The notes: generated from the letters alone by a model not told the origin. 55,287 bases of DNA from Limisphaerales bacterium (GCA_046595315.1 JBKJOZ010000377.1:1-55287); one strand, 5' to 3'. Positions 1 to 55,287 are shown, counted from the stretch's first letter. Numbers and translations: made by a program.

Positions 1-2262
1 GCGCCGGTAAATTGGTGCGAAGAACTCGGAACCGTTTTGGCCAACGAAGAAGTCATCGACGGCAAAAGCGAAGTCGGTGGATTCCCCGTTGTGCGCCGAC
101 CGATGCGACAATGGATGCTCCGCATCACCGCCTTCGCCGAACGTTTGTTGAACGATTTGGACGGAATTGATTGGAGCCATTCGCTCAAAGAAATGCAGCG
201 CAATTGGATTGGGCGCAGTGAAGGAGCAGAAGTGGATTTTCAGGTCGCAGGATCGAACGAAAAAATCCGCGTGTTCACCACGCGCTCCGACACGTTGTTC
301 GGCGCAACTTACATGGTTCTCGCGCCGGAGCATAAGCTTGTGGATGAAATCGCTCCAAACGAGTGGCCGTCGAACACTCCCGACAGATGGAAAGGTTATA
401 ACAAATCTGCACAGGAAAATCCGCAATCTGCAATCACTGCTTACCGAGCCACTACAGCAAGCAAAAGCGACATTGAACGAGCAGAGTTATCAAAGAATAA
501 AACCGGCGTTTTTACAGGTGCATATGCAATTAACCCTGTTAACGGTAAATCTATTCCAATCTGGATTGCCGACTACGTTCTCGCCAGTTATGGGACGGGC
601 GCCATCATGGCTGTTCCCGCCCATGATGAACGAGATTTCGCTTTTGCACGTCAGTTCCAGCTTTTAATACAAGCAGTCGTTTCTCCGCCGAAAAATTGGT
701 TTTTAGAAAATTTGTATGAGAAAGACACGGGACAAAAACTTTCAGAAATTACGGATCAGCAGCTTCACGACTTTCAAAGTTATTATTCGCGAGATGCAGG
801 AGCAATGCCCACCGCATTTACAGATTGCGGGGTCGCAATCAATTCTAACAACGTTGATATTTCACTGAACGGATTGCCAACCTCCCACGCCAAAAAGAAA
901 ATCACCGACTGGCTCGAAGCAAAAGGTCTCGGCAAAAAAACCATCAACTACAAACTGCGCGACTGGCTTTTCAGCCGTCAGCGTTATTGGGGCGAGCCGT
1001 TCCCGATTATTTGGAAGCGCGACGCGAACGGACCTAGCGGTCAGCCACTTTATCACGAAGCGTTGCCGGAATCCGCGTTGCCATTGATGCCGCCAGAACT
1101 CACCGATTACAAACCCGCGCCCGGTGGCGAACCGCCGCTCTCTCGCGCCAAAGATTGGATGAATTTGCCTGACGGCTCAATTCGCGAAACGAACACGATG
1201 CCGCAATGGGCGGGCAGTTGTTGGTATTATCTGCGTTATCTTGATGCGCAAAATTCGGAAAATTTTGTTGGCGAAGAAGCGGATAATTATTGGATGGCGT
1301 CCAATGGCAAATCCGCCGGAGTAGATTTGTATGTCGGTGGCACGGAACACGCCGTTCTTCATCTGCTTTACGCGCGGTTCTGGCACAAAGTTTTGTTCGA
1401 CCTCGGCTACGTTTCGACGCCCGAACCGTTTTTCAAACTTGTCAATCAAGGACTCATTCTCGGCGAAGACGGACAAAAAATGTCGAAATCGCGCGGCAAC
1501 GTCGTCAATCCCGACGACGTCATCGGCGAATACGGCGCCGACGCTTTTCGCCTTTACGAAATGTTCATGGGCCCGCTCGAAATGGTGAAGCCGTGGAACA
1601 CGAATGGCGTTGCGGGCGTTTATAAATTTCTTGGTCGCGTCTGGCGTCTGTTCGTCGATGAAAAAAGCGAAACCGAATTTGAACAAGCTGAATCAACCAC
1701 AGAGGCACAGAGGCACAGAGAGTTGTTGGAGAAAATCCAGTTGAGCGCGACGATCAAAGATGTTCCCGCTTCACCGTCGCAACTCAAGACGCTTCACGCC
1801 TGCATCAAAAAAGTCACGGATGATTTGGATGGAATGCGTTTTAACACCGCGATTTCCGCGATGATGGTTTTTGTGAACGACGCGATTGTTTGGGAGACGA
1901 AACCAGTTTCGGTGCTGCGAGATTTTTTAATTTTGCTCCAACCGTTCTCGCCCCATCTAGCCGAAGAACTTTGGGAAAAATTGAACCCCGACCAAAAAAT
2001 TGCATTGGCGTATGTAGATTGGCCGAAATTCGATGCGGCGTTGTTGATCGAAAATGAGATCGAAATTCCAATTCAAGTGAACGGAAAATTGCGCGACCGC
2101 CTCGTGCTTTCTGCCGATGCGACTCACAAAGAACTCGAAGGGGCTGCTCTGGCGAGCGACAAGGTCAAACCATTCCTCGAGGGAATGGCAATCAAGAAAA
2201 TCATCGTGGTCCCGAAAAAATTGGTAAACATCGTTGCGGCATACCCCCCGTCCGATAGTTGA
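1..2262 (+). CDS. leuS: Leucine--tRNA ligase, C-terminal ~753 aa (5' end outside window)
   Basis: Frame 1 is open from nt 1 (APVNWCEELGTVLANEEV...) to the stop at 2260-2262. It has the class-I KMSKS loop (GQKMSKSRGN) and LeuRS-typical segments TTRSDTLFGATYMVLAPEH and AVPAHDERDFAFA. Confidence 0.97.
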   Translation, partial: APVNWCEELGTVLANEEVIDGKSEVGGFPVVRRPMRQWMLRITAFAERLLNDLDGIDWSHSLKEMQRNWIGRSEGAEVDFQVAGSNEKIRVFTTRSDTLFGATYMVLAPEHKLVDEIAPNEWPSNTPDRWKGYNKSAQENPQSAITAYRATTASKSDIERAELSKNKTGVFTGAYAINPVNGKSIPIWIADYVLASYGTGAIMAVPAHDERDFAFARQFQLLIQAVVSPPKNWFLENLYEKDTGQKLSEITDQQLHDFQSYYSRDAGAMPTAFTDCGVAINSNNVDISLNGLPTSHAKKKITDWLEAKGLGKKTINYKLRDWLFSRQRYWGEPFPIIWKRDANGPSGQPLYHEALPESALPLMPPELTDYKPAPGGEPPLSRAKDWMNLPDGSIRETNTMPQWAGSCWYYLRYLDAQNSENFVGEEADNYWMASNGKSAGVDLYVGGTEHAVLHLLYARFWHKVLFDLGYVSTPEPFFKLVNQGLILGEDGQKMSKSRGNVVNPDDVIGEYGADAFRLYEMFMGPLEMVKPWNTNGVAGVYKFLGRVWRLFVDEKSETEFEQAESTTEAQRHRELLEKIQLSATIKDVPASPSQLKTLHACIKKVTDDLDGMRFNTAISAMMVFVNDAIVWETKPVSVLRDFLILLQPFSPHLAEELWEKLNPDQKIALAYVDWPKFDAALLIENEIEIPIQVNGKLRDRLVLSADATHKELEGAALASDKVKPFLEGMAIKKIIVVPKKLVNIVAAYPPSDS
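1698..1721 (+). repeat. 8-nt tandem repeat (CACAGAGG x2 + CACAGAGA) inside leuS
   Basis: Read directly from the sequence. The 24 nt total keeps the reading frame and encodes part of TTEAQRHRE. Confidence 0.9.
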
Positions 2263-2303
2263 CAACATTTCCACGAGAGGCGTAATTTGTTCGCGAAACC
2301 ACT

Positions 2304-2834
2304 ATGAAAAATAAAATTCTTTCTGTAATCGCCTCTGTGGCGTGCTTCTTTTTTATCAACGCGGCCCACTCAGCCACGCCAAAAACGGGCGACAAAGCTC
2401 CGTTAGTCGAAGGCAAAAATCAGGATGGAAAAAACTGGAAATTGAGCGAGGCGATTGGTAAAAAAAATGTGCTGCTCTATTTCTATCCTAAAGACGACAC
2501 ATCCGGTTGTACGAAACAGGCCTGCGGATTGCGCGATCGCATGGGCGACTTTAAAAAAGATGGCGTTGAAGTCATCGGCGTGAGCTTTGATTCCTCCGAG
2601 AGCCATCAGAAATTCATCCAAAAGTATAATTTAAATTTCCCGCTTCTCGCTGATACGGACGGAAAAATTGCCGATGCTTATGGCGTCCGCCGTGAGGCCG
2701 GAAAAAACATGGCGCGCCGCGTCAGTTTTCTCATTGGTAAAGACGGAAGAATCGCACACGTCACCGACAGTCCAAGCGCCGATGTTCACTTGGCCGAAAT
2801 GAAAGATGCCATGGGAAAATTGACAAAAAAATAA
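2304..2834 (+). CDS. bcp: Bcp/PrxQ-type thiol peroxidase with N-terminal signal-like segment
   Basis: 176 aa with a hydrophobic N-terminus (ILSVIASVACFFFINAAHSA). The peroxiredoxin core YFYPKDDTSGCTKQACGL has the CxxxxC spacing typical of Bcp. Confidence 0.85.
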   Translation: MKNKILSVIASVACFFFINAAHSATPKTGDKAPLVEGKNQDGKNWKLSEAIGKKNVLLYFYPKDDTSGCTKQACGLRDRMGDFKKDGVEVIGVSFDSSESHQKFIQKYNLNFPLLADTDGKIADAYGVRREAGKNMARRVSFLIGKDGRIAHVTDSPSADVHLAEMKDAMGKLTKK

Positions 2835-2837
2835 GCG

Positions 2838-4706
2838 TCAATTTTTTAAACTGTCATCGAGTTTCAAACTTCTTCCGATAAACATTCGCCACCAAAGTTC
2901 CAGCCAAAGCAGCGTCCAGATTTGATGGGTATGATCTGCGCCAGCTTTGTGTTGCTTCAATGTTTTTGAAATGCAATCGCGATTGAACCACCCGATTTTC
3001 ACGATTTCGCCTTCCAGTAATAGATTGGAAACCACGGGCGCGAATTCTCTTCTTAACCAGTGTTTGAGCGGCAAAGCAAATCCGCGCTTGGGTCGGTAAA
3101 TGACTTCATGCGGCAGGTAGCGTTCCGAAAGTTTCTTGAGTAAATATTTTTGGCAACCGCCCTTGACCTTCAACATCGGATCGATGGATTCAGACAAACG
3201 GCTTATTTCATAGTCCAACAGCGGGCTCCTCAATTCCAGCGCGCTCTTCATTGAGGCGACATCGACCTTGATCAAATAATCATTCGGCAAACGGCCCACA
3301 ATCGTGAGCAACAAATTTTGATCAATGATGCTCAATCCCTTGAGCGCGGATTGGTATTCAGAAAAAATATGATGTGGCTCGTGGTTTCCTAAAAGTGATT
3401 TGAATTGAGGTGTGTAGAGATCTTTTTTGGCGGATGGAGTCCAGCCTTGAGTATAGCTGTGACGAATTGCGGGATTGTCGCTACCATGAACCGAAAGTGT
3501 TTTCAGTTTTTGGATCCCGATATTTCCGAGAGCGCGGATGGTGGATTGTGGCAAAAAGCGATTGAGTTGATGCGAATACCACGAGGCGCGCGCGATGTCG
3601 TAGCCGCCGAACATTTCGTCGCCGCCATCGCCAGTGAGCGCGACGGTCACAAATTGTCGCGCGGCTTTGGAAACGTAATATGTGGGAATGGCGGACGAAT
3701 CTCCAAACGGTTCGCCGTATTCCCAAACGAGCGAGGGGAGAATTTCCAGCACGTCGGGTTTAAGAATAATTTCCTGATGCTCAGTTTTGTAGCGGGCGGC
3801 CACGGCGCGGGAATATTCCAGTTCAGAAAAATCCGCTTCTTCAAAACCGATGGAAAAAGTTTTCGCCGGCTTGTCGCTAAGCTGGCTCATCAAGGCGACA
3901 ATCAAACTGGAATCAATTCCGCCGCTCAAAAATGCGCCCAGCGGAACATCGCTGACGAGACGGCGTTTGACAGCGCCGCGCAATTCGACGTCGATCCGTT
4001 CCAAAACTTCAGGTTCAGAAAATTTTTCTTTGCCGCGAAACGACGGCTGCCAATAACGAATTTCTTTCGAGCCATTCACGTTGAAAATGGTGTAATGCGC
4101 CGGTTTGATTTTTTGAACTTCATTGAAAATGCAGTGGTGTTGCGTCGGAGAAAGATGATGCAAAAAACAATCAATCGCCTCCGGATTGATGGTCAACTTG
4201 GACGACTGTGTTTGCCAAAACGCTTTGATGTCCGAGGCGAATTGAACCGACCCGCCTTGTTCCGTGTAAAAAAGCGGTTTCTTGCCAAAACGGTCGCGGG
4301 CCAAAATTAACGTTTTTTTTCGTGCGTCCCAGATTCCGATGGCGAACATGCCGTTGAGTTTGGAAAAAAGATTTTCGCCCCATTTTTCGTAACCGTGAAC
4401 GATAACTTCGGTATCCGACCTCGATTGAAACTGATGATCGTGCAGTTGCTCGCGCAGTTCCTGAAAATTGTAGATCTCGCCGTTGAAAACAACCCAGACC
4501 GATTTGTCTTCGTTGGGCATCGGCTGGTTTCCATTTGCTGAAAGGTCGATAATTTTCAGCCGACGATGGCCGAGCCCTACATTCTGGTGGAGAAATTCAC
4601 CCCCAAAATCCGGTCCGCGATTGACCATCACGTCGCGCATTGCGACCAGTTCCGATTGGTTCACAGGCTGGCCGCTGAAATTCACGATTCCGCAGATGGC
4701 GCACAT
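2838..4706 (-). CDS. asnB: Asparagine synthase (glutamine-hydrolysing) family amidotransferase, likely the EPS-locus-associated paralogue
   Basis: 622 aa. The Ntn-amidotransferase start MCAICGIV resembles E. coli AsnB MCSIFGVF, and the PP-loop LSGGIDSS is present. It sits at the edge of the glycan locus, convergent with bcp (3-nt gap). Confidence 0.9.
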   Translation of the reverse strand: MCAICGIVNFSGQPVNQSELVAMRDVMVNRGPDFGGEFLHQNVGLGHRRLKIIDLSANGNQPMPNEDKSVWVVFNGEIYNFQELREQLHDHQFQSRSDTEVIVHGYEKWGENLFSKLNGMFAIGIWDARKKTLILARDRFGKKPLFYTEQGGSVQFASDIKAFWQTQSSKLTINPEAIDCFLHHLSPTQHHCIFNEVQKIKPAHYTIFNVNGSKEIRYWQPSFRGKEKFSEPEVLERIDVELRGAVKRRLVSDVPLGAFLSGGIDSSLIVALMSQLSDKPAKTFSIGFEEADFSELEYSRAVAARYKTEHQEIILKPDVLEILPSLVWEYGEPFGDSSAIPTYYVSKAARQFVTVALTGDGGDEMFGGYDIARASWYSHQLNRFLPQSTIRALGNIGIQKLKTLSVHGSDNPAIRHSYTQGWTPSAKKDLYTPQFKSLLGNHEPHHIFSEYQSALKGLSIIDQNLLLTIVGRLPNDYLIKVDVASMKSALELRSPLLDYEISRLSESIDPMLKVKGGCQKYLLKKLSERYLPHEVIYRPKRGFALPLKHWLRREFAPVVSNLLLEGEIVKIGWFNRDCISKTLKQHKAGADHTHQIWTLLWLELWWRMFIGRSLKLDDSLKN

Positions 4707-4869
4707 TTCAGTGAGTTTATCTGGAAATGGACAGGCGGGTCAAAACATCGTGCGAACATAAATGTTGCTCGCAAACCGACTGAAAAATGAAGTAAACTCG
4801 ATTCATGAATAATTCCCTGTTTCGCAAAATCGGCGCAGTTCATCAGCCGGAATTTAATTCTTAATTTGT
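4707..4869. promoter_or_regulatory. Divergent intergenic region between asnB-like gene and the + strand glycan operon (promoters inferred from gene orientation only)
   Basis: A 163-nt non-coding gap between divergently oriented genes. No consensus promoter elements could be assigned by eye. It contains a 19-codon uORF (4805-4864). Confidence 0.3.
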
Positions 4870-6030
4870 ATGGGAATTGTTCGTCTGCTTCTCGCGCTCG
4901 CCGTTGTTATCTCGCACATGAGCGAGAGTCTGCCGCTTTTTGCTCGAACGTTACCGGGGTATGTAGCGGTGGAAGGTTTTTATATTATTTCAGGCTTCTA
5001 CATGGCGTTGATCCTAAACGGCAAATACAATTTTCCGGGTTCGACGTGGATTTTTTACAAACAACGCTATCTCAGGCTGGTGCCGATGTATTGGGTCGCG
5101 GCAATTTGTGTCCTCGGGATTGGTGCTCTCTATAGTTTTCGAGCGAACCACATTGTGGGAAAGCTGGAAGCATGGTCTCAATTTGGGGGCAATTTTTCGT
5201 TCTCCACGTTGCTTTTTCTTTGCGTTTCGCAAGCCACAATGCTTGGGCTTGATTCAGTGATGTTTTTGGGATTGTCGGGCGATCCCCTGACAATGCACTT
5301 CACGACTAATTGGGCGGCGGAGCAATTGCCCGCTGTGAAATTCATGCTGGTTCCGCCAGCCTGGAGTTTATCGGTTGAATTGTTATTTTATCTGGTTGCT
5401 CCATTCATCGTGCGCCGCAGCGTGCGCTTTCAACTCGCCTTCGTTGCGTTTACTTTTGCGCTTAGAATTTCCGCCGCTCAGATGTTCAACCTTTCCGAAG
5501 ACCCATGGCACAATCGATTCTTTCCCTTTGAAGCAGGACTTTTTGTTCTGGGATCACTCGCTTACCGCTTTCTTCCCCGTGCGGAAAATTTCATCCGAAG
5601 CCAACCCGTAACGCGCCATGCCTTCACGCTGGCGATGTGCGCTGCCGTTTTTTTCTACAAAGGCGTTCCCCTGCCTGAAGAAATGCGTCGTTGGGGATTT
5701 CTGGCGCTGACGCTATTGTCAATCCCGCTGCTCTTTGCCGCAACACAACGCAACGTCGCTGATCGAAAAATCGGTGAAATTTCCTATCCACTTTATCTTT
5801 TGCACCCCATCACTCTGTTCGCAGCCGAACCAATTTTAAGAAGATTGCACGGATTGCCCCAGGAAATTGCTATTTTGACAGTGCCGATAGTTGTTGCTGT
5901 TGGCGCATACGTCCTCATCGAAAGGCCATTTGAAGCATGGCGAAGCAGATTTTTTGAACGCCAACTCAAGAGTCAGACAAGACCTTCTTTTTCGGAAGCC
6001 GAACAACCTGCTTTGACAAAATCCGAGTAA
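4870..6030 (+). CDS. Acyltransferase family 3 (OafA/WecH-like integral membrane O-acyltransferase)
   Basis: 386 aa and polytopic (about 10 hydrophobic segments). The N-terminal RLLLALAVVISH-type motif and overall pattern resemble acyltransferase_3. An in-frame stop lies 12 nt upstream of the ATG. Confidence 0.8.
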   Translation: MGIVRLLLALAVVISHMSESLPLFARTLPGYVAVEGFYIISGFYMALILNGKYNFPGSTWIFYKQRYLRLVPMYWVAAICVLGIGALYSFRANHIVGKLEAWSQFGGNFSFSTLLFLCVSQATMLGLDSVMFLGLSGDPLTMHFTTNWAAEQLPAVKFMLVPPAWSLSVELLFYLVAPFIVRRSVRFQLAFVAFTFALRISAAQMFNLSEDPWHNRFFPFEAGLFVLGSLAYRFLPRAENFIRSQPVTRHAFTLAMCAAVFFYKGVPLPEEMRRWGFLALTLLSIPLLFAATQRNVADRKIGEISYPLYLLHPITLFAAEPILRRLHGLPQEIAILTVPIVVAVGAYVLIERPFEAWRSRFFERQLKSQTRPSFSEAEQPALTKSE

Positions 6031-6121
6031 TATCTCGCCGATTCGCGCCGTTTTCGGTTCACCTTACGTTTCCTTGATACAATGCTCGCCCTGTTGTTAC
6101 ACTTTTGGCACCTTCAACTGG

Positions 6122-6985
6122 ATGAGTGCGAAAAGTGAAGTTATGTCCGAGCTACAAACCGTCGAGCGTGTGATACGCCCAAAGAACGGCTTGGCGGCGC
6201 TCGACTTTTCTGAACTTTGGCGGTACCGCGAACTTTTCCTGCAACTCGCATGGAGAAACGTTCTCATCCGTTACAAGCAAACGTATCTCGGAATTTCATG
6301 GGCTATCTTACAACCATTGCTGACGACCGTCGTTTTCACCATCATCTTTGGCAAAATCGCGAAACTGCCAGACCTAGGAGTGCCTTATGCAGTGCTGACC
6401 TTCGCCGGATTGATTCCATGGCAATTTTTTGCGAACGCGTTGACTGAAAGCAGCAACTCACTGGTGATGTCCCAGAACATGGTGACAAAAATCTATTTTC
6501 CGCGAGTCGTCCTTCCTACAGCCGCAGTTCTGAGTGGCTGCATGGATTTTCTAATCACGCTCGGTTTGCTCGTGGGATTTATGATTTGGTATTCAATCCC
6601 GCCTACGCCTTATCTGTTTTTGCTTCCCTTATTTTTTGCAGCGGCTTTTCTTGCTTCGATGGCGGTCGGAATCTGGTTCAGCGCGCTCAATGTTAAATAT
6701 CGCGACGTAAAATACATTGTGCCGTTCATCGTGCGAATCGGTTTCTTCGCCAGTCCCGTCGCATTCTTGTCAAACCTGACCGTGCCGGAAAAGTGGCGGT
6801 TTTGCTACAACTCCTTGAATCCGATGGCTGGAATCATCGAAGGCTTTCGCTTTTGCATTTTGGGACCAAAATTTCAACCGTATTGGCCCGGCTTCTGGGC
6901 GGGTATGGCTGTCGTGTTGTTTCTTCTGGTCACGGGTGCGTATTATTTTCGCACCACGGAAAAAACTTTTGCCGATGTCATTTAA
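6122..6985 (+). CDS. wzm: ABC-2 type polysaccharide export permease (Wzm/TagG-like)
   Basis: About 287 aa from ATG 6122; the ORF track begins at TTG 6074. It has six hydrophobic segments and the motifs YRELFLQLAWRNVLIRYKQTYLGISWAILQPLL and VKYRDVKYIVPF. It is directly followed by the ATPase gene. Confidence 0.85.
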   Translation: MSAKSEVMSELQTVERVIRPKNGLAALDFSELWRYRELFLQLAWRNVLIRYKQTYLGISWAILQPLLTTVVFTIIFGKIAKLPDLGVPYAVLTFAGLIPWQFFANALTESSNSLVMSQNMVTKIYFPRVVLPTAAVLSGCMDFLITLGLLVGFMIWYSIPPTPYLFLLPLFFAAAFLASMAVGIWFSALNVKYRDVKYIVPFIVRIGFFASPVAFLSNLTVPEKWRFCYNSLNPMAGIIEGFRFCILGPKFQPYWPGFWAGMAVVLFLLVTGAYYFRTTEKTFADVI

Positions 6986-6987
6986 GC

Positions 6988-8310
6988 ATGTCCGCCACCA
7001 TCATTTCAGTCCGTAATCTTGGAAAACAATATCGCTTGGGCGCTGCGTTAGCCCATGACAGCTTACGCGACCAAATTGCGCACAGCCTCAGAAACATCAC
7101 TTCAGCCTTTCGGAAAAATGAATCGGAAAAACCAACACGCACCAACGAATTTTGGGCGTTAAAAGATGTTTCTTTCGACGTGAAGGAAGGCGACGTCATC
7201 GGCATTATCGGACGGAATGGCGCGGGGAAATCCACTTTACTCAAAATTCTCAGCCAAATCACCGAACCCACTTGCGGCGAGATTCGCGTGCGTGGCCGCA
7301 TCGCCAGCCTTTTGGAAGTCGGCACTGGCTTTCATCCCGAACTCAGCGGACGAGAAAATATTTTCTTGAACGGCGCAATTCTAGGAATGAAGAAACGGGA
7401 GATTCAAGCGAAGTTCGATGAGATCGTTGAATTTTCTGAAGTCGAAAAATTTCTCGACACACCAGTCAAACGATATTCCTCCGGCATGTATGTGAAACTC
7501 GCTTTTGCTGTCGCCGCACATTTGGAACCGGAAATTCTCGTGGTCGATGAAGTGCTTGCAGTGGGGGACATCCAATTTCAAAAAAAATGTCTCGGGAAAA
7601 TGGCGGATGTTTCACGCTCTGGGCGCACTGTTCTTTTTGTCAGCCACAATCTTGCGGCCGTGCAAAAACTTTGCACTCGGGGAATTCTGCTGGAGCAAGG
7701 CATTTTGAAACATGACGGCGAAACCGCCGATTGCATTGCAAAATATCTTCGAGGCACCAAAGAAGTTCATGGCGAATTTCTCGGATACAATGTGGTCAAC
7801 GATGTTCTGGAGCGTCAGGCAACCGACGCTCCTATCCGAATCACTGAAATCGAAATGTTCAATTCGGAGCAACAACCGCTGCAACATCTGAACACGAACG
7901 AAAGTTTTACGTTGCGCACACATTACGCGTGCAAAGGGGATTTCGCGCGCGGCGCCGTGTCGTTCATGATCAGCATCAAGACGCATCTCGGCCAGGAGAT
8001 TTGCCGTCTCAGCACCATGCCCATCAGCGGCTACAACATTGATGAACTCGGCCAAGCAGGATATTTAGATTTGAAGGTTTGCAATCTACCGTTGGTCGGC
8101 GGGCGCTATTTATTAGATGTAAAAATTTTTCGACCCGCAGTCGAAACAATTCTAGTTCTGCCGGAAGTCGTCGCGTTTGAAGTTGCACCAACCGACGTTT
8201 ACAACAGCGGAATCGGAATGGATCAAACCCGCGGACTGTTCGTGGTCAACCACTGTTGGAACCATCACATCAGCGAACCCAAACAAAAACTGGAACCGGC
8301 GCAATCATGA
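6988..8310 (+). CDS. wzt: Polysaccharide ABC exporter ATP-binding protein (Wzt/TagH-like) with ~190-aa C-terminal extension
   Basis: ATG at 6988, 2 nt after the wzm stop. It has Walker A GRNGAGKST, signature YSSGMYVKLAFA and Walker B ILVVDEVLAVGD. The C-terminal part (from about nt 7735) is predicted beta-rich, as in Wzt carbohydrate-binding domains. Confidence 0.9.
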   Translation: MSATIISVRNLGKQYRLGAALAHDSLRDQIAHSLRNITSAFRKNESEKPTRTNEFWALKDVSFDVKEGDVIGIIGRNGAGKSTLLKILSQITEPTCGEIRVRGRIASLLEVGTGFHPELSGRENIFLNGAILGMKKREIQAKFDEIVEFSEVEKFLDTPVKRYSSGMYVKLAFAVAAHLEPEILVVDEVLAVGDIQFQKKCLGKMADVSRSGRTVLFVSHNLAAVQKLCTRGILLEQGILKHDGETADCIAKYLRGTKEVHGEFLGYNVVNDVLERQATDAPIRITEIEMFNSEQQPLQHLNTNESFTLRTHYACKGDFARGAVSFMISIKTHLGQEICRLSTMPISGYNIDELGQAGYLDLKVCNLPLVGGRYLLDVKIFRPAVETILVLPEVVAFEVAPTDVYNSGIGMDQTRGLFVVNHCWNHHISEPKQKLEPAQS

Positions 8311-9275
8311 TCGGCTTTGGTAAAAAAGTTTTAAAATCCTGCGGCTTCCGGCGCGAGGAACTCCAATCCCTCTGGCTCCAGTTGAATTGCCTCGTTCCCC
8401 TGAAATATCTGCACGTTTGGATTTCGCAACCTGCGTTATTTATTCGCTGGTTTCAAAACAAGCTCGCCGGTCGAACCATTGTTTGTTTCCCAGATCAACC
8501 CCGCGAGCTTGGCTACGAAATTGTCAAAATCAGCCTGATTCTTGGCCTGCGAATTCGCAAGGAATCCGAGCGGCCTCATCTTGGATTGGCTTGGCAGGAC
8601 ACGACCGTCCGAACTTGTTCGTTGCCGCCAAAACCCGCTTATTTTCTCAACAGTCGCTGCCCGGATATTGGCAAAGATAAAATCGAAGAAGTGTTTGAAT
8701 CCGTTTTCGGCTACCCGCTGCGCATTGATCCGACCAAACACAACGGCACTTGCGCCAGAAAATCGGTGCTCAACGCCAAGCACGACGGCATCGTGGTGAA
8801 TTGCCCGATTGAAAAATCTGACCCCGGCTACGTCTATCAACGGCTCATCAATAATAAATTCGATGACGAACACATTTTCGATCTACGCACGCCTTACTAT
8901 CGCAACACGCTCCCGTTGGTTTATCGAAAACTTCGTCCGATCAAAACGCGTTTCAAAGACGCCAACACGAAGGTGGAACTTTTTCGCACGGAAGATGTTT
9001 TTTCCCCCGCCGAACGCGAACTTCTGCTCAAATTTGGCCGCGCCCTCGATTTGGATTATGGCGGCTTTGACGTTTTGCGCGACGTGGGCACGAATAAAAT
9101 TTACGTGGTCGATGTCAACACGACTCCGTTTGGTCCTCCGGTTGAACTTTCCGCGAGCGATCGGAAAACTGCTCTCGCTATTCTCGCTCCAACTTTTCAA
9201 CAACAATTCATTGATGCGTTTCCCCAGATCGTGCGTGAGCGAACTGCTCGTTCAACGCCAGTTGATTTGAAATAA
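8307..9275 (+). CDS. Hypothetical protein, ATP-grasp-like C-terminal half
   Basis: ATG 8307 overlaps the wzt stop (ATGA). The C-terminal GGFDVLRDVGTNKIYVVDVNTTPFGPP resembles the Mg/ATP-binding end of ATP-grasp ligases (xExN..P, with D in place of E). The N-terminal half is unassigned. Confidence 0.5.
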   Translation: MIGFGKKVLKSCGFRREELQSLWLQLNCLVPLKYLHVWISQPALFIRWFQNKLAGRTIVCFPDQPRELGYEIVKISLILGLRIRKESERPHLGLAWQDTTVRTCSLPPKPAYFLNSRCPDIGKDKIEEVFESVFGYPLRIDPTKHNGTCARKSVLNAKHDGIVVNCPIEKSDPGYVYQRLINNKFDDEHIFDLRTPYYRNTLPLVYRKLRPIKTRFKDANTKVELFRTEDVFSPAERELLLKFGRALDLDYGGFDVLRDVGTNKIYVVDVNTTPFGPPVELSASDRKTALAILAPTFQQQFIDAFPQIVRERTARSTPVDLK

Positions 9276-9281
9276 ATACCA

Positions 9282-10604
9282 GTGCCTATGTTACAACTCC
9301 CAAAAGTCGGCTTAGGCTCAGCGAAACTTTTCAAGCTGCTGAACGAGGCAAAAAAGTCGGATGCGAATTGGAAAAACGGCCGGACCTGGAGCCTTGTTTA
9401 CCATGCTGGAGAAAAACATACGCAGCAGTTACTCGACGTTTACAAAATATTCTTTGCGGCAAACGGATTGAGCCCTGCGGCGTTTCCCAGTTTGGGTCGA
9501 TTTGAAAAAGAAGTCGTCAAAATCATGGCCGGTCTTTTGGGCGGGGGCGATCAAGCAGCCGGCACCATGACTTCCGGCGGAACGGAAAGCATTCTGTTGG
9601 CGGTAAAAGCTCACCGAGATTGGTTTCGCAAAAAAAATTCAAAACTTCGTCGGGTGCAAATCGTGATTCCGGCCAGCGCACATCCGGCGTTTTACAAAGC
9701 AGCCCATTATTTTGATTTGGAACCGGTGACGGTGGATTTGAATTCCGCATTCCGACTTGAAGCAAACGAGGTGGCCAATGCGATTACGAAAAATACCGCG
9801 CTCATTGTTGCCTCGGCTCCGTCCTATCCTTACGGAATGGTTGATCCAATTGGGGAACTGGGCGCCCTCGCCCAGCGCCGTAAAATCGGCTTGCACGTCG
9901 ATGCTTGTTTGGGCGGCGCCTTTTTGCCGTTCATGAAAAAACTTGGGCACGCCGTGCCGAAGTTTGATTTTTCTGTCCCCGGTGTTACTTCAATTTCGGC
10001 GGATCTCCATAAATACGGTTTCGCCACCAAGGGAACTTCAGTGGTTCTCTATCGCGATTCTGCGCTCCGACGATTCCAATTTTTTGCCAAGCCAGATTGG
10101 CTCGGTGGCGCCTACGCTTCACCGGCAATGCTTGGAACGCGACCCGGCGGCGGTATCGCCTCAGCATGGGCCAGCCTGATGCTGCTCGGTGAAAATGGCT
10201 ACCTCCAGCTCGTAAAGAAAACATTGAAGCTGCGTGCACAATTATTTGCCGGAATCAAAATTGCAGGATTTAAAATCGTCGGCCAACCCGACATGAGTGT
10301 ATTTTGTTTTACTTCAGATCATTTCGACATTTTCTCCGTCGCCGAGAAACTGGAAAAAAAAGGCTGGCGGATTGATCGTCAGAAAAGTCCGCCTTCGATT
10401 CACATGATTGTAACGCAAAATCATGAAAAATCGGTGAGTGAATTTCTTTGCGACCTGAAAGTGATCGCTGCGACAGAGCCGAAGCGAGACGCCCGGAAAC
10501 CCATCTCTGCTTCTATTTCACTTTACGGCGTCACCAATAAATTTAGCGCCGGAGCTGATCTGGTGGAATCACTTTATCGCGCCATGGAATCCGTTTACGA
10601 TTGA
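9282..10604 (+). CDS. PLP-dependent enzyme of the sphingosine-1-phosphate lyase / group II decarboxylase family (soluble, no N-terminal TM)
   Basis: 440 aa. The start is GTG 9282 or ATG 9288. It has MTSGGTESILLAVKAHRDW and the PLP-lysine motif SISADLHKYGFATKGTSVVLYR, followed by DWLGGAYASPAMLGTRPGG and KKGWRIDRQKSPPSIHM. From memory these closely parallel SGPL1/Dpl1/StSPL. Confidence 0.8.
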   Translation: MPMLQLPKVGLGSAKLFKLLNEAKKSDANWKNGRTWSLVYHAGEKHTQQLLDVYKIFFAANGLSPAAFPSLGRFEKEVVKIMAGLLGGGDQAAGTMTSGGTESILLAVKAHRDWFRKKNSKLRRVQIVIPASAHPAFYKAAHYFDLEPVTVDLNSAFRLEANEVANAITKNTALIVASAPSYPYGMVDPIGELGALAQRRKIGLHVDACLGGAFLPFMKKLGHAVPKFDFSVPGVTSISADLHKYGFATKGTSVVLYRDSALRRFQFFAKPDWLGGAYASPAMLGTRPGGGIASAWASLMLLGENGYLQLVKKTLKLRAQLFAGIKIAGFKIVGQPDMSVFCFTSDHFDIFSVAEKLEKKGWRIDRQKSPPSIHMIVTQNHEKSVSEFLCDLKVIAATEPKRDARKPISASISLYGVTNKFSAGADLVESLYRAMESVYD

Positions 10605-10625
10605 CCAGCCGATGCACCTATTTCG

Positions 10626-12821
10626 ATGCCACGCGAAACCCCAAAACTTTCCTTGCAACAGCCGGAAAACAATCCGCTAAAAACGTTAGCTGCGTCGCGG
10701 GAAATTTCGTTTTCAGGAATCACTCCGTCTCAGGCAAAACTTTTGGACGCAGCCTTGGCGAAAGCGGAAGTTGGTTTGTGCGGCTACTCAACCGCCCTCT
10801 CGGTTCGCGCCACTCTCGAAGTGGATTTTCAAATCGCTGCTGGGCAAATTATTCTCAGCCCGCGCGCGTTTTTTTCGGTGCCGATTCTTAGTTTGCACTT
10901 GCGGCACGCGATTGAATTAACGCTCTGGTCCGAATTGTGTTCACACCAACTCGATCCAACTCGCTCCCTCGCCATCACCCTTTTGGCTGCGTTCACGACC
11001 ACAAAGTTTTTCCTCCAAATGCCACCGTTCGAACGGCAACAAATGGCGCTGGAAATTCCGGACTGGCTCAAAGAGAGCGCGGAAACTGCGGAGATGCTTT
11101 CGGTTAAACAAATTTTTCAAACATTGGGGACGCATCTCCATTCGTTGTTGGCGCTGCAAGAAACGCAATTGGAAACCTCATCGCCAATTGAAGAAGGGAT
11201 TGCCCTCGCCATGAAATACGCGGGCGTGGCAAATCCGACGGAATTTATTCTCACCCAACAAGGCGATGAACGCCTTTTGATCGACCCCGCGACCGGTCTC
11301 AACAGATACGGCTGCAGCCCGCGTCCGCGCCCGGATGCAATCACATTTTCGTCGTGTACCGCATCGTCCGTTTCCGAATATGCCTATCGTGAAACAGAGC
11401 TGCTGCGGCAGCGGTTGATGCAAACGCTGGCGCACGAAAATCTTTCCGAGCAATACGAAATCGAAATTGAATCCGTGCGAAGCAATTTGCGCGAAGTACT
11501 CAATCTCGATGCACGCGAAACGGAAATTATTTTATGCTCCTCTGGAACCGACGTTGAACTTTACCCTCTGGTTTTGCTTCGCTCGGCCGGGAAAACGCTG
11601 GTGAATATTATTGTAGCGCCGGACGAGGTTGGGACCGGCACTGTCTTGGCGGCGGGAGGGCGGCATTTTAGCTCCCATTCTCCGCTTGGAGTGACCCTGC
11701 GCCAAGGCGAGCCGGTTCTGGATGTAGATGCCAGTTCCATTGAAGTCGTTTCCATTCCGATTCGAAAAAATGGCAGCTCCAGTGTGGCCGAAAAGGAATT
11801 AAAAGAGCTCCTCACCGCCGCCATCACGAAAGCAGCCGAGACGGCTGATAACATTATTCTTCACATTGTTGATAACACCAAAACTGGCGTGGTCGCGCCG
11901 GATACAGATTTCGTTCTTGCACTCAAGAAAACCGTGGGCGAAAAACTTCGCGTGGTGGTTGATGCCTGCCAGTTTCGCCTCGAAAAAAGCAACTTGCATC
12001 GCTACCTCTCACACGGTTTTTGCGTGCTGATTACAGGGTCAAAATTTTTTACAGGCCCCCCTTTTTGCGGTGCGCTCTTGATTCCAGCCCAAGTTCAATC
12101 CACCTCCACCAAGGATCCTTTTCCACGAGGATTCGCCGATTATTTTACGCGTAGCGAAATCCCGCCATCATTGCAATCAAGGTCACAACATCTTTCTTCG
12201 GAATTAAATCTAGGTTTACTTTTCCGCTGGGTCGGCGCGCTCAAAGAAATGAAGTATTTTTACAGCGTTTCTTCACCGCAAAGGACGGAGATTTTGCAGA
12301 TGTTTCGCAGTCAACTGATCGCCAGCATTTCCGCCAACGCAGATTTGCTCCTTCTGGAATGTCCGCCATTGCATCGCTGGGAACACGCGGACCAATCACT
12401 TTGGGATGCGCACCCCACGATTTTTTCCTTTGCCGTCCGAGATCCCAATTCGATGGAAGAAAATCAATGGCTGCAAGTTCGTGAACTGAAAAAAATTTAT
12501 TATTTGCTCAATCGCGATTGCTCTATCCAACTACCAAAATTCGCCTTTGAAAACGAGCGCAGCCTTGCCGCTCAGAAATGTCATATCGGCCAGCCGGTCA
12601 TCATTTCCCGCTGCCCGGGAAATGGCGAATCGGGCGCGTTGCGGATCGCTTGCGGCGCCCGCCTCGTTTACGGAATTACTTACGACGAATCGCTTGGCCT
12701 TACTCCACAAGCTCGATTTCAAAGAGAGTTGACCGATGCCCAAACCGTTCTGGCAAAAATTTCCTTGATTCTAAAATACTGGAGCAATCTGTGCGGAGAC
12801 GGGGCATCCGTGAGAAAATAA
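10626..12821 (+). CDS. Large hypothetical protein with a class-V (NifS/MOCOS-like) PLP-fold core and unassigned ~230-aa N-terminal and ~230-aa C-terminal regions
   Basis: 731 aa. The motif series is ILCSSGTDVELYP ... VVVDACQFRL ... LITGSKFFTGPPFCGALLIP, which matches the SGT-D, DAxQ and S-x-K pattern of class-V aminotransferase folds. No TM segment or signal peptide. Confidence 0.55.
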   Translation: MPRETPKLSLQQPENNPLKTLAASREISFSGITPSQAKLLDAALAKAEVGLCGYSTALSVRATLEVDFQIAAGQIILSPRAFFSVPILSLHLRHAIELTLWSELCSHQLDPTRSLAITLLAAFTTTKFFLQMPPFERQQMALEIPDWLKESAETAEMLSVKQIFQTLGTHLHSLLALQETQLETSSPIEEGIALAMKYAGVANPTEFILTQQGDERLLIDPATGLNRYGCSPRPRPDAITFSSCTASSVSEYAYRETELLRQRLMQTLAHENLSEQYEIEIESVRSNLREVLNLDARETEIILCSSGTDVELYPLVLLRSAGKTLVNIIVAPDEVGTGTVLAAGGRHFSSHSPLGVTLRQGEPVLDVDASSIEVVSIPIRKNGSSSVAEKELKELLTAAITKAAETADNIILHIVDNTKTGVVAPDTDFVLALKKTVGEKLRVVVDACQFRLEKSNLHRYLSHGFCVLITGSKFFTGPPFCGALLIPAQVQSTSTKDPFPRGFADYFTRSEIPPSLQSRSQHLSSELNLGLLFRWVGALKEMKYFYSVSSPQRTEILQMFRSQLIASISANADLLLLECPPLHRWEHADQSLWDAHPTIFSFAVRDPNSMEENQWLQVRELKKIYYLLNRDCSIQLPKFAFENERSLAAQKCHIGQPVIISRCPGNGESGALRIACGARLVYGITYDESLGLTPQARFQRELTDAQTVLAKISLILKYWSNLCGDGASVRK

Positions 12822-12824
12822 TCT

Positions 12825-14003
12825 TTGCCCATGCACGCTTGTTTTATTTGCAACGAATATCCGCCTGCGCCCCACGGTGGCACCGGTTCCTCCTATCGCG
12901 ATTTGGCGGAGGGACTTGTTGCCGCTGGACATCAGGCAACCGTCGTCGGCGTTTATGCCAAAAAAAACGGCGGCGGCAGTGAGGAAAAATTAAATGGCGT
13001 GCGCGTGGTTCGGCTTGTTCCTTCGCCAACTTTATTACGCTACAAACTGGGCGCATTAACGGACCGTTATCGTATCTCCCGCTGGCTGGATTGCGAAAAT
13101 AAAAGGACGCCCTTCGATGTGATTGAGGCATCCGACTACGATGGCTGGTTGCGTTTTGGCGGGCCAAAAAATGTTGCGACCGTAGTGCGAATCAGAGGTT
13201 CAAATTATTTTTTTGACACGGAATTACAGCGTCCGGGCAATGCTTTTGAACACAATCTGGAGCGCGAAGCGTTGGCGCGGGCCCATGTCATTGGAGCTGT
13301 TTCACGTTACGCGGCAAAGCAAACGCTGGAGATTTGTAAACTCGCACATCGCCCTTGCACGATTCTTTACAACGCGGTGGACACAGAGCTTTTTTCCCCG
13401 AGCGATGCGGTGAAGATCGAACCGGGGTTGATCATTTTCGTTAATTACATCAATCCAAAAAAAGGAATTGAACAACTGATCGACGCGATGAATATCGTTT
13501 GCCAGTCGCATTCTGAAGCAAAACTTGTCGCAGTTGGACAAGACACGCAAAAGCCAGAGAACGGAAAAACTTATTTGGAAAAATTGAAACAACGAATTCG
13601 CCCCGAATTTCGTGAACGAATTATTTTCACTGGTCGCCTTGATCGCTACAAAGGCGTCGTCGAACAACTTCGTCGCGCTCATATCTGTTGTTATCCATCG
13701 CATATGGAAACATTTGGCATCGCCCCCCTTGAAGCGATGTCGGTGGGCAAGCCGACGATTTTTTCCAAAACCGGGCCAGGGCCGGAAATCATTGAGGACG
13801 GAATTTCCGGTTTGCTTTGCGATCCCCGTTCACCCGAAGACATCGCCGCGAAAATAATGGTTTTGCTCAAGGACGCGCCGCTCGCCAAAATGATGGGCGC
13901 CAACGCCCGGCAAAGAGTTGAAGCGCACTTCGGGAAAAAGGATTGGGTGCGTCGGAACCTGGAATTTTATCACAACTGCGTAACGAACTTGAAAAAGACG
14001 TAG
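12825..14003 (+). CDS. Glycosyltransferase family 4 (GT-B, retaining type)
   Basis: 392 aa. The start is TTG 12825 or ATG 12831. The E-x7-E region reads CYPSHMETFGIAPLEAMSVGKPTIFSKTGPGPEII. Confidence 0.85.
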   Translation: MPMHACFICNEYPPAPHGGTGSSYRDLAEGLVAAGHQATVVGVYAKKNGGGSEEKLNGVRVVRLVPSPTLLRYKLGALTDRYRISRWLDCENKRTPFDVIEASDYDGWLRFGGPKNVATVVRIRGSNYFFDTELQRPGNAFEHNLEREALARAHVIGAVSRYAAKQTLEICKLAHRPCTILYNAVDTELFSPSDAVKIEPGLIIFVNYINPKKGIEQLIDAMNIVCQSHSEAKLVAVGQDTQKPENGKTYLEKLKQRIRPEFRERIIFTGRLDRYKGVVEQLRRAHICCYPSHMETFGIAPLEAMSVGKPTIFSKTGPGPEIIEDGISGLLCDPRSPEDIAAKIMVLLKDAPLAKMMGANARQRVEAHFGKKDWVRRNLEFYHNCVTNLKKT

Positions 14004-14006
14004 GCC

Positions 14007-15503
14007 ATGCTTTTCAATTCATACGTTTTTATTTTCCTGTTCCTGCCCATGTCATTGCTCGTTTTCTTTCAACTGGGCAAACGCGGTTACTATCGGGCTG
14101 CCATCGGTTCGGTGGTTTTGTTCTCGTTCTTTTTCTACGGCTGGTGGGATCCGCGTTATCTGTGGCTGATCGCCGGATCGATGATTTTTAACTACGCCGC
14201 CGGAGTTCGTCTCAGTCTTGGCGCAAAAAGTTTCAAAGCCAAAACTGTCCTGACTCTTTCCGTGGCGGTTAACCTCGCTCTGCTGGGCTATTACAAATAC
14301 GCAAATTTCTTTGTCGAGAATTTGAATACTCTTTCCGGCACTTCGTTTCATCTTCAACAAATTATTCTGCCACTGGGCATTTCCTTTTTTACTTTTACGC
14401 AAATCGCTTATCTCGTGGACGCGTATCGTGGCGAAACGAAGGAATACAACCTTCTGGATTATGGCTTGTTCGTGGTTTTTTTCCCTCACCTGATTGCCGG
14501 CCCCATCATTCATCACAAAGACATCATCCCGCAATTTGAGGATAAAAAAATCTTCCAACCCGATTGGAGTCATCTCTCCACTGGCATTTCCATTTTCGTC
14601 ATTGGGTTGTATAAAAAAGTTGTTCTCGCCGATACGATGGCGGTCTTTGCCAGCCCGATTTTTATCGCGGCAAACAGAGGGGACGCATTGCATTTTTACG
14701 GTTCGTGGGGCGGAGCCTTGGCCTACACGCTACAAATCTATTTCGATTTTTCAGGCTATTCCGACATGGCCATCGGGCTGGCCAGAATGTTCGGCGTCCT
14801 GTTTCCGATCAACTTTCATTCGCCCTATAAAGCAGTAAATATTGTGGAGTTCTGGCGGCGCTGGCACATGACGCTCTCCCGATTTTTGCGTGATTACCTG
14901 TATATTTCCCTTGGCGGAAATCGCTCAGGAAATTTGCGGCGCTATTTCAATATCTTTATCACCATGTTGCTCGGTGGAATCTGGCATGGTGCCGGGTGGA
15001 CATTTGTGGTGTGGGGCGCGCTCCATGGCATTTATCTGATCGGCAATCACGCTTGGCACCATTCGCGCCGTATGCTTGGACAAGATCCAAACCAAAGCAC
15101 GAAATTCGGGAGAGCCGTGTCGATTTTGCTCACCTTCATCTTCGTTGTGATTGGCTGGATATTTTTCCGCGCTGAAACCTTCCACTCCGCCATACTGATT
15201 TTGAAGGGAATGATTCATTTGCAGGAAATTGCTTTCACCATGACAGAGGTAAAAACCGCTTATCACCAAATCCTCTGGACTTGGGGACTCCTCGCCGTTG
15301 TCTGGTTTTTGCCCAACACCCAACAAATTATGGCCCGTTTCCAACCGGCATTGGATTTTCCTGCAAAAGGCAAATCCCTTCCCATGCCCAATCGAATCGC
15401 CTGGCAGCCGAACTTTATTTGGGCGCTTTTCATCTCGTTCGCATTTCTGGTCGCGGTGATGCACCTGTCTCAAATCACAGAATTCCTATATTTTCAATTT
15501 TGA
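14007..15503 (+). CDS. MBOAT family membrane O-acyltransferase (AlgI/DltB-like)
   Basis: 498 aa and polytopic. MBOAT-typical segments include FSGYSDMAIGLARMFG, FWRRWHMTLSRFLRDYLYISLGGNR and the conserved His region GGIWHGAGWTFVVWG. Confidence 0.9.
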   Translation: MLFNSYVFIFLFLPMSLLVFFQLGKRGYYRAAIGSVVLFSFFFYGWWDPRYLWLIAGSMIFNYAAGVRLSLGAKSFKAKTVLTLSVAVNLALLGYYKYANFFVENLNTLSGTSFHLQQIILPLGISFFTFTQIAYLVDAYRGETKEYNLLDYGLFVVFFPHLIAGPIIHHKDIIPQFEDKKIFQPDWSHLSTGISIFVIGLYKKVVLADTMAVFASPIFIAANRGDALHFYGSWGGALAYTLQIYFDFSGYSDMAIGLARMFGVLFPINFHSPYKAVNIVEFWRRWHMTLSRFLRDYLYISLGGNRSGNLRRYFNIFITMLLGGIWHGAGWTFVVWGALHGIYLIGNHAWHHSRRMLGQDPNQSTKFGRAVSILLTFIFVVIGWIFFRAETFHSAILILKGMIHLQEIAFTMTEVKTAYHQILWTWGLLAVVWFLPNTQQIMARFQPALDFPAKGKSLPMPNRIAWQPNFIWALFISFAFLVAVMHLSQITEFLYFQF

Positions 15504-15510
15504 TGTTCCG

Positions 15511-16653
15511 ATGAGCAACGCAAAAGATTTCGAACCGGGGGCCAACGGACTGATGGAGTCAACACAGGCTTCAGCCAAAAATATTTACCGAAAATATTTG
15601 AGCGTATTTTTCAGCGTATTCGCCGTGCTTTCGGTAATTTTGGTCGCGGTTAATTGGTGGATCGATCCGCTTCAGTTTTATCGTCGCGCCGCCTATCCGC
15701 CCTATCTCAGCGGCCAGAAAAGGTTTCAAAATCCCGGCCTCGCTAAACATTACGATTACAATGCAGTGGTGATCGGAACGTCTTTGTCGGAAAATTTTCG
15801 CGCTAAACTCATCAAAGAAAAACTCGGTTTCGATTCCATCAACTTTTCCATGCAGGGCGCTTCCGCCCACGAGCAATCATTGATGCTGCAGCTCGCATTG
15901 CAGACCGGTAAAGTTAAAAATGTTGTTTGGGATGTGCAGTATGAATATTTACGAGGCGATCCAAAGTGGGTGGCCAATTACGATGGAACTTTTCCCTATT
16001 ATTTTTACGACAACAACCCATTTAATGAGATTCATAATTATCTGCTGAACATTGATACGACCAAGAGCAGTTTGAAAATTCTTTTGAAAAGAATCGGTCT
16101 GCACACCTACCAGAGCCAAGACCTGGAAATGCTCTACACGTGGGACACAAAAAAGAAATTTGGCAAAGCCAGCGTGCGGAAGGCGTGGGAACGCGCCACA
16201 ATTCTGCGCCCCGCTTTGCGAAAGCAAAGTTCCGAATTTGCATTGGCCAACCTGAACGCGAACTTCGACATCCATTTCCTGAGTCTGATTAAAAAACATC
16301 CCGAAGTGACCTTTTATCTTTATTTTCCTCCGTTCACGCCGGGCTATTACGTCAATCTCATCGCGGTGTCTCCGGTCATTTTTGAAAACATGCTAGAAAA
16401 CAAAAAATATATTTTCAGCCAGGTGCGCGATTTAAAAAATGTTGAGATCTATGATTTTCAAACCCTGCCCGGTATGATTTTAAATGTGGAAAATTTTTGC
16501 GACGCAATGCATTTCAATCCTGCCGTGAGCGAATACATTATTGATTCGATGGCGGCGCGGCGACATTTAGCCGTCTCAACGGACGCGGAAGAACTAAAGG
16601 CCCTGGTCGCCGGCCCAAAAACGTCGGAGTGGATGGAAACAATTTTGCATTGA
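15511..16653 (+). CDS. Membrane-anchored SGNH-like partner of the MBOAT (DltD/AlgX/DUF1574-like)
   Basis: 380 aa with a single N-terminal TM (YLSVFFSVFAVLSVILVAVNWW). It has a candidate nucleophile block VVIGTSLSENF and a C-terminal D-x-x-H block (FCDAMHFNP), placed as in DltD. It begins 8 nt after the MBOAT stop. Confidence 0.5.
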   Translation: MSNAKDFEPGANGLMESTQASAKNIYRKYLSVFFSVFAVLSVILVAVNWWIDPLQFYRRAAYPPYLSGQKRFQNPGLAKHYDYNAVVIGTSLSENFRAKLIKEKLGFDSINFSMQGASAHEQSLMLQLALQTGKVKNVVWDVQYEYLRGDPKWVANYDGTFPYYFYDNNPFNEIHNYLLNIDTTKSSLKILLKRIGLHTYQSQDLEMLYTWDTKKKFGKASVRKAWERATILRPALRKQSSEFALANLNANFDIHFLSLIKKHPEVTFYLYFPPFTPGYYVNLIAVSPVIFENMLENKKYIFSQVRDLKNVEIYDFQTLPGMILNVENFCDAMHFNPAVSEYIIDSMAARRHLAVSTDAEELKALVAGPKTSEWMETILH

Positions 16654-16669
16654 CGATTCGTCCTACTGC

Positions 16670-17920
16670 ATGTCGCAAAGACTGAACATACTTTGGCTGA
16701 AAACGGGGCCGCTTCATCCGTTGGATACCGGCGGAAAAATTCGCACTTACAACATGCTGCGGGAATTAAAGAAAAAGCATGAGATAACTTTTCTGGCGCT
16801 TTGTTCCCCGGACACAAATAAAACGGCCCAATCTGATGCCGGGGAATTTTCTCATCGGCAAATCTGGATTCCGTGGAAAGAAACGCCTAAACGCAGTCTC
16901 CGTTTTTTTCTAAACCTGGCCGGCAATTTGTTTGCCAGCGGGCCTTACGTGATTCAGAAATATTTTTCGCGGGCCATGTCTGGAAAAATTCGGGAACTCG
17001 ACGCCAGCGGGCAATTCGATCTTATTGTTTGTGATTTTTTGACACCCGCCGTAAATCTTTTCGCGCGAAATCATAAAAACAAAACGCCCACGTTATTATT
17101 TCAACACAATGTTGAATCTTTGATCTGGAAACGGCTTTTTGAAAATGGCGGGGGATTTTTGAAGCGCGCCTACTTCAAAATCCAGTGGAAACGGATGGAA
17201 AAGTTTGAGCGGGAGACTTGCGCCCGGTGCAATGCGGTGGTGGGCGTTTCTGAGGACGATTGCAAGATTCTTCAAGCTCAATTTAATCTAAAAAACATAC
17301 TCGGAGCTGTTCCGACGGGGGTGGATCTTTCCTTTTTTAGTCCTCCCATTCATCCGAGAAAATCATGCTCGCTGGTTTTTCTTGGATCGATGGATTGGAT
17401 GCCGAACATTGATGCGATCTGCTATTTCGCGGAAACAATTTTTCCAAAAATTAAGAAAGAGTTTCCCGCCTCAACCCTTCGCGTCGTCGGTAGAAATCCT
17501 GTGCCACGCGTCAAAAATTTGGAAAAAGCCCACACCGGAATTTCTGTCACTGGAACTGTGGCCGATGTTCGTCCCTATTTAGCTGAGGCTGAAGTGATGA
17601 TCGTCCCTCTTCGTGTCGGCGGCGGGACTCGTATTAAGATTTATGAAGGAATGGCCACAGGGATTCCCATTGTTTCCTCAACTATCGGAGCGGAGGGGTT
17701 GCCGGTCGCTCACGGTGAAAACATTTTTTTGGCGGATTCGCCTGAAGATTTTGCACAGCAGATTTGCCAATTGTTCGCCAACCCAAGACTGGGAAAAAGC
17801 GTGGGACATAATGGTCGCACTCTTGTTCAGCGCCAATTCGGATGGGAATCCGTGACAAAAGTTTTTGAACGCTATTGCCTCGAAGTGAGCGACGGGGGTG
17901 GTAATTTAAGTTCGGGCTAA
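16670..17920 (+). CDS. Glycosyltransferase family 4, resembling the PEP-CTERM/EpsH1-system-associated 'stp1' type (TIGR03087, from memory)
   Basis: 416 aa. The N-terminus is ILWLKTGPLHPLDTGGKIRTYNMLRELKKKHEITFLAL. It also has FLGSMDWMPNIDAICYF and VPLRVGGGTRIKIYEGMATGIPIVSSTIGAEGL. It is a paralogue of the gene at 50589-51830. Confidence 0.85.
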   Translation: MSQRLNILWLKTGPLHPLDTGGKIRTYNMLRELKKKHEITFLALCSPDTNKTAQSDAGEFSHRQIWIPWKETPKRSLRFFLNLAGNLFASGPYVIQKYFSRAMSGKIRELDASGQFDLIVCDFLTPAVNLFARNHKNKTPTLLFQHNVESLIWKRLFENGGGFLKRAYFKIQWKRMEKFERETCARCNAVVGVSEDDCKILQAQFNLKNILGAVPTGVDLSFFSPPIHPRKSCSLVFLGSMDWMPNIDAICYFAETIFPKIKKEFPASTLRVVGRNPVPRVKNLEKAHTGISVTGTVADVRPYLAEAEVMIVPLRVGGGTRIKIYEGMATGIPIVSSTIGAEGLPVAHGENIFLADSPEDFAQQICQLFANPRLGKSVGHNGRTLVQRQFGWESVTKVFERYCLEVSDGGGNLSSG

Positions 17921-19374
17921 TGAACCGCGACTGGAGGTTGCGTTCCGATCATTTGTGTTTTCGAAAGCACCGTTGTGTCGAAAAGGTCTTTCGTTTTCTT
18001 TTCACAAACGCCCCCCCGTAAAATAATCCGCACGGTATCCAGAAGGATAAACACATCCAAAAACAATTTCATGTTTTTGGTGTAATAAAGATCGTATTCG
18101 AGCTTGCGCCGCGCATCTTCGACCGTAGCGCCATAAGGATAATGGACTTGTGCCCAGCCAGTAATGCCAGGCTGTACCATTAATCGCTCTTGAAAATAAG
18201 GGATTTTTTGCGCCAGTTCCTTCACAAACTCCGGTCTCTCTGGGCGCGGGCCAACAAACGACATTTCACCGCGTAGGACATTGATAAGTTGCGGAATCTC
18301 ATCAACTCGATATTTGCGGAGAAAATTTCCGATTGGAGTCACGCGTGAATCATGTTTTTGCGCCCAAACCGCTCCCTCTTTCTCGGCATCAATGCGCATG
18401 GTCCGCAATTTGATGACTTCAAATAATTTACCAAAACGTCCGCATCGAGTCTGACGATAAAAAACGGGCCCTGACGAAGTCGCCTTCACCGCTAGCATGC
18501 CTAAAAGCATGATGGGGCCGAGAAACAACAGTCCCACAAGGGAAGTCGCGATATCAAATCCACGTTTTAATTTCTTGATGTAGAGCATGTGCGGCAGTCC
18601 ACTCGCATTGAGAAGCCACTCCGGCGAGATTAATTCGAGCGGCACCAACTGGTGCACTTCCTCAAACAAGCTGACGAGCGGCATTACCGTAACACCGGAA
18701 TACCGCAACTCACAAAACTGCCGACACATCGCGGGGTCGAGAATACTTTTATTTGTGCACAAGATGCGGCTGATTCTCTCCCTTTGAACGATTTCGAATA
18801 AACTGTTAACTCGACCCAAGACTTTCATGGTGCCGAGTGGCTCGTAAGAGTCGTAACGAACCAGTCCCGCCAGTTCTAAATTTTGTTTCCCGAAAGTTTG
18901 GAAAAGGCGAGCCTCCATTTCATCGAAGGAACAACTGACAATAAAGGCTACCCGTTCTCGATAATTATGAAGCAAATGCAGCAACACTGCGTGGTGGATG
19001 AGAATCAAGACGTAGGCAACAGGAAAACTCCGCAACATCACACCGCGTCCAATCGCCATTGTTTTGATGATGTAGAACAAGCCAAACATGATGGCAAAGG
19101 CTCCGGCGATGCAAAAAATAATAATTAAAGAACGTTTAAAAAGTCCTTCATTGGCACTTTGCGGAGAGTAAAGGCCAAATATATAAATTGCGCTGGGGAC
19201 AAAGAATGCACCTAATAAAATTCCCGGCCAGTAAGATGAAAATTTTTGGCCAACTTCGTCTGGAAGACGCCAATAGGTTGCAATCAGAAAGGCCGCGCAA
19301 AAAATAATGACATCCATTGCGAAATGCAGCGAGACGTGGAGCCAATGCTGTTTTAAAATTCCGTTGGTATTCAT
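17917..19374 (-). CDS. Exopolysaccharide polyprenyl-phosphate glycosyl-1-phosphate transferase (large WbaP/EpsB-type initiating enzyme)
   Basis: 485 aa from ATG 19374; the upstream 83-codon extension of the ORF is not protein-like. It has N-terminal TM segments and the C-terminal sugar-transferase domain KRGFDIATSLVGLLFLGPIMLL, FEVIKLRTM, VDEIPQLINVLRGEMSFVGPRP and QPGITGWAQV. Confidence 0.9.
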   Translation of the reverse strand: MNTNGILKQHWLHVSLHFAMDVIIFCAAFLIATYWRLPDEVGQKFSSYWPGILLGAFFVPSAIYIFGLYSPQSANEGLFKRSLIIIFCIAGAFAIMFGLFYIIKTMAIGRGVMLRSFPVAYVLILIHHAVLLHLLHNYRERVAFIVSCSFDEMEARLFQTFGKQNLELAGLVRYDSYEPLGTMKVLGRVNSLFEIVQRERISRILCTNKSILDPAMCRQFCELRYSGVTVMPLVSLFEEVHQLVPLELISPEWLLNASGLPHMLYIKKLKRGFDIATSLVGLLFLGPIMLLGMLAVKATSSGPVFYRQTRCGRFGKLFEVIKLRTMRIDAEKEGAVWAQKHDSRVTPIGNFLRKYRVDEIPQLINVLRGEMSFVGPRPERPEFVKELAQKIPYFQERLMVQPGITGWAQVHYPYGATVEDARRKLEYDLYYTKNMKLFLDVFILLDTVRIILRGGVCEKKTKDLFDTTVLSKTQMIGTQPPVAVH

Positions 19375-19480
19375 GTACAAACTACCTGTCCAATGAGAAA
19401 AATCTGATAGGAGATAGTATTTAAGACTATAACCAATTGAGAATTTGGAGCAACATTTTTGTGAGCGGAACCCGATGACC

Positions 19481-19981
19481 TCACCGGCTGTAGGGGGCGC
19501 GCCGGACCCTGAGATCGTGCCGCGGCAAGGCAATCGAGCGACCGGATAAGGAACGCAGTCTTGACTCCCATTTTTTTTGAGTCTGGGGGGCGGGGGTAAA
19601 TTTCTTTTCCAACCTCGTATCACGGACTGTCAATGGCTGGCTTTGTCCGTGGCAATTGTTCTCAAAGGAGGGCTTCTCGAAGACGGCTTTTTCAAAAACA
19701 GGCTTTTCCATGCTGTCGTTTCTTCCAATTTCTGGCGTGTCAAATTGTGGTTGTACGAAAACCGGGCGAATCCATAAGGACGTTTCTCGTTTTAATAAAT
19801 TGCGCTCCCAATAAAAAGATGGACTCAAAATCACCGGTTTTTCACGGCAAAGGTCATTAGGCATTGTCCGCGATTTGGGACTATCGGCTGCAGTCACATT
19901 CAAGAGCGCGAGCAATAAAAATAAAAGAATCAACCTCACCGTGGATGTGTTAACACACCGGACTTTTTTTAGCAATTTCAT
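19481..19981 (-). CDS. Small hypothetical secreted protein with (EKxxF)x3 pentapeptide repeat
   Basis: 166 aa from ATG 19981, which overlaps the stop of the upstream GT4 gene (ATGA). It has a signal-like N-terminus (VRLILLFLLLALLNVTAA) and imperfect 15-nt tandem repeats at 19661-19708 encoding EKPVFEKAVFEKPSFE. No family was recognised. Confidence 0.35.
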   Translation of the reverse strand: MKLLKKVRCVNTSTVRLILLFLLLALLNVTAADSPKSRTMPNDLCREKPVILSPSFYWERNLLKRETSLWIRPVFVQPQFDTPEIGRNDSMEKPVFEKAVFEKPSFENNCHGQSQPLTVRDTRLEKKFTPAPQTQKKWESRLRSLSGRSIALPRHDLRVRRAPYSR

Positions 19982-21153
19982 ATCCTTTTCTGGATGGCGG
20001 ATTGAAGAATTTTGAAATATTTCTGCGCGGTGTTTTCCCAAGAAAATTTCGTGGCGTGAAAACGAATTTGTTCGGGCGTTGCAATATGTGAAATCACTTT
20101 ATTCATCGCGTTTGCCATTGTGGACGGGTTGGCCTGTCCAACCAAGTTGCCCAAAAATTCCTCGGATAAAACTTCAGGTATTCCACCGACTTCACGGGCA
20201 ATCACGCGCAGGCCTGAAGCAAATGCCTCCAAGATGACATTGGGGACACCTTCATTGTCGCTCGGCACGCAAAGCAAATCTGCGGCCTGCATATAGCGGG
20301 CAACTTCGCTCGATGGTTTCCCCCCCAATAAAAAAACAAATTCGCCGGTCCCAAGAACCTCCGCTCGATCTCTGATGGCATTTCGCAATGGTCCCATCCC
20401 GATCATGACCAGCGAAACATTTTTATCCACATGCCTCCGGCAAAACTCCGCATGTGCCTCAATAAGAAGCAACGGATTTTTAATGGGTAACAAATTTCCA
20501 ACAAAAAGAAAAATCAAAGCCTCTTGCGGAAGTTTCAGTTCTCTTCTGGCTGCGCCCTTGTCGGCTACTCTAAAAACGTCCAGATCGACACCGTTGTAAA
20601 TTGTGTGAATTTTGCTCTCGGCAATTCCCGCCTCGACCAACTGCCTGCCCAACTCGCAACTGCGCGCAACAATTGCTGAAGCGCGACTTAATGAAACTTC
20701 AATAATTTTTCGTCGTGCCGGAATTTTTAAATATTGATGCACATCACTTCCTTGAGCGATGGCGACAAATGGAAAATTATTGCGCCGGGCCAACTCCGCG
20801 GTGGCACAAGCGTCAGGATAAATCCACGAGCTCAGCACCACATCGAATGCGAATTTTTCGCGAATTTTTCGGAGCGCTGGCTCGATGGAACGGGCCATGA
20901 GTAAATGGTTTAATCGGCTACCAATTTTCGGGATGTAGGCAGAAGGCGGATAAACTGGAGAAAATATTTTTTCCTGCGGCCGACACTCTCGCGCTTTCGG
21001 CAGCCACAATGGCGGAACGCCTCGAGTGGCGCGGGGGGAAAGGACACGAATTTCGCAAAGTTTTGACAAACGCTTCAACAATTGGGCGTTGTAACTGCCG
21101 CGATTTTGCTCGGTCGCATCCGGAAACAAATTGGAAAGAAAAAGCACTTTCAT
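19978..21153 (-). CDS. Glycosyltransferase family 4
   Basis: 391 aa with N-terminus MKVLFLSNLFPDATEQNRGSYN. The C-terminal GT-B motif reads LLCVPSDNEGVPNVILEAFASGLRVIAREVGGIPEV. Confidence 0.85.
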   Translation of the reverse strand: MKVLFLSNLFPDATEQNRGSYNAQLLKRLSKLCEIRVLSPRATRGVPPLWLPKARECRPQEKIFSPVYPPSAYIPKIGSRLNHLLMARSIEPALRKIREKFAFDVVLSSWIYPDACATAELARRNNFPFVAIAQGSDVHQYLKIPARRKIIEVSLSRASAIVARSCELGRQLVEAGIAESKIHTIYNGVDLDVFRVADKGAARRELKLPQEALIFLFVGNLLPIKNPLLLIEAHAEFCRRHVDKNVSLVMIGMGPLRNAIRDRAEVLGTGEFVFLLGGKPSSEVARYMQAADLLCVPSDNEGVPNVILEAFASGLRVIAREVGGIPEVLSEEFLGNLVGQANPSTMANAMNKVISHIATPEQIRFHATKFSWENTAQKYFKILQSAIQKRI

Positions 21154-21166
21154 CGAGCGTAATTCA

Positions 21167-22144
21167 TCAAGCTTCCCTGTCCGATTTTCCTCTCAAAATT
21201 TCGATCGTGAAACGAGCCAAACCGCGCAGTCGAAAAAAGGCGGGCTCATTTAGTTCTCCTGTTTTGAGAAAAAGCGGCCAAGTTAAAATGGAAAGCGCCA
21301 TTTCCCGCAGCGCCTTGAATCGGCGGCCTTCTCCTTGATACATCCAAGCAGTTTGAAAATAGGCAAATGACAAAACCCGCAGCCAAAAAACAAAATCTAG
21401 TTTTGAGACCAGGCCATTGCGGTAGGCTTTTTGGAAAACTTTTCGGGCATTCAACTTCATGCGATCCGCGTGTGTGCTCATGCTGACGGGATGCAATCGA
21501 ATCAACATGAGTCGATCCGGATTGAGCATTACGCGATGCCGGGACGCAATTCGGATCCACATGTCACGGTCCTCCGAACTACGCAAATTTACGTCAAAAT
21601 ATCCACATTCGATCAAAGCGGAACGTCGCGCCACAACCGATGACGGCGAGAATCGCGTTTTCAATAAAATATCGCGGCAGGTAATTTCCTGCGGCAAATC
21701 CGGGGTCAATTTTTTAAGAAGGAGCGGAGCGCCTTGGGCATCGATGTGATTGGAGCGACAGGCCACAATCCCAAATTCTTTTGGGAGTTGCGCAAAACTT
21801 TCCATGGCACGGCTCAGCATATTTGGAAGCCATTCATCATCGGCATCCAGAAAGCCGACGTAATCGAATTTAGCTTCGCGAATCCCAGTGTTCCGCGCTG
21901 CCGGCAAACCGGCATTTTTTTGGTAAATGTAACGAATTTTGTTTGTCGTTTCGGAAAGCGTCGCGACCAATTCAGCGGTTTTATCGGTGGAGCCATCATC
22001 CACCACCACAATTTCCAACAATGGATAATCCTGATTCAGCGCCGAATCGATCGCTTGCTTCAAGAATCGTTCGTAATTGTAAGCGGGAATTACGACCGAA
22101 ACTCCGGGAACTGACGATGGTTTTGTAGGGATCATGATGGACAA
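21167..22144 (-). CDS. Glycosyltransferase family 2 (GT-A)
   Basis: 325 aa with VSVVIPAYNYERFLKQAIDSALNQDYPLLEIVVVDDGSTDKT and the DxD region FLDADDEW. Confidence 0.9.
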   Translation of the reverse strand: MSIMIPTKPSSVPGVSVVIPAYNYERFLKQAIDSALNQDYPLLEIVVVDDGSTDKTAELVATLSETTNKIRYIYQKNAGLPAARNTGIREAKFDYVGFLDADDEWLPNMLSRAMESFAQLPKEFGIVACRSNHIDAQGAPLLLKKLTPDLPQEITCRDILLKTRFSPSSVVARRSALIECGYFDVNLRSSEDRDMWIRIASRHRVMLNPDRLMLIRLHPVSMSTHADRMKLNARKVFQKAYRNGLVSKLDFVFWLRVLSFAYFQTAWMYQGEGRRFKALREMALSILTWPLFLKTGELNEPAFFRLRGLARFTIEILRGKSDREA

Positions 22145-23217
22145 TTTATTTTGCTCACGTATCGGTAATCGCGAAATTTTCCGGCATCTCCGGAATTTCC
22201 ATCTTCTGCTGCATGAATGACATTAACCATCTCCCGCGCCGTCACGAAATGAACGCGATAATCGTTGTCCCGATTATACTCGCCGAGAAGATGTTCGTAA
22301 AAATGCCGCATCGAATCACCCAAAAGCGTTTTCATATTCTGCGGGATTCCTCCATGCGTATGAAGTTTGATAAAAATCCAATTCGGCTTTCCTTGAACCT
22401 GAATTCCTGAATCACGCCAGATTTTCATTCGGTCGGGTCGCGGAGGGTTTGACCCGGTAATTTCTGCATTTTCAATCTTTGGCAGCAGCCCAAATTTTCG
22501 CCGGGACCAGTTCAAGCCGAGCGGCCCTTGCACGAGAAGAAGGGAATTTTCCGGGGCGCGACTGGCCGCAGTTGCCAGCGTTCCCGTGTCGTGCGATTTC
22601 GGTTTCGGCGTATCTACCGCGTAATAAATGCTGTTGATGATGCGCGTTTGTGAAGGATCAGGCGCTGATGGCATCGTGAAATCTGCATAACATCCCGTGT
22701 CTTTTAAAATCCCGAGTTCATTGGATACACCGCAAAAACGACCCTCCGGATGCGAATTATCCAGCGCCCAATTTCCATGGATAAATCCGTAACGAACCTC
22801 ACCCGTTTTGGTTCGCGACAACAGATTGTGTCGTACCAAATCCTCTTTGCCCTGCTCCAATTTTTTGCGCAACGCGTCCGCGGTGTCGTTGTCGTGATGC
22901 AAATGCAATTCGACTTCGCCGCCGCACAACGCGCATAGCTCAGCCAGCTCACCTACGATGTCTTTGTCGTATTGCTCGATTGGATAAAAAAAAGTGTGGC
23001 GCGGCCGGCAATTATCCGCATCACGAAAGGGTTCGATTAATTTTGGATATTCATTTTTCCACCTCTGAATTCTCTCCAACGCAATGCTCTTATCGGCGTG
23101 ATGGAGCGGCTCAAAATGATCACAAATGCAAAACAAAATATCGACGACGCCATCCGGTGCGGGCGGGCGACGACGACGGATGTAGGCGGGCAGCCATAAA
23201 TCCAAAGCTTTGATCAT
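22132..23217 (-). CDS. Hypothetical protein, possibly a metal-dependent polysaccharide deacetylase/hydrolase-like fold
   Basis: 361 aa, soluble. It has His/Asp-rich blocks: ILFCICDHFEP, GEVELHLHHDNDT, GFIHGNWALDN and FIKLHTHG. It overlaps the downstream GT2 gene by 13 nt. The assignment is tentative. Confidence 0.4.
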   Translation of the reverse strand: MIKALDLWLPAYIRRRRPPAPDGVVDILFCICDHFEPLHHADKSIALERIQRWKNEYPKLIEPFRDADNCRPRHTFFYPIEQYDKDIVGELAELCALCGGEVELHLHHDNDTADALRKKLEQGKEDLVRHNLLSRTKTGEVRYGFIHGNWALDNSHPEGRFCGVSNELGILKDTGCYADFTMPSAPDPSQTRIINSIYYAVDTPKPKSHDTGTLATAASRAPENSLLLVQGPLGLNWSRRKFGLLPKIENAEITGSNPPRPDRMKIWRDSGIQVQGKPNWIFIKLHTHGGIPQNMKTLLGDSMRHFYEHLLGEYNRDNDYRVHFVTAREMVNVIHAAEDGNSGDAGKFRDYRYVSKINCPS

Positions 23218-23288
23218 GCGTGAAAGTTATTAAAAAATTGTTTCAAAGGAAATATTCGTTCGGCCAATGGAAAAAATGATGAGATCGC

Positions 23289-24452
23289 TCATGAGTTTTT
23301 TTCTTTTGTGACTGGCCATTTTCCTTGCTCATAGGAACCGCGCCAATAGTGCCAAGCGCCGCTCACGGTCATTCGATTGAGAAAAACGAAACCTGCGGGA
23401 ATTGAAAGCGCGGCATTTCTCGCCGACGAAAACAATAGACCGATGATCGCCAGGAAATAAAAAAAACATTGGCCAATGAAAACGAGTTGATACCAAAACA
23501 AGCCGAGCAACAGCGCATTGGTGAAAAAAAGTGCTAGCAAAAAAACAGGCGACGCCAGCCGTAAGTATTTGTGTGAGATCAATTGCCACCAAAGACGATT
23601 TCGCCATGGCAATAGCCAGCTTGGATAACGAAATAGCATTTGAAAATTTCCTGCCAGCGTGCGCTGTTTCCGAATTTTTTCCCGCGCAGGTTCGAGCGAT
23701 TGCGGGTCAAAAGCCAGCGCCATTGGATCAAAAAGCACGCGATGATTTTGCAAGGCCACCTGCATCGGAATGATCACATCATCGAGTAGCGTGTCCATCG
23801 GCAGATTTTGAAACAGGCCACGGCGAATGGCATAAACCGCGCCGGTGCAACCGATGGACGAATCAAAAAGCGATTCGGAAAATCTCAGAAATTTTTCAAA
23901 TCGCCAATAGGCATCGACTCCACCGCCGACGCTGCTGGCCGCTGACTCGATCATCAACGCCCCACTCACCGCGCCCACTTTTGGATCCTGAAAATGTTCG
24001 GCCAGTTTTGCGATGGTGTTGGGAGCAAAACGTTGGCGGGTATCGGCGAAAACCAGCAAATCGCCGGTCGCCGCAACCGCTGCGGTGTTGAGGCACTGCG
24101 CTTTGCCGGAACGTTGCGGTTGAACAACGAGTTGGATGCGGGAATCGCCAAAGTTTTTGATTATTTCTACTGTTGAATCAGTCGATGCATCGGACACTAC
24201 GACGACGTTTATTTTGTCTTGGGGATATTCTGAGGCGAAGAGATTCTGCAAACGCGCGGCGATGCGTTGTTCTTCATTGTAAGCCGCAAGAACGACCGTC
24301 AGGGTCGGGAGCGTTTGGGAAACTTGGGTGCCCCGTTTTTTTGGCAAAAAACGGCCTAGAAAAAAAATCAGGCAGGGATAGCCGACAAACGTGTAGGCCA
24401 ACACAACGAAGCTGAGCCAAAACAAAAACTGGCAAAAAATTTCTCGGGTCAT
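23289..24452 (-). CDS. Membrane-embedded glycosyltransferase family 2 (N-terminal and C-terminal TM segments)
   Basis: 387 aa with LTVVLAAYNEEQRIAARLQNL, VVVVSDASTDST and LVFADTRQ. It has two N-terminal and about three C-terminal hydrophobic segments. The 'QxxRW' position reads KQRTLAG, so the processivity motif is not intact. Confidence 0.8.
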   Translation of the reverse strand: MTREIFCQFLFWLSFVVLAYTFVGYPCLIFFLGRFLPKKRGTQVSQTLPTLTVVLAAYNEEQRIAARLQNLFASEYPQDKINVVVVSDASTDSTVEIIKNFGDSRIQLVVQPQRSGKAQCLNTAAVAATGDLLVFADTRQRFAPNTIAKLAEHFQDPKVGAVSGALMIESAASSVGGGVDAYWRFEKFLRFSESLFDSSIGCTGAVYAIRRGLFQNLPMDTLLDDVIIPMQVALQNHRVLFDPMALAFDPQSLEPAREKIRKQRTLAGNFQMLFRYPSWLLPWRNRLWWQLISHKYLRLASPVFLLALFFTNALLLGLFWYQLVFIGQCFFYFLAIIGLLFSSARNAALSIPAGFVFLNRMTVSGAWHYWRGSYEQGKWPVTKEKNS

Positions 24453-24486
24453 CAGTTGTTTGCCGCGCCGTTCATTCGAGCGTCAA

Positions 24487-25929
24487 TTAGATGTGGTGCA
24501 TGACTATTTGCCAAAATTTTACCGTCAGGACGGTTAAAACGATCATGGCGACGATATCAATCCAACCCAAACGATTCCAGCGCATGCTGGCTCCTGTCGC
24601 GATGGCAGCGATTTCCGGAGTGAGAGCGGTAGGTTTTACCGGGTCAGGCATAGAAATATTTTCGGATGAACTGCTCGCGGGCGGAGCTTGATCTAAACCG
24701 GTGATCGTGACGGAAGGTGTTTTTATGATTTTCGCTTTGCTGGTTTCCTGTTCCTCAATGGGTCGGGCGCTGGCCAACAATATCCGGTGAAATGCAGCGA
24801 TGCAGGCGACCATCAAGAAGAAGGTGGCGCGATACGACCAACCCACCATCCAGGATGAAACGAGAAATGAAATGAGCAGGACGAACAGGATGCGCCGGAC
24901 GCGTTCCTGCGGGACATCCACCGTTTTGGCGGTCAGCAACGTCCGCACACAGCAATATAAAATGCCTAAAAAAAGAGTCAGGCCGACGTAACCAAGTTCT
25001 GCTCCGACTTGCACGTAAGAGCTGTGCGGAGCTTTTGGGTAATGATTTCTCGACTCGAAACTGCGAACGAAATTTCCATACCCAACGCCTGTGTTTTTTG
25101 TTTTTAAGGTATCCAACCCAAATTGAAATGCGGCCAGACGTCCTTGGATGCCGCCTTCACCTTTGGCGTTTTCCATGTCTTGCATTCGCGGCAACATCTG
25201 GAGCGCTCCCCAGCCTGCGGTAAACGCCAGAAGAAAAATCAAGATTTGCACCGTTTTGGGGCGCCGGAAAACCAACGCGGTGACGACTGTGGCAAAACCC
25301 GAAATGAAGGCACCTTTTGATCCCGTCAGGTAAATGCACCAAAGGGGCAAGAGGAGCAGAAAAATCGTGGCTGTTTTCAAAAAAACCGGACGATTCCAGA
25401 AGCAGATGAAATAGAGCATTACGACGGAGGGAATTATGCTGTGGCCGAGCGCGTTTGGATTATTGAAGATCGAGGTGTTAAGGACGAGCCGACCTTGCAT
25501 GCGGCCATGCGTTAGATCATGTCCGCTATTGACTGGATCAAAGCCGTATTCACTGGCGACGGCTAACGCCGCGATGGCAAGGATGAAGATCGTCCACCAA
25601 TTTAAATAGGACTGGATGCGTTCAATTCGGGAAAGCGCCTGGACCGTCACGAGATAAAAAAGCAGGTGACTATAAACATTTGAAAATGTTCCCCTGACAT
25701 CGGGGGCGGTGCCCACCAGCCAGAAAAAATAAACCAGCATCATCCAATCGTGCGGGGTGCGGAAGAGATTGCCTAAAAACGAACCTTCGCGCCGGTACTT
25801 CATCACCATGGAGGCAATGGCCACCACCATCACCAGTTTTACCGGTTGGATCACAGCAACCCAACTCATCCATTCCTGTGGGCGGATATAATAAAGCCCT
25901 AGAAAAAATACGATCGAGGCAAAGTCCAT
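24487..25929 (-). CDS. O-antigen ligase/polymerase family membrane protein (Wzy_C-type)
   Basis: 480 aa with 10 or more TM segments. The characteristic loop is NHYPKAPHSSYVQVGAELGYVGLTLFLGILY. It has a C-terminal Pro/Ser-rich tail and a final TM. Confidence 0.8.
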   Translation of the reverse strand: MDFASIVFFLGLYYIRPQEWMSWVAVIQPVKLVMVVAIASMVMKYRREGSFLGNLFRTPHDWMMLVYFFWLVGTAPDVRGTFSNVYSHLLFYLVTVQALSRIERIQSYLNWWTIFILAIAALAVASEYGFDPVNSGHDLTHGRMQGRLVLNTSIFNNPNALGHSIIPSVVMLYFICFWNRPVFLKTATIFLLLLPLWCIYLTGSKGAFISGFATVVTALVFRRPKTVQILIFLLAFTAGWGALQMLPRMQDMENAKGEGGIQGRLAAFQFGLDTLKTKNTGVGYGNFVRSFESRNHYPKAPHSSYVQVGAELGYVGLTLFLGILYCCVRTLLTAKTVDVPQERVRRILFVLLISFLVSSWMVGWSYRATFFLMVACIAAFHRILLASARPIEEQETSKAKIIKTPSVTITGLDQAPPASSSSENISMPDPVKPTALTPEIAAIATGASMRWNRLGWIDIVAMIVLTVLTVKFWQIVMHHI

Positions 25930-25938
25930 TGCGGTTAT

Positions 25939-27072
25939 TCAGGTGACCGATTGCGTTCGATTAGCCAGTTGCCGATAAACTGCTTCGTACCTTTGCACCA
26001 TTGTGTGGATGGAAAAATTTTCAACAACATGGTTCCTGGCCATTTCTCCCATTTTGCCCATGGCGCTGGTGTGACCAAGGATTTTTATTAGTTTATCGTA
26101 TATTTGGTCGGACGTGCGAAGGTCGGCCAGAAAGCTGTTTTTATCGGTTTGAATCATTTCGGAATTTCCACAAGCGTCGTGGGCTAACACAGGAATTCCG
26201 CAAGCCATCGCTTCCAAAACCACATTGGAAAGTCCTTCGTTAATGGAGGGAAGCACCAGTAAATCCATCGCTTGATAAAATCGTTGTGGCTCTTTTTGAA
26301 ATCCAGCGAGATGGATGCGGTTAGAGGCGGGGCTCGAGCGAATTTGCTGATGCACTTGTTCGCGAGACGAGCCGCCGTCGCCCACGATCAATAATTGCGC
26401 GGTGGGCATTTTCATCACTAAACGTAAAAACGCTTCAATCAAAACAGAATGCCGTTTATCTCGATCGAAGCGGCCCACGACGCCAATCACGGGGCCTTCG
26501 GCCATCAGGCTGATTTTTTCGCGCGCTGCAACTTTACATGGAGCCGGAAAAAAGCGTTCTGTATCCACGCCATTCAAAAGCACGACCACTTTTTTTACAT
26601 CCAATCCCAGAACAGTCAGGCGCTCACGCAAACCCGTGGACACTGTGTGCACCATGCGGCAGCAACGGTAAAACCAGCGGCGCTGCCGCAAGTAGCGCGG
26701 AGTGCATTGCTCATAAGGCAGGCCATGTTCGCCATGCAAAATGCAGCGAGTCGTCCCGAAACATGTGGCCAGACTGCTGTAAATTAATGGGCCGAGATTG
26801 TGGGTGTGAATGATGTCGGGAGAAATGCGGGAAATGTCACGGGCCAGATGCCGGACTGTTTTCCATGAAAAACCCGACGGCTTATGTAAAATCGAGACTC
26901 GCGCCGGATGGGGAAGCCGTTCGACAAAACTGCCGCCGCGTTCCAAACAGGAAACGTGGACTTCAAATTCATTTTGATTGATGCCGCGGGCCACGTTGAC
27001 CAGCCCATTTTCCATTCCTCCGGGCTCAAGGGAAAAAACAACGTGTAAAATTTTGATGGGCGCTTTGGCCAT
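25939..27072 (-). CDS. Glycosyltransferase family 4, resembling the PEP-CTERM/EpsH1-system-associated 'stp2' type (TIGR03088, from memory)
   Basis: 377 aa with N-terminus IKILHVVFSLEPGGMENGLVNVARGIN. The C-terminal motif reads LLVLPSINEGLSNVVLEAMACGIPVLAHDACGNSEMI. Confidence 0.85.
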   Translation of the reverse strand: MAKAPIKILHVVFSLEPGGMENGLVNVARGINQNEFEVHVSCLERGGSFVERLPHPARVSILHKPSGFSWKTVRHLARDISRISPDIIHTHNLGPLIYSSLATCFGTTRCILHGEHGLPYEQCTPRYLRQRRWFYRCCRMVHTVSTGLRERLTVLGLDVKKVVVLLNGVDTERFFPAPCKVAAREKISLMAEGPVIGVVGRFDRDKRHSVLIEAFLRLVMKMPTAQLLIVGDGGSSREQVHQQIRSSPASNRIHLAGFQKEPQRFYQAMDLLVLPSINEGLSNVVLEAMACGIPVLAHDACGNSEMIQTDKNSFLADLRTSDQIYDKLIKILGHTSAMGKMGEMARNHVVENFSIHTMVQRYEAVYRQLANRTQSVT

Positions 27073-27283
27073 GGATAACTTTGTTGAATTGAATCAGATC
27101 GACCGTCTGTCCACAACTCTGCGCATCGGTTGCCTTTAAGTCGGGGTTTCCTTGAACAGAATGGTTGAAACTCGCCTAACAGAGAAACGTGCGCTTTCCC
27201 GATTCTAAGTCGCGCCTATTCCCTTTTTAATAGGGCATCGGCTTCATGTCTGGAGCTTTGGAAAGAAGTTTATCAAAAAATCT
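27073..27283. promoter_or_regulatory. Divergent intergenic region between the - strand glycan operon and the WD40/GH9 operon (promoters inferred from orientation)
   Basis: A 211-nt non-coding gap between divergent first genes. It contains a small hairpin (CCTATT-N8-AATAGG, around 27213-27240). No promoter consensus was assigned. Confidence 0.3.
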
Positions 27284-30200
27284 ATGCTCAATCCTACATT
27301 TTCACGGAAAATCGCTTTGGCATTCAGTATTTTTTGTTTCGCCATTCACTTTCCCGTCTTGGGCCAAGGCAGCCCCGATATTATTTGGAAACAGCAGGTC
27401 AACATCGATCGCGTCAATAGCGTGATTTTTACTCCGGACGGACAAACCGTGATTTCAGGTGGATCGGATCGGTTGATTCATTTCTGGCGCGCTTCCGATG
27501 GAGTATTGATGCAAACGTTGAACACCAATGCGCCCTTCGTGCATGAAAGTGCCATCGAATGGTTGAGCATCAGCCGAGACGCCAGTCTGCTGGCTTCGTG
27601 CAGTTACAAACTGATTCAACTCTGGGATTTGCCCAGCGGAACAATGCGGCGGCTCAATGGCCATACTGACTGGGTTGTCGCCGTGGCATTCTCACCCGCA
27701 GGAAATTTTCTGGCCTCGGCAAGTTTCGATACCACCGTCCGCATCTGGAATCCGACCGACGGTTCACTAATAAAAACAATCACTGGCACGGGCCAACAGC
27801 GTTGCGTCGCTTTTTCTCCGGACGGTTCTTTGTTGGCGGCAGCCAGTGGCGCGAACGTCGTGCGAGTTTTCCGCACTTCGGATTGGACCCTGGTCAACAC
27901 TTTGACCGGACATACGGATGACGTTTTCACCTGCGCATTTTCGCCCGATGGAAGCATGATTGCCTCGGGCGGCTACGACGACAGCGTCAAATTGTGGAAT
28001 GTGGCCGACGGCTTGTTGAAATATACTTTCAGCGGCAATGGAGGAAATATTTACGGCCTCGCGTTTACGTCAGACGGATCAAAATTGGCTTACACCGATG
28101 GCGAGGGCAACACGGTAAAAATTTACAGCACGGCGGACGGCGCATTGCTCAGAAAGTTCACCGATGAAGTTAATAACGTGCAAACCGTCGCCTTCTCGCC
28201 GGACGGTTTGTTGGCCTATGGGCGTGTTGATACCACTGTAGTTCTGGCGCGAATTACCGGCTCAACTTCGGCGCGGATCACCAGCCCAAGCAGCGGGAGA
28301 ATTTACAATTCCCCGGCGAACATTGCGATTGCCGCCGCCCCGAGCAAAAACGATGGCAGCATCACAAAAATGGAATTTTTCCAGAACGGCACGAAGATCG
28401 GCGAAGATCTCGCTCCACCCTTTTCCTTCACCTGGACGGCGGTGGGCCCTGGAACTTACACATTGACGGCCGTGGATACCGATAACTTGGGGGCCACCAC
28501 CACTTCCGGCCCAGTCACAATAAATGTGGTTGATCAAACCAATACTCCACCCACTCCACCCGCAATTTCCATCACGAGCCCTCGAAATAACGCGACCTTT
28601 TCCGCTGGCAGCGCCATCACCATTTCGGCTAGCGCAACGGCCGGAGCGGGCATAGCTACAGTCGAATTTTTTCAGAACGGATTTAGTCTTGGCGAAGCCA
28701 CCCGCACCCCGTTTTCGTTCCGTTGGGATTCAGTGCCCACCGGAAATTATTCTTTAACCGCCATCGTCACCGATAATGCCGGAGCGACTGCAACAGCGTC
28801 CCCAATCGACATTTCGGTTTCCGAGGCATCTCCAGAAACGGTCAAACCACAGGTTACAATTACTTCCCCAGAAGCCGGCGCGCGGTTGAGCACGCGCGAT
28901 ATGCTCTTAACCGGTTCTGCGAGTGACAACGTTGGTGTAGCGCAAGTTTTGTATTCTTTAAACGGTGCTCCATTTGTCGCCGCAGATGGAGCAGAAAATT
29001 GGGAATCCACCATCACATTGGAGCCTGGTGAAAACCTCATCCAGGTAAAGAGCGTGGATGTCACCGGAAACGAATCCATCATCGTTTCGCGAAAATTCAG
29101 TTACATCATTTCCGGTTTGCTGAGCTTGCAAATCAACGGGCTGGGAACCATCCGCCCATTGCGCGACGGCCAGTCTTTGGAAGTTGGAAAAACTTATTCC
29201 ATTAGTGCTGTTCCCGCCCGCGACCAGGTTTTCGACGGCTGGACCGGGAGCATCGTCACCAATGCAATTGCTTTTTCCTTCACCATGATTTCGAACATGA
29301 ATTTCACGGCCACGTTTGTTCCAAATCCCTTCGCCGCAGTGAAAGGCACCTACGCTGGTCTGGTTCAACCATCGACGCCTAATCACGAACGCACCGGATT
29401 TTTTCAAATGAAAACGACTTCTTCTGGCGGGTTTAGTGGAAAAATAATCATTGGCGGAAAAAATCATTCGCTTCGCGGAAAATTTACCGGCGATGGAAAA
29501 TTTAGCGGAACCAATCCTGAATCGGGTTTGGACCTCAGGTTGCAGCTCGATCTAACCAACGGCACCGATCAAATTACCGGATCCCTTTTCGACGGAATTT
29601 CCACTGCGGCAATCGTGGCAGACCGATCCGTTTTTTCGAATTTTAACCCAGCGCCGCAAGCTGGATCCTACACCATTTTGATTCCACCCAATCCGGCACA
29701 ACCCGATTCGCCGCAAGGAAATGGCTTCGGTATTTTGAAGGTCGCCACTGCGGGAACTCTGCGCATCTCCGGCGCGCTGGCCGACGGAACGCCCTATACT
29801 CAAAGCACCTTCATTTCAAAAAATTCAACCTGGCCATTTTATGTGGCGAGCTATCGCAGCCAGGGTTCCATTTCAGGGTCGCTTAAATTTCGCGATCAAC
29901 CCGGTGTGAGCGACCTCGATGGAGCAGTCAACTGGTTCCGGGCGTCCAGCTCCACCGCAAAAATTTTCGCCGGGGGCTTTGATTCAGAAACGACTTTGAT
30001 TGGCTCTGGATATACCAAGCCTTCCGGCGCGCCTGTTTTGTCGGTGCCCGCCGGAGAAGGTAACGTATTGCTAAACTTCGGGGACGGAAATTTGGAATCG
30101 GAACTGCAACATCCCGCCACGCTCGAAGCGAACAACAAATTTGTGATCAACCAGGCCAGCAACGAAAAAATTCGCGTGAGCATTTCTGCGGTTTCGGGCT

Positions 30201-30463
30201 CGCTAAAAGGTTCGTTTGTCCATCCGGTCACCGGTAGGCCCACCAACCACCGCGGCGTCGTTTTTCAAAAACAAAATTTGGCAGAAGGCTATTTTCTCGG
30301 AGATTCGCAAGCTGGCTTTGTTTCCGTCGTCCCGGCTGATGAAAGTTCCCGCCCATCAACACCTCCCCCTGACGATGTGATTCCGATTCCGGATCCGATC
30401 CTACCAGACATCACTCCCACCGAACCCATTCCAAAGAAAAGAAAAGGCCATTCAAATGATTAA
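27284..30463 (+). CDS. Secreted multidomain protein: signal peptide, 7-bladed WD40 propeller, tandem Ig-like domains, InlB-B-repeat-like domain, large unassigned C-terminal region, Pro-rich tail
   Basis: 1059 aa with signal peptide IALAFSIFCFAIHFPVLGQG. Seven WD-like blades are visible (for example GHTDWVVAVAFSPAGNFLASASFDTTVRIWN and GHTDDVFTCAFSPDGSMIASGGYDDSVKLWN). There are two homologous ~90-aa Ig-like repeats (..EFFQNGTKIGEDLAPPFSFTW.. and ..EFFQNGFSLGEATRTPFSFRW..), then VFDGWTGS. Confidence 0.8.
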   Translation: MLNPTFSRKIALAFSIFCFAIHFPVLGQGSPDIIWKQQVNIDRVNSVIFTPDGQTVISGGSDRLIHFWRASDGVLMQTLNTNAPFVHESAIEWLSISRDASLLASCSYKLIQLWDLPSGTMRRLNGHTDWVVAVAFSPAGNFLASASFDTTVRIWNPTDGSLIKTITGTGQQRCVAFSPDGSLLAAASGANVVRVFRTSDWTLVNTLTGHTDDVFTCAFSPDGSMIASGGYDDSVKLWNVADGLLKYTFSGNGGNIYGLAFTSDGSKLAYTDGEGNTVKIYSTADGALLRKFTDEVNNVQTVAFSPDGLLAYGRVDTTVVLARITGSTSARITSPSSGRIYNSPANIAIAAAPSKNDGSITKMEFFQNGTKIGEDLAPPFSFTWTAVGPGTYTLTAVDTDNLGATTTSGPVTINVVDQTNTPPTPPAISITSPRNNATFSAGSAITISASATAGAGIATVEFFQNGFSLGEATRTPFSFRWDSVPTGNYSLTAIVTDNAGATATASPIDISVSEASPETVKPQVTITSPEAGARLSTRDMLLTGSASDNVGVAQVLYSLNGAPFVAADGAENWESTITLEPGENLIQVKSVDVTGNESIIVSRKFSYIISGLLSLQINGLGTIRPLRDGQSLEVGKTYSISAVPARDQVFDGWTGSIVTNAIAFSFTMISNMNFTATFVPNPFAAVKGTYAGLVQPSTPNHERTGFFQMKTTSSGGFSGKIIIGGKNHSLRGKFTGDGKFSGTNPESGLDLRLQLDLTNGTDQITGSLFDGISTAAIVADRSVFSNFNPAPQAGSYTILIPPNPAQPDSPQGNGFGILKVATAGTLRISGALADGTPYTQSTFISKNSTWPFYVASYRSQGSISGSLKFRDQPGVSDLDGAVNWFRASSSTAKIFAGGFDSETTLIGSGYTKPSGAPVLSVPAGEGNVLLNFGDGNLESELQHPATLEANNKFVINQASNEKIRVSISAVSGSLKGSFVHPVTGRPTNHRGVVFQKQNLAEGYFLGDSQAGFVSVVPADESSRPSTPPPDDVIPIPDPILPDITPTEPIPKKRKGHSND

Positions 30464-30515
30464 CTCTCGCCGTTTCCAATTGCCATTCCATCGCAGTTAA
30501 AATTGGAAAAGTTTT

Positions 30516-33155
30516 ATGATCCGGTTTAAAATTTTTTGCTGCATTTTAATCTTACTTTCCCCTGCCCGCTTTTTTGCCTCAGACCTTCGAACCACCAACG
30601 AAAATTTTTCAGCAATGCCAGAAATCGGTTCACACGGATTGAGAATTCTCTCCTCAAATTTGCTCGAACTGACTTTGATCACCACAAAAACGCCTGACCC
30701 GGCGCGGGTTTCTCAATGGGATTTTATAGGCAACGATTCGCAGCTAAATCTTCCCGCCACCGATCAATTTGTTGTGACTGCGGGAACCAACCGAATCGCT
30801 GTGGAGAAAATCGGATTCAAACGCCGACCAATTTTTGCGCCACTCAAAAAACGCGATCTACGGATCGGAAATTATCTGTACCTGCGATTGGCGAACTCCA
30901 TTCCCAGCGGAGAAATAGTCGAAGTCAAAACAGCGACACCAAAACTTTGGCCACTGACAACGCGATTTGTCGCGCGCGCCGATCCGTTGCGTTGGAGTCC
31001 CGCCATCCACGTGAACCAGGAAGGATACGCGCCCGGGTTCGTGAAAAAAGCGATGGTTGGTTTTTTTCTCGGCAGCCTCGGTGAAATGGAAATCGATCCC
31101 CAGAGCAGCTTCAAATTGATTGAAGCAAATTCCGACAAATCAGTTTTTTCCGGCAAATTGATTCTGCGAAACGATGTCGGTTTCAGCTATCAAGTCATGC
31201 CATATCAACAGGTTTATGTTGCGGATTTTTCTGAGTTCAAGGAACCCGGAGAATATCGAATTCAAATTCCCGGATTGGGGGTGTCGTTTCCCTTTCGAAT
31301 TGACGACGGAATGGCCGCAAACTTTGCGCGCACTTACGCACTGGGCCTTTACCACCAGCGTTGCGGCGGCCCGAATGAACTCCCATTTACCAGATTCACG
31401 CACCGCGCTTGCCACGTCCGATTAGCAGAAATTCCCAACCGAACATTTGAGACGGTTAACGAAGTTTTGGAAAAAGAAACCGGCGATTTTTCCAGCAATC
31501 CGCGCCACACCGCGCCCCAATTGAAAAGCGTCGATGCCAGCCTTTATCCCTTCGTGAACAAAGGAAAAATTGACGTTTCCGGCGGGCATCACGACGCCGG
31601 CGATTACAGCAAATACACGATCAATTCCGCTCAATTAATTCACACGCTGGTTTTCGCGGCCGATTGTTTTCAAGGCGTCGGCGCGCTTGATAATTTGGGA
31701 ATTCCCGAAAGCGGCGACGGCAAAAGTGATTTGCTGCAACTAGCAAAATGGGAAGCCGATTTTGTCGCAAAAATGCAGGATGCCGACGGCGGATTCTATT
31801 TTTTAGTTTATCCGCGCGACCGCCAATATGAACACGACGTTTTGCCGGATAAAGGCGATCCGCAAGTCGTGTTTCCAAAAACAACTTCGGCCACAGCCGC
31901 AGCCGTGGCGGCGCTGGCGCAAACAGCTTCGTCACCACTGTTCAAACAACAATTTCCAGAAGCGGCGACCAATTATTTGGCCAAGGCGAAAAAGGGCTGG
32001 GCGTTTTTGGAACGGGCCATTGCCAAAAATGGACGAGATGGAAGTTATCAAAAAATCACCCATTACGGCGACGAGTTTATGCACGACGACGAACTGGTCT
32101 GGGCAGCGACGGAACTGTTTTTGGCGACGGGTGATAAAAAATTTGAGAAGGAGGTCCTCGAACATTTCAAACCCAACGATCGCGAAACCAAACGCTGGAC
32201 CTGGTGGAGATTATTTGAGTCCTACGGTTGCGCCACTCGTAGTTACGCTTTCGCGGAAAAATCAAAACGCTTACGAAGTGATCAGTTGGATACAAATTTT
32301 TTCCAACGGTGCGAAGCGGAAATTATTTCGGCAGCCCAAGACCAACTACGTTACTCGACCGAGAGCGCCTATGGATCGAGTTTTCCTTCGGAAAGTAAAC
32401 GCTTTCGCAACGCGGGTTGGTTTTTCTCCACTGACCGTGCCTTCGAGCTGGCCACGGCCTGCCAAATCGATTTTCCCAGCCTCAACGATCCACGACCCCA
32501 TTTCATGGAGGCGATTGTGGCCAACATCAATTACGAGGCGGGCTGCAATCCAGTGAACGTCAGTTACGTCACCGGCCTCGGCTGGCAACGTCCGCGCGAA
32601 ATGGTTCACCACTACGCCCAAAATGATTGGAGAGTTTTGCCGCCATCAGGGTTGGCGTTTGGAAATATCCAGGAAGGTTTTCCATATCTGGAACCGTATC
32701 AAAAAGAATTGGGCGCGCTGACTTTTCCGTCAGATGGCGACCAGAATAATCCCACACCGTTTTACGATCGTTGGGGGGATACGTTCAACACCTCGACAGA
32801 ATTTGTTTCGCCTAATATCGCGCGCAGCTTGGCCACCACCGCATTTGTGATGGCTCAAACTTCCACGGCGGGTCAAAAATGGAAATCTGCGCCGGCAAAA
32901 ATCGTCGTGTTTCCTGAGACGATTGCCGCTGGAAAAAAAGCGACGGCTGAAATCCAAGTTGTCGGGTTGGATATTAAAACCGCTCGAGTGGTCTGGGAAA
33001 TTCAAGGCCAGGAACCGGTCACCGTTCGGGGCAAGAAATTTTTGCAATTTACCCCGCAAAACCGGGGAAATACTTTGATCGAAGCAGAAATTCAGTTTCC
33101 CGACGGCCGCCGACTCCACGCTGCAAGCTTTCTCACGGTGACGTCGGGAAACTAG
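30516..33155 (+). CDS. Secreted glycoside hydrolase family 9 (endo-beta-1,4-glucanase-like) with N-terminal Ig-like and C-terminal beta-sandwich domains
   Basis: 879 aa with signal peptide CCILILLSPARFFA. GH9 hallmarks are DVSGGHHDAGDYSKYT, DELVWAATELFLATGD and NYEAGCNPVNVSYVTGLG, plus a distal candidate catalytic Glu (NTSTEFVSPNIA). Confidence 0.85.
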   Translation: MIRFKIFCCILILLSPARFFASDLRTTNENFSAMPEIGSHGLRILSSNLLELTLITTKTPDPARVSQWDFIGNDSQLNLPATDQFVVTAGTNRIAVEKIGFKRRPIFAPLKKRDLRIGNYLYLRLANSIPSGEIVEVKTATPKLWPLTTRFVARADPLRWSPAIHVNQEGYAPGFVKKAMVGFFLGSLGEMEIDPQSSFKLIEANSDKSVFSGKLILRNDVGFSYQVMPYQQVYVADFSEFKEPGEYRIQIPGLGVSFPFRIDDGMAANFARTYALGLYHQRCGGPNELPFTRFTHRACHVRLAEIPNRTFETVNEVLEKETGDFSSNPRHTAPQLKSVDASLYPFVNKGKIDVSGGHHDAGDYSKYTINSAQLIHTLVFAADCFQGVGALDNLGIPESGDGKSDLLQLAKWEADFVAKMQDADGGFYFLVYPRDRQYEHDVLPDKGDPQVVFPKTTSATAAAVAALAQTASSPLFKQQFPEAATNYLAKAKKGWAFLERAIAKNGRDGSYQKITHYGDEFMHDDELVWAATELFLATGDKKFEKEVLEHFKPNDRETKRWTWWRLFESYGCATRSYAFAEKSKRLRSDQLDTNFFQRCEAEIISAAQDQLRYSTESAYGSSFPSESKRFRNAGWFFSTDRAFELATACQIDFPSLNDPRPHFMEAIVANINYEAGCNPVNVSYVTGLGWQRPREMVHHYAQNDWRVLPPSGLAFGNIQEGFPYLEPYQKELGALTFPSDGDQNNPTPFYDRWGDTFNTSTEFVSPNIARSLATTAFVMAQTSTAGQKWKSAPAKIVVFPETIAAGKKATAEIQVVGLDIKTARVVWEIQGQEPVTVRGKKFLQFTPQNRGNTLIEAEIQFPDGRRLHAASFLTVTSGN

Positions 33156-33166
33156 CCAACCCACTA

Positions 33167-33427
33167 TCAGCGACTTCGCTCTGCTCCCGCTGCGTCATAA
33201 ATCCTGGGACCGCTGCTGGGCACTTCAACAACCTGGCGGGAAGTTTGACGATCAATACCCGTTCCAAACTCCGGATGAGTATCAGCTCGGCGTTTGGTTA
33301 GATCCACCGGACGCATATCTGTTCTGGTCACAGCGTAATCGTTGTTTGGCGATGCACATCCCGCCCAAAGCAACGATCCAAACGTCGCTGCCACGACTAA
33401 TCTCACGAGCTTTATTTTGGTATTCAT
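33167..33427 (-). CDS. Small lipoprotein
   Basis: 86 aa with signal peptide and lipobox (VVAATFGSLLWAGC|ASP). No family was recognised. Confidence 0.6.
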   Translation of the reverse strand: MNTKIKLVRLVVAATFGSLLWAGCASPNNDYAVTRTDMRPVDLTKRRADTHPEFGTGIDRQTSRQVVEVPSSGPRIYDAAGAERSR

Positions 33428-33683
33428 ATGTTTAACGCTAATTGATTCAAAAGGGTCGGCAATCAGTGGAAATCCTGCATTTTTTGAACAGTGACATCAC
33501 TTTTTCAGTCATGGAAAAACTGGAACTTTACTAAGTGTTCTCTGAATACTGTCTTGCTGGTTTTCATGGGTGTTCTGTTTTAAGACACCGAAGGACAAGT
33601 TGGCATTCAAAGATGGAATCAAACCGCAGCAAAACCGCCTATTAACGAAAAACTGCTGAATTGGCATCACCACTGCTCAACCA

Positions 33684-34220
33684 ATGGCGATGAGGTTTTC
33701 CATTAAGATTTTAGCAGCGGTATTGCTCATGGCTGGAATGTTTCTTCCCGTGGCTTCTACTAAGGCGATAACCCTCAGTGAGTTGCGGAACATTCCAAAA
33801 TTAACGCCTGAAAAATTCGCCGGTTACTTCGCTGATTTCGAATTCAAGTTTCATGATGAAGTCCAGGATCATGACACATTTCTGGCCACCAAATCCGGCG
33901 ATTGCGACGATTACGCAACGTTGGCGGCTGATATTTTGGGAAGGAACGGTTATACGACTCGCTTAATCGCCGTGCGGATGAAAGGCGAAACTCATGTCAT
34001 TTGCTACGTCAACGAAACGAAAAGTTATTTGGATTATAACTACCGCAAGGACCGGACGAAAACCATTCCAAGCAGTAATTCCATCACGGAAATTGCGCGA
34101 AAAGTGGCTCAATCATTCGAGCGCGACTGGGTTGCAACCTACCAGTTCACCTTCAGTGCCGGAGTGAAAAGATTGGTGCAATCCATCATCACAAATCGCG
34201 CGTCAGATAAAACGGGCTAG
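33684..34220 (+). CDS. Secreted transglutaminase-like cysteine peptidase-fold protein
   Basis: 178 aa with signal peptide ILAAVLLMAGMFLPVASTKA. A candidate Cys-His-Asp set is present: KSGDCDDYATLAADIL, GETHVICYV and YLDYN. Confidence 0.5.
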   Translation: MAMRFSIKILAAVLLMAGMFLPVASTKAITLSELRNIPKLTPEKFAGYFADFEFKFHDEVQDHDTFLATKSGDCDDYATLAADILGRNGYTTRLIAVRMKGETHVICYVNETKSYLDYNYRKDRTKTIPSSNSITEIARKVAQSFERDWVATYQFTFSAGVKRLVQSIITNRASDKTG

Positions 34221-34229
34221 AACGTTGGA

Positions 34230-34346
34230 TTAGGTGCAGCCTCGCAGGAGAAACAGCACCACCAGCACAGAGGTGGGAACTCCCAGAAGCCACAAGAAAG
34301 CCCATCCTGCTGCACCATCAATTTTTTTATTTAACTTCAGTTTCAT
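34230..34346 (-). CDS. Candidate 38-aa single-TM peptide (below ORF-track cutoff)
   Basis: My own translation is MKLKLNKKIDGAAGWAFLWLLGVPTSVLVVLFLLRGCT*. The ATG lies 15 nt after the PRC-barrel gene stop on the same strand, and the basic N-terminus is followed by one hydrophobic helix. No homology evidence. Confidence 0.35.
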   Translation of the reverse strand: MKLKLNKKIDGAAGWAFLWLLGVPTSVLVVLFLLRGCT

Positions 34347-34360
34347 ACTTCCTTTCGTTT

Positions 34361-35182
34361 TTAGTTTTTGTTGATTGCGGGAAGCGAAGGCAATGTTTCC
34401 AACTTAGTTTTCAACACGAATGATTTGTCGTCTTCAGCGCGCGTCAGGTCACTTGGAGTCACGGCGACCAATTTCTCACCCAAACCAAGAAAACCTCCCG
34501 AAGCCAACGCTGCGTAAACCACGCGGCCCGACTCCAGATCCACAGCCACATCTCTGATCTCACCAAGCCGAGTGTCCGCTACCCCTTTCACATCCATGCC
34601 CAACACGTCACTCCCTTTTAAAATTTTTCCTGGAACTAAATTGAATTCCGCGCCAGCCGCTTCGCGAATTTCCAGTCCGGGACGATTCACCGGAGTGACA
34701 CCGCTGGCCACCCCTTGAAAGTGCGCGCGGTTTTTGGCGACCGAATCACCTTTTGAAATTGTTTTCCGGTCCGCCACGGCGGGCCAATTATTCCGGTCCA
34801 TCCCCTGGGCTCTTTTCAACGATTCTTTGTCCGCATTCAAAACAAGTTTCTTGCCGTTCAAATCGACCTTCATGGAGGCTGAAGGCAATGGAATCAATTT
34901 TTCACCCAACCCTAAAAATCCGCCTGTGGAGAAGACCACGTAATTCAACTTTCCTGCAACGACATCCATCGCAATATCTTTTATTTCCCCGATTTTTTCC
35001 TGCTGCTGATTTACGACCTCCATTCCGATCAGCTCGCTGACCAGCGTCGGTTGTTTTCCTTCAGACACGAAAACGGTTTTAGTGGGAATATTTTGGTTGG
35101 TTTGAGCAGCAAGTTTTGTCGCGGCCACGACTGAAAAATAAGCCGCGCCCCCCAACAACAAAATCCATTTAAAGTTTCTCAT
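34361..35182 (-). CDS. Secreted protein with two PRC-barrel domains
   Basis: 273 aa with a signal peptide. It has two PRC-barrel-like repeats: LIGMEVVNQQQEKIGEIKDIAMDVVAGKLNYVVFSTGGFLGLGEKLIPLP and VLGMDVKGVADTRLGEIRDVAVDLESGRVVYAALASGGFLGLGEKLVAV. Confidence 0.8.
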   Translation of the reverse strand: MRNFKWILLLGGAAYFSVVAATKLAAQTNQNIPTKTVFVSEGKQPTLVSELIGMEVVNQQQEKIGEIKDIAMDVVAGKLNYVVFSTGGFLGLGEKLIPLPSASMKVDLNGKKLVLNADKESLKRAQGMDRNNWPAVADRKTISKGDSVAKNRAHFQGVASGVTPVNRPGLEIREAAGAEFNLVPGKILKGSDVLGMDVKGVADTRLGEIRDVAVDLESGRVVYAALASGGFLGLGEKLVAVTPSDLTRAEDDKSFVLKTKLETLPSLPAINKN

Positions 35183-35313
35183 TGGTCATCCTTGAGTGTT
35201 TGGAAAATCCAACCACTTCATTAATAAAAGGCAAATTTGGTAATCTGCAATCGGGCTATTTCCCGTTTTTTCTGAAGGTAAATCGGAGGAATGAGGATTG
35301 AGGTTTTTGCGAA

Positions 35314-35592
35314 TCAACGATGCTGAATATTTTTCCACAACCTGAAACCCAACGTGCAACCACTCCATAATTTAGCGATGCCGCTTTGTTTTTTGGTGGA
35401 GCGAAAAGGCGATAGAAGTGAAATTTTCAGTCTGGAAGCCACCTTGTAAAAACTATAGCCCCGATCAATCCACTCGGCGCCTTCCCGAAGATGACCCGCT
35501 TCCCCCTGCAACTCACGCCGATACAAATCGTTTTGTTTGATCAGCCGCGCCTTGCGGTTCTGGAGCCGTTTTAGTTCCGTCTTTGAAGCCAT
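35314..35592 (-). CDS. YqjK-like small protein
   Basis: 92 aa with an N-terminal basic coiled segment (LKRLQNRKARLIKQNDLYRRELQ). Its position after the YqjD/YqjE-like genes mirrors the E. coli yqjD-yqjE-yqjK order. It overlaps the upstream gene by 22 nt. Confidence 0.45.
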   Translation of the reverse strand: MASKTELKRLQNRKARLIKQNDLYRRELQGEAGHLREGAEWIDRGYSFYKVASRLKISLLSPFRSTKKQSGIAKLWSGCTLGFRLWKNIQHR

Positions 35593-35954
35593 GCGCGATC
35601 TTTTTTGAATTGAGCAATTGTTTCAGAAAAAGGAAGTGGAGCTGTCAAATGCCCTCGCAAAAAAAGAAATGCGGCTAGCGCACCAATTATACAAAACGCA
35701 AGCAGTCCGACCGCGACCCACAATCTTTGCTCCCACAAAAGAAATAAGACCGTGCACGAAATAGCGATCACCGCCATGAAGCTGGAAAATATACAGAGTG
35801 CGCCCCAAATCGCGACCGAGACCAGTCGAGATTTTTCTTCCTTCAATTCGATTGTCGCGAGTTCGATGCGATTTTTTACCATCGAAATACTCGTGTCCAA
35901 GGCGCGCCGCGCTGAGGCGAACAACCCTCCAAAAATAGATTCTAAATCAATCAT
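35571..35954 (-). CDS. YqjE-like / phage-holin-family (DUF1469-type) two-TM membrane protein
   Basis: 127 aa with two hydrophobic helices (VAIWGALCIFSSFMAVIAISCTVLFLLW and VAVGLLAFCIIGALAAFLFL). Its start overlaps the upstream stop (ATGA). Confidence 0.6.
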   Translation of the reverse strand: MIDLESIFGGLFASARRALDTSISMVKNRIELATIELKEEKSRLVSVAIWGALCIFSSFMAVIAISCTVLFLLWEQRLWVAVGLLAFCIIGALAAFLFLRGHLTAPLPFSETIAQFKKDRAWLQRRN

Positions 35955-36346
35955 GATTTTCGTTTAAGTAAAAACCCGGCCAGAAATCCCACACCCACGG
36001 CGATTCCAATGGCGCGATAAGGATTTTCGCGAATCACCTTGTCAGCTTGTTTTATTCCCTCCCCAGCGCGTTCTTCCAAATTGGCACAAGCTTCTTTAGC
36101 GTCGTCCAGCGCGACTTTCAAACGCTCTCGAACTTCACGGGTTTTCTCGGCGAGCTCCGCGCCGCTGGCCTTGATTAATTCCTCAGTGTCCTCAGCGACG
36201 AGCCGCAAATCATCCGCCAGCCGGGATTTGGCTTCTCGAAACCCGCTCAACTCATGTCCACCATTTCGTTTTGGCATAAATTTATTTTCCCCAATCTTAA
36301 GGAGAGTCAGGCCACTCGCAATCGGGTCGCTGAAGGCTTTTCGCAT
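35951..36346 (-). CDS. DUF883 (ElaB/YqjD/YgaM-like) tail-anchored stress protein
   Basis: The C-terminal anchor NPYRAIGIAVGVGFLAGFLLKRKS is typical of the family. The start is more likely ATG 36277 (108 aa) than 36346 (131 aa). Confidence 0.75.
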   Translation of the reverse strand: MRKAFSDPIASGLTLLKIGENKFMPKRNGGHELSGFREAKSRLADDLRLVAEDTEELIKASGAELAEKTREVRERLKVALDDAKEACANLEERAGEGIKQADKVIRENPYRAIGIAVGVGFLAGFLLKRKS

Positions 36347-36434
36347 CAGGTAAATTTCCCGTTAACGATCAGGGTTCTCCACGCTGACAAATTAATGCCG
36401 CCCGACTAGACTCTGGCCGTTACGACTGAAAACT
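36347..36434. promoter_or_regulatory. Divergent intergenic region between the stress-type operon and the + strand glycan operon (inferred from orientation)
   Basis: An 88-nt gap between divergently transcribed first genes. No consensus elements were assigned. Confidence 0.25.
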
Positions 36435-37634
36435 ATGAAATTGCTTTTTGTTCACGAACGATTCGGCGCTCTGGCGGGCGCGGAAGCCAATGCCCACATC
36501 ACCGCAACGGAATTGAAGCGTCGCGGCCATAGCATCGGAATTCTTCATGGCCCAGCGACCGGCAAGGGCGAGGCCGCCTGGTTGCAAACTTTTTCCAAAC
36601 GTTTTTCCCTCGCAGCGAAAGGCAATGGGGCGCGCGTTCATGCGGCGCTGGAATTTTTTCAGCCGGATCTTGTTTACGTTCACAAAATGGCCGATCTTGA
36701 GGTGATTGCCTCGCTGGTTGCGGCCAAAGTTCCCGTCGTGCGCATGGTTCATGATCACGACATCTACTGCATGCGCAGTTACAAATATCATTATCTCACT
36801 CGCAAAATTTGCACCCGCGCGGCCGGACCCTTTTGTGTTTTCCCATGCGGCAGTTTTATAACGCGCAATCATGAAAGCGGCCTTCCGATAAAATTCGTAA
36901 GCTATCAGGAGAAGAAAAAAGAAATTTTTTTAAACCAACAATTTCAGCGCATGATCGTGGTGACGCAATACATGAAAGAGGAATTGCTGCGTAATGGATT
37001 TTCCGACGACAAAATCGAAATTCACGCGCCGGTTCCCCGCATGGGCGACCCAGATTTGCGCAGTAGTTTTAGCGAACGGAATTTAATTGTTTACGCCGGA
37101 CAAATCATTCGAGGAAAGGGTGTCGATATCTTACTCGAATCGCTCGCGCGGATGACGGTGCCTTTTGAATGCATTATTCTCGGCGACGGCAGCCACCGGC
37201 CTTACTGCGAAAAATTATGCAAAAAACTTGGTCTCAACGACCGCGTTCGTTTCATGGGATTTGTTCCCCAGGAAGAACTTAAAAATTTTTATCGCGAATG
37301 CACCGTGATGGCCATTAGCTCCGTTTGGCCTGAGCCATTCGCCACCATCGGCATGGAAGCGATGCGCTACGGAATTCCAGTGGTTGCTTTCGATGCAGGT
37401 GGCATCAAGGACTGGCTCCATGATGGTCAAAACGGTTTTCTCGTTCCCTGGATGGATCGCGACCGATACGCCGCACGAATCGAACAGCTTTTGAGAAACA
37501 AAGCACTCGCACGCGAAATGGGCGAACACGGTCATCGCGTTGTCGATGAACAATTCAGTTTTTCTCAATATATCCTCGACCTCGAAAACACCTTTCAAAA
37601 AGTGGTGGATGAATCGCGCCTGGTGGCGGCGTAA
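36435..37634 (+). CDS. Glycosyltransferase family 4
   Basis: 399 aa starting MKLLFVHERFGALAGAE. The C-terminal motif reads VMAISSVWPEPFATIGMEAMRYGIPVVAFDAGGIKDWL. Confidence 0.85.
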   Translation: MKLLFVHERFGALAGAEANAHITATELKRRGHSIGILHGPATGKGEAAWLQTFSKRFSLAAKGNGARVHAALEFFQPDLVYVHKMADLEVIASLVAAKVPVVRMVHDHDIYCMRSYKYHYLTRKICTRAAGPFCVFPCGSFITRNHESGLPIKFVSYQEKKKEIFLNQQFQRMIVVTQYMKEELLRNGFSDDKIEIHAPVPRMGDPDLRSSFSERNLIVYAGQIIRGKGVDILLESLARMTVPFECIILGDGSHRPYCEKLCKKLGLNDRVRFMGFVPQEELKNFYRECTVMAISSVWPEPFATIGMEAMRYGIPVVAFDAGGIKDWLHDGQNGFLVPWMDRDRYAARIEQLLRNKALAREMGEHGHRVVDEQFSFSQYILDLENTFQKVVDESRLVAA

Positions 37635-37771
37635 CATGCGGTTGATCAAGGACAAATCCTTACCGGAGCGGGGTGAATTTTCCGTGCCTTCGAACAGCCC
37701 TCTCCTGATTGTGGAACCCGCTTCCAAAGTTTTAAATCGTCCTGCAACAGAGGAATAAAAATCGCAACGAT

Positions 37772-38413
37772 TTGAAAAAAAACAGACCACAATTTATCGC
37801 CATCGTCGGCGGCAGCGGCTCAGGAAAAACCTGGCTTGCCGACCGGCTCGGAAAATCATTTGGTAAAAAAGTCGCGCGCATTTCCCTCGATGATTTTTAT
37901 CGGGACCGCTCCCATCTCTCCGTCAAACAACGGAACCAAATCAACTTCGATCATCCCCGGGCAATTGATTGGAAAAATGTGGAGCGTGTGCTCAATGATT
38001 TTGCCGCAGGCCGCGCCGTGCGCACACCAAAATACAATTTTACGACTCACGCGCGCGAAGAAAAATCAATTTCAATGAAACCCAAGCCGCTCATCATCAT
38101 GGACGGACTTTGGCTCTTGCGCCGCCCGGTTCTGAGACGTCTTTTTTCTTGCCGCATCTTCGTCGATTGCCCGGGTTCAATATGTCTGCGCCGACGTCTG
38201 GAGCGAGACCTCGCTGAACGCGGCCGTGACGCTTCCGCTGTGCGAAAACAATTTCTCAAACATGTCCTGCCCATGCAGGAACGGTTCGTTGCCTCACAAC
38301 TGCGCTGGGCCAATGTCGTGATCAAACAACCGAGCGAGAATCAAATCAGCCAACTGACCGAACAATTAAAAACAATTTTGAAAACAAATAATTATGAGCG
38401 AACAGCAAATTAA
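37772..38413 (+). CDS. udk: Uridine kinase
   Basis: 213 aa with a TTG start. It has the P-loop IAIVGGSGSGKTWLA and is collinear with E. coli Udk (FYRDRSHLSVKQRNQINFDHPRAIDW, IIMDGLWLL, IFVDCPGSICLRRRLERDLAERGR). Confidence 0.85.
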   Translation: MKKNRPQFIAIVGGSGSGKTWLADRLGKSFGKKVARISLDDFYRDRSHLSVKQRNQINFDHPRAIDWKNVERVLNDFAAGRAVRTPKYNFTTHAREEKSISMKPKPLIIMDGLWLLRRPVLRRLFSCRIFVDCPGSICLRRRLERDLAERGRDASAVRKQFLKHVLPMQERFVASQLRWANVVIKQPSENQISQLTEQLKTILKTNNYERTAN

Positions 38414-39122
38414 CGCATTGCTCGTGAAACGTTTTCTTCAAACGCAAACTGTTTGGGGCCGGCAGCGGCTTCGTTTGGCCGTACACTGGAAACAATTTTC
38501 CTGGCGCGTCGTGGTTTCGTCCGCCCTCTTCCTCAAGCGGACTTTTGATGTTGTCGCGAGTTTTGTTTTCCTGGTGGTTTTCTCGCCGCTATTTCTGCTC
38601 ATCTCGGCGCTGATAAAACTGGAAGATGGCGGCCCGGTTTTCTTTGGGCAAACCCGGATTGGGAAATTTGGTTCCAAGTTCAAAATGTGGAAGTTTCGTT
38701 CCATGTGCATTGATGCCGAGGCTCGCATGAAGGATTTGCTTGCCAAAAACCAGCACAAGGATGGAGTAACCTTCAAAATTAAAGACGATCCGCGCGTTAC
38801 CAAAGTGGGTAAATGGCTTCGCAAATTTTCCCTCGATGAATTACCCCAATTTTTCAACGTCTTCATTGGCAATATGTCGCTGGTTGGCCCACGTCCGCCG
38901 GTGCCGCGCGAGGTCGCGCTCTACACCTTATCGGATCGACGTCGCCTCGCGGCACTTCCTGGAATTACCTGCTTCTGGCAAATCGGCGGTCGCAGCGAAA
39001 TTGATTTTTCTGGGCAAGTGCAGCTCGATGTTCGTTACATCGAGAGCCAAAGTTTTTGGTTGGATATTAAAATTTTAGCCAAAACCGTTCCAGCGGTTTT
39101 GTTCAGCAAAGGGGCATATTAA
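38394..39122 (+). CDS. Small monotopic phosphoglycosyl transferase (PglC/WcaJ-C-terminal type bacterial sugar transferase)
   Basis: 242 aa with a re-entrant helix carrying the Ser-Pro break (FVFLVVFSPLFLLISAL). It has GPVFFGQTRIGKFGSKFKMWKFRSM, the catalytic DE in SLDELPQFFNVFIGNMSLVGPRP, and LPGITCFWQIGGR. It overlaps udk by 20 nt. Confidence 0.9.
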   Translation: MSEQQINALLVKRFLQTQTVWGRQRLRLAVHWKQFSWRVVVSSALFLKRTFDVVASFVFLVVFSPLFLLISALIKLEDGGPVFFGQTRIGKFGSKFKMWKFRSMCIDAEARMKDLLAKNQHKDGVTFKIKDDPRVTKVGKWLRKFSLDELPQFFNVFIGNMSLVGPRPPVPREVALYTLSDRRRLAALPGITCFWQIGGRSEIDFSGQVQLDVRYIESQSFWLDIKILAKTVPAVLFSKGAY

Positions 39123-40417
39123 TGAAAGCTGTCCTTATTTGTCCTGCGGAGCGTGCGGAAGTTAGCGCACTCGAAGAATTTACGCCTTTGGTAAATCTTT
39201 CCATTCTGGGCAATCCCTTCATCCATCACTGGCTTGAATATCTCGCGGTCTGCGGGATTAAAAATGTGACCGTTCTCGCGGCAGATCGTCCCGAGCAAAT
39301 TCGCGCCGAAGTGGGCGACGGTTCACGCTGGGGAGTGCAAGTAGAAATTATTCCCGAATCTCACGAGCTCACTCTTGAAGAAGCACGCCAAAAATTGGGC
39401 GGCTCTGACGACATTATTTTGATCGACCACTTGCCGGGGTTGCCCACCGAAAAACTTTTTGCGAGTTATGTCGCTTTTTATTCTACCGTTCACAGGTGGA
39501 TCGAGAAAAATTCTCACCTAATGCAAATCGGTTTAAAAGAAATTCGTCCTGGCATCTGGGCTGGACTACACAGTCAAATTTCTCCGCGTGCGACACTGAC
39601 TGCGCCTTGCTGGATCGGTGAAAATGTTTTGATCAACGCAGACGCCGAGGTCGGCCCAATGACGATTTTAGAACGTGGCGTGGTTGTCGAAAGCGGCGCA
39701 ACAATCACCCATGCGTGGATCGGCAAAGAAACTTTTGTCGGCAACTTTACTCAGGTGAATAACTCCCTCGCCTTCGGAAACACGTTGGTAAATTTCATGA
39801 ACGCCTCCGTCGTGATAATCACCGATCCATTTTTGCTGTGCGCTTTGCAAGACCGGGAAATTTCTGTGAGTGCCGGAAATTTGTTTGGACGATGCGTAGC
39901 CCTCATCGTTCTGGCCTTAACCTCCCCGTTCGCCCTCGTGACAATGCTGAAAGCCAGATTCTTGGGTCACCGCACTTTTCGTCAGCGCCGAGCTATCGCA
40001 TCGCATTCGACCCCCCAACAATATCCAACGTTTATTTATTACGAATTTTCTTCGGCAAACGGATGGTGGAAACGCTGGCCGCAGTTATGGAGCATCGTGT
40101 GTGGCGAATTCACTTGGGTCGGCAACCGTCCGCTCACAACTTTTCAGGCCGGACAATTAGCCAATGAATTTGAGCGGCTCTGGCTCGCGGCGCCGATTGG
40201 ATTAATTTCCAAGGGTGATTCAGAAGGTTGCTCTGATTTGTCTTCCGACGAAGCCCATGCTCACGCCAGCTTCTATGCGGCACAAGCCAACTGGCGTTTA
40301 GATCTGATGATTCTTTTTCGCACCGTCAAACACTTGGCCGGGCGGAAAAAACCGGCCTCCGTGCAAAACGATTCAGCCACACTGAAAACGCGCCGTTTCA
40401 CCTTGCTGGCGCGTTAG
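39122..40417 (+). CDS. Fusion protein: degenerate NTP-transferase-like domain + left-handed beta-helix (hexapeptide) + degenerate sugar-transferase (pseudo-PGT) domain
   Basis: 431 aa; the ATG overlaps the PGT stop (TAATG). The N-terminus keeps the nucleotidyl-transferase layout (NLSILGNPFIHHWLEYLAVCGIKNVTVL..GDGSRWGV) but lacks the GxGxR loop. Hexapeptide repeats span about aa 150-235. The C-terminus has PGT-like blocks (LALTSPFALV, WPQLWSIVCGEFTWVGNRPL, AAPIGLIS, NWRLDLMILFRTV) with KR in place of the catalytic DE. Confidence 0.6.
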   Translation: MKAVLICPAERAEVSALEEFTPLVNLSILGNPFIHHWLEYLAVCGIKNVTVLAADRPEQIRAEVGDGSRWGVQVEIIPESHELTLEEARQKLGGSDDIILIDHLPGLPTEKLFASYVAFYSTVHRWIEKNSHLMQIGLKEIRPGIWAGLHSQISPRATLTAPCWIGENVLINADAEVGPMTILERGVVVESGATITHAWIGKETFVGNFTQVNNSLAFGNTLVNFMNASVVIITDPFLLCALQDREISVSAGNLFGRCVALIVLALTSPFALVTMLKARFLGHRTFRQRRAIASHSTPQQYPTFIYYEFSSANGWWKRWPQLWSIVCGEFTWVGNRPLTTFQAGQLANEFERLWLAAPIGLISKGDSEGCSDLSSDEAHAHASFYAAQANWRLDLMILFRTVKHLAGRKKPASVQNDSATLKTRRFTLLAR

Positions 40418-40607
40418 CCCCTAAATTTTATAATTTTTTCCCCTCAGGGGTTTCAGGCGAACACTGAGAAAAATGTGCGGCCATCGCCGCTGGAAGAAAG
40501 GTGCCCCCCCTGATTGTTGAGCCGTCTTTGCGCAACCTATAGTCAACGCGTATTTCCGAGCAGGAAGCAGGCAAATCCAAGGTCTTGCAGAAATAAAAAA
40601 AACATCT

Positions 40608-40910
40608 ATGAAAGTTCAAATTTGCGGAGACACATTAAGCATCACCGGTATGAAAGAATTAGGCGCGTCCAACGCTAATTCGTTTCGCGACCACGTTCGT
40701 GCAGCGCTGACCGAAGCAAACAAAATTATCGAGATCGATCTTTCCCAAACCATGTTCGTGGACAGCTGCGGACTGGGGGCGTTGATTTCGCTTCATAAAG
40801 TTGCCTGCACGCGAAATGGGCAAGTGCGCCTGCTCAATCCCACTCCGCCCGTCCAGCAGATTCTGGAACTCACCCGGATGCATCGCATTTTTGAAATCGT
40901 AAAACGCTGA
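40608..40910 (+). CDS. STAS-domain anti-sigma-factor-antagonist-like protein (SpoIIAA/RsbV/SypA-like)
   Basis: 100 aa. The phospho-acceptor context is conserved (MFVDS53CGLGALISL), followed by LNPTPPVQQILELTRMHRIFEI. Confidence 0.85.
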   Translation: MKVQICGDTLSITGMKELGASNANSFRDHVRAALTEANKIIEIDLSQTMFVDSCGLGALISLHKVACTRNGQVRLLNPTPPVQQILELTRMHRIFEIVKR

Positions 40911-40914
40911 GGAC

Positions 40915-42702
40915 ATGCCGCCCTCCCTCCCAATGCCATCGACCGCACGCCTCGGGTTTTCCATGGCGTGCGAATTGGAAGAAGTCCGCCCGATTGCCAA
41001 AGCCACGCGCGAATTTTTAGCCGCCAAAGGATTATCAGAAAATGAACTCATGGCGTGCGAATTGGTTTTGGTTGAGGCGTGCAACAACGCGGTGCTCTAC
41101 GTGATTCCATCGAGGCAACTCGAGCCAATCGGCGTTGAAATCTTCTGCGACGATTCGAAAATTGAGATCCAGATTCACGACCACACTGCTGGTTTTGAAC
41201 TGCCCGAACAGGTTGATCTGACCGACCTAGAAAGCGAAAGCGGGCGCGGTCTTTTCATCATCCAATCTTTGATGGATGACGTCAGTTACGCTGGGGGATT
41301 TGGGGAAAACACTCTGACGCTTCGCAAAATCCGCCCGCCGCAAAACAAAGAAATCATCTCAGAGAAAACGATTGAAAAACTGAAATTAAAACTGGCCGAG
41401 AACGAACAGATCATTGATGACATGACCGAGGAAATCAGTTCCTGCTACGAAAGTTTGTCTGCCATCTTTAGGAGCGGCGCTGAACTCGGGAAGTCTCACA
41501 ATCTCCAAACTTTCTCGCGATCATTGTGCGACGATTTGCTGAAAATTAATTCTGCTGACTGGTTTTTGCTCCGCATCGCACCGAAGGACGATACTGCGTT
41601 ATCCGTTTTCGTTTCGTCAGATTCCTCGGTTCAACTGCCCAGCATTTCTCCGGTTAATTCGGACGTTCATTCATTTGCGGAGATTAAGGCCGCCACCAGC
41701 CAAAAAGATGTTTGGTTCAATTCGAGAAATCCGCTCCACCCAAATGATCCGCTTCACGCCATGCCAGCGGCGCGCGTTGGATTGGTTCACCCGTTCTATT
41801 TTTCCGAAACTCTCATTGGAACTTTAGCCATTGGCAAAACACGAGCAGAACATCCTTTTACGTCAGCACATCTCAACGTGATCCATACGGTTTCCGATTT
41901 TTTAGCCATGCAGATCGTCAATGCTCGCCTTTACGAGGAACGACTCAATCACGGCTTGGTGACCCGTGAATTGGAAATTGCACGCGAAATTCAACGCGCT
42001 TTGCTCCCGAAAAAATTGCCGCGATTGCCCGGCTTTGCTCTCGCCGGTTTTTGCGAAAGTGCAAGACATGTGGGTGGAGATTTTTACGACGCCGTTCAAA
42101 TCGATGAACATTCTGCGCTGCTCGTGATCGCTGATGTGATGGGGAAAGGTGTCCCGGCGGCAATGTTCGCCGCGATTTTGCGCAGCATTTTGCGCGGTTC
42201 ACCAGAACTGGTCCGCCAACCCGCCGCGCTGCTGACCCGCGTGAACGGATTACTTCACGAAGAACTTTCCGATGTCGAAATGTTTATCACGGCACAACTG
42301 GCGTTCATCGACGTGCGTAAGCGTGAACTGATCGTCGCCAATGCCGGACATTGCCCTGCCCTGCTCTTTTGCGAAAACAATCCGGTGCCCAAACAAATTT
42401 CTCCGGAGGGAATGCCGCTCGGTATTTTGCGAAACGCTCTTTTCACCGAGGTGAAGGAACCATTGTTCCACCAATGCCGGGTTGTCTTCTACACCGATGG
42501 AGTTACGGAATCGCGCAACGCCAATGATCAATTTTTTGGGCATCAACGTCTCGTCGATTGGATGAGCGCGACGGCCGGAAAATTTCTAACGGCGGAACAA
42601 TTGAAAGAGTCTCTCGCGGCGGAGTTGAACCTTTTTCGGGATCGTAGCGCCCCGAGTGACGACCAGACATTTTTAATTTTGGCAGAGAATTTTCTAAACT
42701 GA
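40915..42702 (+). CDS. Fused RsbW/SpoIIAB-type serine kinase - GAF-like - SpoIIE/PP2C serine phosphatase
   Basis: 595 aa. The kinase half has ELVLVEACNNAVLY, HDHTAGFE and ESGRGLFIIQSLMD. The GAF-like middle ends LIGTLAIGK...FLAMQIVNARLYEE. The PP2C half has REIQRALLP, GGDFYD, IADVMGKGVPAAMF, FYTDGVTES and DDQTFLIL. Confidence 0.85.
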   Translation: MPPSLPMPSTARLGFSMACELEEVRPIAKATREFLAAKGLSENELMACELVLVEACNNAVLYVIPSRQLEPIGVEIFCDDSKIEIQIHDHTAGFELPEQVDLTDLESESGRGLFIIQSLMDDVSYAGGFGENTLTLRKIRPPQNKEIISEKTIEKLKLKLAENEQIIDDMTEEISSCYESLSAIFRSGAELGKSHNLQTFSRSLCDDLLKINSADWFLLRIAPKDDTALSVFVSSDSSVQLPSISPVNSDVHSFAEIKAATSQKDVWFNSRNPLHPNDPLHAMPAARVGLVHPFYFSETLIGTLAIGKTRAEHPFTSAHLNVIHTVSDFLAMQIVNARLYEERLNHGLVTRELEIAREIQRALLPKKLPRLPGFALAGFCESARHVGGDFYDAVQIDEHSALLVIADVMGKGVPAAMFAAILRSILRGSPELVRQPAALLTRVNGLLHEELSDVEMFITAQLAFIDVRKRELIVANAGHCPALLFCENNPVPKQISPEGMPLGILRNALFTEVKEPLFHQCRVVFYTDGVTESRNANDQFFGHQRLVDWMSATAGKFLTAEQLKESLAAELNLFRDRSAPSDDQTFLILAENFLN

Positions 42703-42703
42703 T

Positions 42704-43060
42704 ATGTCCAGAAAAATATTAATCATCGATGACAAGCCGTTTATGGTGCGACTGATTCAGCACCACTTGGAGCGCGCGGGTTATGAATTGATCAAGGCGC
42801 GAAATCCACAGGAAGCGGCCGACGCCATCGCCCTGCAATCTCCTGAACTCGTCTTGTTGGATGAATCAGGTGCCAATCAAATCACGCTCGGCGATTTCAA
42901 AGCAAAAGAACCGGCTCATCGCTTGCCGGTGATTCGCATGACCGACATGCCACAGACTCTCGATGAAAACCACCCCGGCAACGAAGTCGTTTTAACCAGA
43001 CCGTTCAGCCCGACTCACTTGGTCGCGGAAGTAAAACGGTTAGTGCGCGAAACCAAATAA
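42704..43060 (+). CDS. Stand-alone receiver (REC) domain protein, atypical
   Basis: 118 aa with the acidic pocket ILIIDDK, phospho-acceptor LVLLDES and Thr in VIRMTD. The conserved Lys position reads Arg (LTRPFSP) and the post-Asp 'MP..dG' turn is absent. Confidence 0.75.
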   Translation: MSRKILIIDDKPFMVRLIQHHLERAGYELIKARNPQEAADAIALQSPELVLLDESGANQITLGDFKAKEPAHRLPVIRMTDMPQTLDENHPGNEVVLTRPFSPTHLVAEVKRLVRETK

Positions 43061-43065
43061 ATAAA

Positions 43066-44259
43066 ATGAAATCTGTTCTCCCTATTTTTATCATGATCGA
43101 CGCCTGCGGTTGGGAAATCGTGAAGCGCGATCCTTTTCTCAACTCGATTGCGCCGGAACGGAAAAAGCTCGGCTCCGTTTTCGGTTACAGCTCGACTTGC
43201 GTGCCCTCCATTCTCTCCGGGCGCTGGCCCGTCGAACATCGCAATTGGTGCTACTTTGTTTACGACCCAAAAAATTCTCCGTTCAAATTTCTTAAGCCGT
43301 TACGCTGGTTGCCCTCGGCCCTCACCAGTCGTCGTATTTTCCGGCGCTGGCTCACGAAGCTCGTTCGCCGCCACCTTGGCTTCGAAGGCTATTTTGATCT
43401 CTACAACATTCCGTTCAAACACATCACGCTTTACGACTTCAGTGAAAAGAAAAGCCCACTCAAGCCCAAGGGAATGAATCGTGGCTCAAATATTTTTGAT
43501 TTTCTGGGCGAGAACAAAATTCCTTATTTCGTGAGCAACCCCGACAAAACGGAGCCGGAAAATTTTGAAAATCTCCTCACCACAATCAAAGGCGAGAAAA
43601 TTGATTTCGCATTTTCTTACTGGCCCGGACTCGACGGACTGCTGCACAGCGTCGGCAATCAATCGCCCGAGGTTCCAAAACGCCTGCGTCATTATGAACA
43701 GTGGATCGAAAAAGTGATGGCGACGGCGCGCGAACATTACGACGAAGTGAAGCTCTACGTTTTCAGCGATCATGGGATGGCCAATTGTGATGAGTTAATC
43801 GATTTGAAAGCCAAGATCGATGCGCTTGATGTGAAAATGGAAAAGGATTACGCCGTGGTTTACGACTCCACCATGGCACGCTTTTGGTTCTTCAACAAAA
43901 ACGCTCGCGAGAAAATTTCCCGTTGCCTGCAAGGTGTTCCAGAAGGCCGGATCCTGCCTGATTCCGAACTGGAAGAAATGCGCGCTCTTTTTCCAGATCG
44001 CTATTTTGGGGAATTAATTTTCCTCGTAAAAGAGGGCGTTTTGATTGTGCCAAGTCACATGGGCGAACGCCCCATTCGCGCCATGCATGGCTATCATCCT
44101 TCGGACAAACACAGTTACGCCGCGCTGTTCACGAACCAGACAGAAATTCCCGACGACATCAATGCCATCCCCGATATTTATAAATTGATGACGCAGGAGG
44201 CTGAACAGGCGCGCATCGAAAACAAAAAACCATCGGCGGTTCATGCCGCCGCAATTTAA
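43066..44259 (+). CDS. Alkaline-phosphatase-superfamily type I phosphodiesterase/nucleotide pyrophosphatase-like enzyme (cytoplasmic)
   Basis: 397 aa with no signal peptide or TM. It has the metal/nucleophile blocks FIMIDACGWE and GYSSTCVPSILSGRWPVEH, plus GLDGLLHSVG, VFSDHGM and AMHGYH. Confidence 0.7.
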   Translation: MKSVLPIFIMIDACGWEIVKRDPFLNSIAPERKKLGSVFGYSSTCVPSILSGRWPVEHRNWCYFVYDPKNSPFKFLKPLRWLPSALTSRRIFRRWLTKLVRRHLGFEGYFDLYNIPFKHITLYDFSEKKSPLKPKGMNRGSNIFDFLGENKIPYFVSNPDKTEPENFENLLTTIKGEKIDFAFSYWPGLDGLLHSVGNQSPEVPKRLRHYEQWIEKVMATAREHYDEVKLYVFSDHGMANCDELIDLKAKIDALDVKMEKDYAVVYDSTMARFWFFNKNAREKISRCLQGVPEGRILPDSELEEMRALFPDRYFGELIFLVKEGVLIVPSHMGERPIRAMHGYHPSDKHSYAALFTNQTEIPDDINAIPDIYKLMTQEAEQARIENKKPSAVHAAAI

Positions 44260-44271
44260 CCCAAAATCAAG

Positions 44272-46956
44272 ATGCCTACCTTGACTGCTTCAACCACTTT
44301 AGTTCGCTCCGAAAGTTTTCCACGAACGAAAAGAAAATCTCCCGTTGATGTTGGCTTGCAACAATGGTTCGAGGCCAAAGCGTCTGAATTTCCAAAAGCA
44401 GTCGCGGTATCCTTTCCGGAAAATTCCAAACAACAGGAAATTAGCTATGGCGAATTAAATTTTCGCGCCAATCAACTCGCGCGACACCTGCGCAAAGCGG
44501 GCGTCGGGCCGGACGTTGTCGTCGGCATTTGCGCCGAGCGTTCGTTTGAATTGATCGTTGCCGCCCTCGCCGTCATCAAAGCGGGCGGCGCGTACCTTCC
44601 CCTCGATCCCACTTATCCAAAGGAACGTTTGTCGTTCATGCTCGAAGACACCAGTGCGCCGATAATTTTAACACAAGAAAAGCTCGCCCCGACTTTGCCG
44701 AAGAACGATGCACATTTGCTTTGTCTCGATACCGATTGGAAAGCCATCGCCAAAGAGCCGGGCGAAAATCTCGACTGCATCGCCAGCCACGATCATCTGG
44801 CTTATCTGATTTATACATCCGGATCGACCGGAAAACCGAAAGGCGTCGCCATGCGCCACGGCCCGCTGGTCAATCTGTTATTGTGGCAATTCCAGAACTG
44901 GAGCGCGCGCCCGGACGCCAAAACGTTGCAGTTTGCTTCGCTCAATTTTGACGTTTCGTTTCAGGAAATTTTTTCGACGCTCGGCTCCGGCGGAACGCTC
45001 GTCCTGGTCTCCGAAGAATTACGCCGAGATTCCAATCGGCTCCTCAATTTTTTGGATGAACAGCAAGTTGAAAGAATTTTTTTACCGTTTGTCGCGTTGA
45101 AACATTTGGCGGATGCCTCGGAGCGCGAACAAATTTTCCCACGACAACTGCGCGAAGTCATCACGGCGGGAGAACAATTGCAGATCACGCCGCAAGTGAC
45201 GCGATTTTTCAGCAAACTGCCTCGCTGTACGTTGCACAATCAGTATGGACCTTCGGAAACCCACGTCGTCACCGCGTTTGATTTGAAAGGTTCGCCGCAA
45301 AACTGGCCGGCGCTTCCGTCCATAGGGAAAGCCATTTTCAACACGCAAATTTTTATTTTGGACGAACAGCTTCGACCTGTAGAACCCGGCACGCCGGGCG
45401 AGTTGTTCATCGGCGGTGATTGTCTGGCGCGTGGATATTTGAATCGCCCCGAGTTGACCGCCGAAAAATTTATCGCCAGTCCATTCGCGCAAAATTCCCG
45501 GCTGTATAAAACGGGAGATCTCGCTCGTCAGTTGCCGGACGGAAATTTTGAGTTTCTCGGACGCATCGATCATCAAGTTAAAATTCGCGGATTCCGGATC
45601 GAGCTCGGGGAAATTGAAACCGTTTTGAGCCAGCATCCGGCCATTCGCGAAGTCGTTGTCGTCGCCAAAGAAAGCGCCAACAGCGACAAAAAACTGGTCG
45701 CCTACATCGTGGCCAATCCTGGGGCCGCAGCCACTTCGTCGGAGCTAAGAAAATTTCTCACCAACAAAATTCCGAGCTACGCAGTTCCCTCAATTTTCAT
45801 GCAGCTCCCGGCATTTCCGTTGACGCCAAATGGCAAGGTGGATCGGCGCGCTTTGCCCGAGCCTGTGGTCGAGGAGGATTTTTCAGCGCAAATCAAACCG
45901 CCGCAAAGCCCGTTAGAAATGCAATTGCAACTCGTGTTCGAAAAATTTCTCAATCGTCGGCCAATTGGAATTGACGTGAGCTTTTTCGAACTGGGCGGCG
46001 ATTCCCTGCAAGCTCTGAAGTTGATCGTCGAAATCGAGCGGTTCACGGGGAAGAAATTGCCGCTCGAAATTCTTTTTCAAAATTCCACGATCGAATCGCT
46101 GGCGACATACATCCAAAATTCTTCCGGCGACTTCAAATTTTCCTCCATGGTTCCGCTCCAGCCCTTAGGAAATCGGCCGCCGCTATTTTTCATCCACACC
46201 ACGCCCGGCGATGTGCTGGCTTACGGCGCATTGATTTATCATCTAGGCCTGGATCAGCCGTGCTACGGATTTCAGTCACTCGGTTTTGGCCGCAAGGAAG
46301 AAAGTCACACGCGCGTCGATCAAATGGCAGCGTATTACATCAAGCAACTCCGGACGATCCAACCGCATGGCCCCTATTATCTCAGCGGCTGGTGCTACGG
46401 TGGAATTGTCGCTGTCGAAATGGGGCATCAACTTTTGGCCGCCGGTGAAGAAGTGGCTTTGATGGCGTTGATTGAAACGCCGGCTCCGGCTCCGGCTCCG
46501 GCCAAATCCAATTTTCGATTTTATGTGCGGCGCATCGGTTGCGTGCTGAAAATGAGTCCGCGGCAATGGCGGATTTATCTCGCTGAAAAAATTAAATATT
46601 ACCGGGGCGTTAAACGAGAAAACGAAATGCGTTTTCGTCGGGTAGATCAATCCGAAAACCCAGATAAAATCGACGAGATCAATCAGCATCTCGAACAACT
46701 CGAGCATGTTTATCACACCAATCTCGACGCGCTGAATTCTTACAACGTTCGTCCATATCCGCGCAAAGTGGTGTTATTCAACGCGCAAGATCAAGATCCT
46801 GCACAGGTCATCGATCCGCTCTACGGCTGGCCGAGTCTCGCGTCGCAAATCGAAGTCCACAGCGTGTCTGGAAATCACGACACAATTTTAATGGAGCCAC
46901 ACGTCCGGCAACTCGCAGAAAAATTCTCCGACTGTCTGGTGCGCTCCCAACATTAA
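44272..46956 (+). CDS. NRPS-like single-module enzyme: adenylation - thiolation (PCP) - thioesterase, no condensation domain
   Basis: 894 aa. A-domain cores are LAYLIYTSGSTGKPKGV, FDVSFQEIF, NQYGPSE, GELFIGGDCLARGY, YKTGDLA, GRIDHQVKIRGFRIELGEIE and PNGKVDR. The PCP motif is FFELGGDS578LQALKL. The TE has PLFFIHTTPGD, GWC708YGG and GNHDTIL. Confidence 0.9.
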   Translation: MPTLTASTTLVRSESFPRTKRKSPVDVGLQQWFEAKASEFPKAVAVSFPENSKQQEISYGELNFRANQLARHLRKAGVGPDVVVGICAERSFELIVAALAVIKAGGAYLPLDPTYPKERLSFMLEDTSAPIILTQEKLAPTLPKNDAHLLCLDTDWKAIAKEPGENLDCIASHDHLAYLIYTSGSTGKPKGVAMRHGPLVNLLLWQFQNWSARPDAKTLQFASLNFDVSFQEIFSTLGSGGTLVLVSEELRRDSNRLLNFLDEQQVERIFLPFVALKHLADASEREQIFPRQLREVITAGEQLQITPQVTRFFSKLPRCTLHNQYGPSETHVVTAFDLKGSPQNWPALPSIGKAIFNTQIFILDEQLRPVEPGTPGELFIGGDCLARGYLNRPELTAEKFIASPFAQNSRLYKTGDLARQLPDGNFEFLGRIDHQVKIRGFRIELGEIETVLSQHPAIREVVVVAKESANSDKKLVAYIVANPGAAATSSELRKFLTNKIPSYAVPSIFMQLPAFPLTPNGKVDRRALPEPVVEEDFSAQIKPPQSPLEMQLQLVFEKFLNRRPIGIDVSFFELGGDSLQALKLIVEIERFTGKKLPLEILFQNSTIESLATYIQNSSGDFKFSSMVPLQPLGNRPPLFFIHTTPGDVLAYGALIYHLGLDQPCYGFQSLGFGRKEESHTRVDQMAAYYIKQLRTIQPHGPYYLSGWCYGGIVAVEMGHQLLAAGEEVALMALIETPAPAPAPAKSNFRFYVRRIGCVLKMSPRQWRIYLAEKIKYYRGVKRENEMRFRRVDQSENPDKIDEINQHLEQLEHVYHTNLDALNSYNVRPYPRKVVLFNAQDQDPAQVIDPLYGWPSLASQIEVHSVSGNHDTILMEPHVRQLAEKFSDCLVRSQH
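46480..46503 (+). repeat. Hexanucleotide tandem repeat (CCGGCT)x3 + CCGGCC inside the TE domain
   Basis: Read directly from the sequence. It is in frame and encodes PAPAPAPA. Confidence 0.9.
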
Positions 46957-46976
46957 TTTTTTAGAAATTACCCACC

Positions 46977-48530
46977 ATGACCAACCAAGATGTCACTCGA
47001 AATATTTGGCGGAATTCCATTTCCAATTACGTTTGCACCGCGATCCGGATGGTCGTCGGCCTTCTGATGTTTCGGATGCTTTATCAACATCTGTCACGTG
47101 AAGAATTTGGTTTTTGGGCGCTGCTTTGGAGCGTGTTTGGTTACGGCATCCTGCTCGATTTCGGATTCGGTTTTACAGCCGAGAAAAGAGTGGCAGAGCT
47201 TTCGGTTCATCAAGAATGGGATCGCTTGAGCCGCATTCTCAGCACCATCTTTTTTGTCTATCTTGCCATCGGAATTTTGATGGTCTTGACGATCCTTTTA
47301 ACTTCCAGTCACGTGATTGATTTTTTTAACGTCACCTCAGGGAACCACGAACGTTTTCGCAAAATTTTAGTCTGGTTCTTTGCGGGAATGGCAATTGCAT
47401 TTCCACTCGGAATTTTTCCAGAAATCTTGATCGGCCAGCAAAGGATTTGCCTGACCAATATTATTTTTTCCACCGGCGTCGTCGCCAATTTTGTTTTTGT
47501 CGCGTTGGCCGTCCATTTTCACTGGAAGCTGCAAACCATTTTCATCATTGCGCTGCTCAGCGGCATTCTCCCGTGCGTGGTTTCGGCAATGTTCGCCTTT
47601 CAATATTTACCCAAGGTGAAAATTCGACTGAGCTATTTTTCGTGGGGGACTATTCGTGAGACGATGCAGTTTTCCATTTTTGCTTATATCAGCACGGTCA
47701 GTAACATCATCGTCGCCAAGACAGATCAACTGGTGATTAGCGCAGCCTTGTCCGTATCGGCAGTGGCAGTTTATCAAGTCAGCGCCAAGCTAGCGGAAAC
47801 GTTTGGCGGGTTTACTCAACAATTGCCGAGCACATTTTCTCCTGCGGCGGCGCACATGCACGCCAAGGGAGACAAAGCATTTCTCAAAAATCTCCTCATC
47901 GACGGCACTCGCTTCACGCTAATGATTGGCACGCCGCTTTATTTTATCTGCGCGTTTTACATGGAGGGCATTCTTTCCATTTTGACCGGTGACAAAATCC
48001 CGAGCCACGAAACGTTTTGGATCGGGCAGGTTCTTCTCTTCTGGTGCTACATGGTTTTGGTCACGCAAAGTGTATCCAAACGCATTTTCATGATGTGCGG
48101 ACACGAACGCATTTTGATGAAATTAAGCTGCGGTGAAGCGCTGCTGAATCTCGCGTTGAGCATCGGATTGGTTCTTTATTTCAAAAATGTTTTGTGCGTC
48201 GCCCTCGGCTCACTGATCTCCACGATGATCTTTGGTTGGTTTTTCGTCTGGCCCATGGCGGCACGCGAAGCGGAAATGTCCTGCTGGCAACTGGCGCGCA
48301 CTGTCTTGATTCCAATCTGGCTAGCGTCGCTGCCGTTGTTGGGCTTTCTCTTGCTCGGTCGATTTGTCCCGTGGTTTGATTTTCGCACCAGCACGCTTCT
48401 GTTTTTTGCAGAATGCGCAGTGGCAGTTTTGGTCGCTGCCATCAGTTTTTGGCACGCAGCCCTTAAACGAAACGAACGCGAACATCTCACCGCGCGATTT
48501 GGAAAATATTTCAGGATTACCCCGGTATGA
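46977..48530 (+). CDS. wzx: Wzx-type oligosaccharide/polysaccharide flippase (MOP superfamily)
   Basis: 517 aa with about 12-14 TM segments. The N-terminal pattern NSISNYVCTAIRMVVGLLMFRMLYQHLSREEFGFWALLWSVFGYGILLDFGFG is typical of polysaccharide biosynthesis (Wzx) proteins. Confidence 0.75.
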   Translation: MTNQDVTRNIWRNSISNYVCTAIRMVVGLLMFRMLYQHLSREEFGFWALLWSVFGYGILLDFGFGFTAEKRVAELSVHQEWDRLSRILSTIFFVYLAIGILMVLTILLTSSHVIDFFNVTSGNHERFRKILVWFFAGMAIAFPLGIFPEILIGQQRICLTNIIFSTGVVANFVFVALAVHFHWKLQTIFIIALLSGILPCVVSAMFAFQYLPKVKIRLSYFSWGTIRETMQFSIFAYISTVSNIIVAKTDQLVISAALSVSAVAVYQVSAKLAETFGGFTQQLPSTFSPAAAHMHAKGDKAFLKNLLIDGTRFTLMIGTPLYFICAFYMEGILSILTGDKIPSHETFWIGQVLLFWCYMVLVTQSVSKRIFMMCGHERILMKLSCGEALLNLALSIGLVLYFKNVLCVALGSLISTMIFGWFFVWPMAAREAEMSCWQLARTVLIPIWLASLPLLGFLLLGRFVPWFDFRTSTLLFFAECAVAVLVAAISFWHAALKRNEREHLTARFGKYFRITPV

Positions 48531-49444
48531 ACGATCCACTTGTCAGCATCATTTTGCGTTCCTACAACGAAGCCTGGGCTTTGGGCGCCACTCTTGCTGC
48601 CTTGCAAGCGCAGGAGTATAAAAACTGGGAACTGATCGTAATCGACTCCGGCTCCACCGACGGCTCCGCTGATTTAATTCGCAAAGCCAACCCGCGTCAT
48701 TTTCATCAAATCAAGCCATCTGAATACAATCCCAGCCGCGTGATGAACTGGGGAATGCGCCTGGCGAAAGGTGATTATGGAATTTTTCTCAACGCCGACG
48801 CCCTTCCCCAAAACGAAAATTGGCTCCGCCCGCTGGTTGAGCCACTCCTGAATCCTAAAACGGCCGCCGTTTTCGGGAGGCAGATTCCGCGCCTGGATTG
48901 CCAGGCCGTTTACGCCTGCGATTACGAACGCTGTTTTGGCCCGCATCGCGAGTCAGCAAATTGGGATCATTTTTTCAGCATGGTGAGCAGCGGACTTCGT
49001 AAAGACATTTGGGCGCAACGCGGTTTCCTTGAAAAACTTCAATACGCCGAAGACGACGAATATACGCGTTGGTGCAAAACCGAAAATTATCGGGTGGTTT
49101 ATTGCCCCGAATCGGTCGTCATGCACTCGCACAATTACACTCCGGCGCAATCCTACAAACGTAGCTTTGGCGATGCGCGCGCGCTGGCCGCTTCGTGGCA
49201 GAATGATCCAAATTATTTTAATTTTTTCCGAACCGTTTTGCTCGGCTCGATCAGCGACCTTCGGCATGACTTTCGATTTTGCGCGCAGCACCGCCGCTTG
49301 CCGGAATTTCCACACGCTGCACAAATCCGATGGCATCAACGTCGCGGAAAACTCGATGGATTTCGCGCCGGTTGGAAAGATTATCGAATAAACGACACGA
49401 CGTGCGTGCCACAAACGTTGTCGGCTGTTTTATCTGGAAAATGA
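48527..49444 (+). CDS. Glycosyltransferase family 2
   Basis: 305 aa; the start overlaps the wzx stop (ATGA). It has VSIILRSYNEAWALGATLAALQAQEYKNWELIVIDSGSTDGS and FLNADALP. Confidence 0.85.
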   Translation: MNDPLVSIILRSYNEAWALGATLAALQAQEYKNWELIVIDSGSTDGSADLIRKANPRHFHQIKPSEYNPSRVMNWGMRLAKGDYGIFLNADALPQNENWLRPLVEPLLNPKTAAVFGRQIPRLDCQAVYACDYERCFGPHRESANWDHFFSMVSSGLRKDIWAQRGFLEKLQYAEDDEYTRWCKTENYRVVYCPESVVMHSHNYTPAQSYKRSFGDARALAASWQNDPNYFNFFRTVLLGSISDLRHDFRFCAQHRRLPEFPHAAQIRWHQRRGKLDGFRAGWKDYRINDTTCVPQTLSAVLSGK

Positions 49445-50583
49445 ATTCCCGTTTCACAATTGATGGAAGTGACGTGCTGGAAAATCATTTAACGCAGACC
49501 TGCCAGCGCGTTGCCACTGGCGTCCGAAAAATTATCCCCAATGGCGAGCTGGAGGCACTCCTGCTTGGTGGCGGTTATGGTCGAGGCCAAGGCGGCGTTC
49601 TCAAAACCGATTCCGGCGATCAACCTTACAACGATCTCGAGTTTTACGTCTGTCTGCAAGGCAGCGAACTTTTGAATCGAAGAAAATATCGGCGCGCCAT
49701 CCATCATCTCGCCGAGAAACTTTCCCCTGAGGCTGGGCTTGAAGTGGAATTTAAAATTACCTCGCTCGATAAGTTGCGGAAAAATCCGCCGACCATGTTC
49801 AGCTACGATTTAGCCTGCGGACATCGCTCGTTTTTGGGCGACGATAATTCGTTTGCTAAAAATTCGGCACCGAACGCGGAAAGCATCCCGCAATGCGAGG
49901 CGACGCGGCTCCTGATGAATCGTTGCTCTGGTTTGCTCTTCGCCAAAGAGCATTTGCAACGCAAACCGTTTACCGAACAAGACGCTGATTTCGTCGGGCG
50001 CAACCACGCCAAGGCGCAACTCGCGTTCGGCGATGTTATCCTGACGGCGCACGGCCAATATCATTGGGATTGTCGCGAGCGAAATCGGCGGCTTGCCCAT
50101 TTTTCGTCTCAGGCACTGCCGTGGATAAACGAAGTCCGCCGTCATCACGACATCGGGTTGCAATTCAAACTTTATCCCCAGCGCAGCCGCGATTCCATGG
50201 ATGTTTTGTGCGAGCGCCAACGCGCCTTGACGGACCTCGGTTTGAAAATATGGCTTTGGCTAGAGAGCACGCGGCTTAAAAGAACGTTCACCTCCGCCCG
50301 TAATTACGCTTTCGATACTTGCGACAAATGTCCCGAAACCAATTCGCTGCGTAATTTGTTGATCAATGCTCGAACATTCGGCATTGCCATTTTGTTTGAA
50401 AGCAATCCGCTCCGCTATCCGCGCCAACGATTGCTTCATGCTTTGGCGCTGTTGCTGTGGGAACCAACCGCCTTGACCAAGCCAAGTTTATGGCAACGGC
50501 TCCAGACTGAGCTGAGCACGAACGCAGTGCAGTTTCCCGAGTTGGTCAAAGCCTACGAATTTTTGTGGAAACAATTCAACTAA
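49441..50583 (+). CDS. Hypothetical protein, weak nucleotidyltransferase-fold-like N-terminus
   Basis: 380 aa from ATG 49441, which overlaps the GT2 stop (ATGA). The stretch ALLLGGGYGRGQGGV...PYNDLEFYVCL loosely resembles the G[SG]-x(n)-DxD/E pattern of pol-beta-type NTases. The rest is helical-looking and unassigned. Confidence 0.35.
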   Translation: MNSRFTIDGSDVLENHLTQTCQRVATGVRKIIPNGELEALLLGGGYGRGQGGVLKTDSGDQPYNDLEFYVCLQGSELLNRRKYRRAIHHLAEKLSPEAGLEVEFKITSLDKLRKNPPTMFSYDLACGHRSFLGDDNSFAKNSAPNAESIPQCEATRLLMNRCSGLLFAKEHLQRKPFTEQDADFVGRNHAKAQLAFGDVILTAHGQYHWDCRERNRRLAHFSSQALPWINEVRRHHDIGLQFKLYPQRSRDSMDVLCERQRALTDLGLKIWLWLESTRLKRTFTSARNYAFDTCDKCPETNSLRNLLINARTFGIAILFESNPLRYPRQRLLHALALLLWEPTALTKPSLWQRLQTELSTNAVQFPELVKAYEFLWKQFN

Positions 50584-50588
50584 CGCCC

Positions 50589-51830
50589 ATGAAAATTCTT
50601 GTTTTTTATCCTTACATTCCTTGGCCGCTAGATCGCGGAACCTACCAGCGCACTTTCAACCTCCTGCGCGAACTTGCGAAAACGCACGAAGTTGATTTGC
50701 TCGCACTCGCTTCAAATGGAGAGGGAGTCGAACACAAAGCGCTTTTCGAAACATTCTGTCGGCGTGTGGAATTCGTTCCATTCCAACATCCGCAATGGGA
50801 AAAACTTTTTCCCACACGCCTGCTTAACCCGCTTCCCACCAGCATCGCGCACTGGACAATGCCGCATGTGCAACAGGCTGTGGACAAGATGCTCGCCAGC
50901 GAAAAATACGATGCGGTTCACGCGTGCGACATCGTCCTCGCCCAATATTTCATGCGTCACCATCGCGCCATGCCACTAGTTATCGACCGAAGCCGCGTCG
51001 ATCTCCAATTCCAATTGATGGAACATCAACGAATGAATTTTTCCGCGCGCACTAAACTTCTCCGGTGCGAAGGTTATTTAAAAATGTGGATCTACGAACG
51101 GGCTGTGGCGCGCCGCGCCGCGCTGGAAATTGTTTGCGGGCCGGACGACGAAATATTTTTACGCAAATATGTCAGCCGGAAGATGCCGGTCTCCGTCCTC
51201 GTCAACGGCGTCGATTTAGATTTTTTCCGCCGGGAAAATTCCGATGCGCCACGAGCGCAAAAGCCAACGCTCATTTTTTGTGGCGCGATGGATTACAACC
51301 CGAACATCGACGCGTTACGCTGGTATTTTCAGGAAATTCATGAGTCGTTGCGCAAACAAGTTCCTGAGCTGGAAGTATTGGTGGTCGGCAAACAACCGAC
51401 CGCCGAAGTGCTGGCTTACGGACAAAAGCCCAGTGTGACTGTAACGGGCAGCGTGCCGGATGTGCGCCCGTTTTATCGGCGCGCCTGGTTGCAAATCGTG
51501 CCGCTTCGCATCGGTGGCGGAACGCGTTTAAAAATCGTTGAATCGATGGCGATGGGAACACCCATCATCTCCACCACGATCGGCGCTCAAGGACTCAACC
51601 TGCGTCATGACCATGACATTCTCTTGGCCGATCGCGCTGAAGATTTCGTGCAACAAACTGCGCGTGCTCTGCGCGAGACGGTGCTGCGGAATCATTTGGA
51701 GAAAGCCGGATTGGAAACGGTTCACGCGCGCTTTTCCTGGACAAAACTGGGCGGAGAACTGGGCGGGCTTTACAGCAAAAATGCGCGTGAAAAGAACGGC
51801 AAAGCTCACTTCACGCCAGCTTGCGCATGA
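50589..51830 (+). CDS. Glycosyltransferase family 4, second 'stp1'/TIGR03087-like paralogue
   Basis: 413 aa from ATG 50589. It has MKILVFYPYIPWPLDRGTYQRTFNLLRELAKTHEVDLLAL, FCGAMDYNPNIDALRWYF and VPLRIGGGTRLKIVESMAMGTPIISTTIGAQGL. Confidence 0.85.
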   Translation: MKILVFYPYIPWPLDRGTYQRTFNLLRELAKTHEVDLLALASNGEGVEHKALFETFCRRVEFVPFQHPQWEKLFPTRLLNPLPTSIAHWTMPHVQQAVDKMLASEKYDAVHACDIVLAQYFMRHHRAMPLVIDRSRVDLQFQLMEHQRMNFSARTKLLRCEGYLKMWIYERAVARRAALEIVCGPDDEIFLRKYVSRKMPVSVLVNGVDLDFFRRENSDAPRAQKPTLIFCGAMDYNPNIDALRWYFQEIHESLRKQVPELEVLVVGKQPTAEVLAYGQKPSVTVTGSVPDVRPFYRRAWLQIVPLRIGGGTRLKIVESMAMGTPIISTTIGAQGLNLRHDHDILLADRAEDFVQQTARALRETVLRNHLEKAGLETVHARFSWTKLGGELGGLYSKNAREKNGKAHFTPACA

Positions 51831-51872
51831 AACATTAAAATATTTTTAACCTCCAAAGCGAAACCGAATCCA

Positions 51873-52379
51873 TCACTCTTTTCCTTGGACAAACGAACTC
51901 AGGTTTTCCGGGGGCGGTGGAATCTGAATGACCTCCAAATAATTTTTAATGCTCTCTGCCATTTTGACTGTTCCATTAAAATCATTCGGCTTGTGCAATA
52001 AACTGTTTGCGGCCAAATCATAAACTAGACGCGATCGCAACTCGCTTTTGTCCGAGGTGAGAATAAAAACCAAAAGCCTTTTGTGTTCGGGTTGCTCCCG
52101 AATCCAAGTCAACAGTTGTATGCCATCCGTTTCGGGCATGTTCAAATCCAGCAACAAGCAAACGGGATAGGGAAATTTATTACGATCCGCAAACTTTCCT
52201 TCCCCTTTGAGATAAGCTTTGGTTTCGTCCCCGCTGCGAGTCGAGAGGAGTGGCTTTGCCCAACCGACCTGAGTAAATGCCTCATGAAAAAGAAAGAAAT
52301 GATCTTCGTTATCGTCGGCCAAAAGAATTGTTCCGTTCAGCTTCATAAAAGGCGCGGACCCGATATTTGCATTGATCAA
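51873..52379 (-). CDS. Stand-alone response-regulator receiver protein (canonical)
   Basis: 168 aa; the start may instead be Met13 at 52343. It has ILLADDNED, LLLDLNMPETDG, FILTSD and LHKPNDF. Confidence 0.8.
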   Translation of the reverse strand: MINANIGSAPFMKLNGTILLADDNEDHFFLFHEAFTQVGWAKPLLSTRSGDETKAYLKGEGKFADRNKFPYPVCLLLDLNMPETDGIQLLTWIREQPEHKRLLVFILTSDKSELRSRLVYDLAANSLLHKPNDFNGTVKMAESIKNYLEVIQIPPPPENLSSFVQGKE

Positions 52380-52423
52380 CGCAGGTGTCGAATCTGTTTG
52401 AAAATAATTTCTGAAAATAAAAG

Positions 52424-52960
52424 TCAGTAATTAATTGCGACAATTTCCAGTTCCTCTTCGCCCGCAGGAAAGCGAAAAAGAACATGTTGAGCTATCCGCG
52501 AATTAAGGAGTGCGCGGGCAATCGGTGACCGCCAACTCACCCAATCGCGGTCGATATCCGTTTCGTCAACTCCCACAATCCGGTACTCGGTTTCGATTCC
52601 CCTTTTATTTCGCACTTTGACCGTTGCGCCAAATCGCACCACTTCTTCGGGCGCGCTGGGTGGTTGAACGATTTCAGCAGATTGCAAACTCACTCCTAGG
52701 TAGGCGATTCGTTGATCTAAAATTTGTAATTGGCGACGCGCATCGGAAACAACGGCATCCGTTCCTTCCGTGGAAGATTTTGAAATTTGACTGGAAAGTC
52801 GCGGGCGCTCTATTTGAATCAAAGCATCCAATTCGTGCCGCAACCGTTTCGCGCCGTCCGGCGTCAGATAATTTTTTACGCCCGGCGGCAATGGTGATGG
52901 CGCAACCCGTAGGAGTGGCTCTTCTGCCAAATCGTCTTCTCGCGTAAATGCCTTGCTCAT
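52424..52960 (-). CDS. GreA/GreB-family transcription factor-like protein
   Basis: 178 aa with an N-terminal coiled-coil-like region. The C-terminal Gre-type domain reads VRFGATVKVRNKRG..EYRIVGVDETDIDRDWVSWRSPIARALLNSR. Confidence 0.75.
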   Translation of the reverse strand: MSKAFTREDDLAEEPLLRVAPSPLPPGVKNYLTPDGAKRLRHELDALIQIERPRLSSQISKSSTEGTDAVVSDARRQLQILDQRIAYLGVSLQSAEIVQPPSAPEEVVRFGATVKVRNKRGIETEYRIVGVDETDIDRDWVSWRSPIARALLNSRIAQHVLFRFPAGEEELEIVAINY

Positions 52961-53020
52961 GCACTAAGGTACCCGCGTTTCCGAAACAAAACTACCGGGC
53001 AACGCTTTTCCCCCATCGGT

Positions 53021-53428
53021 TCAAACCACCTTCACATTTTGCAACTGTTCCATCGCGTTTTGCACTCCTTGGAGTGAATGAAGCATTTGCGCGCGCATCT
53101 CATCGGTGGGCGGAACTTTGGGGTCGTTGATCAACTTCGACATTTCTTCGAGAAGCACGGGTGTCCGCTTTTGCAAACTCGCCATCTGCTTTTCCCAAAT
53201 CAACTTCTTATTCGCGCATTTCAACAAATCGGTTAGGTAATCAATATCTTCCCGCGTCGTTCTGCGTCCCTCGTGTTTTACGTTCACTGCGTCCAACTCG
53301 GCTTTCAAATCGGTGATTGTTTTCTGGCAACGTTCGATATCTGCGACCAACGTTTGGAGATCCAAAATAACCTGGCGCTGTTGCACGGCGCTTTTTTCGA
53401 TCAATTGCTTGAGTGACATAGAATTCAA
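53021..53428 (-). CDS. Hypothetical coiled-coil protein
   Basis: 135 aa with heptad-like, charged composition. No family was recognised. Confidence 0.4.
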   Translation of the reverse strand: MNSMSLKQLIEKSAVQQRQVILDLQTLVADIERCQKTITDLKAELDAVNVKHEGRRTTREDIDYLTDLLKCANKKLIWEKQMASLQKRTPVLLEEMSKLINDPKVPPTDEMRAQMLHSLQGVQNAMEQLQNVKVV

Positions 53429-53502
53429 CGACCTTTTTCGCCACGTCTGTCAGCTGGCGTGCTGCATCTGTGACAGGTGCAAGTTAAAGTGGTCGTAACA
53501 AC

Positions 53503-54396
53503 TTATTGGCCCGCTCCACTTTTAGAGGGAACAGGAGGAGCAAGTGCGGGAACTGGAGCAACCACAGGCGTCGCGGCACCAGTGGGATTTTGCGGAAAAT
53601 TTTCCATTAAATAAGTTACGAGCGAATCAATTTGTTCTTTCTTCAATGGGCCACCGTCTTTCTCGCCAAAAGCTGGCATCAACGAACCGGGGCGACCGTA
53701 GGTAATCCAGTTAATCCAATATGCTTGATCGCGAGGAGCCTTGGGCGCGCGCAAATCAGCCACCATCGGCGCGCGGTGCGGTGTGTCATGGCAAATGCCG
53801 CAGTCCGCCGCAAAAAGTTCCTTGCCCATTTTTCCAACACCTTTGTCCACATGACAGGAACGGCAATCACCTTGAAATACAACCTGCCGATCCGCTTTGG
53901 CTTTTTCCATGTTGGCATTACGATCACCGCGAAGATTTTCGGCGGCGGTGACGGGCGCGGGCGGTGCAATGTTCACATTGACGAGCAACGCCTTGGATCC
54001 ATCCGTTGAGGTGACCGTGACCTGCTTTGTGACGCGCCCCTGCTTGCCCACCAGATTCATCGTCACTTTAATTTCGCCCGTCGCTCCTGGCGCGATCGGC
54101 CATGGTTGTTTTGGCAGTTGCGCAACGGTGCAACCACAGGAAGTCAGTGCGCTGTTAATAACCACTTCCGCCGGAGAAACATTGGTAAAAGTAAAAGCAA
54201 ATGGCGCGCTTACTTCGCCGGGTTTAGCATCGTAATCCTGGCTTTCAGAACTCCAGACCAGCGCCGGAGCTTTAGGTGCGGCGGGAACAATCGCTGGCGG
54301 TATCGGCGCAACTCCCGAAAGATTGGGAGCCGTCTGTGCCAAAAGCGTTCCAACCAGACTGAAACTTAAAAAAATTGTAGCGGCCATTGAATTCAT
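53503..54396 (-). CDS. Secreted DUF1573-domain protein fused to a c-type cytochrome domain (two CxxCH sites)
   Basis: 297 aa with a signal peptide. The DUF1573-like block is FAFTFTNVSPAEVVINSALTSCGCTVAQLP. Haem-binding motifs are CRSCH and CGICH. The C-terminal tail is Pro/Ala-rich. Confidence 0.75.
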   Translation of the reverse strand: MNSMAATIFLSFSLVGTLLAQTAPNLSGVAPIPPAIVPAAPKAPALVWSSESQDYDAKPGEVSAPFAFTFTNVSPAEVVINSALTSCGCTVAQLPKQPWPIAPGATGEIKVTMNLVGKQGRVTKQVTVTSTDGSKALLVNVNIAPPAPVTAAENLRGDRNANMEKAKADRQVVFQGDCRSCHVDKGVGKMGKELFAADCGICHDTPHRAPMVADLRAPKAPRDQAYWINWITYGRPGSLMPAFGEKDGGPLKKEQIDSLVTYLMENFPQNPTGAATPVVAPVPALAPPVPSKSGAGQ

Positions 54397-54453
54397 AATC
54401 GCGCAAAAGATACCAAACTCGTCGCAGAATTAAAGCACCTTTTGACCCGGTTT

Positions 54454-55278
54454 TCACTGGATGACAGGCGGAAGTTCCGGACGCGTTTGAGCCGGTCGCG
54501 ACTGGAACCAGGCCAAGCGGTTGGGTTTGGCTTGAAACCGTTGCGTGGCAACATCGCGGAAACGCGTTCGCAAATTCCGCTTTGCCCAGTTGATGAAAAT
54601 TAAATTATTGATCACGCAAAGGCTCAGCCAATAAAGCAACACAACCGTTTCGTCCCAATGAAAACTGGAGAGCAGTGAGGCGGCTCCGGCAATTGTCAGG
54701 GACAAAAGGAACACCATCCACGGCAGAACGAGAATGCGGCCGATGGCGGCGTTGCTCGCGCGATTGACTTTCCGGCTGGTCAAGGCGACCCACATGCTGA
54801 CCCAGCTCAACGCAAACAAATCCATTACGAACACGCCTATTCCAGCGAGCCAAAGCACAATCCAGAAGATTCGTTCGTCGCCGCGATTGAGGCTTTGATT
54901 TTTCAATCCCAAATAAAGAAAAAGAAAATCAATAACGAGAACACAGATTACAGGCCCTGCAAATTGCCGGAAAAGCGCCAAACGTTGTCCGCGCAAAATT
55001 TCCTCAACGCTCAACGGTGTGGATAGCAAAAGTTCAAGCGCGCTGTTTTTCCGGTCTTCCACGAGGCGATAGCACGCTTCAGAAGCGAGCCAGAATTTCA
55101 AAATGACGTGCAGGACAATCGCGGTGAAAATGTAATTGGGGATCTCCAGCCAATTGCGCGGCCATTTGGCCAGGCCCCAAAGCCAGAGGAGCGCCAGCAT
55201 AAAAAGTGTCGCCCAGACAAAGGTTGTCTTCATCGGGTCGCGCGCGGCGAGCCAAAGGAAGGGATTAATTTCCAGCAA
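54454..55278 (-). CDS. Polytopic membrane protein, ABC-2-permease-like; may extend beyond the window edge
   Basis: 274 aa from Met 55278, and the frame stays open to nt 55287. It has about 6 TM segments. The block NSALELLLSTPLSVEEILRGQRLA resembles ABC-2 family permeases. Confidence 0.5.
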   Translation of the reverse strand: MLEINPFLWLAARDPMKTTFVWATLFMLALLWLWGLAKWPRNWLEIPNYIFTAIVLHVILKFWLASEACYRLVEDRKNSALELLLSTPLSVEEILRGQRLALFRQFAGPVICVLVIDFLFLYLGLKNQSLNRGDERIFWIVLWLAGIGVFVMDLFALSWVSMWVALTSRKVNRASNAAIGRILVLPWMVFLLSLTIAGAASLLSSFHWDETVVLLYWLSLCVINNLIFINWAKRNLRTRFRDVATQRFQAKPNRLAWFQSRPAQTRPELPPVIQ

Positions 55279-55287
55279 ACGAGTGCG

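Follow-up and report, generated by a model that had tools for sequence, protein, structure and literature searches.

Gene content of the locus

The gene under study lies within an exopolysaccharide cassette on the plus strand of a 55,287-nt stretch of Limisphaerales DNA, hereafter the window, and encodes a nonribosomal-peptide-synthetase-like (NRPS-like) protein in which an adenylation domain (A), a peptidyl carrier domain (T, or PCP) and a thioesterase (TE) are fused in that order (Table 1). Pfam assigns AMP-binding, AMP-binding_C, PP-binding and Thioesterase domains to this protein and returns no match for condensation (C), epimerase (E) or reductase (R) domains; with no match to PF00668, the domain carrying HHxxxDG, the protein does not constitute a complete C-A-T(-TE) module. 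The A domain begins after only 32 residues, the upstream gene ends 12 nt before the start codon and the following gap, to wzx, measures 20 nt. Neither gap contains a terminator signal, and promoter and terminator scan counts remain close to those of shuffled sequence. Since the A-T-TE protein has no membrane segments apart from hydrophobic core strands, it should work at the cytoplasmic face.

The Pfam census, which covered all larger ORFs, detected no other NRPS or PKS gene and no ACPS/Sfp-type phosphopantetheinyl transferase (PPTase) in the window, and a six-frame motif scan of the window recovered neither an MbtH-like nor a PPTase signature. The initial annotation, made from the sequence, had described an A-T-TE protein free of C, E and R domains, lying 12 nt after a gene of the alkaline-phosphatase (AP) superfamily and 20 nt before wzx, in a window with no second NRPS/PKS gene and no PPTase; ORF calling, coordinates, the Pfam census and the motif scan bear out each of these points.

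The surrounding genes combine a polyprenyl-phosphate glycosylphosphotransferase (PGT), GT2, GT4 and Wzx in one operon, which marks a Wzx-dependent exopolysaccharide locus; the PGT scores 294.1 bits against TIGR03025 (cutoff 295.6). No Wzy is encoded in the cassette operon within the window, and related cassettes carry Wzy_C, Poly_export and exosortase genes nearby. The partner-switch regulatory module upstream of the AP gene is kept across related loci. The sequence of protein X had no match in the PDB, and fold comparison alone provided a lead, towards a nucleotidyltransferase-like fold; X represents a protein family of more than 2,000 members.

Table 1. Features of the A-T-TE gene and the surrounding cassette (positions counted from the first nucleotide of the window).
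Feature	Position	Strand	Details
Cassette 5' part, whole	36435..40417	+	
GT4 (5' part)	36435-37634	+	
Uridine kinase	37772-38413	+	
PGT	38394-39122	+	small polyprenyl-phosphate glycosylphosphotransferase
NTP-transferase-like/hexapeptide/partial Bac_transf protein	39122-40417	+	
Partner-switch regulatory module, whole	40608..43060	+	
STAS	40608-40910	+	
RsbW-like kinase-GAF-PP2C fusion	40915-42702	+	
Receiver domain	42704-43060	+	
AP protein (upstream neighbour)	43066..44259	+	cytoplasmic NPP-type alkaline-phosphatase-superfamily protein, PF01663; base-cassette member
A-T-TE gene (subject of study)	44272..46956	+	ATG start, 894 aa; ORF call, translation, Pfam, NCBIfam
Adenylation domain	44368..45837	+	core aa 33-390 and C-terminal subdomain aa 447-522; code DVQLIAQVVK
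Asp227 (A4)	44950-44952	+	D235 in GrsA numbering
Lys522 (A10)	45835-45837	+	K517
Peptidyl carrier domain	45937..46113	+	aa 556-614, PF00550
Ser578	46003-46005	+	phosphopantetheine attachment
Type I thioesterase domain	46180..46932	+	aa 637-887; Pfam, alignments and model
TE catalytic residues (predicted)	Cys708 46393-46395; Glu735 46474-46476; His869 46876-46878	+	alignment to AB3403
Wzx-like flippase (downstream neighbour)	46977..48530	+	Polysacc_synt/MatE, ~10 hydrophobic segments
Cassette 3' part, whole	48527..51830	+	
GT2	48527-49444	+	
X	49441-50583	+	soluble protein, nucleotidyltransferase-like fold
GT4 (3' part)	50565-51830	+	closest to PEP-CTERM/XrtA stp1

Adenylation domain and predicted substrate

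The A domain matches AMP-binding (E 5e-80) and AMP-binding_C in Pfam and reaches 443.8 bits against the amino acid adenylation model TIGR01733, above the cutoff of 317.4. Core motifs A3, A4, A5, A6, A7, A8 and A10 were found, and strict patterns for A1, A2 and A9 gave no match. The A4 motif reads FDVS (aa 226-229) and, as had been proposed, keeps the Asp that contacts the alpha-amino group. The TIGR01733 pass, together with the retained D235 and K517, rules out an aryl- or fatty-acid ligase and confirms the earlier assignment to amino-acid-activating domains, which can now be narrowed to a predicted specificity for L-proline or a proline-like imino acid.

This prediction draws on both the specificity code and the wider pocket. 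The code DVQLIAQVVK is identical to the canonical L-Pro code DVQLIAHVVK at nine of ten positions, the sole departure being Gln in place of His at position 322, and it contains the Val236/Gln239 hallmark of Pro domains, a pair common to 59 of 71 Pro-activating domains (PMC12283262). It is unchanged in 25 loci, although the encoded proteins share only 54-78% identity. When the pocket region (aa 220-356) was compared with solved structures, TycB module 1 ranked best (E 2.9e-30) and GrsB1 second (E 7.8e-26), and the third match reached only E 3.7e-9. TycB1 and GrsB1 are the L-Pro-activating domains of tyrocidine and gramicidin S biosynthesis. Because position 322 carries Gln rather than the canonical His, the enzyme may in fact act on a proline analogue. 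Full-text literature searches on specificity codes (DVQLIAHVVK, DVQLIAQVVK and others) yielded nothing usable. A pyrrole-2-carboxylate pathway, with a prolyl-S-PCP dehydrogenase such as PltE or RedW, was considered and rejected, as the cassette lacks an acyl-CoA-dehydrogenase-like gene.

Carrier domain and Cys-type thioesterase

The carrier domain (PP-binding, E 1.6e-14) presents its attachment serine within the motif FFELGGDS578L, which is kept in the family, and is followed by the fused thioesterase (PF00975, E 9.4e-24). The initial annotation had recognised this fusion; it had overlooked that the nucleophile motif, G-W-C708-Y-G-G, carries Cys in place of Ser and that the acid at the canonical nucleophile+27 position is Glu735 rather than Asp. 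The active site is thus a Cys/Glu variant and not the canonical Ser-His-Asp triad, and Cys708-His869-Glu735 is predicted to form the catalytic triad. All three residues are kept in every family member examined, and the active-site residues, together with the family-specific HTTPGD motif, are invariant among relatives at 51-78% identity. A (Pro-Ala)4 repeat follows Glu735.

The best PDB match to the TE profile was AB3403 (E 1.8e-34), to whose Cys, Asp and His the residues Cys708, Glu735 and His869 align. The predicted TE model (pLDDT 92.7) has AB3403 (TMq 0.70) and the Pks13 TE (TMq 0.65) as Foldseek neighbours, with a Foldseek probability of 1.0 for the AB3403, Pks13, EntF and NocB thioesterases, and the Pks13 TE aligns over its full length (E 8.7e-25). 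A homologue search with the TE alone yielded chiefly fragments from this same family and added little that was new. Among Cys-type thioesterases, the characterised examples, ObiF and SulM, are catalysts of intramolecular cyclisation, and AB3403 is uncharacterised (PMC11298585). For the Pks13 TE, acyl transfer to a sugar, trehalose, is documented (PMC11649247).

Distribution and the variable slot between AP and Wzx

All loci compared derive from uncultured MAGs or metagenomes. The same A-T-TE gene occurs between AP and Wzx in ~25 Verrucomicrobiota loci, so that the glycan-operon setting, for which a survey of co-occurrence with Wzx had been proposed, is not a one-off. The order STAS-(RsbW/PP2C-REC)-AP-[NRPS-like]-Wzx-GT2-(GT4)-X-GT4 recurs in ~30 Verrucomicrobiota loci, and in cassettes anchored on X the position between AP and Wzx is held by a GT4 in 17 of 22 loci and by an NRPS-like gene in 3 of 22. 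Within this widespread Wzx-dependent cassette the slot varies in content, and the A-T-TE gene is one optional, swappable module that can fill it. It appears to be under purifying selection, since its code is identical in 25 divergent loci and its catalytic residues are kept.

NRPS-like relatives that combine a Cys-TE with different amino-acid codes are found in this cassette in further lineages and in other phyla. The architecture in sister cassettes is C*-A-T-TE or GNAT-C*-A-T-TE; the latter pairs a basic-amino-acid code with the same Cys-TE, which is joined within one cassette type to differing A domains, either with DVQLIAQVVK or, alongside the GNAT domain, with DAEWIGAITK; the substrate of the GNAT-associated A domains is predicted to be Arg/Lys-like. 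An association of the cassette with NRPS genes was found in Desulfobacterota (L035, L037, L042, L047, L050, L053, L058) and in Victivallales of the Lentisphaerota (L036, L057).

As regards neighbouring genes, the placement between a phosphodiesterase and Wzx stands as a location; the adjacency to the phosphodiesterase proved unspecific, because AP accompanies STAS, Wzx, GT2 and X in many cassettes without an NRPS-like gene, and a functional coupling of the A-T-TE protein with AP was rejected on this ground. In 13 related loci an FkbM-like methyltransferase separates AP from the NRPS gene; it was likewise dismissed as a partner, being absent from the window and present also in NRPS-less cassettes.

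Proposed role and alternative explanations

The reading we prefer, held tentatively at somewhat less than an even chance, is that the proline-loading A-T-TE module acts in the tailoring of a Wzx-dependent exopolysaccharide and transfers a prolyl group to a cytoplasmic glycan intermediate. In this scheme, the A domain, to judge from its code, would adenylate L-proline or a close imino-acid analogue and load it onto the phosphopantetheine arm of Ser578, and the prolyl thioester would then move from the PCP to Cys708 of the TE, the triad residues being those predicted from the AB3403 alignment. An external nucleophile, most likely a sugar hydroxyl or amino group, would resolve the acyl-enzyme, because hydrolysis would merely return free proline; the acceptor sugar may belong to the polyprenyl-linked repeat unit in the cytoplasm or to a nucleotide-sugar precursor produced by the neighbouring glycosyltransferases. 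Wzx would subsequently flip the prolyl-decorated unit, and the polymer would be expected to acquire a cationic prolyl substituent, with a purpose like that of teichoic-acid D-alanylation.

A broader and, as one joint claim, slightly more doubtful proposal is that single-module A-T-TE proteins with a Cys-His-Glu TE form an unrecognised class of glycan aminoacyltransferases: swappable tailoring genes of Wzx-dependent exopolysaccharide cassettes in at least three phyla that would attach one or another cationic amino acid (proline here, Arg/Lys-like residues elsewhere, sometimes with a fused GNAT) by TE-catalysed acyl transfer straight onto lipid-linked repeat units, a route mechanistically distinct from Dlt and Alm.

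Against the preferred reading stands the unlikely, though still appreciable, case that the module makes a free small molecule, such as cyclo(Pro-Pro), a prolyl ester or amide, or a short oligomer, with the acyl-enzyme attacked by another prolyl unit or by a different soluble nucleophile and the operon position reflecting co-regulation only. Oligomerising and dimerising thioesterases and condensation-free A-T-TE enzymes that join two units are established, as in the fungal atromentin/terrequinone-type synthetases and in the enterobactin and gramicidin S TEs. Members of the Cys-TE clade also form the terminus of large multimodular NRPSs in Nostoc, Cloacimonadota and Lentisphaerota, within 10 kb of which no cassette genes were found, so that a Cys-TE alone is no indicator of glycan transfer; moreover, a partial C remnant in relatives (P0012, matching Condensation profile positions 192-276 only) shows descent from a regular C-A-T-TE termination module. 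What speaks for glycan tailoring instead is that the gene recurs inside, not beside, the glycan cassette (~30 loci, three phyla), that its slot otherwise holds a glycosyltransferase, and that the cassette encodes neither a small-peptide exporter other than Wzx nor further tailoring genes. It is quite improbable that the module only supplies prolyl-S-PCP to a transferase acting in trans, with the fused TE a proofreading hydrolase, even though Dlt and Alm both use separate transferases. Candidates for this role would be protein X, the hexapeptide-repeat protein and a distant DltB-like MBOAT (14007-15503; TIGR04091 189 bits, below the cutoff of 375) that adjoins an unassigned 380-aa protein; the cassette does include a left-handed beta-helix protein of acyltransferase type. 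However, the first two also occur in cassettes without an NRPS-like gene, and the MBOAT lies 30 kb off in a different glycan locus of the ABC-transporter type, with no MBOAT within 10 kb of the A-T-TE gene in L001-L008, on which grounds a Dlt-like route through it was rejected. The invariant TE residues and HTTPGD motif among divergent relatives also suit a catalytic rather than a clean-up role.

Very unlikely, too, is an acceptor elsewhere in the envelope (a lipid head group, lipid A or LPS core, or a protein), by which the enzyme would change surface charge in the manner of AlmEFG or MprF. The glycine addition to lipid A by AlmEFG is an established carrier-dependent precedent, and the predicted Pro, like the Arg/Lys-like residues of sister loci, would likewise add positive charge; yet the cassette contains no member of a lipid A or phospholipid acyltransferase family, and the gene sits amid PGT, GT and Wzx genes and swaps with a glycosyltransferase. 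Least credible, and highly improbable in our estimation, is that the substrate is no imino acid or that the gene is a decaying, functionless NRPS remnant: the H322Q departure and the lack of a nearby MbtH or PPTase gene point that way, but the core motifs are intact, the ten code residues and the catalytic residues are conserved as described above, and the strong pocket-region matches are solely to Pro-activating solved domains.

Should the preferred reading be true, a TE domain, normally a release catalyst, would serve as a cytoplasmic-side sugar aminoacyltransferase, and the charge of exopolysaccharides could be programmed through a naturally modular system in which the same TE is combined, within one cassette, with different A domains. 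It would also predict prolyl and basic-aminoacyl decoration of polysaccharides, which was not found reported in the literature searched: these searches recovered no report of a prolyl-substituted bacterial polysaccharide and no description of A-T-TE or NRPS-like genes in polysaccharide loci or of Verrucomicrobia NRPS/EPS systems, in keeping with the initial annotation, which knew of no characterised example of the arrangement. In addition, the analysis flags a large unannotated Verrucomicrobiota exopolysaccharide cassette with partner-switch control, a cytoplasmic NPP-type enzyme and the X family.

Relation to known systems

The regulatory part of the cassette resembles Vibrio fischeri Syp (SypA/SypE) and P. 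aeruginosa SiaABC in placing STAS, an RsbW-like kinase, PP2C and a receiver within a polysaccharide locus; domain order and fusion differ, and the likeness concerns cassette regulation, not the A-T-TE protein itself. In domain order, the closest parallels are the condensation-free atromentin and terrequinone synthetases and the ralfuranone enzyme RalA. Enzymes of this type activate aryl alpha-keto acids and do without the Asp235 that binds the alpha-amino group, whereas the present protein keeps this Asp, passes the amino-acid A-domain model and carries a Cys TE; the kept Asp235 and the Pro-type pocket rule out aryl-keto-acid chemistry. With TycB1 and GrsB1 (PDB 9bfd_B, 8p5o_A), the pocket aligns without gaps, including a six-residue insert between 278 and 299, but these domains have His322 where the A-T-TE protein has Gln322 and belong to multimodular assembly lines with C domains.

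For the thioesterase, AB3403 of Acinetobacter baumannii (ABBFA_003403, PDB 4zxh), a single-module C-A-T-TE, shares the GGWC[YF]GG Cys nucleophile and the His position and is likewise a one-module NRPS without an established product (PMC11298585). It differs in its complete C domain, its Asp as triad acid (Glu here), its setting in an NRPS cluster rather than a glycan operon, and its A domain, which is not proline-type. The Pks13 TE offers a similar fold, a carrier-fused type I architecture and acyl transfer to a sugar hydroxyl, but employs a Ser nucleophile and a lipid acyl group in a PKS context.

At the level of function, the nearest analogues are the systems that aminoacylate envelope polymers: DltA/DltC D-alanylate teichoic acids, and AlmE/AlmF/AlmG put glycine on Vibrio cholerae lipid A. 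Alm likewise relies on a stand-alone A domain and a carrier for carrier-dependent aminoacylation of an envelope glycolipid, but its acceptor is lipid A and its transferase is a member of the lipid A acyltransferases and not an alpha/beta-hydrolase TE; Pfam and NCBIfam scans found no AlmG-like lipid A acyltransferase among the cassette proteins. In Dlt, too, an adenylation enzyme loads an amino acid onto a carrier and an envelope glycopolymer receives a cationic aminoacyl group, but the proteins are separate, no thioesterase takes part, and transfer proceeds outside the membrane via the MBOAT DltB and DltD; the present protein has fused domains and a Cys-TE in a conserved locus devoid of DltB/DltD, and its 270 bits against the DltA model TIGR01734 (cutoff 560) set it apart from Dlt. 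The analogy drawn in the initial annotation thus holds at the functional level only, the conserved locus offering no DltB/DltD or AlmG-type partner. If true, the proposed transfer would represent a third, mechanistically different route, beside Dlt and Alm, by which amino acids are placed on bacterial surface polymers.

Domain composition and immediate surroundings

The A-T-TE gene starts with ATG and encodes a soluble protein, in which Pfam detects adenylation, carrier and thioesterase domains (see the table); condensation, epimerisation and reductase domains are absent. The protein passes the amino-acid adenylation model TIGR01733 (443.8 bits, cutoff 317.4), scores far under the cutoffs of DltA and acyl-CoA ligase models, retains intact A3-A8 and A10 core motifs, with Asp227 within FDVS, and carries its PCP serine at position 578. 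The gene follows the stop of the alkaline-phosphatase-superfamily (AP) gene by 12 nt, in the same reading frame with a TAA between, and ends 20 nt before wzx; neither gap holds a terminator-like site, the whole scan remaining at background level. Among the larger ORFs of the window, a Pfam census detected neither a further NRPS/PKS gene nor a PPTase, and a six-frame motif scan of the window returned no MbtH-like or PPTase signature. The initial annotation is thereby borne out on domain content, the retained A4 aspartate, both spacings and the lack of other NRPS/PKS genes and of a PPTase in the window.

Features of the window and domains of the A-T-TE protein
Feature	Position	Strand	Content
ABC-transporter-type glycan locus, separate from the cassette	4870-17920	+	Acyl_transf_3, Wzm/Wzt (including the Wzt C-terminal domain), GT4s
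DltB-like MBOAT of that locus	14007-15503		
Third glycan locus, Wzy-type	17917-27072	-	Large phosphoglycosyl transferase, GT4, GT2, unassigned protein, GT2, Wzy_C, GT4
Genes just upstream of the cassette	27284-33155	+	WD40/Big_7 protein (1,059 aa); GH9 endoglucanase with CelD_N domain (879 aa)
Polysaccharide cassette	36435-51830		
Uridine kinase	37772-38413	+	
Chimeric protein	39122-40417	+	431 aa
Partner-switch module	40608-43060	+	STAS protein, RsbW-like kinase-GAF-PP2C fusion, receiver domain
AP	43066-44259	+	
A-T-TE gene	44272-46956	+	894 aa
AMP-binding	aa 33-390		Pfam
AMP-binding_C	aa 447-522		Pfam
PP-binding	aa 556-614		Pfam
Thioesterase	aa 637-887		Pfam
CCGGCT repeat	46474-46500 (with the Glu735 codon)	+	(Pro-Ala)4
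wzx	from 46977	+	Flippase
Protein X	49441-50583	+	380 aa

Specificity of the adenylation domain

When the pocket region only (aa 220-356) was compared with all solved structures, the best matches were tyrocidine synthetase 2 module 1 (9bfd_B, E 2.9e-30) and the first A domain of gramicidin S synthetase 2 (8p5o_A, E 7.8e-26), both far ahead of the third-ranked match at 3.7e-9. L-proline is the substrate of both domains in the synthesis of tyrocidine and gramicidin S. The alignments run without gaps across their 6-residue insert (positions 278-299) and place the specificity residues D227, V228, Q231, L276, I297, A299, Q324, V332, V333 and K522 in the same register as in the proline domains. The resulting code is DVQLIAQVVK, the canonical proline code being DVQLIAHVVK, and it is unchanged in 25/25 related loci with a readable code, at a protein identity of merely 54-78%. 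Val236 and Gln239 (GrsA numbering) are common to 59 of 71 proline-activating domains, and azetidine-2-carboxylate has related codes (PMC12283262). The A domain is predicted with good confidence to load proline or an imino acid closely resembling it, the latter being conceivable in view of the invariant H322Q change. It falls outside the aryl-acid and fatty-acyl ligases, the grouping that the initial annotation had named as contrary to its proposal.

A thioesterase with a cysteine nucleophile

The TE carries the nucleophile motif GWC708YGG instead of GxSxG, with Glu735 (LIETPA) at nucleophile +27, where type I TEs have the catalytic Asp, and His869 in GNHDTIL. All three residues are kept among the family members examined; across a 17-sequence TE alignment the Cys, the His and a family-specific HTTPGD are invariant and the Glu nearly so (one Asp). 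By TE profile, the nearest solved relative is AB3403 of A. baumannii (E 1.8e-34), with whose Cys (GGWCFGG), Asp and His the three residues align; the full-length matches that follow are Pks13 and fatty-acid-synthase TEs. The AlphaFold model of the TE (pLDDT 92.7) has AB3403 (TMq 0.70), the Pks13 TE (0.65) and then the EntF and NocB TEs as Foldseek neighbours. Solely AB3403, ObiF and SulM are structurally characterised among cysteine-nucleophile TEs (PMC11298585). Since the Pks13 TE is documented as an acyltransferase with trehalose as acceptor of its product (PMC11649247), precedent exists for sugar acylation by a carrier-fused TE.

The hexanucleotide repeat CCGGCT, which encodes (Pro-Ala)4, comes directly behind the catalytic Glu735. 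In P0001, a near-identical protein of a different assembly, the corresponding stretch is (Pro-Ala)3, and V758L is the one additional substitution; the TE is thus polymorphic in length at this place, just past strand beta6.

Cassette order and distribution

Homologue names and loci place the source organism among the uncultured Verrucomicrobiota. Six homologues, 54-75% identical, all lie in one and the same neighbourhood, which runs from GT4, uridine kinase, small phosphoglycosyl transferase and hexapeptide protein through STAS, (RsbW-like kinase/PP2C and receiver), AP, A-T-TE and Wzx to GT2, (GT4), protein X (without family assignment) and GT4. A scan of the TE alignment against 185,579 species genomes confirmed 174 loci; 80 were retained, and a phmmer census of these gave the same order in about 30 loci of Verrucomicrobiota. 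Within the cassette, the NRPS-like protein takes three forms: A-T-TE (about 900 aa) and C*-A-T-TE (about 1,130 aa), both with code DVQLIAQVVK, and GNAT-C*-A-T-TE (about 1,350 aa) with code DAEW[IV]GA[IT][TA]K, C* being a remnant condensation domain matched by the condensation profile at positions 192-276 only. Proteins of the third form, with the same Cys-TE, occupy sister cassettes (L024-L034, L122; e.g. P0066, P0067); their code has Glu239, otherwise agrees with the Arg-type consensus of PMC12283262 and resembles a code for Arg or another basic amino acid, and their fused GNAT points to N-acetylation of the amino acid in its tethered state. Larger NRPSs of Desulfobacterota and Victivallales share this Cys-TE, have the codes DAEWIGTVVK or DGEWIGTVVK and adjoin homologues of AP, STAS, GT2, X and Wzx. 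Cys-TE NRPSs of Nostoc, Cloacimonadota and some Lentisphaerota have no such cassette neighbours within 10 kb, and the Nostoc code, VDWLISLAVK, looks like a beta-amino-acid code.

The A-T-TE gene is an accessory gene of the cassette. Homologues of protein X number more than 2,000, far above those of A-T-TE. It is common for cassettes to have X, STAS, partner-switch proteins, AP, Wzx and GT2 and to lack an NRPS-like gene; some of these adjoin Wzy_C, Poly_export and exosortase EpsH/EpsI genes. An X-anchored metagenome scan gave 553 confirmed matches, of which 80 were kept; in the 22 loci where AP and Wzx were both visible, the slot between them held a GT4 (17), an NRPS-like gene (3) or nothing recognisable (2). 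The close spacing of AP and A-T-TE to which the initial annotation drew attention therefore belongs to the slot and is no evidence for a joint reaction. An FkbM-like methyltransferase, absent from the window, often shares the slot (between AP and the NRPS-like gene in sister cassettes) and occurs too in cassettes without an NRPS-like gene.

Other cassette proteins and flanking loci

The locus is assigned as an exopolysaccharide cassette that depends on Wzx and is controlled by a partner switch. The exopolysaccharide assignment draws on NCBIfam: with the EPS polyprenyl glycosylphosphotransferase model the initiating transferase scores 294.1 bits, right at the cutoff of 295.6, and the last GT4 has as nearest family stp1, which is PEP-CTERM/XrtA-associated. 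Comparable partner-switch systems exist in Vibrio fischeri (Syp) and Pseudomonas (SiaABC), and the module is reminiscent of the biofilm-polysaccharide control by SypA/SypE and SiaABC; SiaA/RsbW model matches are weak. The module is kept in most related cassettes, the STAS protein persisting even without kinase/phosphatase.

Protein X is soluble, its homologues are all annotated as hypothetical, and its start codon shares ATGA with the GT2 stop; Pfam, NCBIfam and PDB sequences gave no match. For its confident AlphaFold model (pLDDT 92.8), Foldseek gives a resemblance to ANT(4')/AAD(9), which are aminoglycoside nucleotidyltransferases, and to the Hailong HalB NTase (probability about 1, yet E merely about 1e-3 and TM 0.34/0.46), and an invariant GGGYGRG..NDLE fits a Pol-beta NTase signature; X may nucleotidylate a sugar hydroxyl. 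AP, an NPP-type protein without signal peptide or membrane segment and with metal-ligand and nucleophile positions apparently present by eye (IDACGW, SSTCVPS, LDGLLH, SDHGM), is a predicted cytoplasmic phosphodiesterase or phosphotransferase and a fixed cassette part, possibly acting with X and the uridine kinase. The latter passes its NCBIfam equivalog cutoff (195 versus 180 bits) and keeps its cassette place in related loci. The chimeric protein, whose gene overlaps the preceding phosphoglycosyl transferase stop codon by one base at 39122, resembles a sugar nucleotidyltransferase at its N-terminus, contains a hexapeptide segment of the left-handed beta-helix kind as well as hydrophobic ones, and matches the Bac_transf profile at its C-terminus, over the final 90 profile positions only.

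The ABC-transporter-type locus also encodes an MfnA-like PLP decarboxylase (250 bits, under the cutoff of 299), two proteins without family assignment (339 and 731 aa) and the DltB-like MBOAT (189 bits, cutoff 375), directly followed by an unassigned 380-aa protein. GH9 flanks the cassette in related loci L005-L008 too, L003 having also GH5, and may be a glycanase for the cassette polymer.

Proposed function and alternatives

Read from its sequence, the protein has a conserved complete A domain whose pocket is of the proline type, followed by a carrier domain and by a TE with active-site residues Cys-His-Glu, and it is encoded amid cytoplasmic-face glycan-assembly enzymes, directly before the flippase gene. 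The A domain would adenylate proline and load Ser578, from which the prolyl group would be handed to Cys708 and then moved to an external nucleophile. Such intermolecular transfer by the TE is probable, because hydrolysis of an unmodified proteinogenic amino acid by a lone A-T-TE would be a futile cycle and because the cassette has no gene to modify tethered proline. As to the acceptor, the balance tips slightly towards a glycan intermediate, because A-T-TE takes the place of a glycosyltransferase, in a tailoring slot of variable content, one TE pairs with differing amino-acid codes within one cassette, and the association recurs in three phyla; a polyprenyl-linked unit or a nucleotide sugar could be modified, through an ester or an amide. 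Taken whole, proline-type loading, TE transfer and a glycan intermediate as acceptor fall a little short of an even chance.

Release of a diffusible compound, for instance cyclo(Pro-Pro), a prolyl ester or a prolyl amide, would suit the occurrence of the Cys-TE clade in ordinary NRPSs and the descent of A-T-TE from a termination module, but it is rather unlikely for a gene embedded in the cassette. Prolyl-S-PCP might instead be handed to another transferase, with the TE as proofreader; this is improbable, and the DltB-like MBOAT as recipient lies 30 kb off and is not conserved near the A-T-TE gene. An envelope acceptor other than glycan appears slightly more doubtful again, and it is very improbable that the substrate class is wrong or that the gene is decaying, given that the motifs are invariant.

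Comparison with known systems

The family-level pattern is coherent, and the functional steps past domain identity are all inferred. All predicted substrates would add positive charge, and charge addition is the common purpose of D-alanylation, lipid A glycine addition and lysyl-phosphatidylglycerol. No description of an A-T-TE in a glycan cassette was found in the searchable literature. The Cys-TE of AB3403, itself uncharacterised, is nearest to the TE in sequence and fold, as proline modules of classical NRPSs are to the A domain. The protein is not a keto-acid A-T-TE of the fungal type. Functionally, Dlt and AlmEFG are the closest systems, yet the protein is a member of neither: it falls outside the DltA models and has no DltB/DltD or AlmG partner, its domains are fused, and its presumed transferase is the TE. 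A-T-TE would represent a variation both on carrier-dependent aminoacylation of envelope polymers and on NRPS-like tailoring enzymes.
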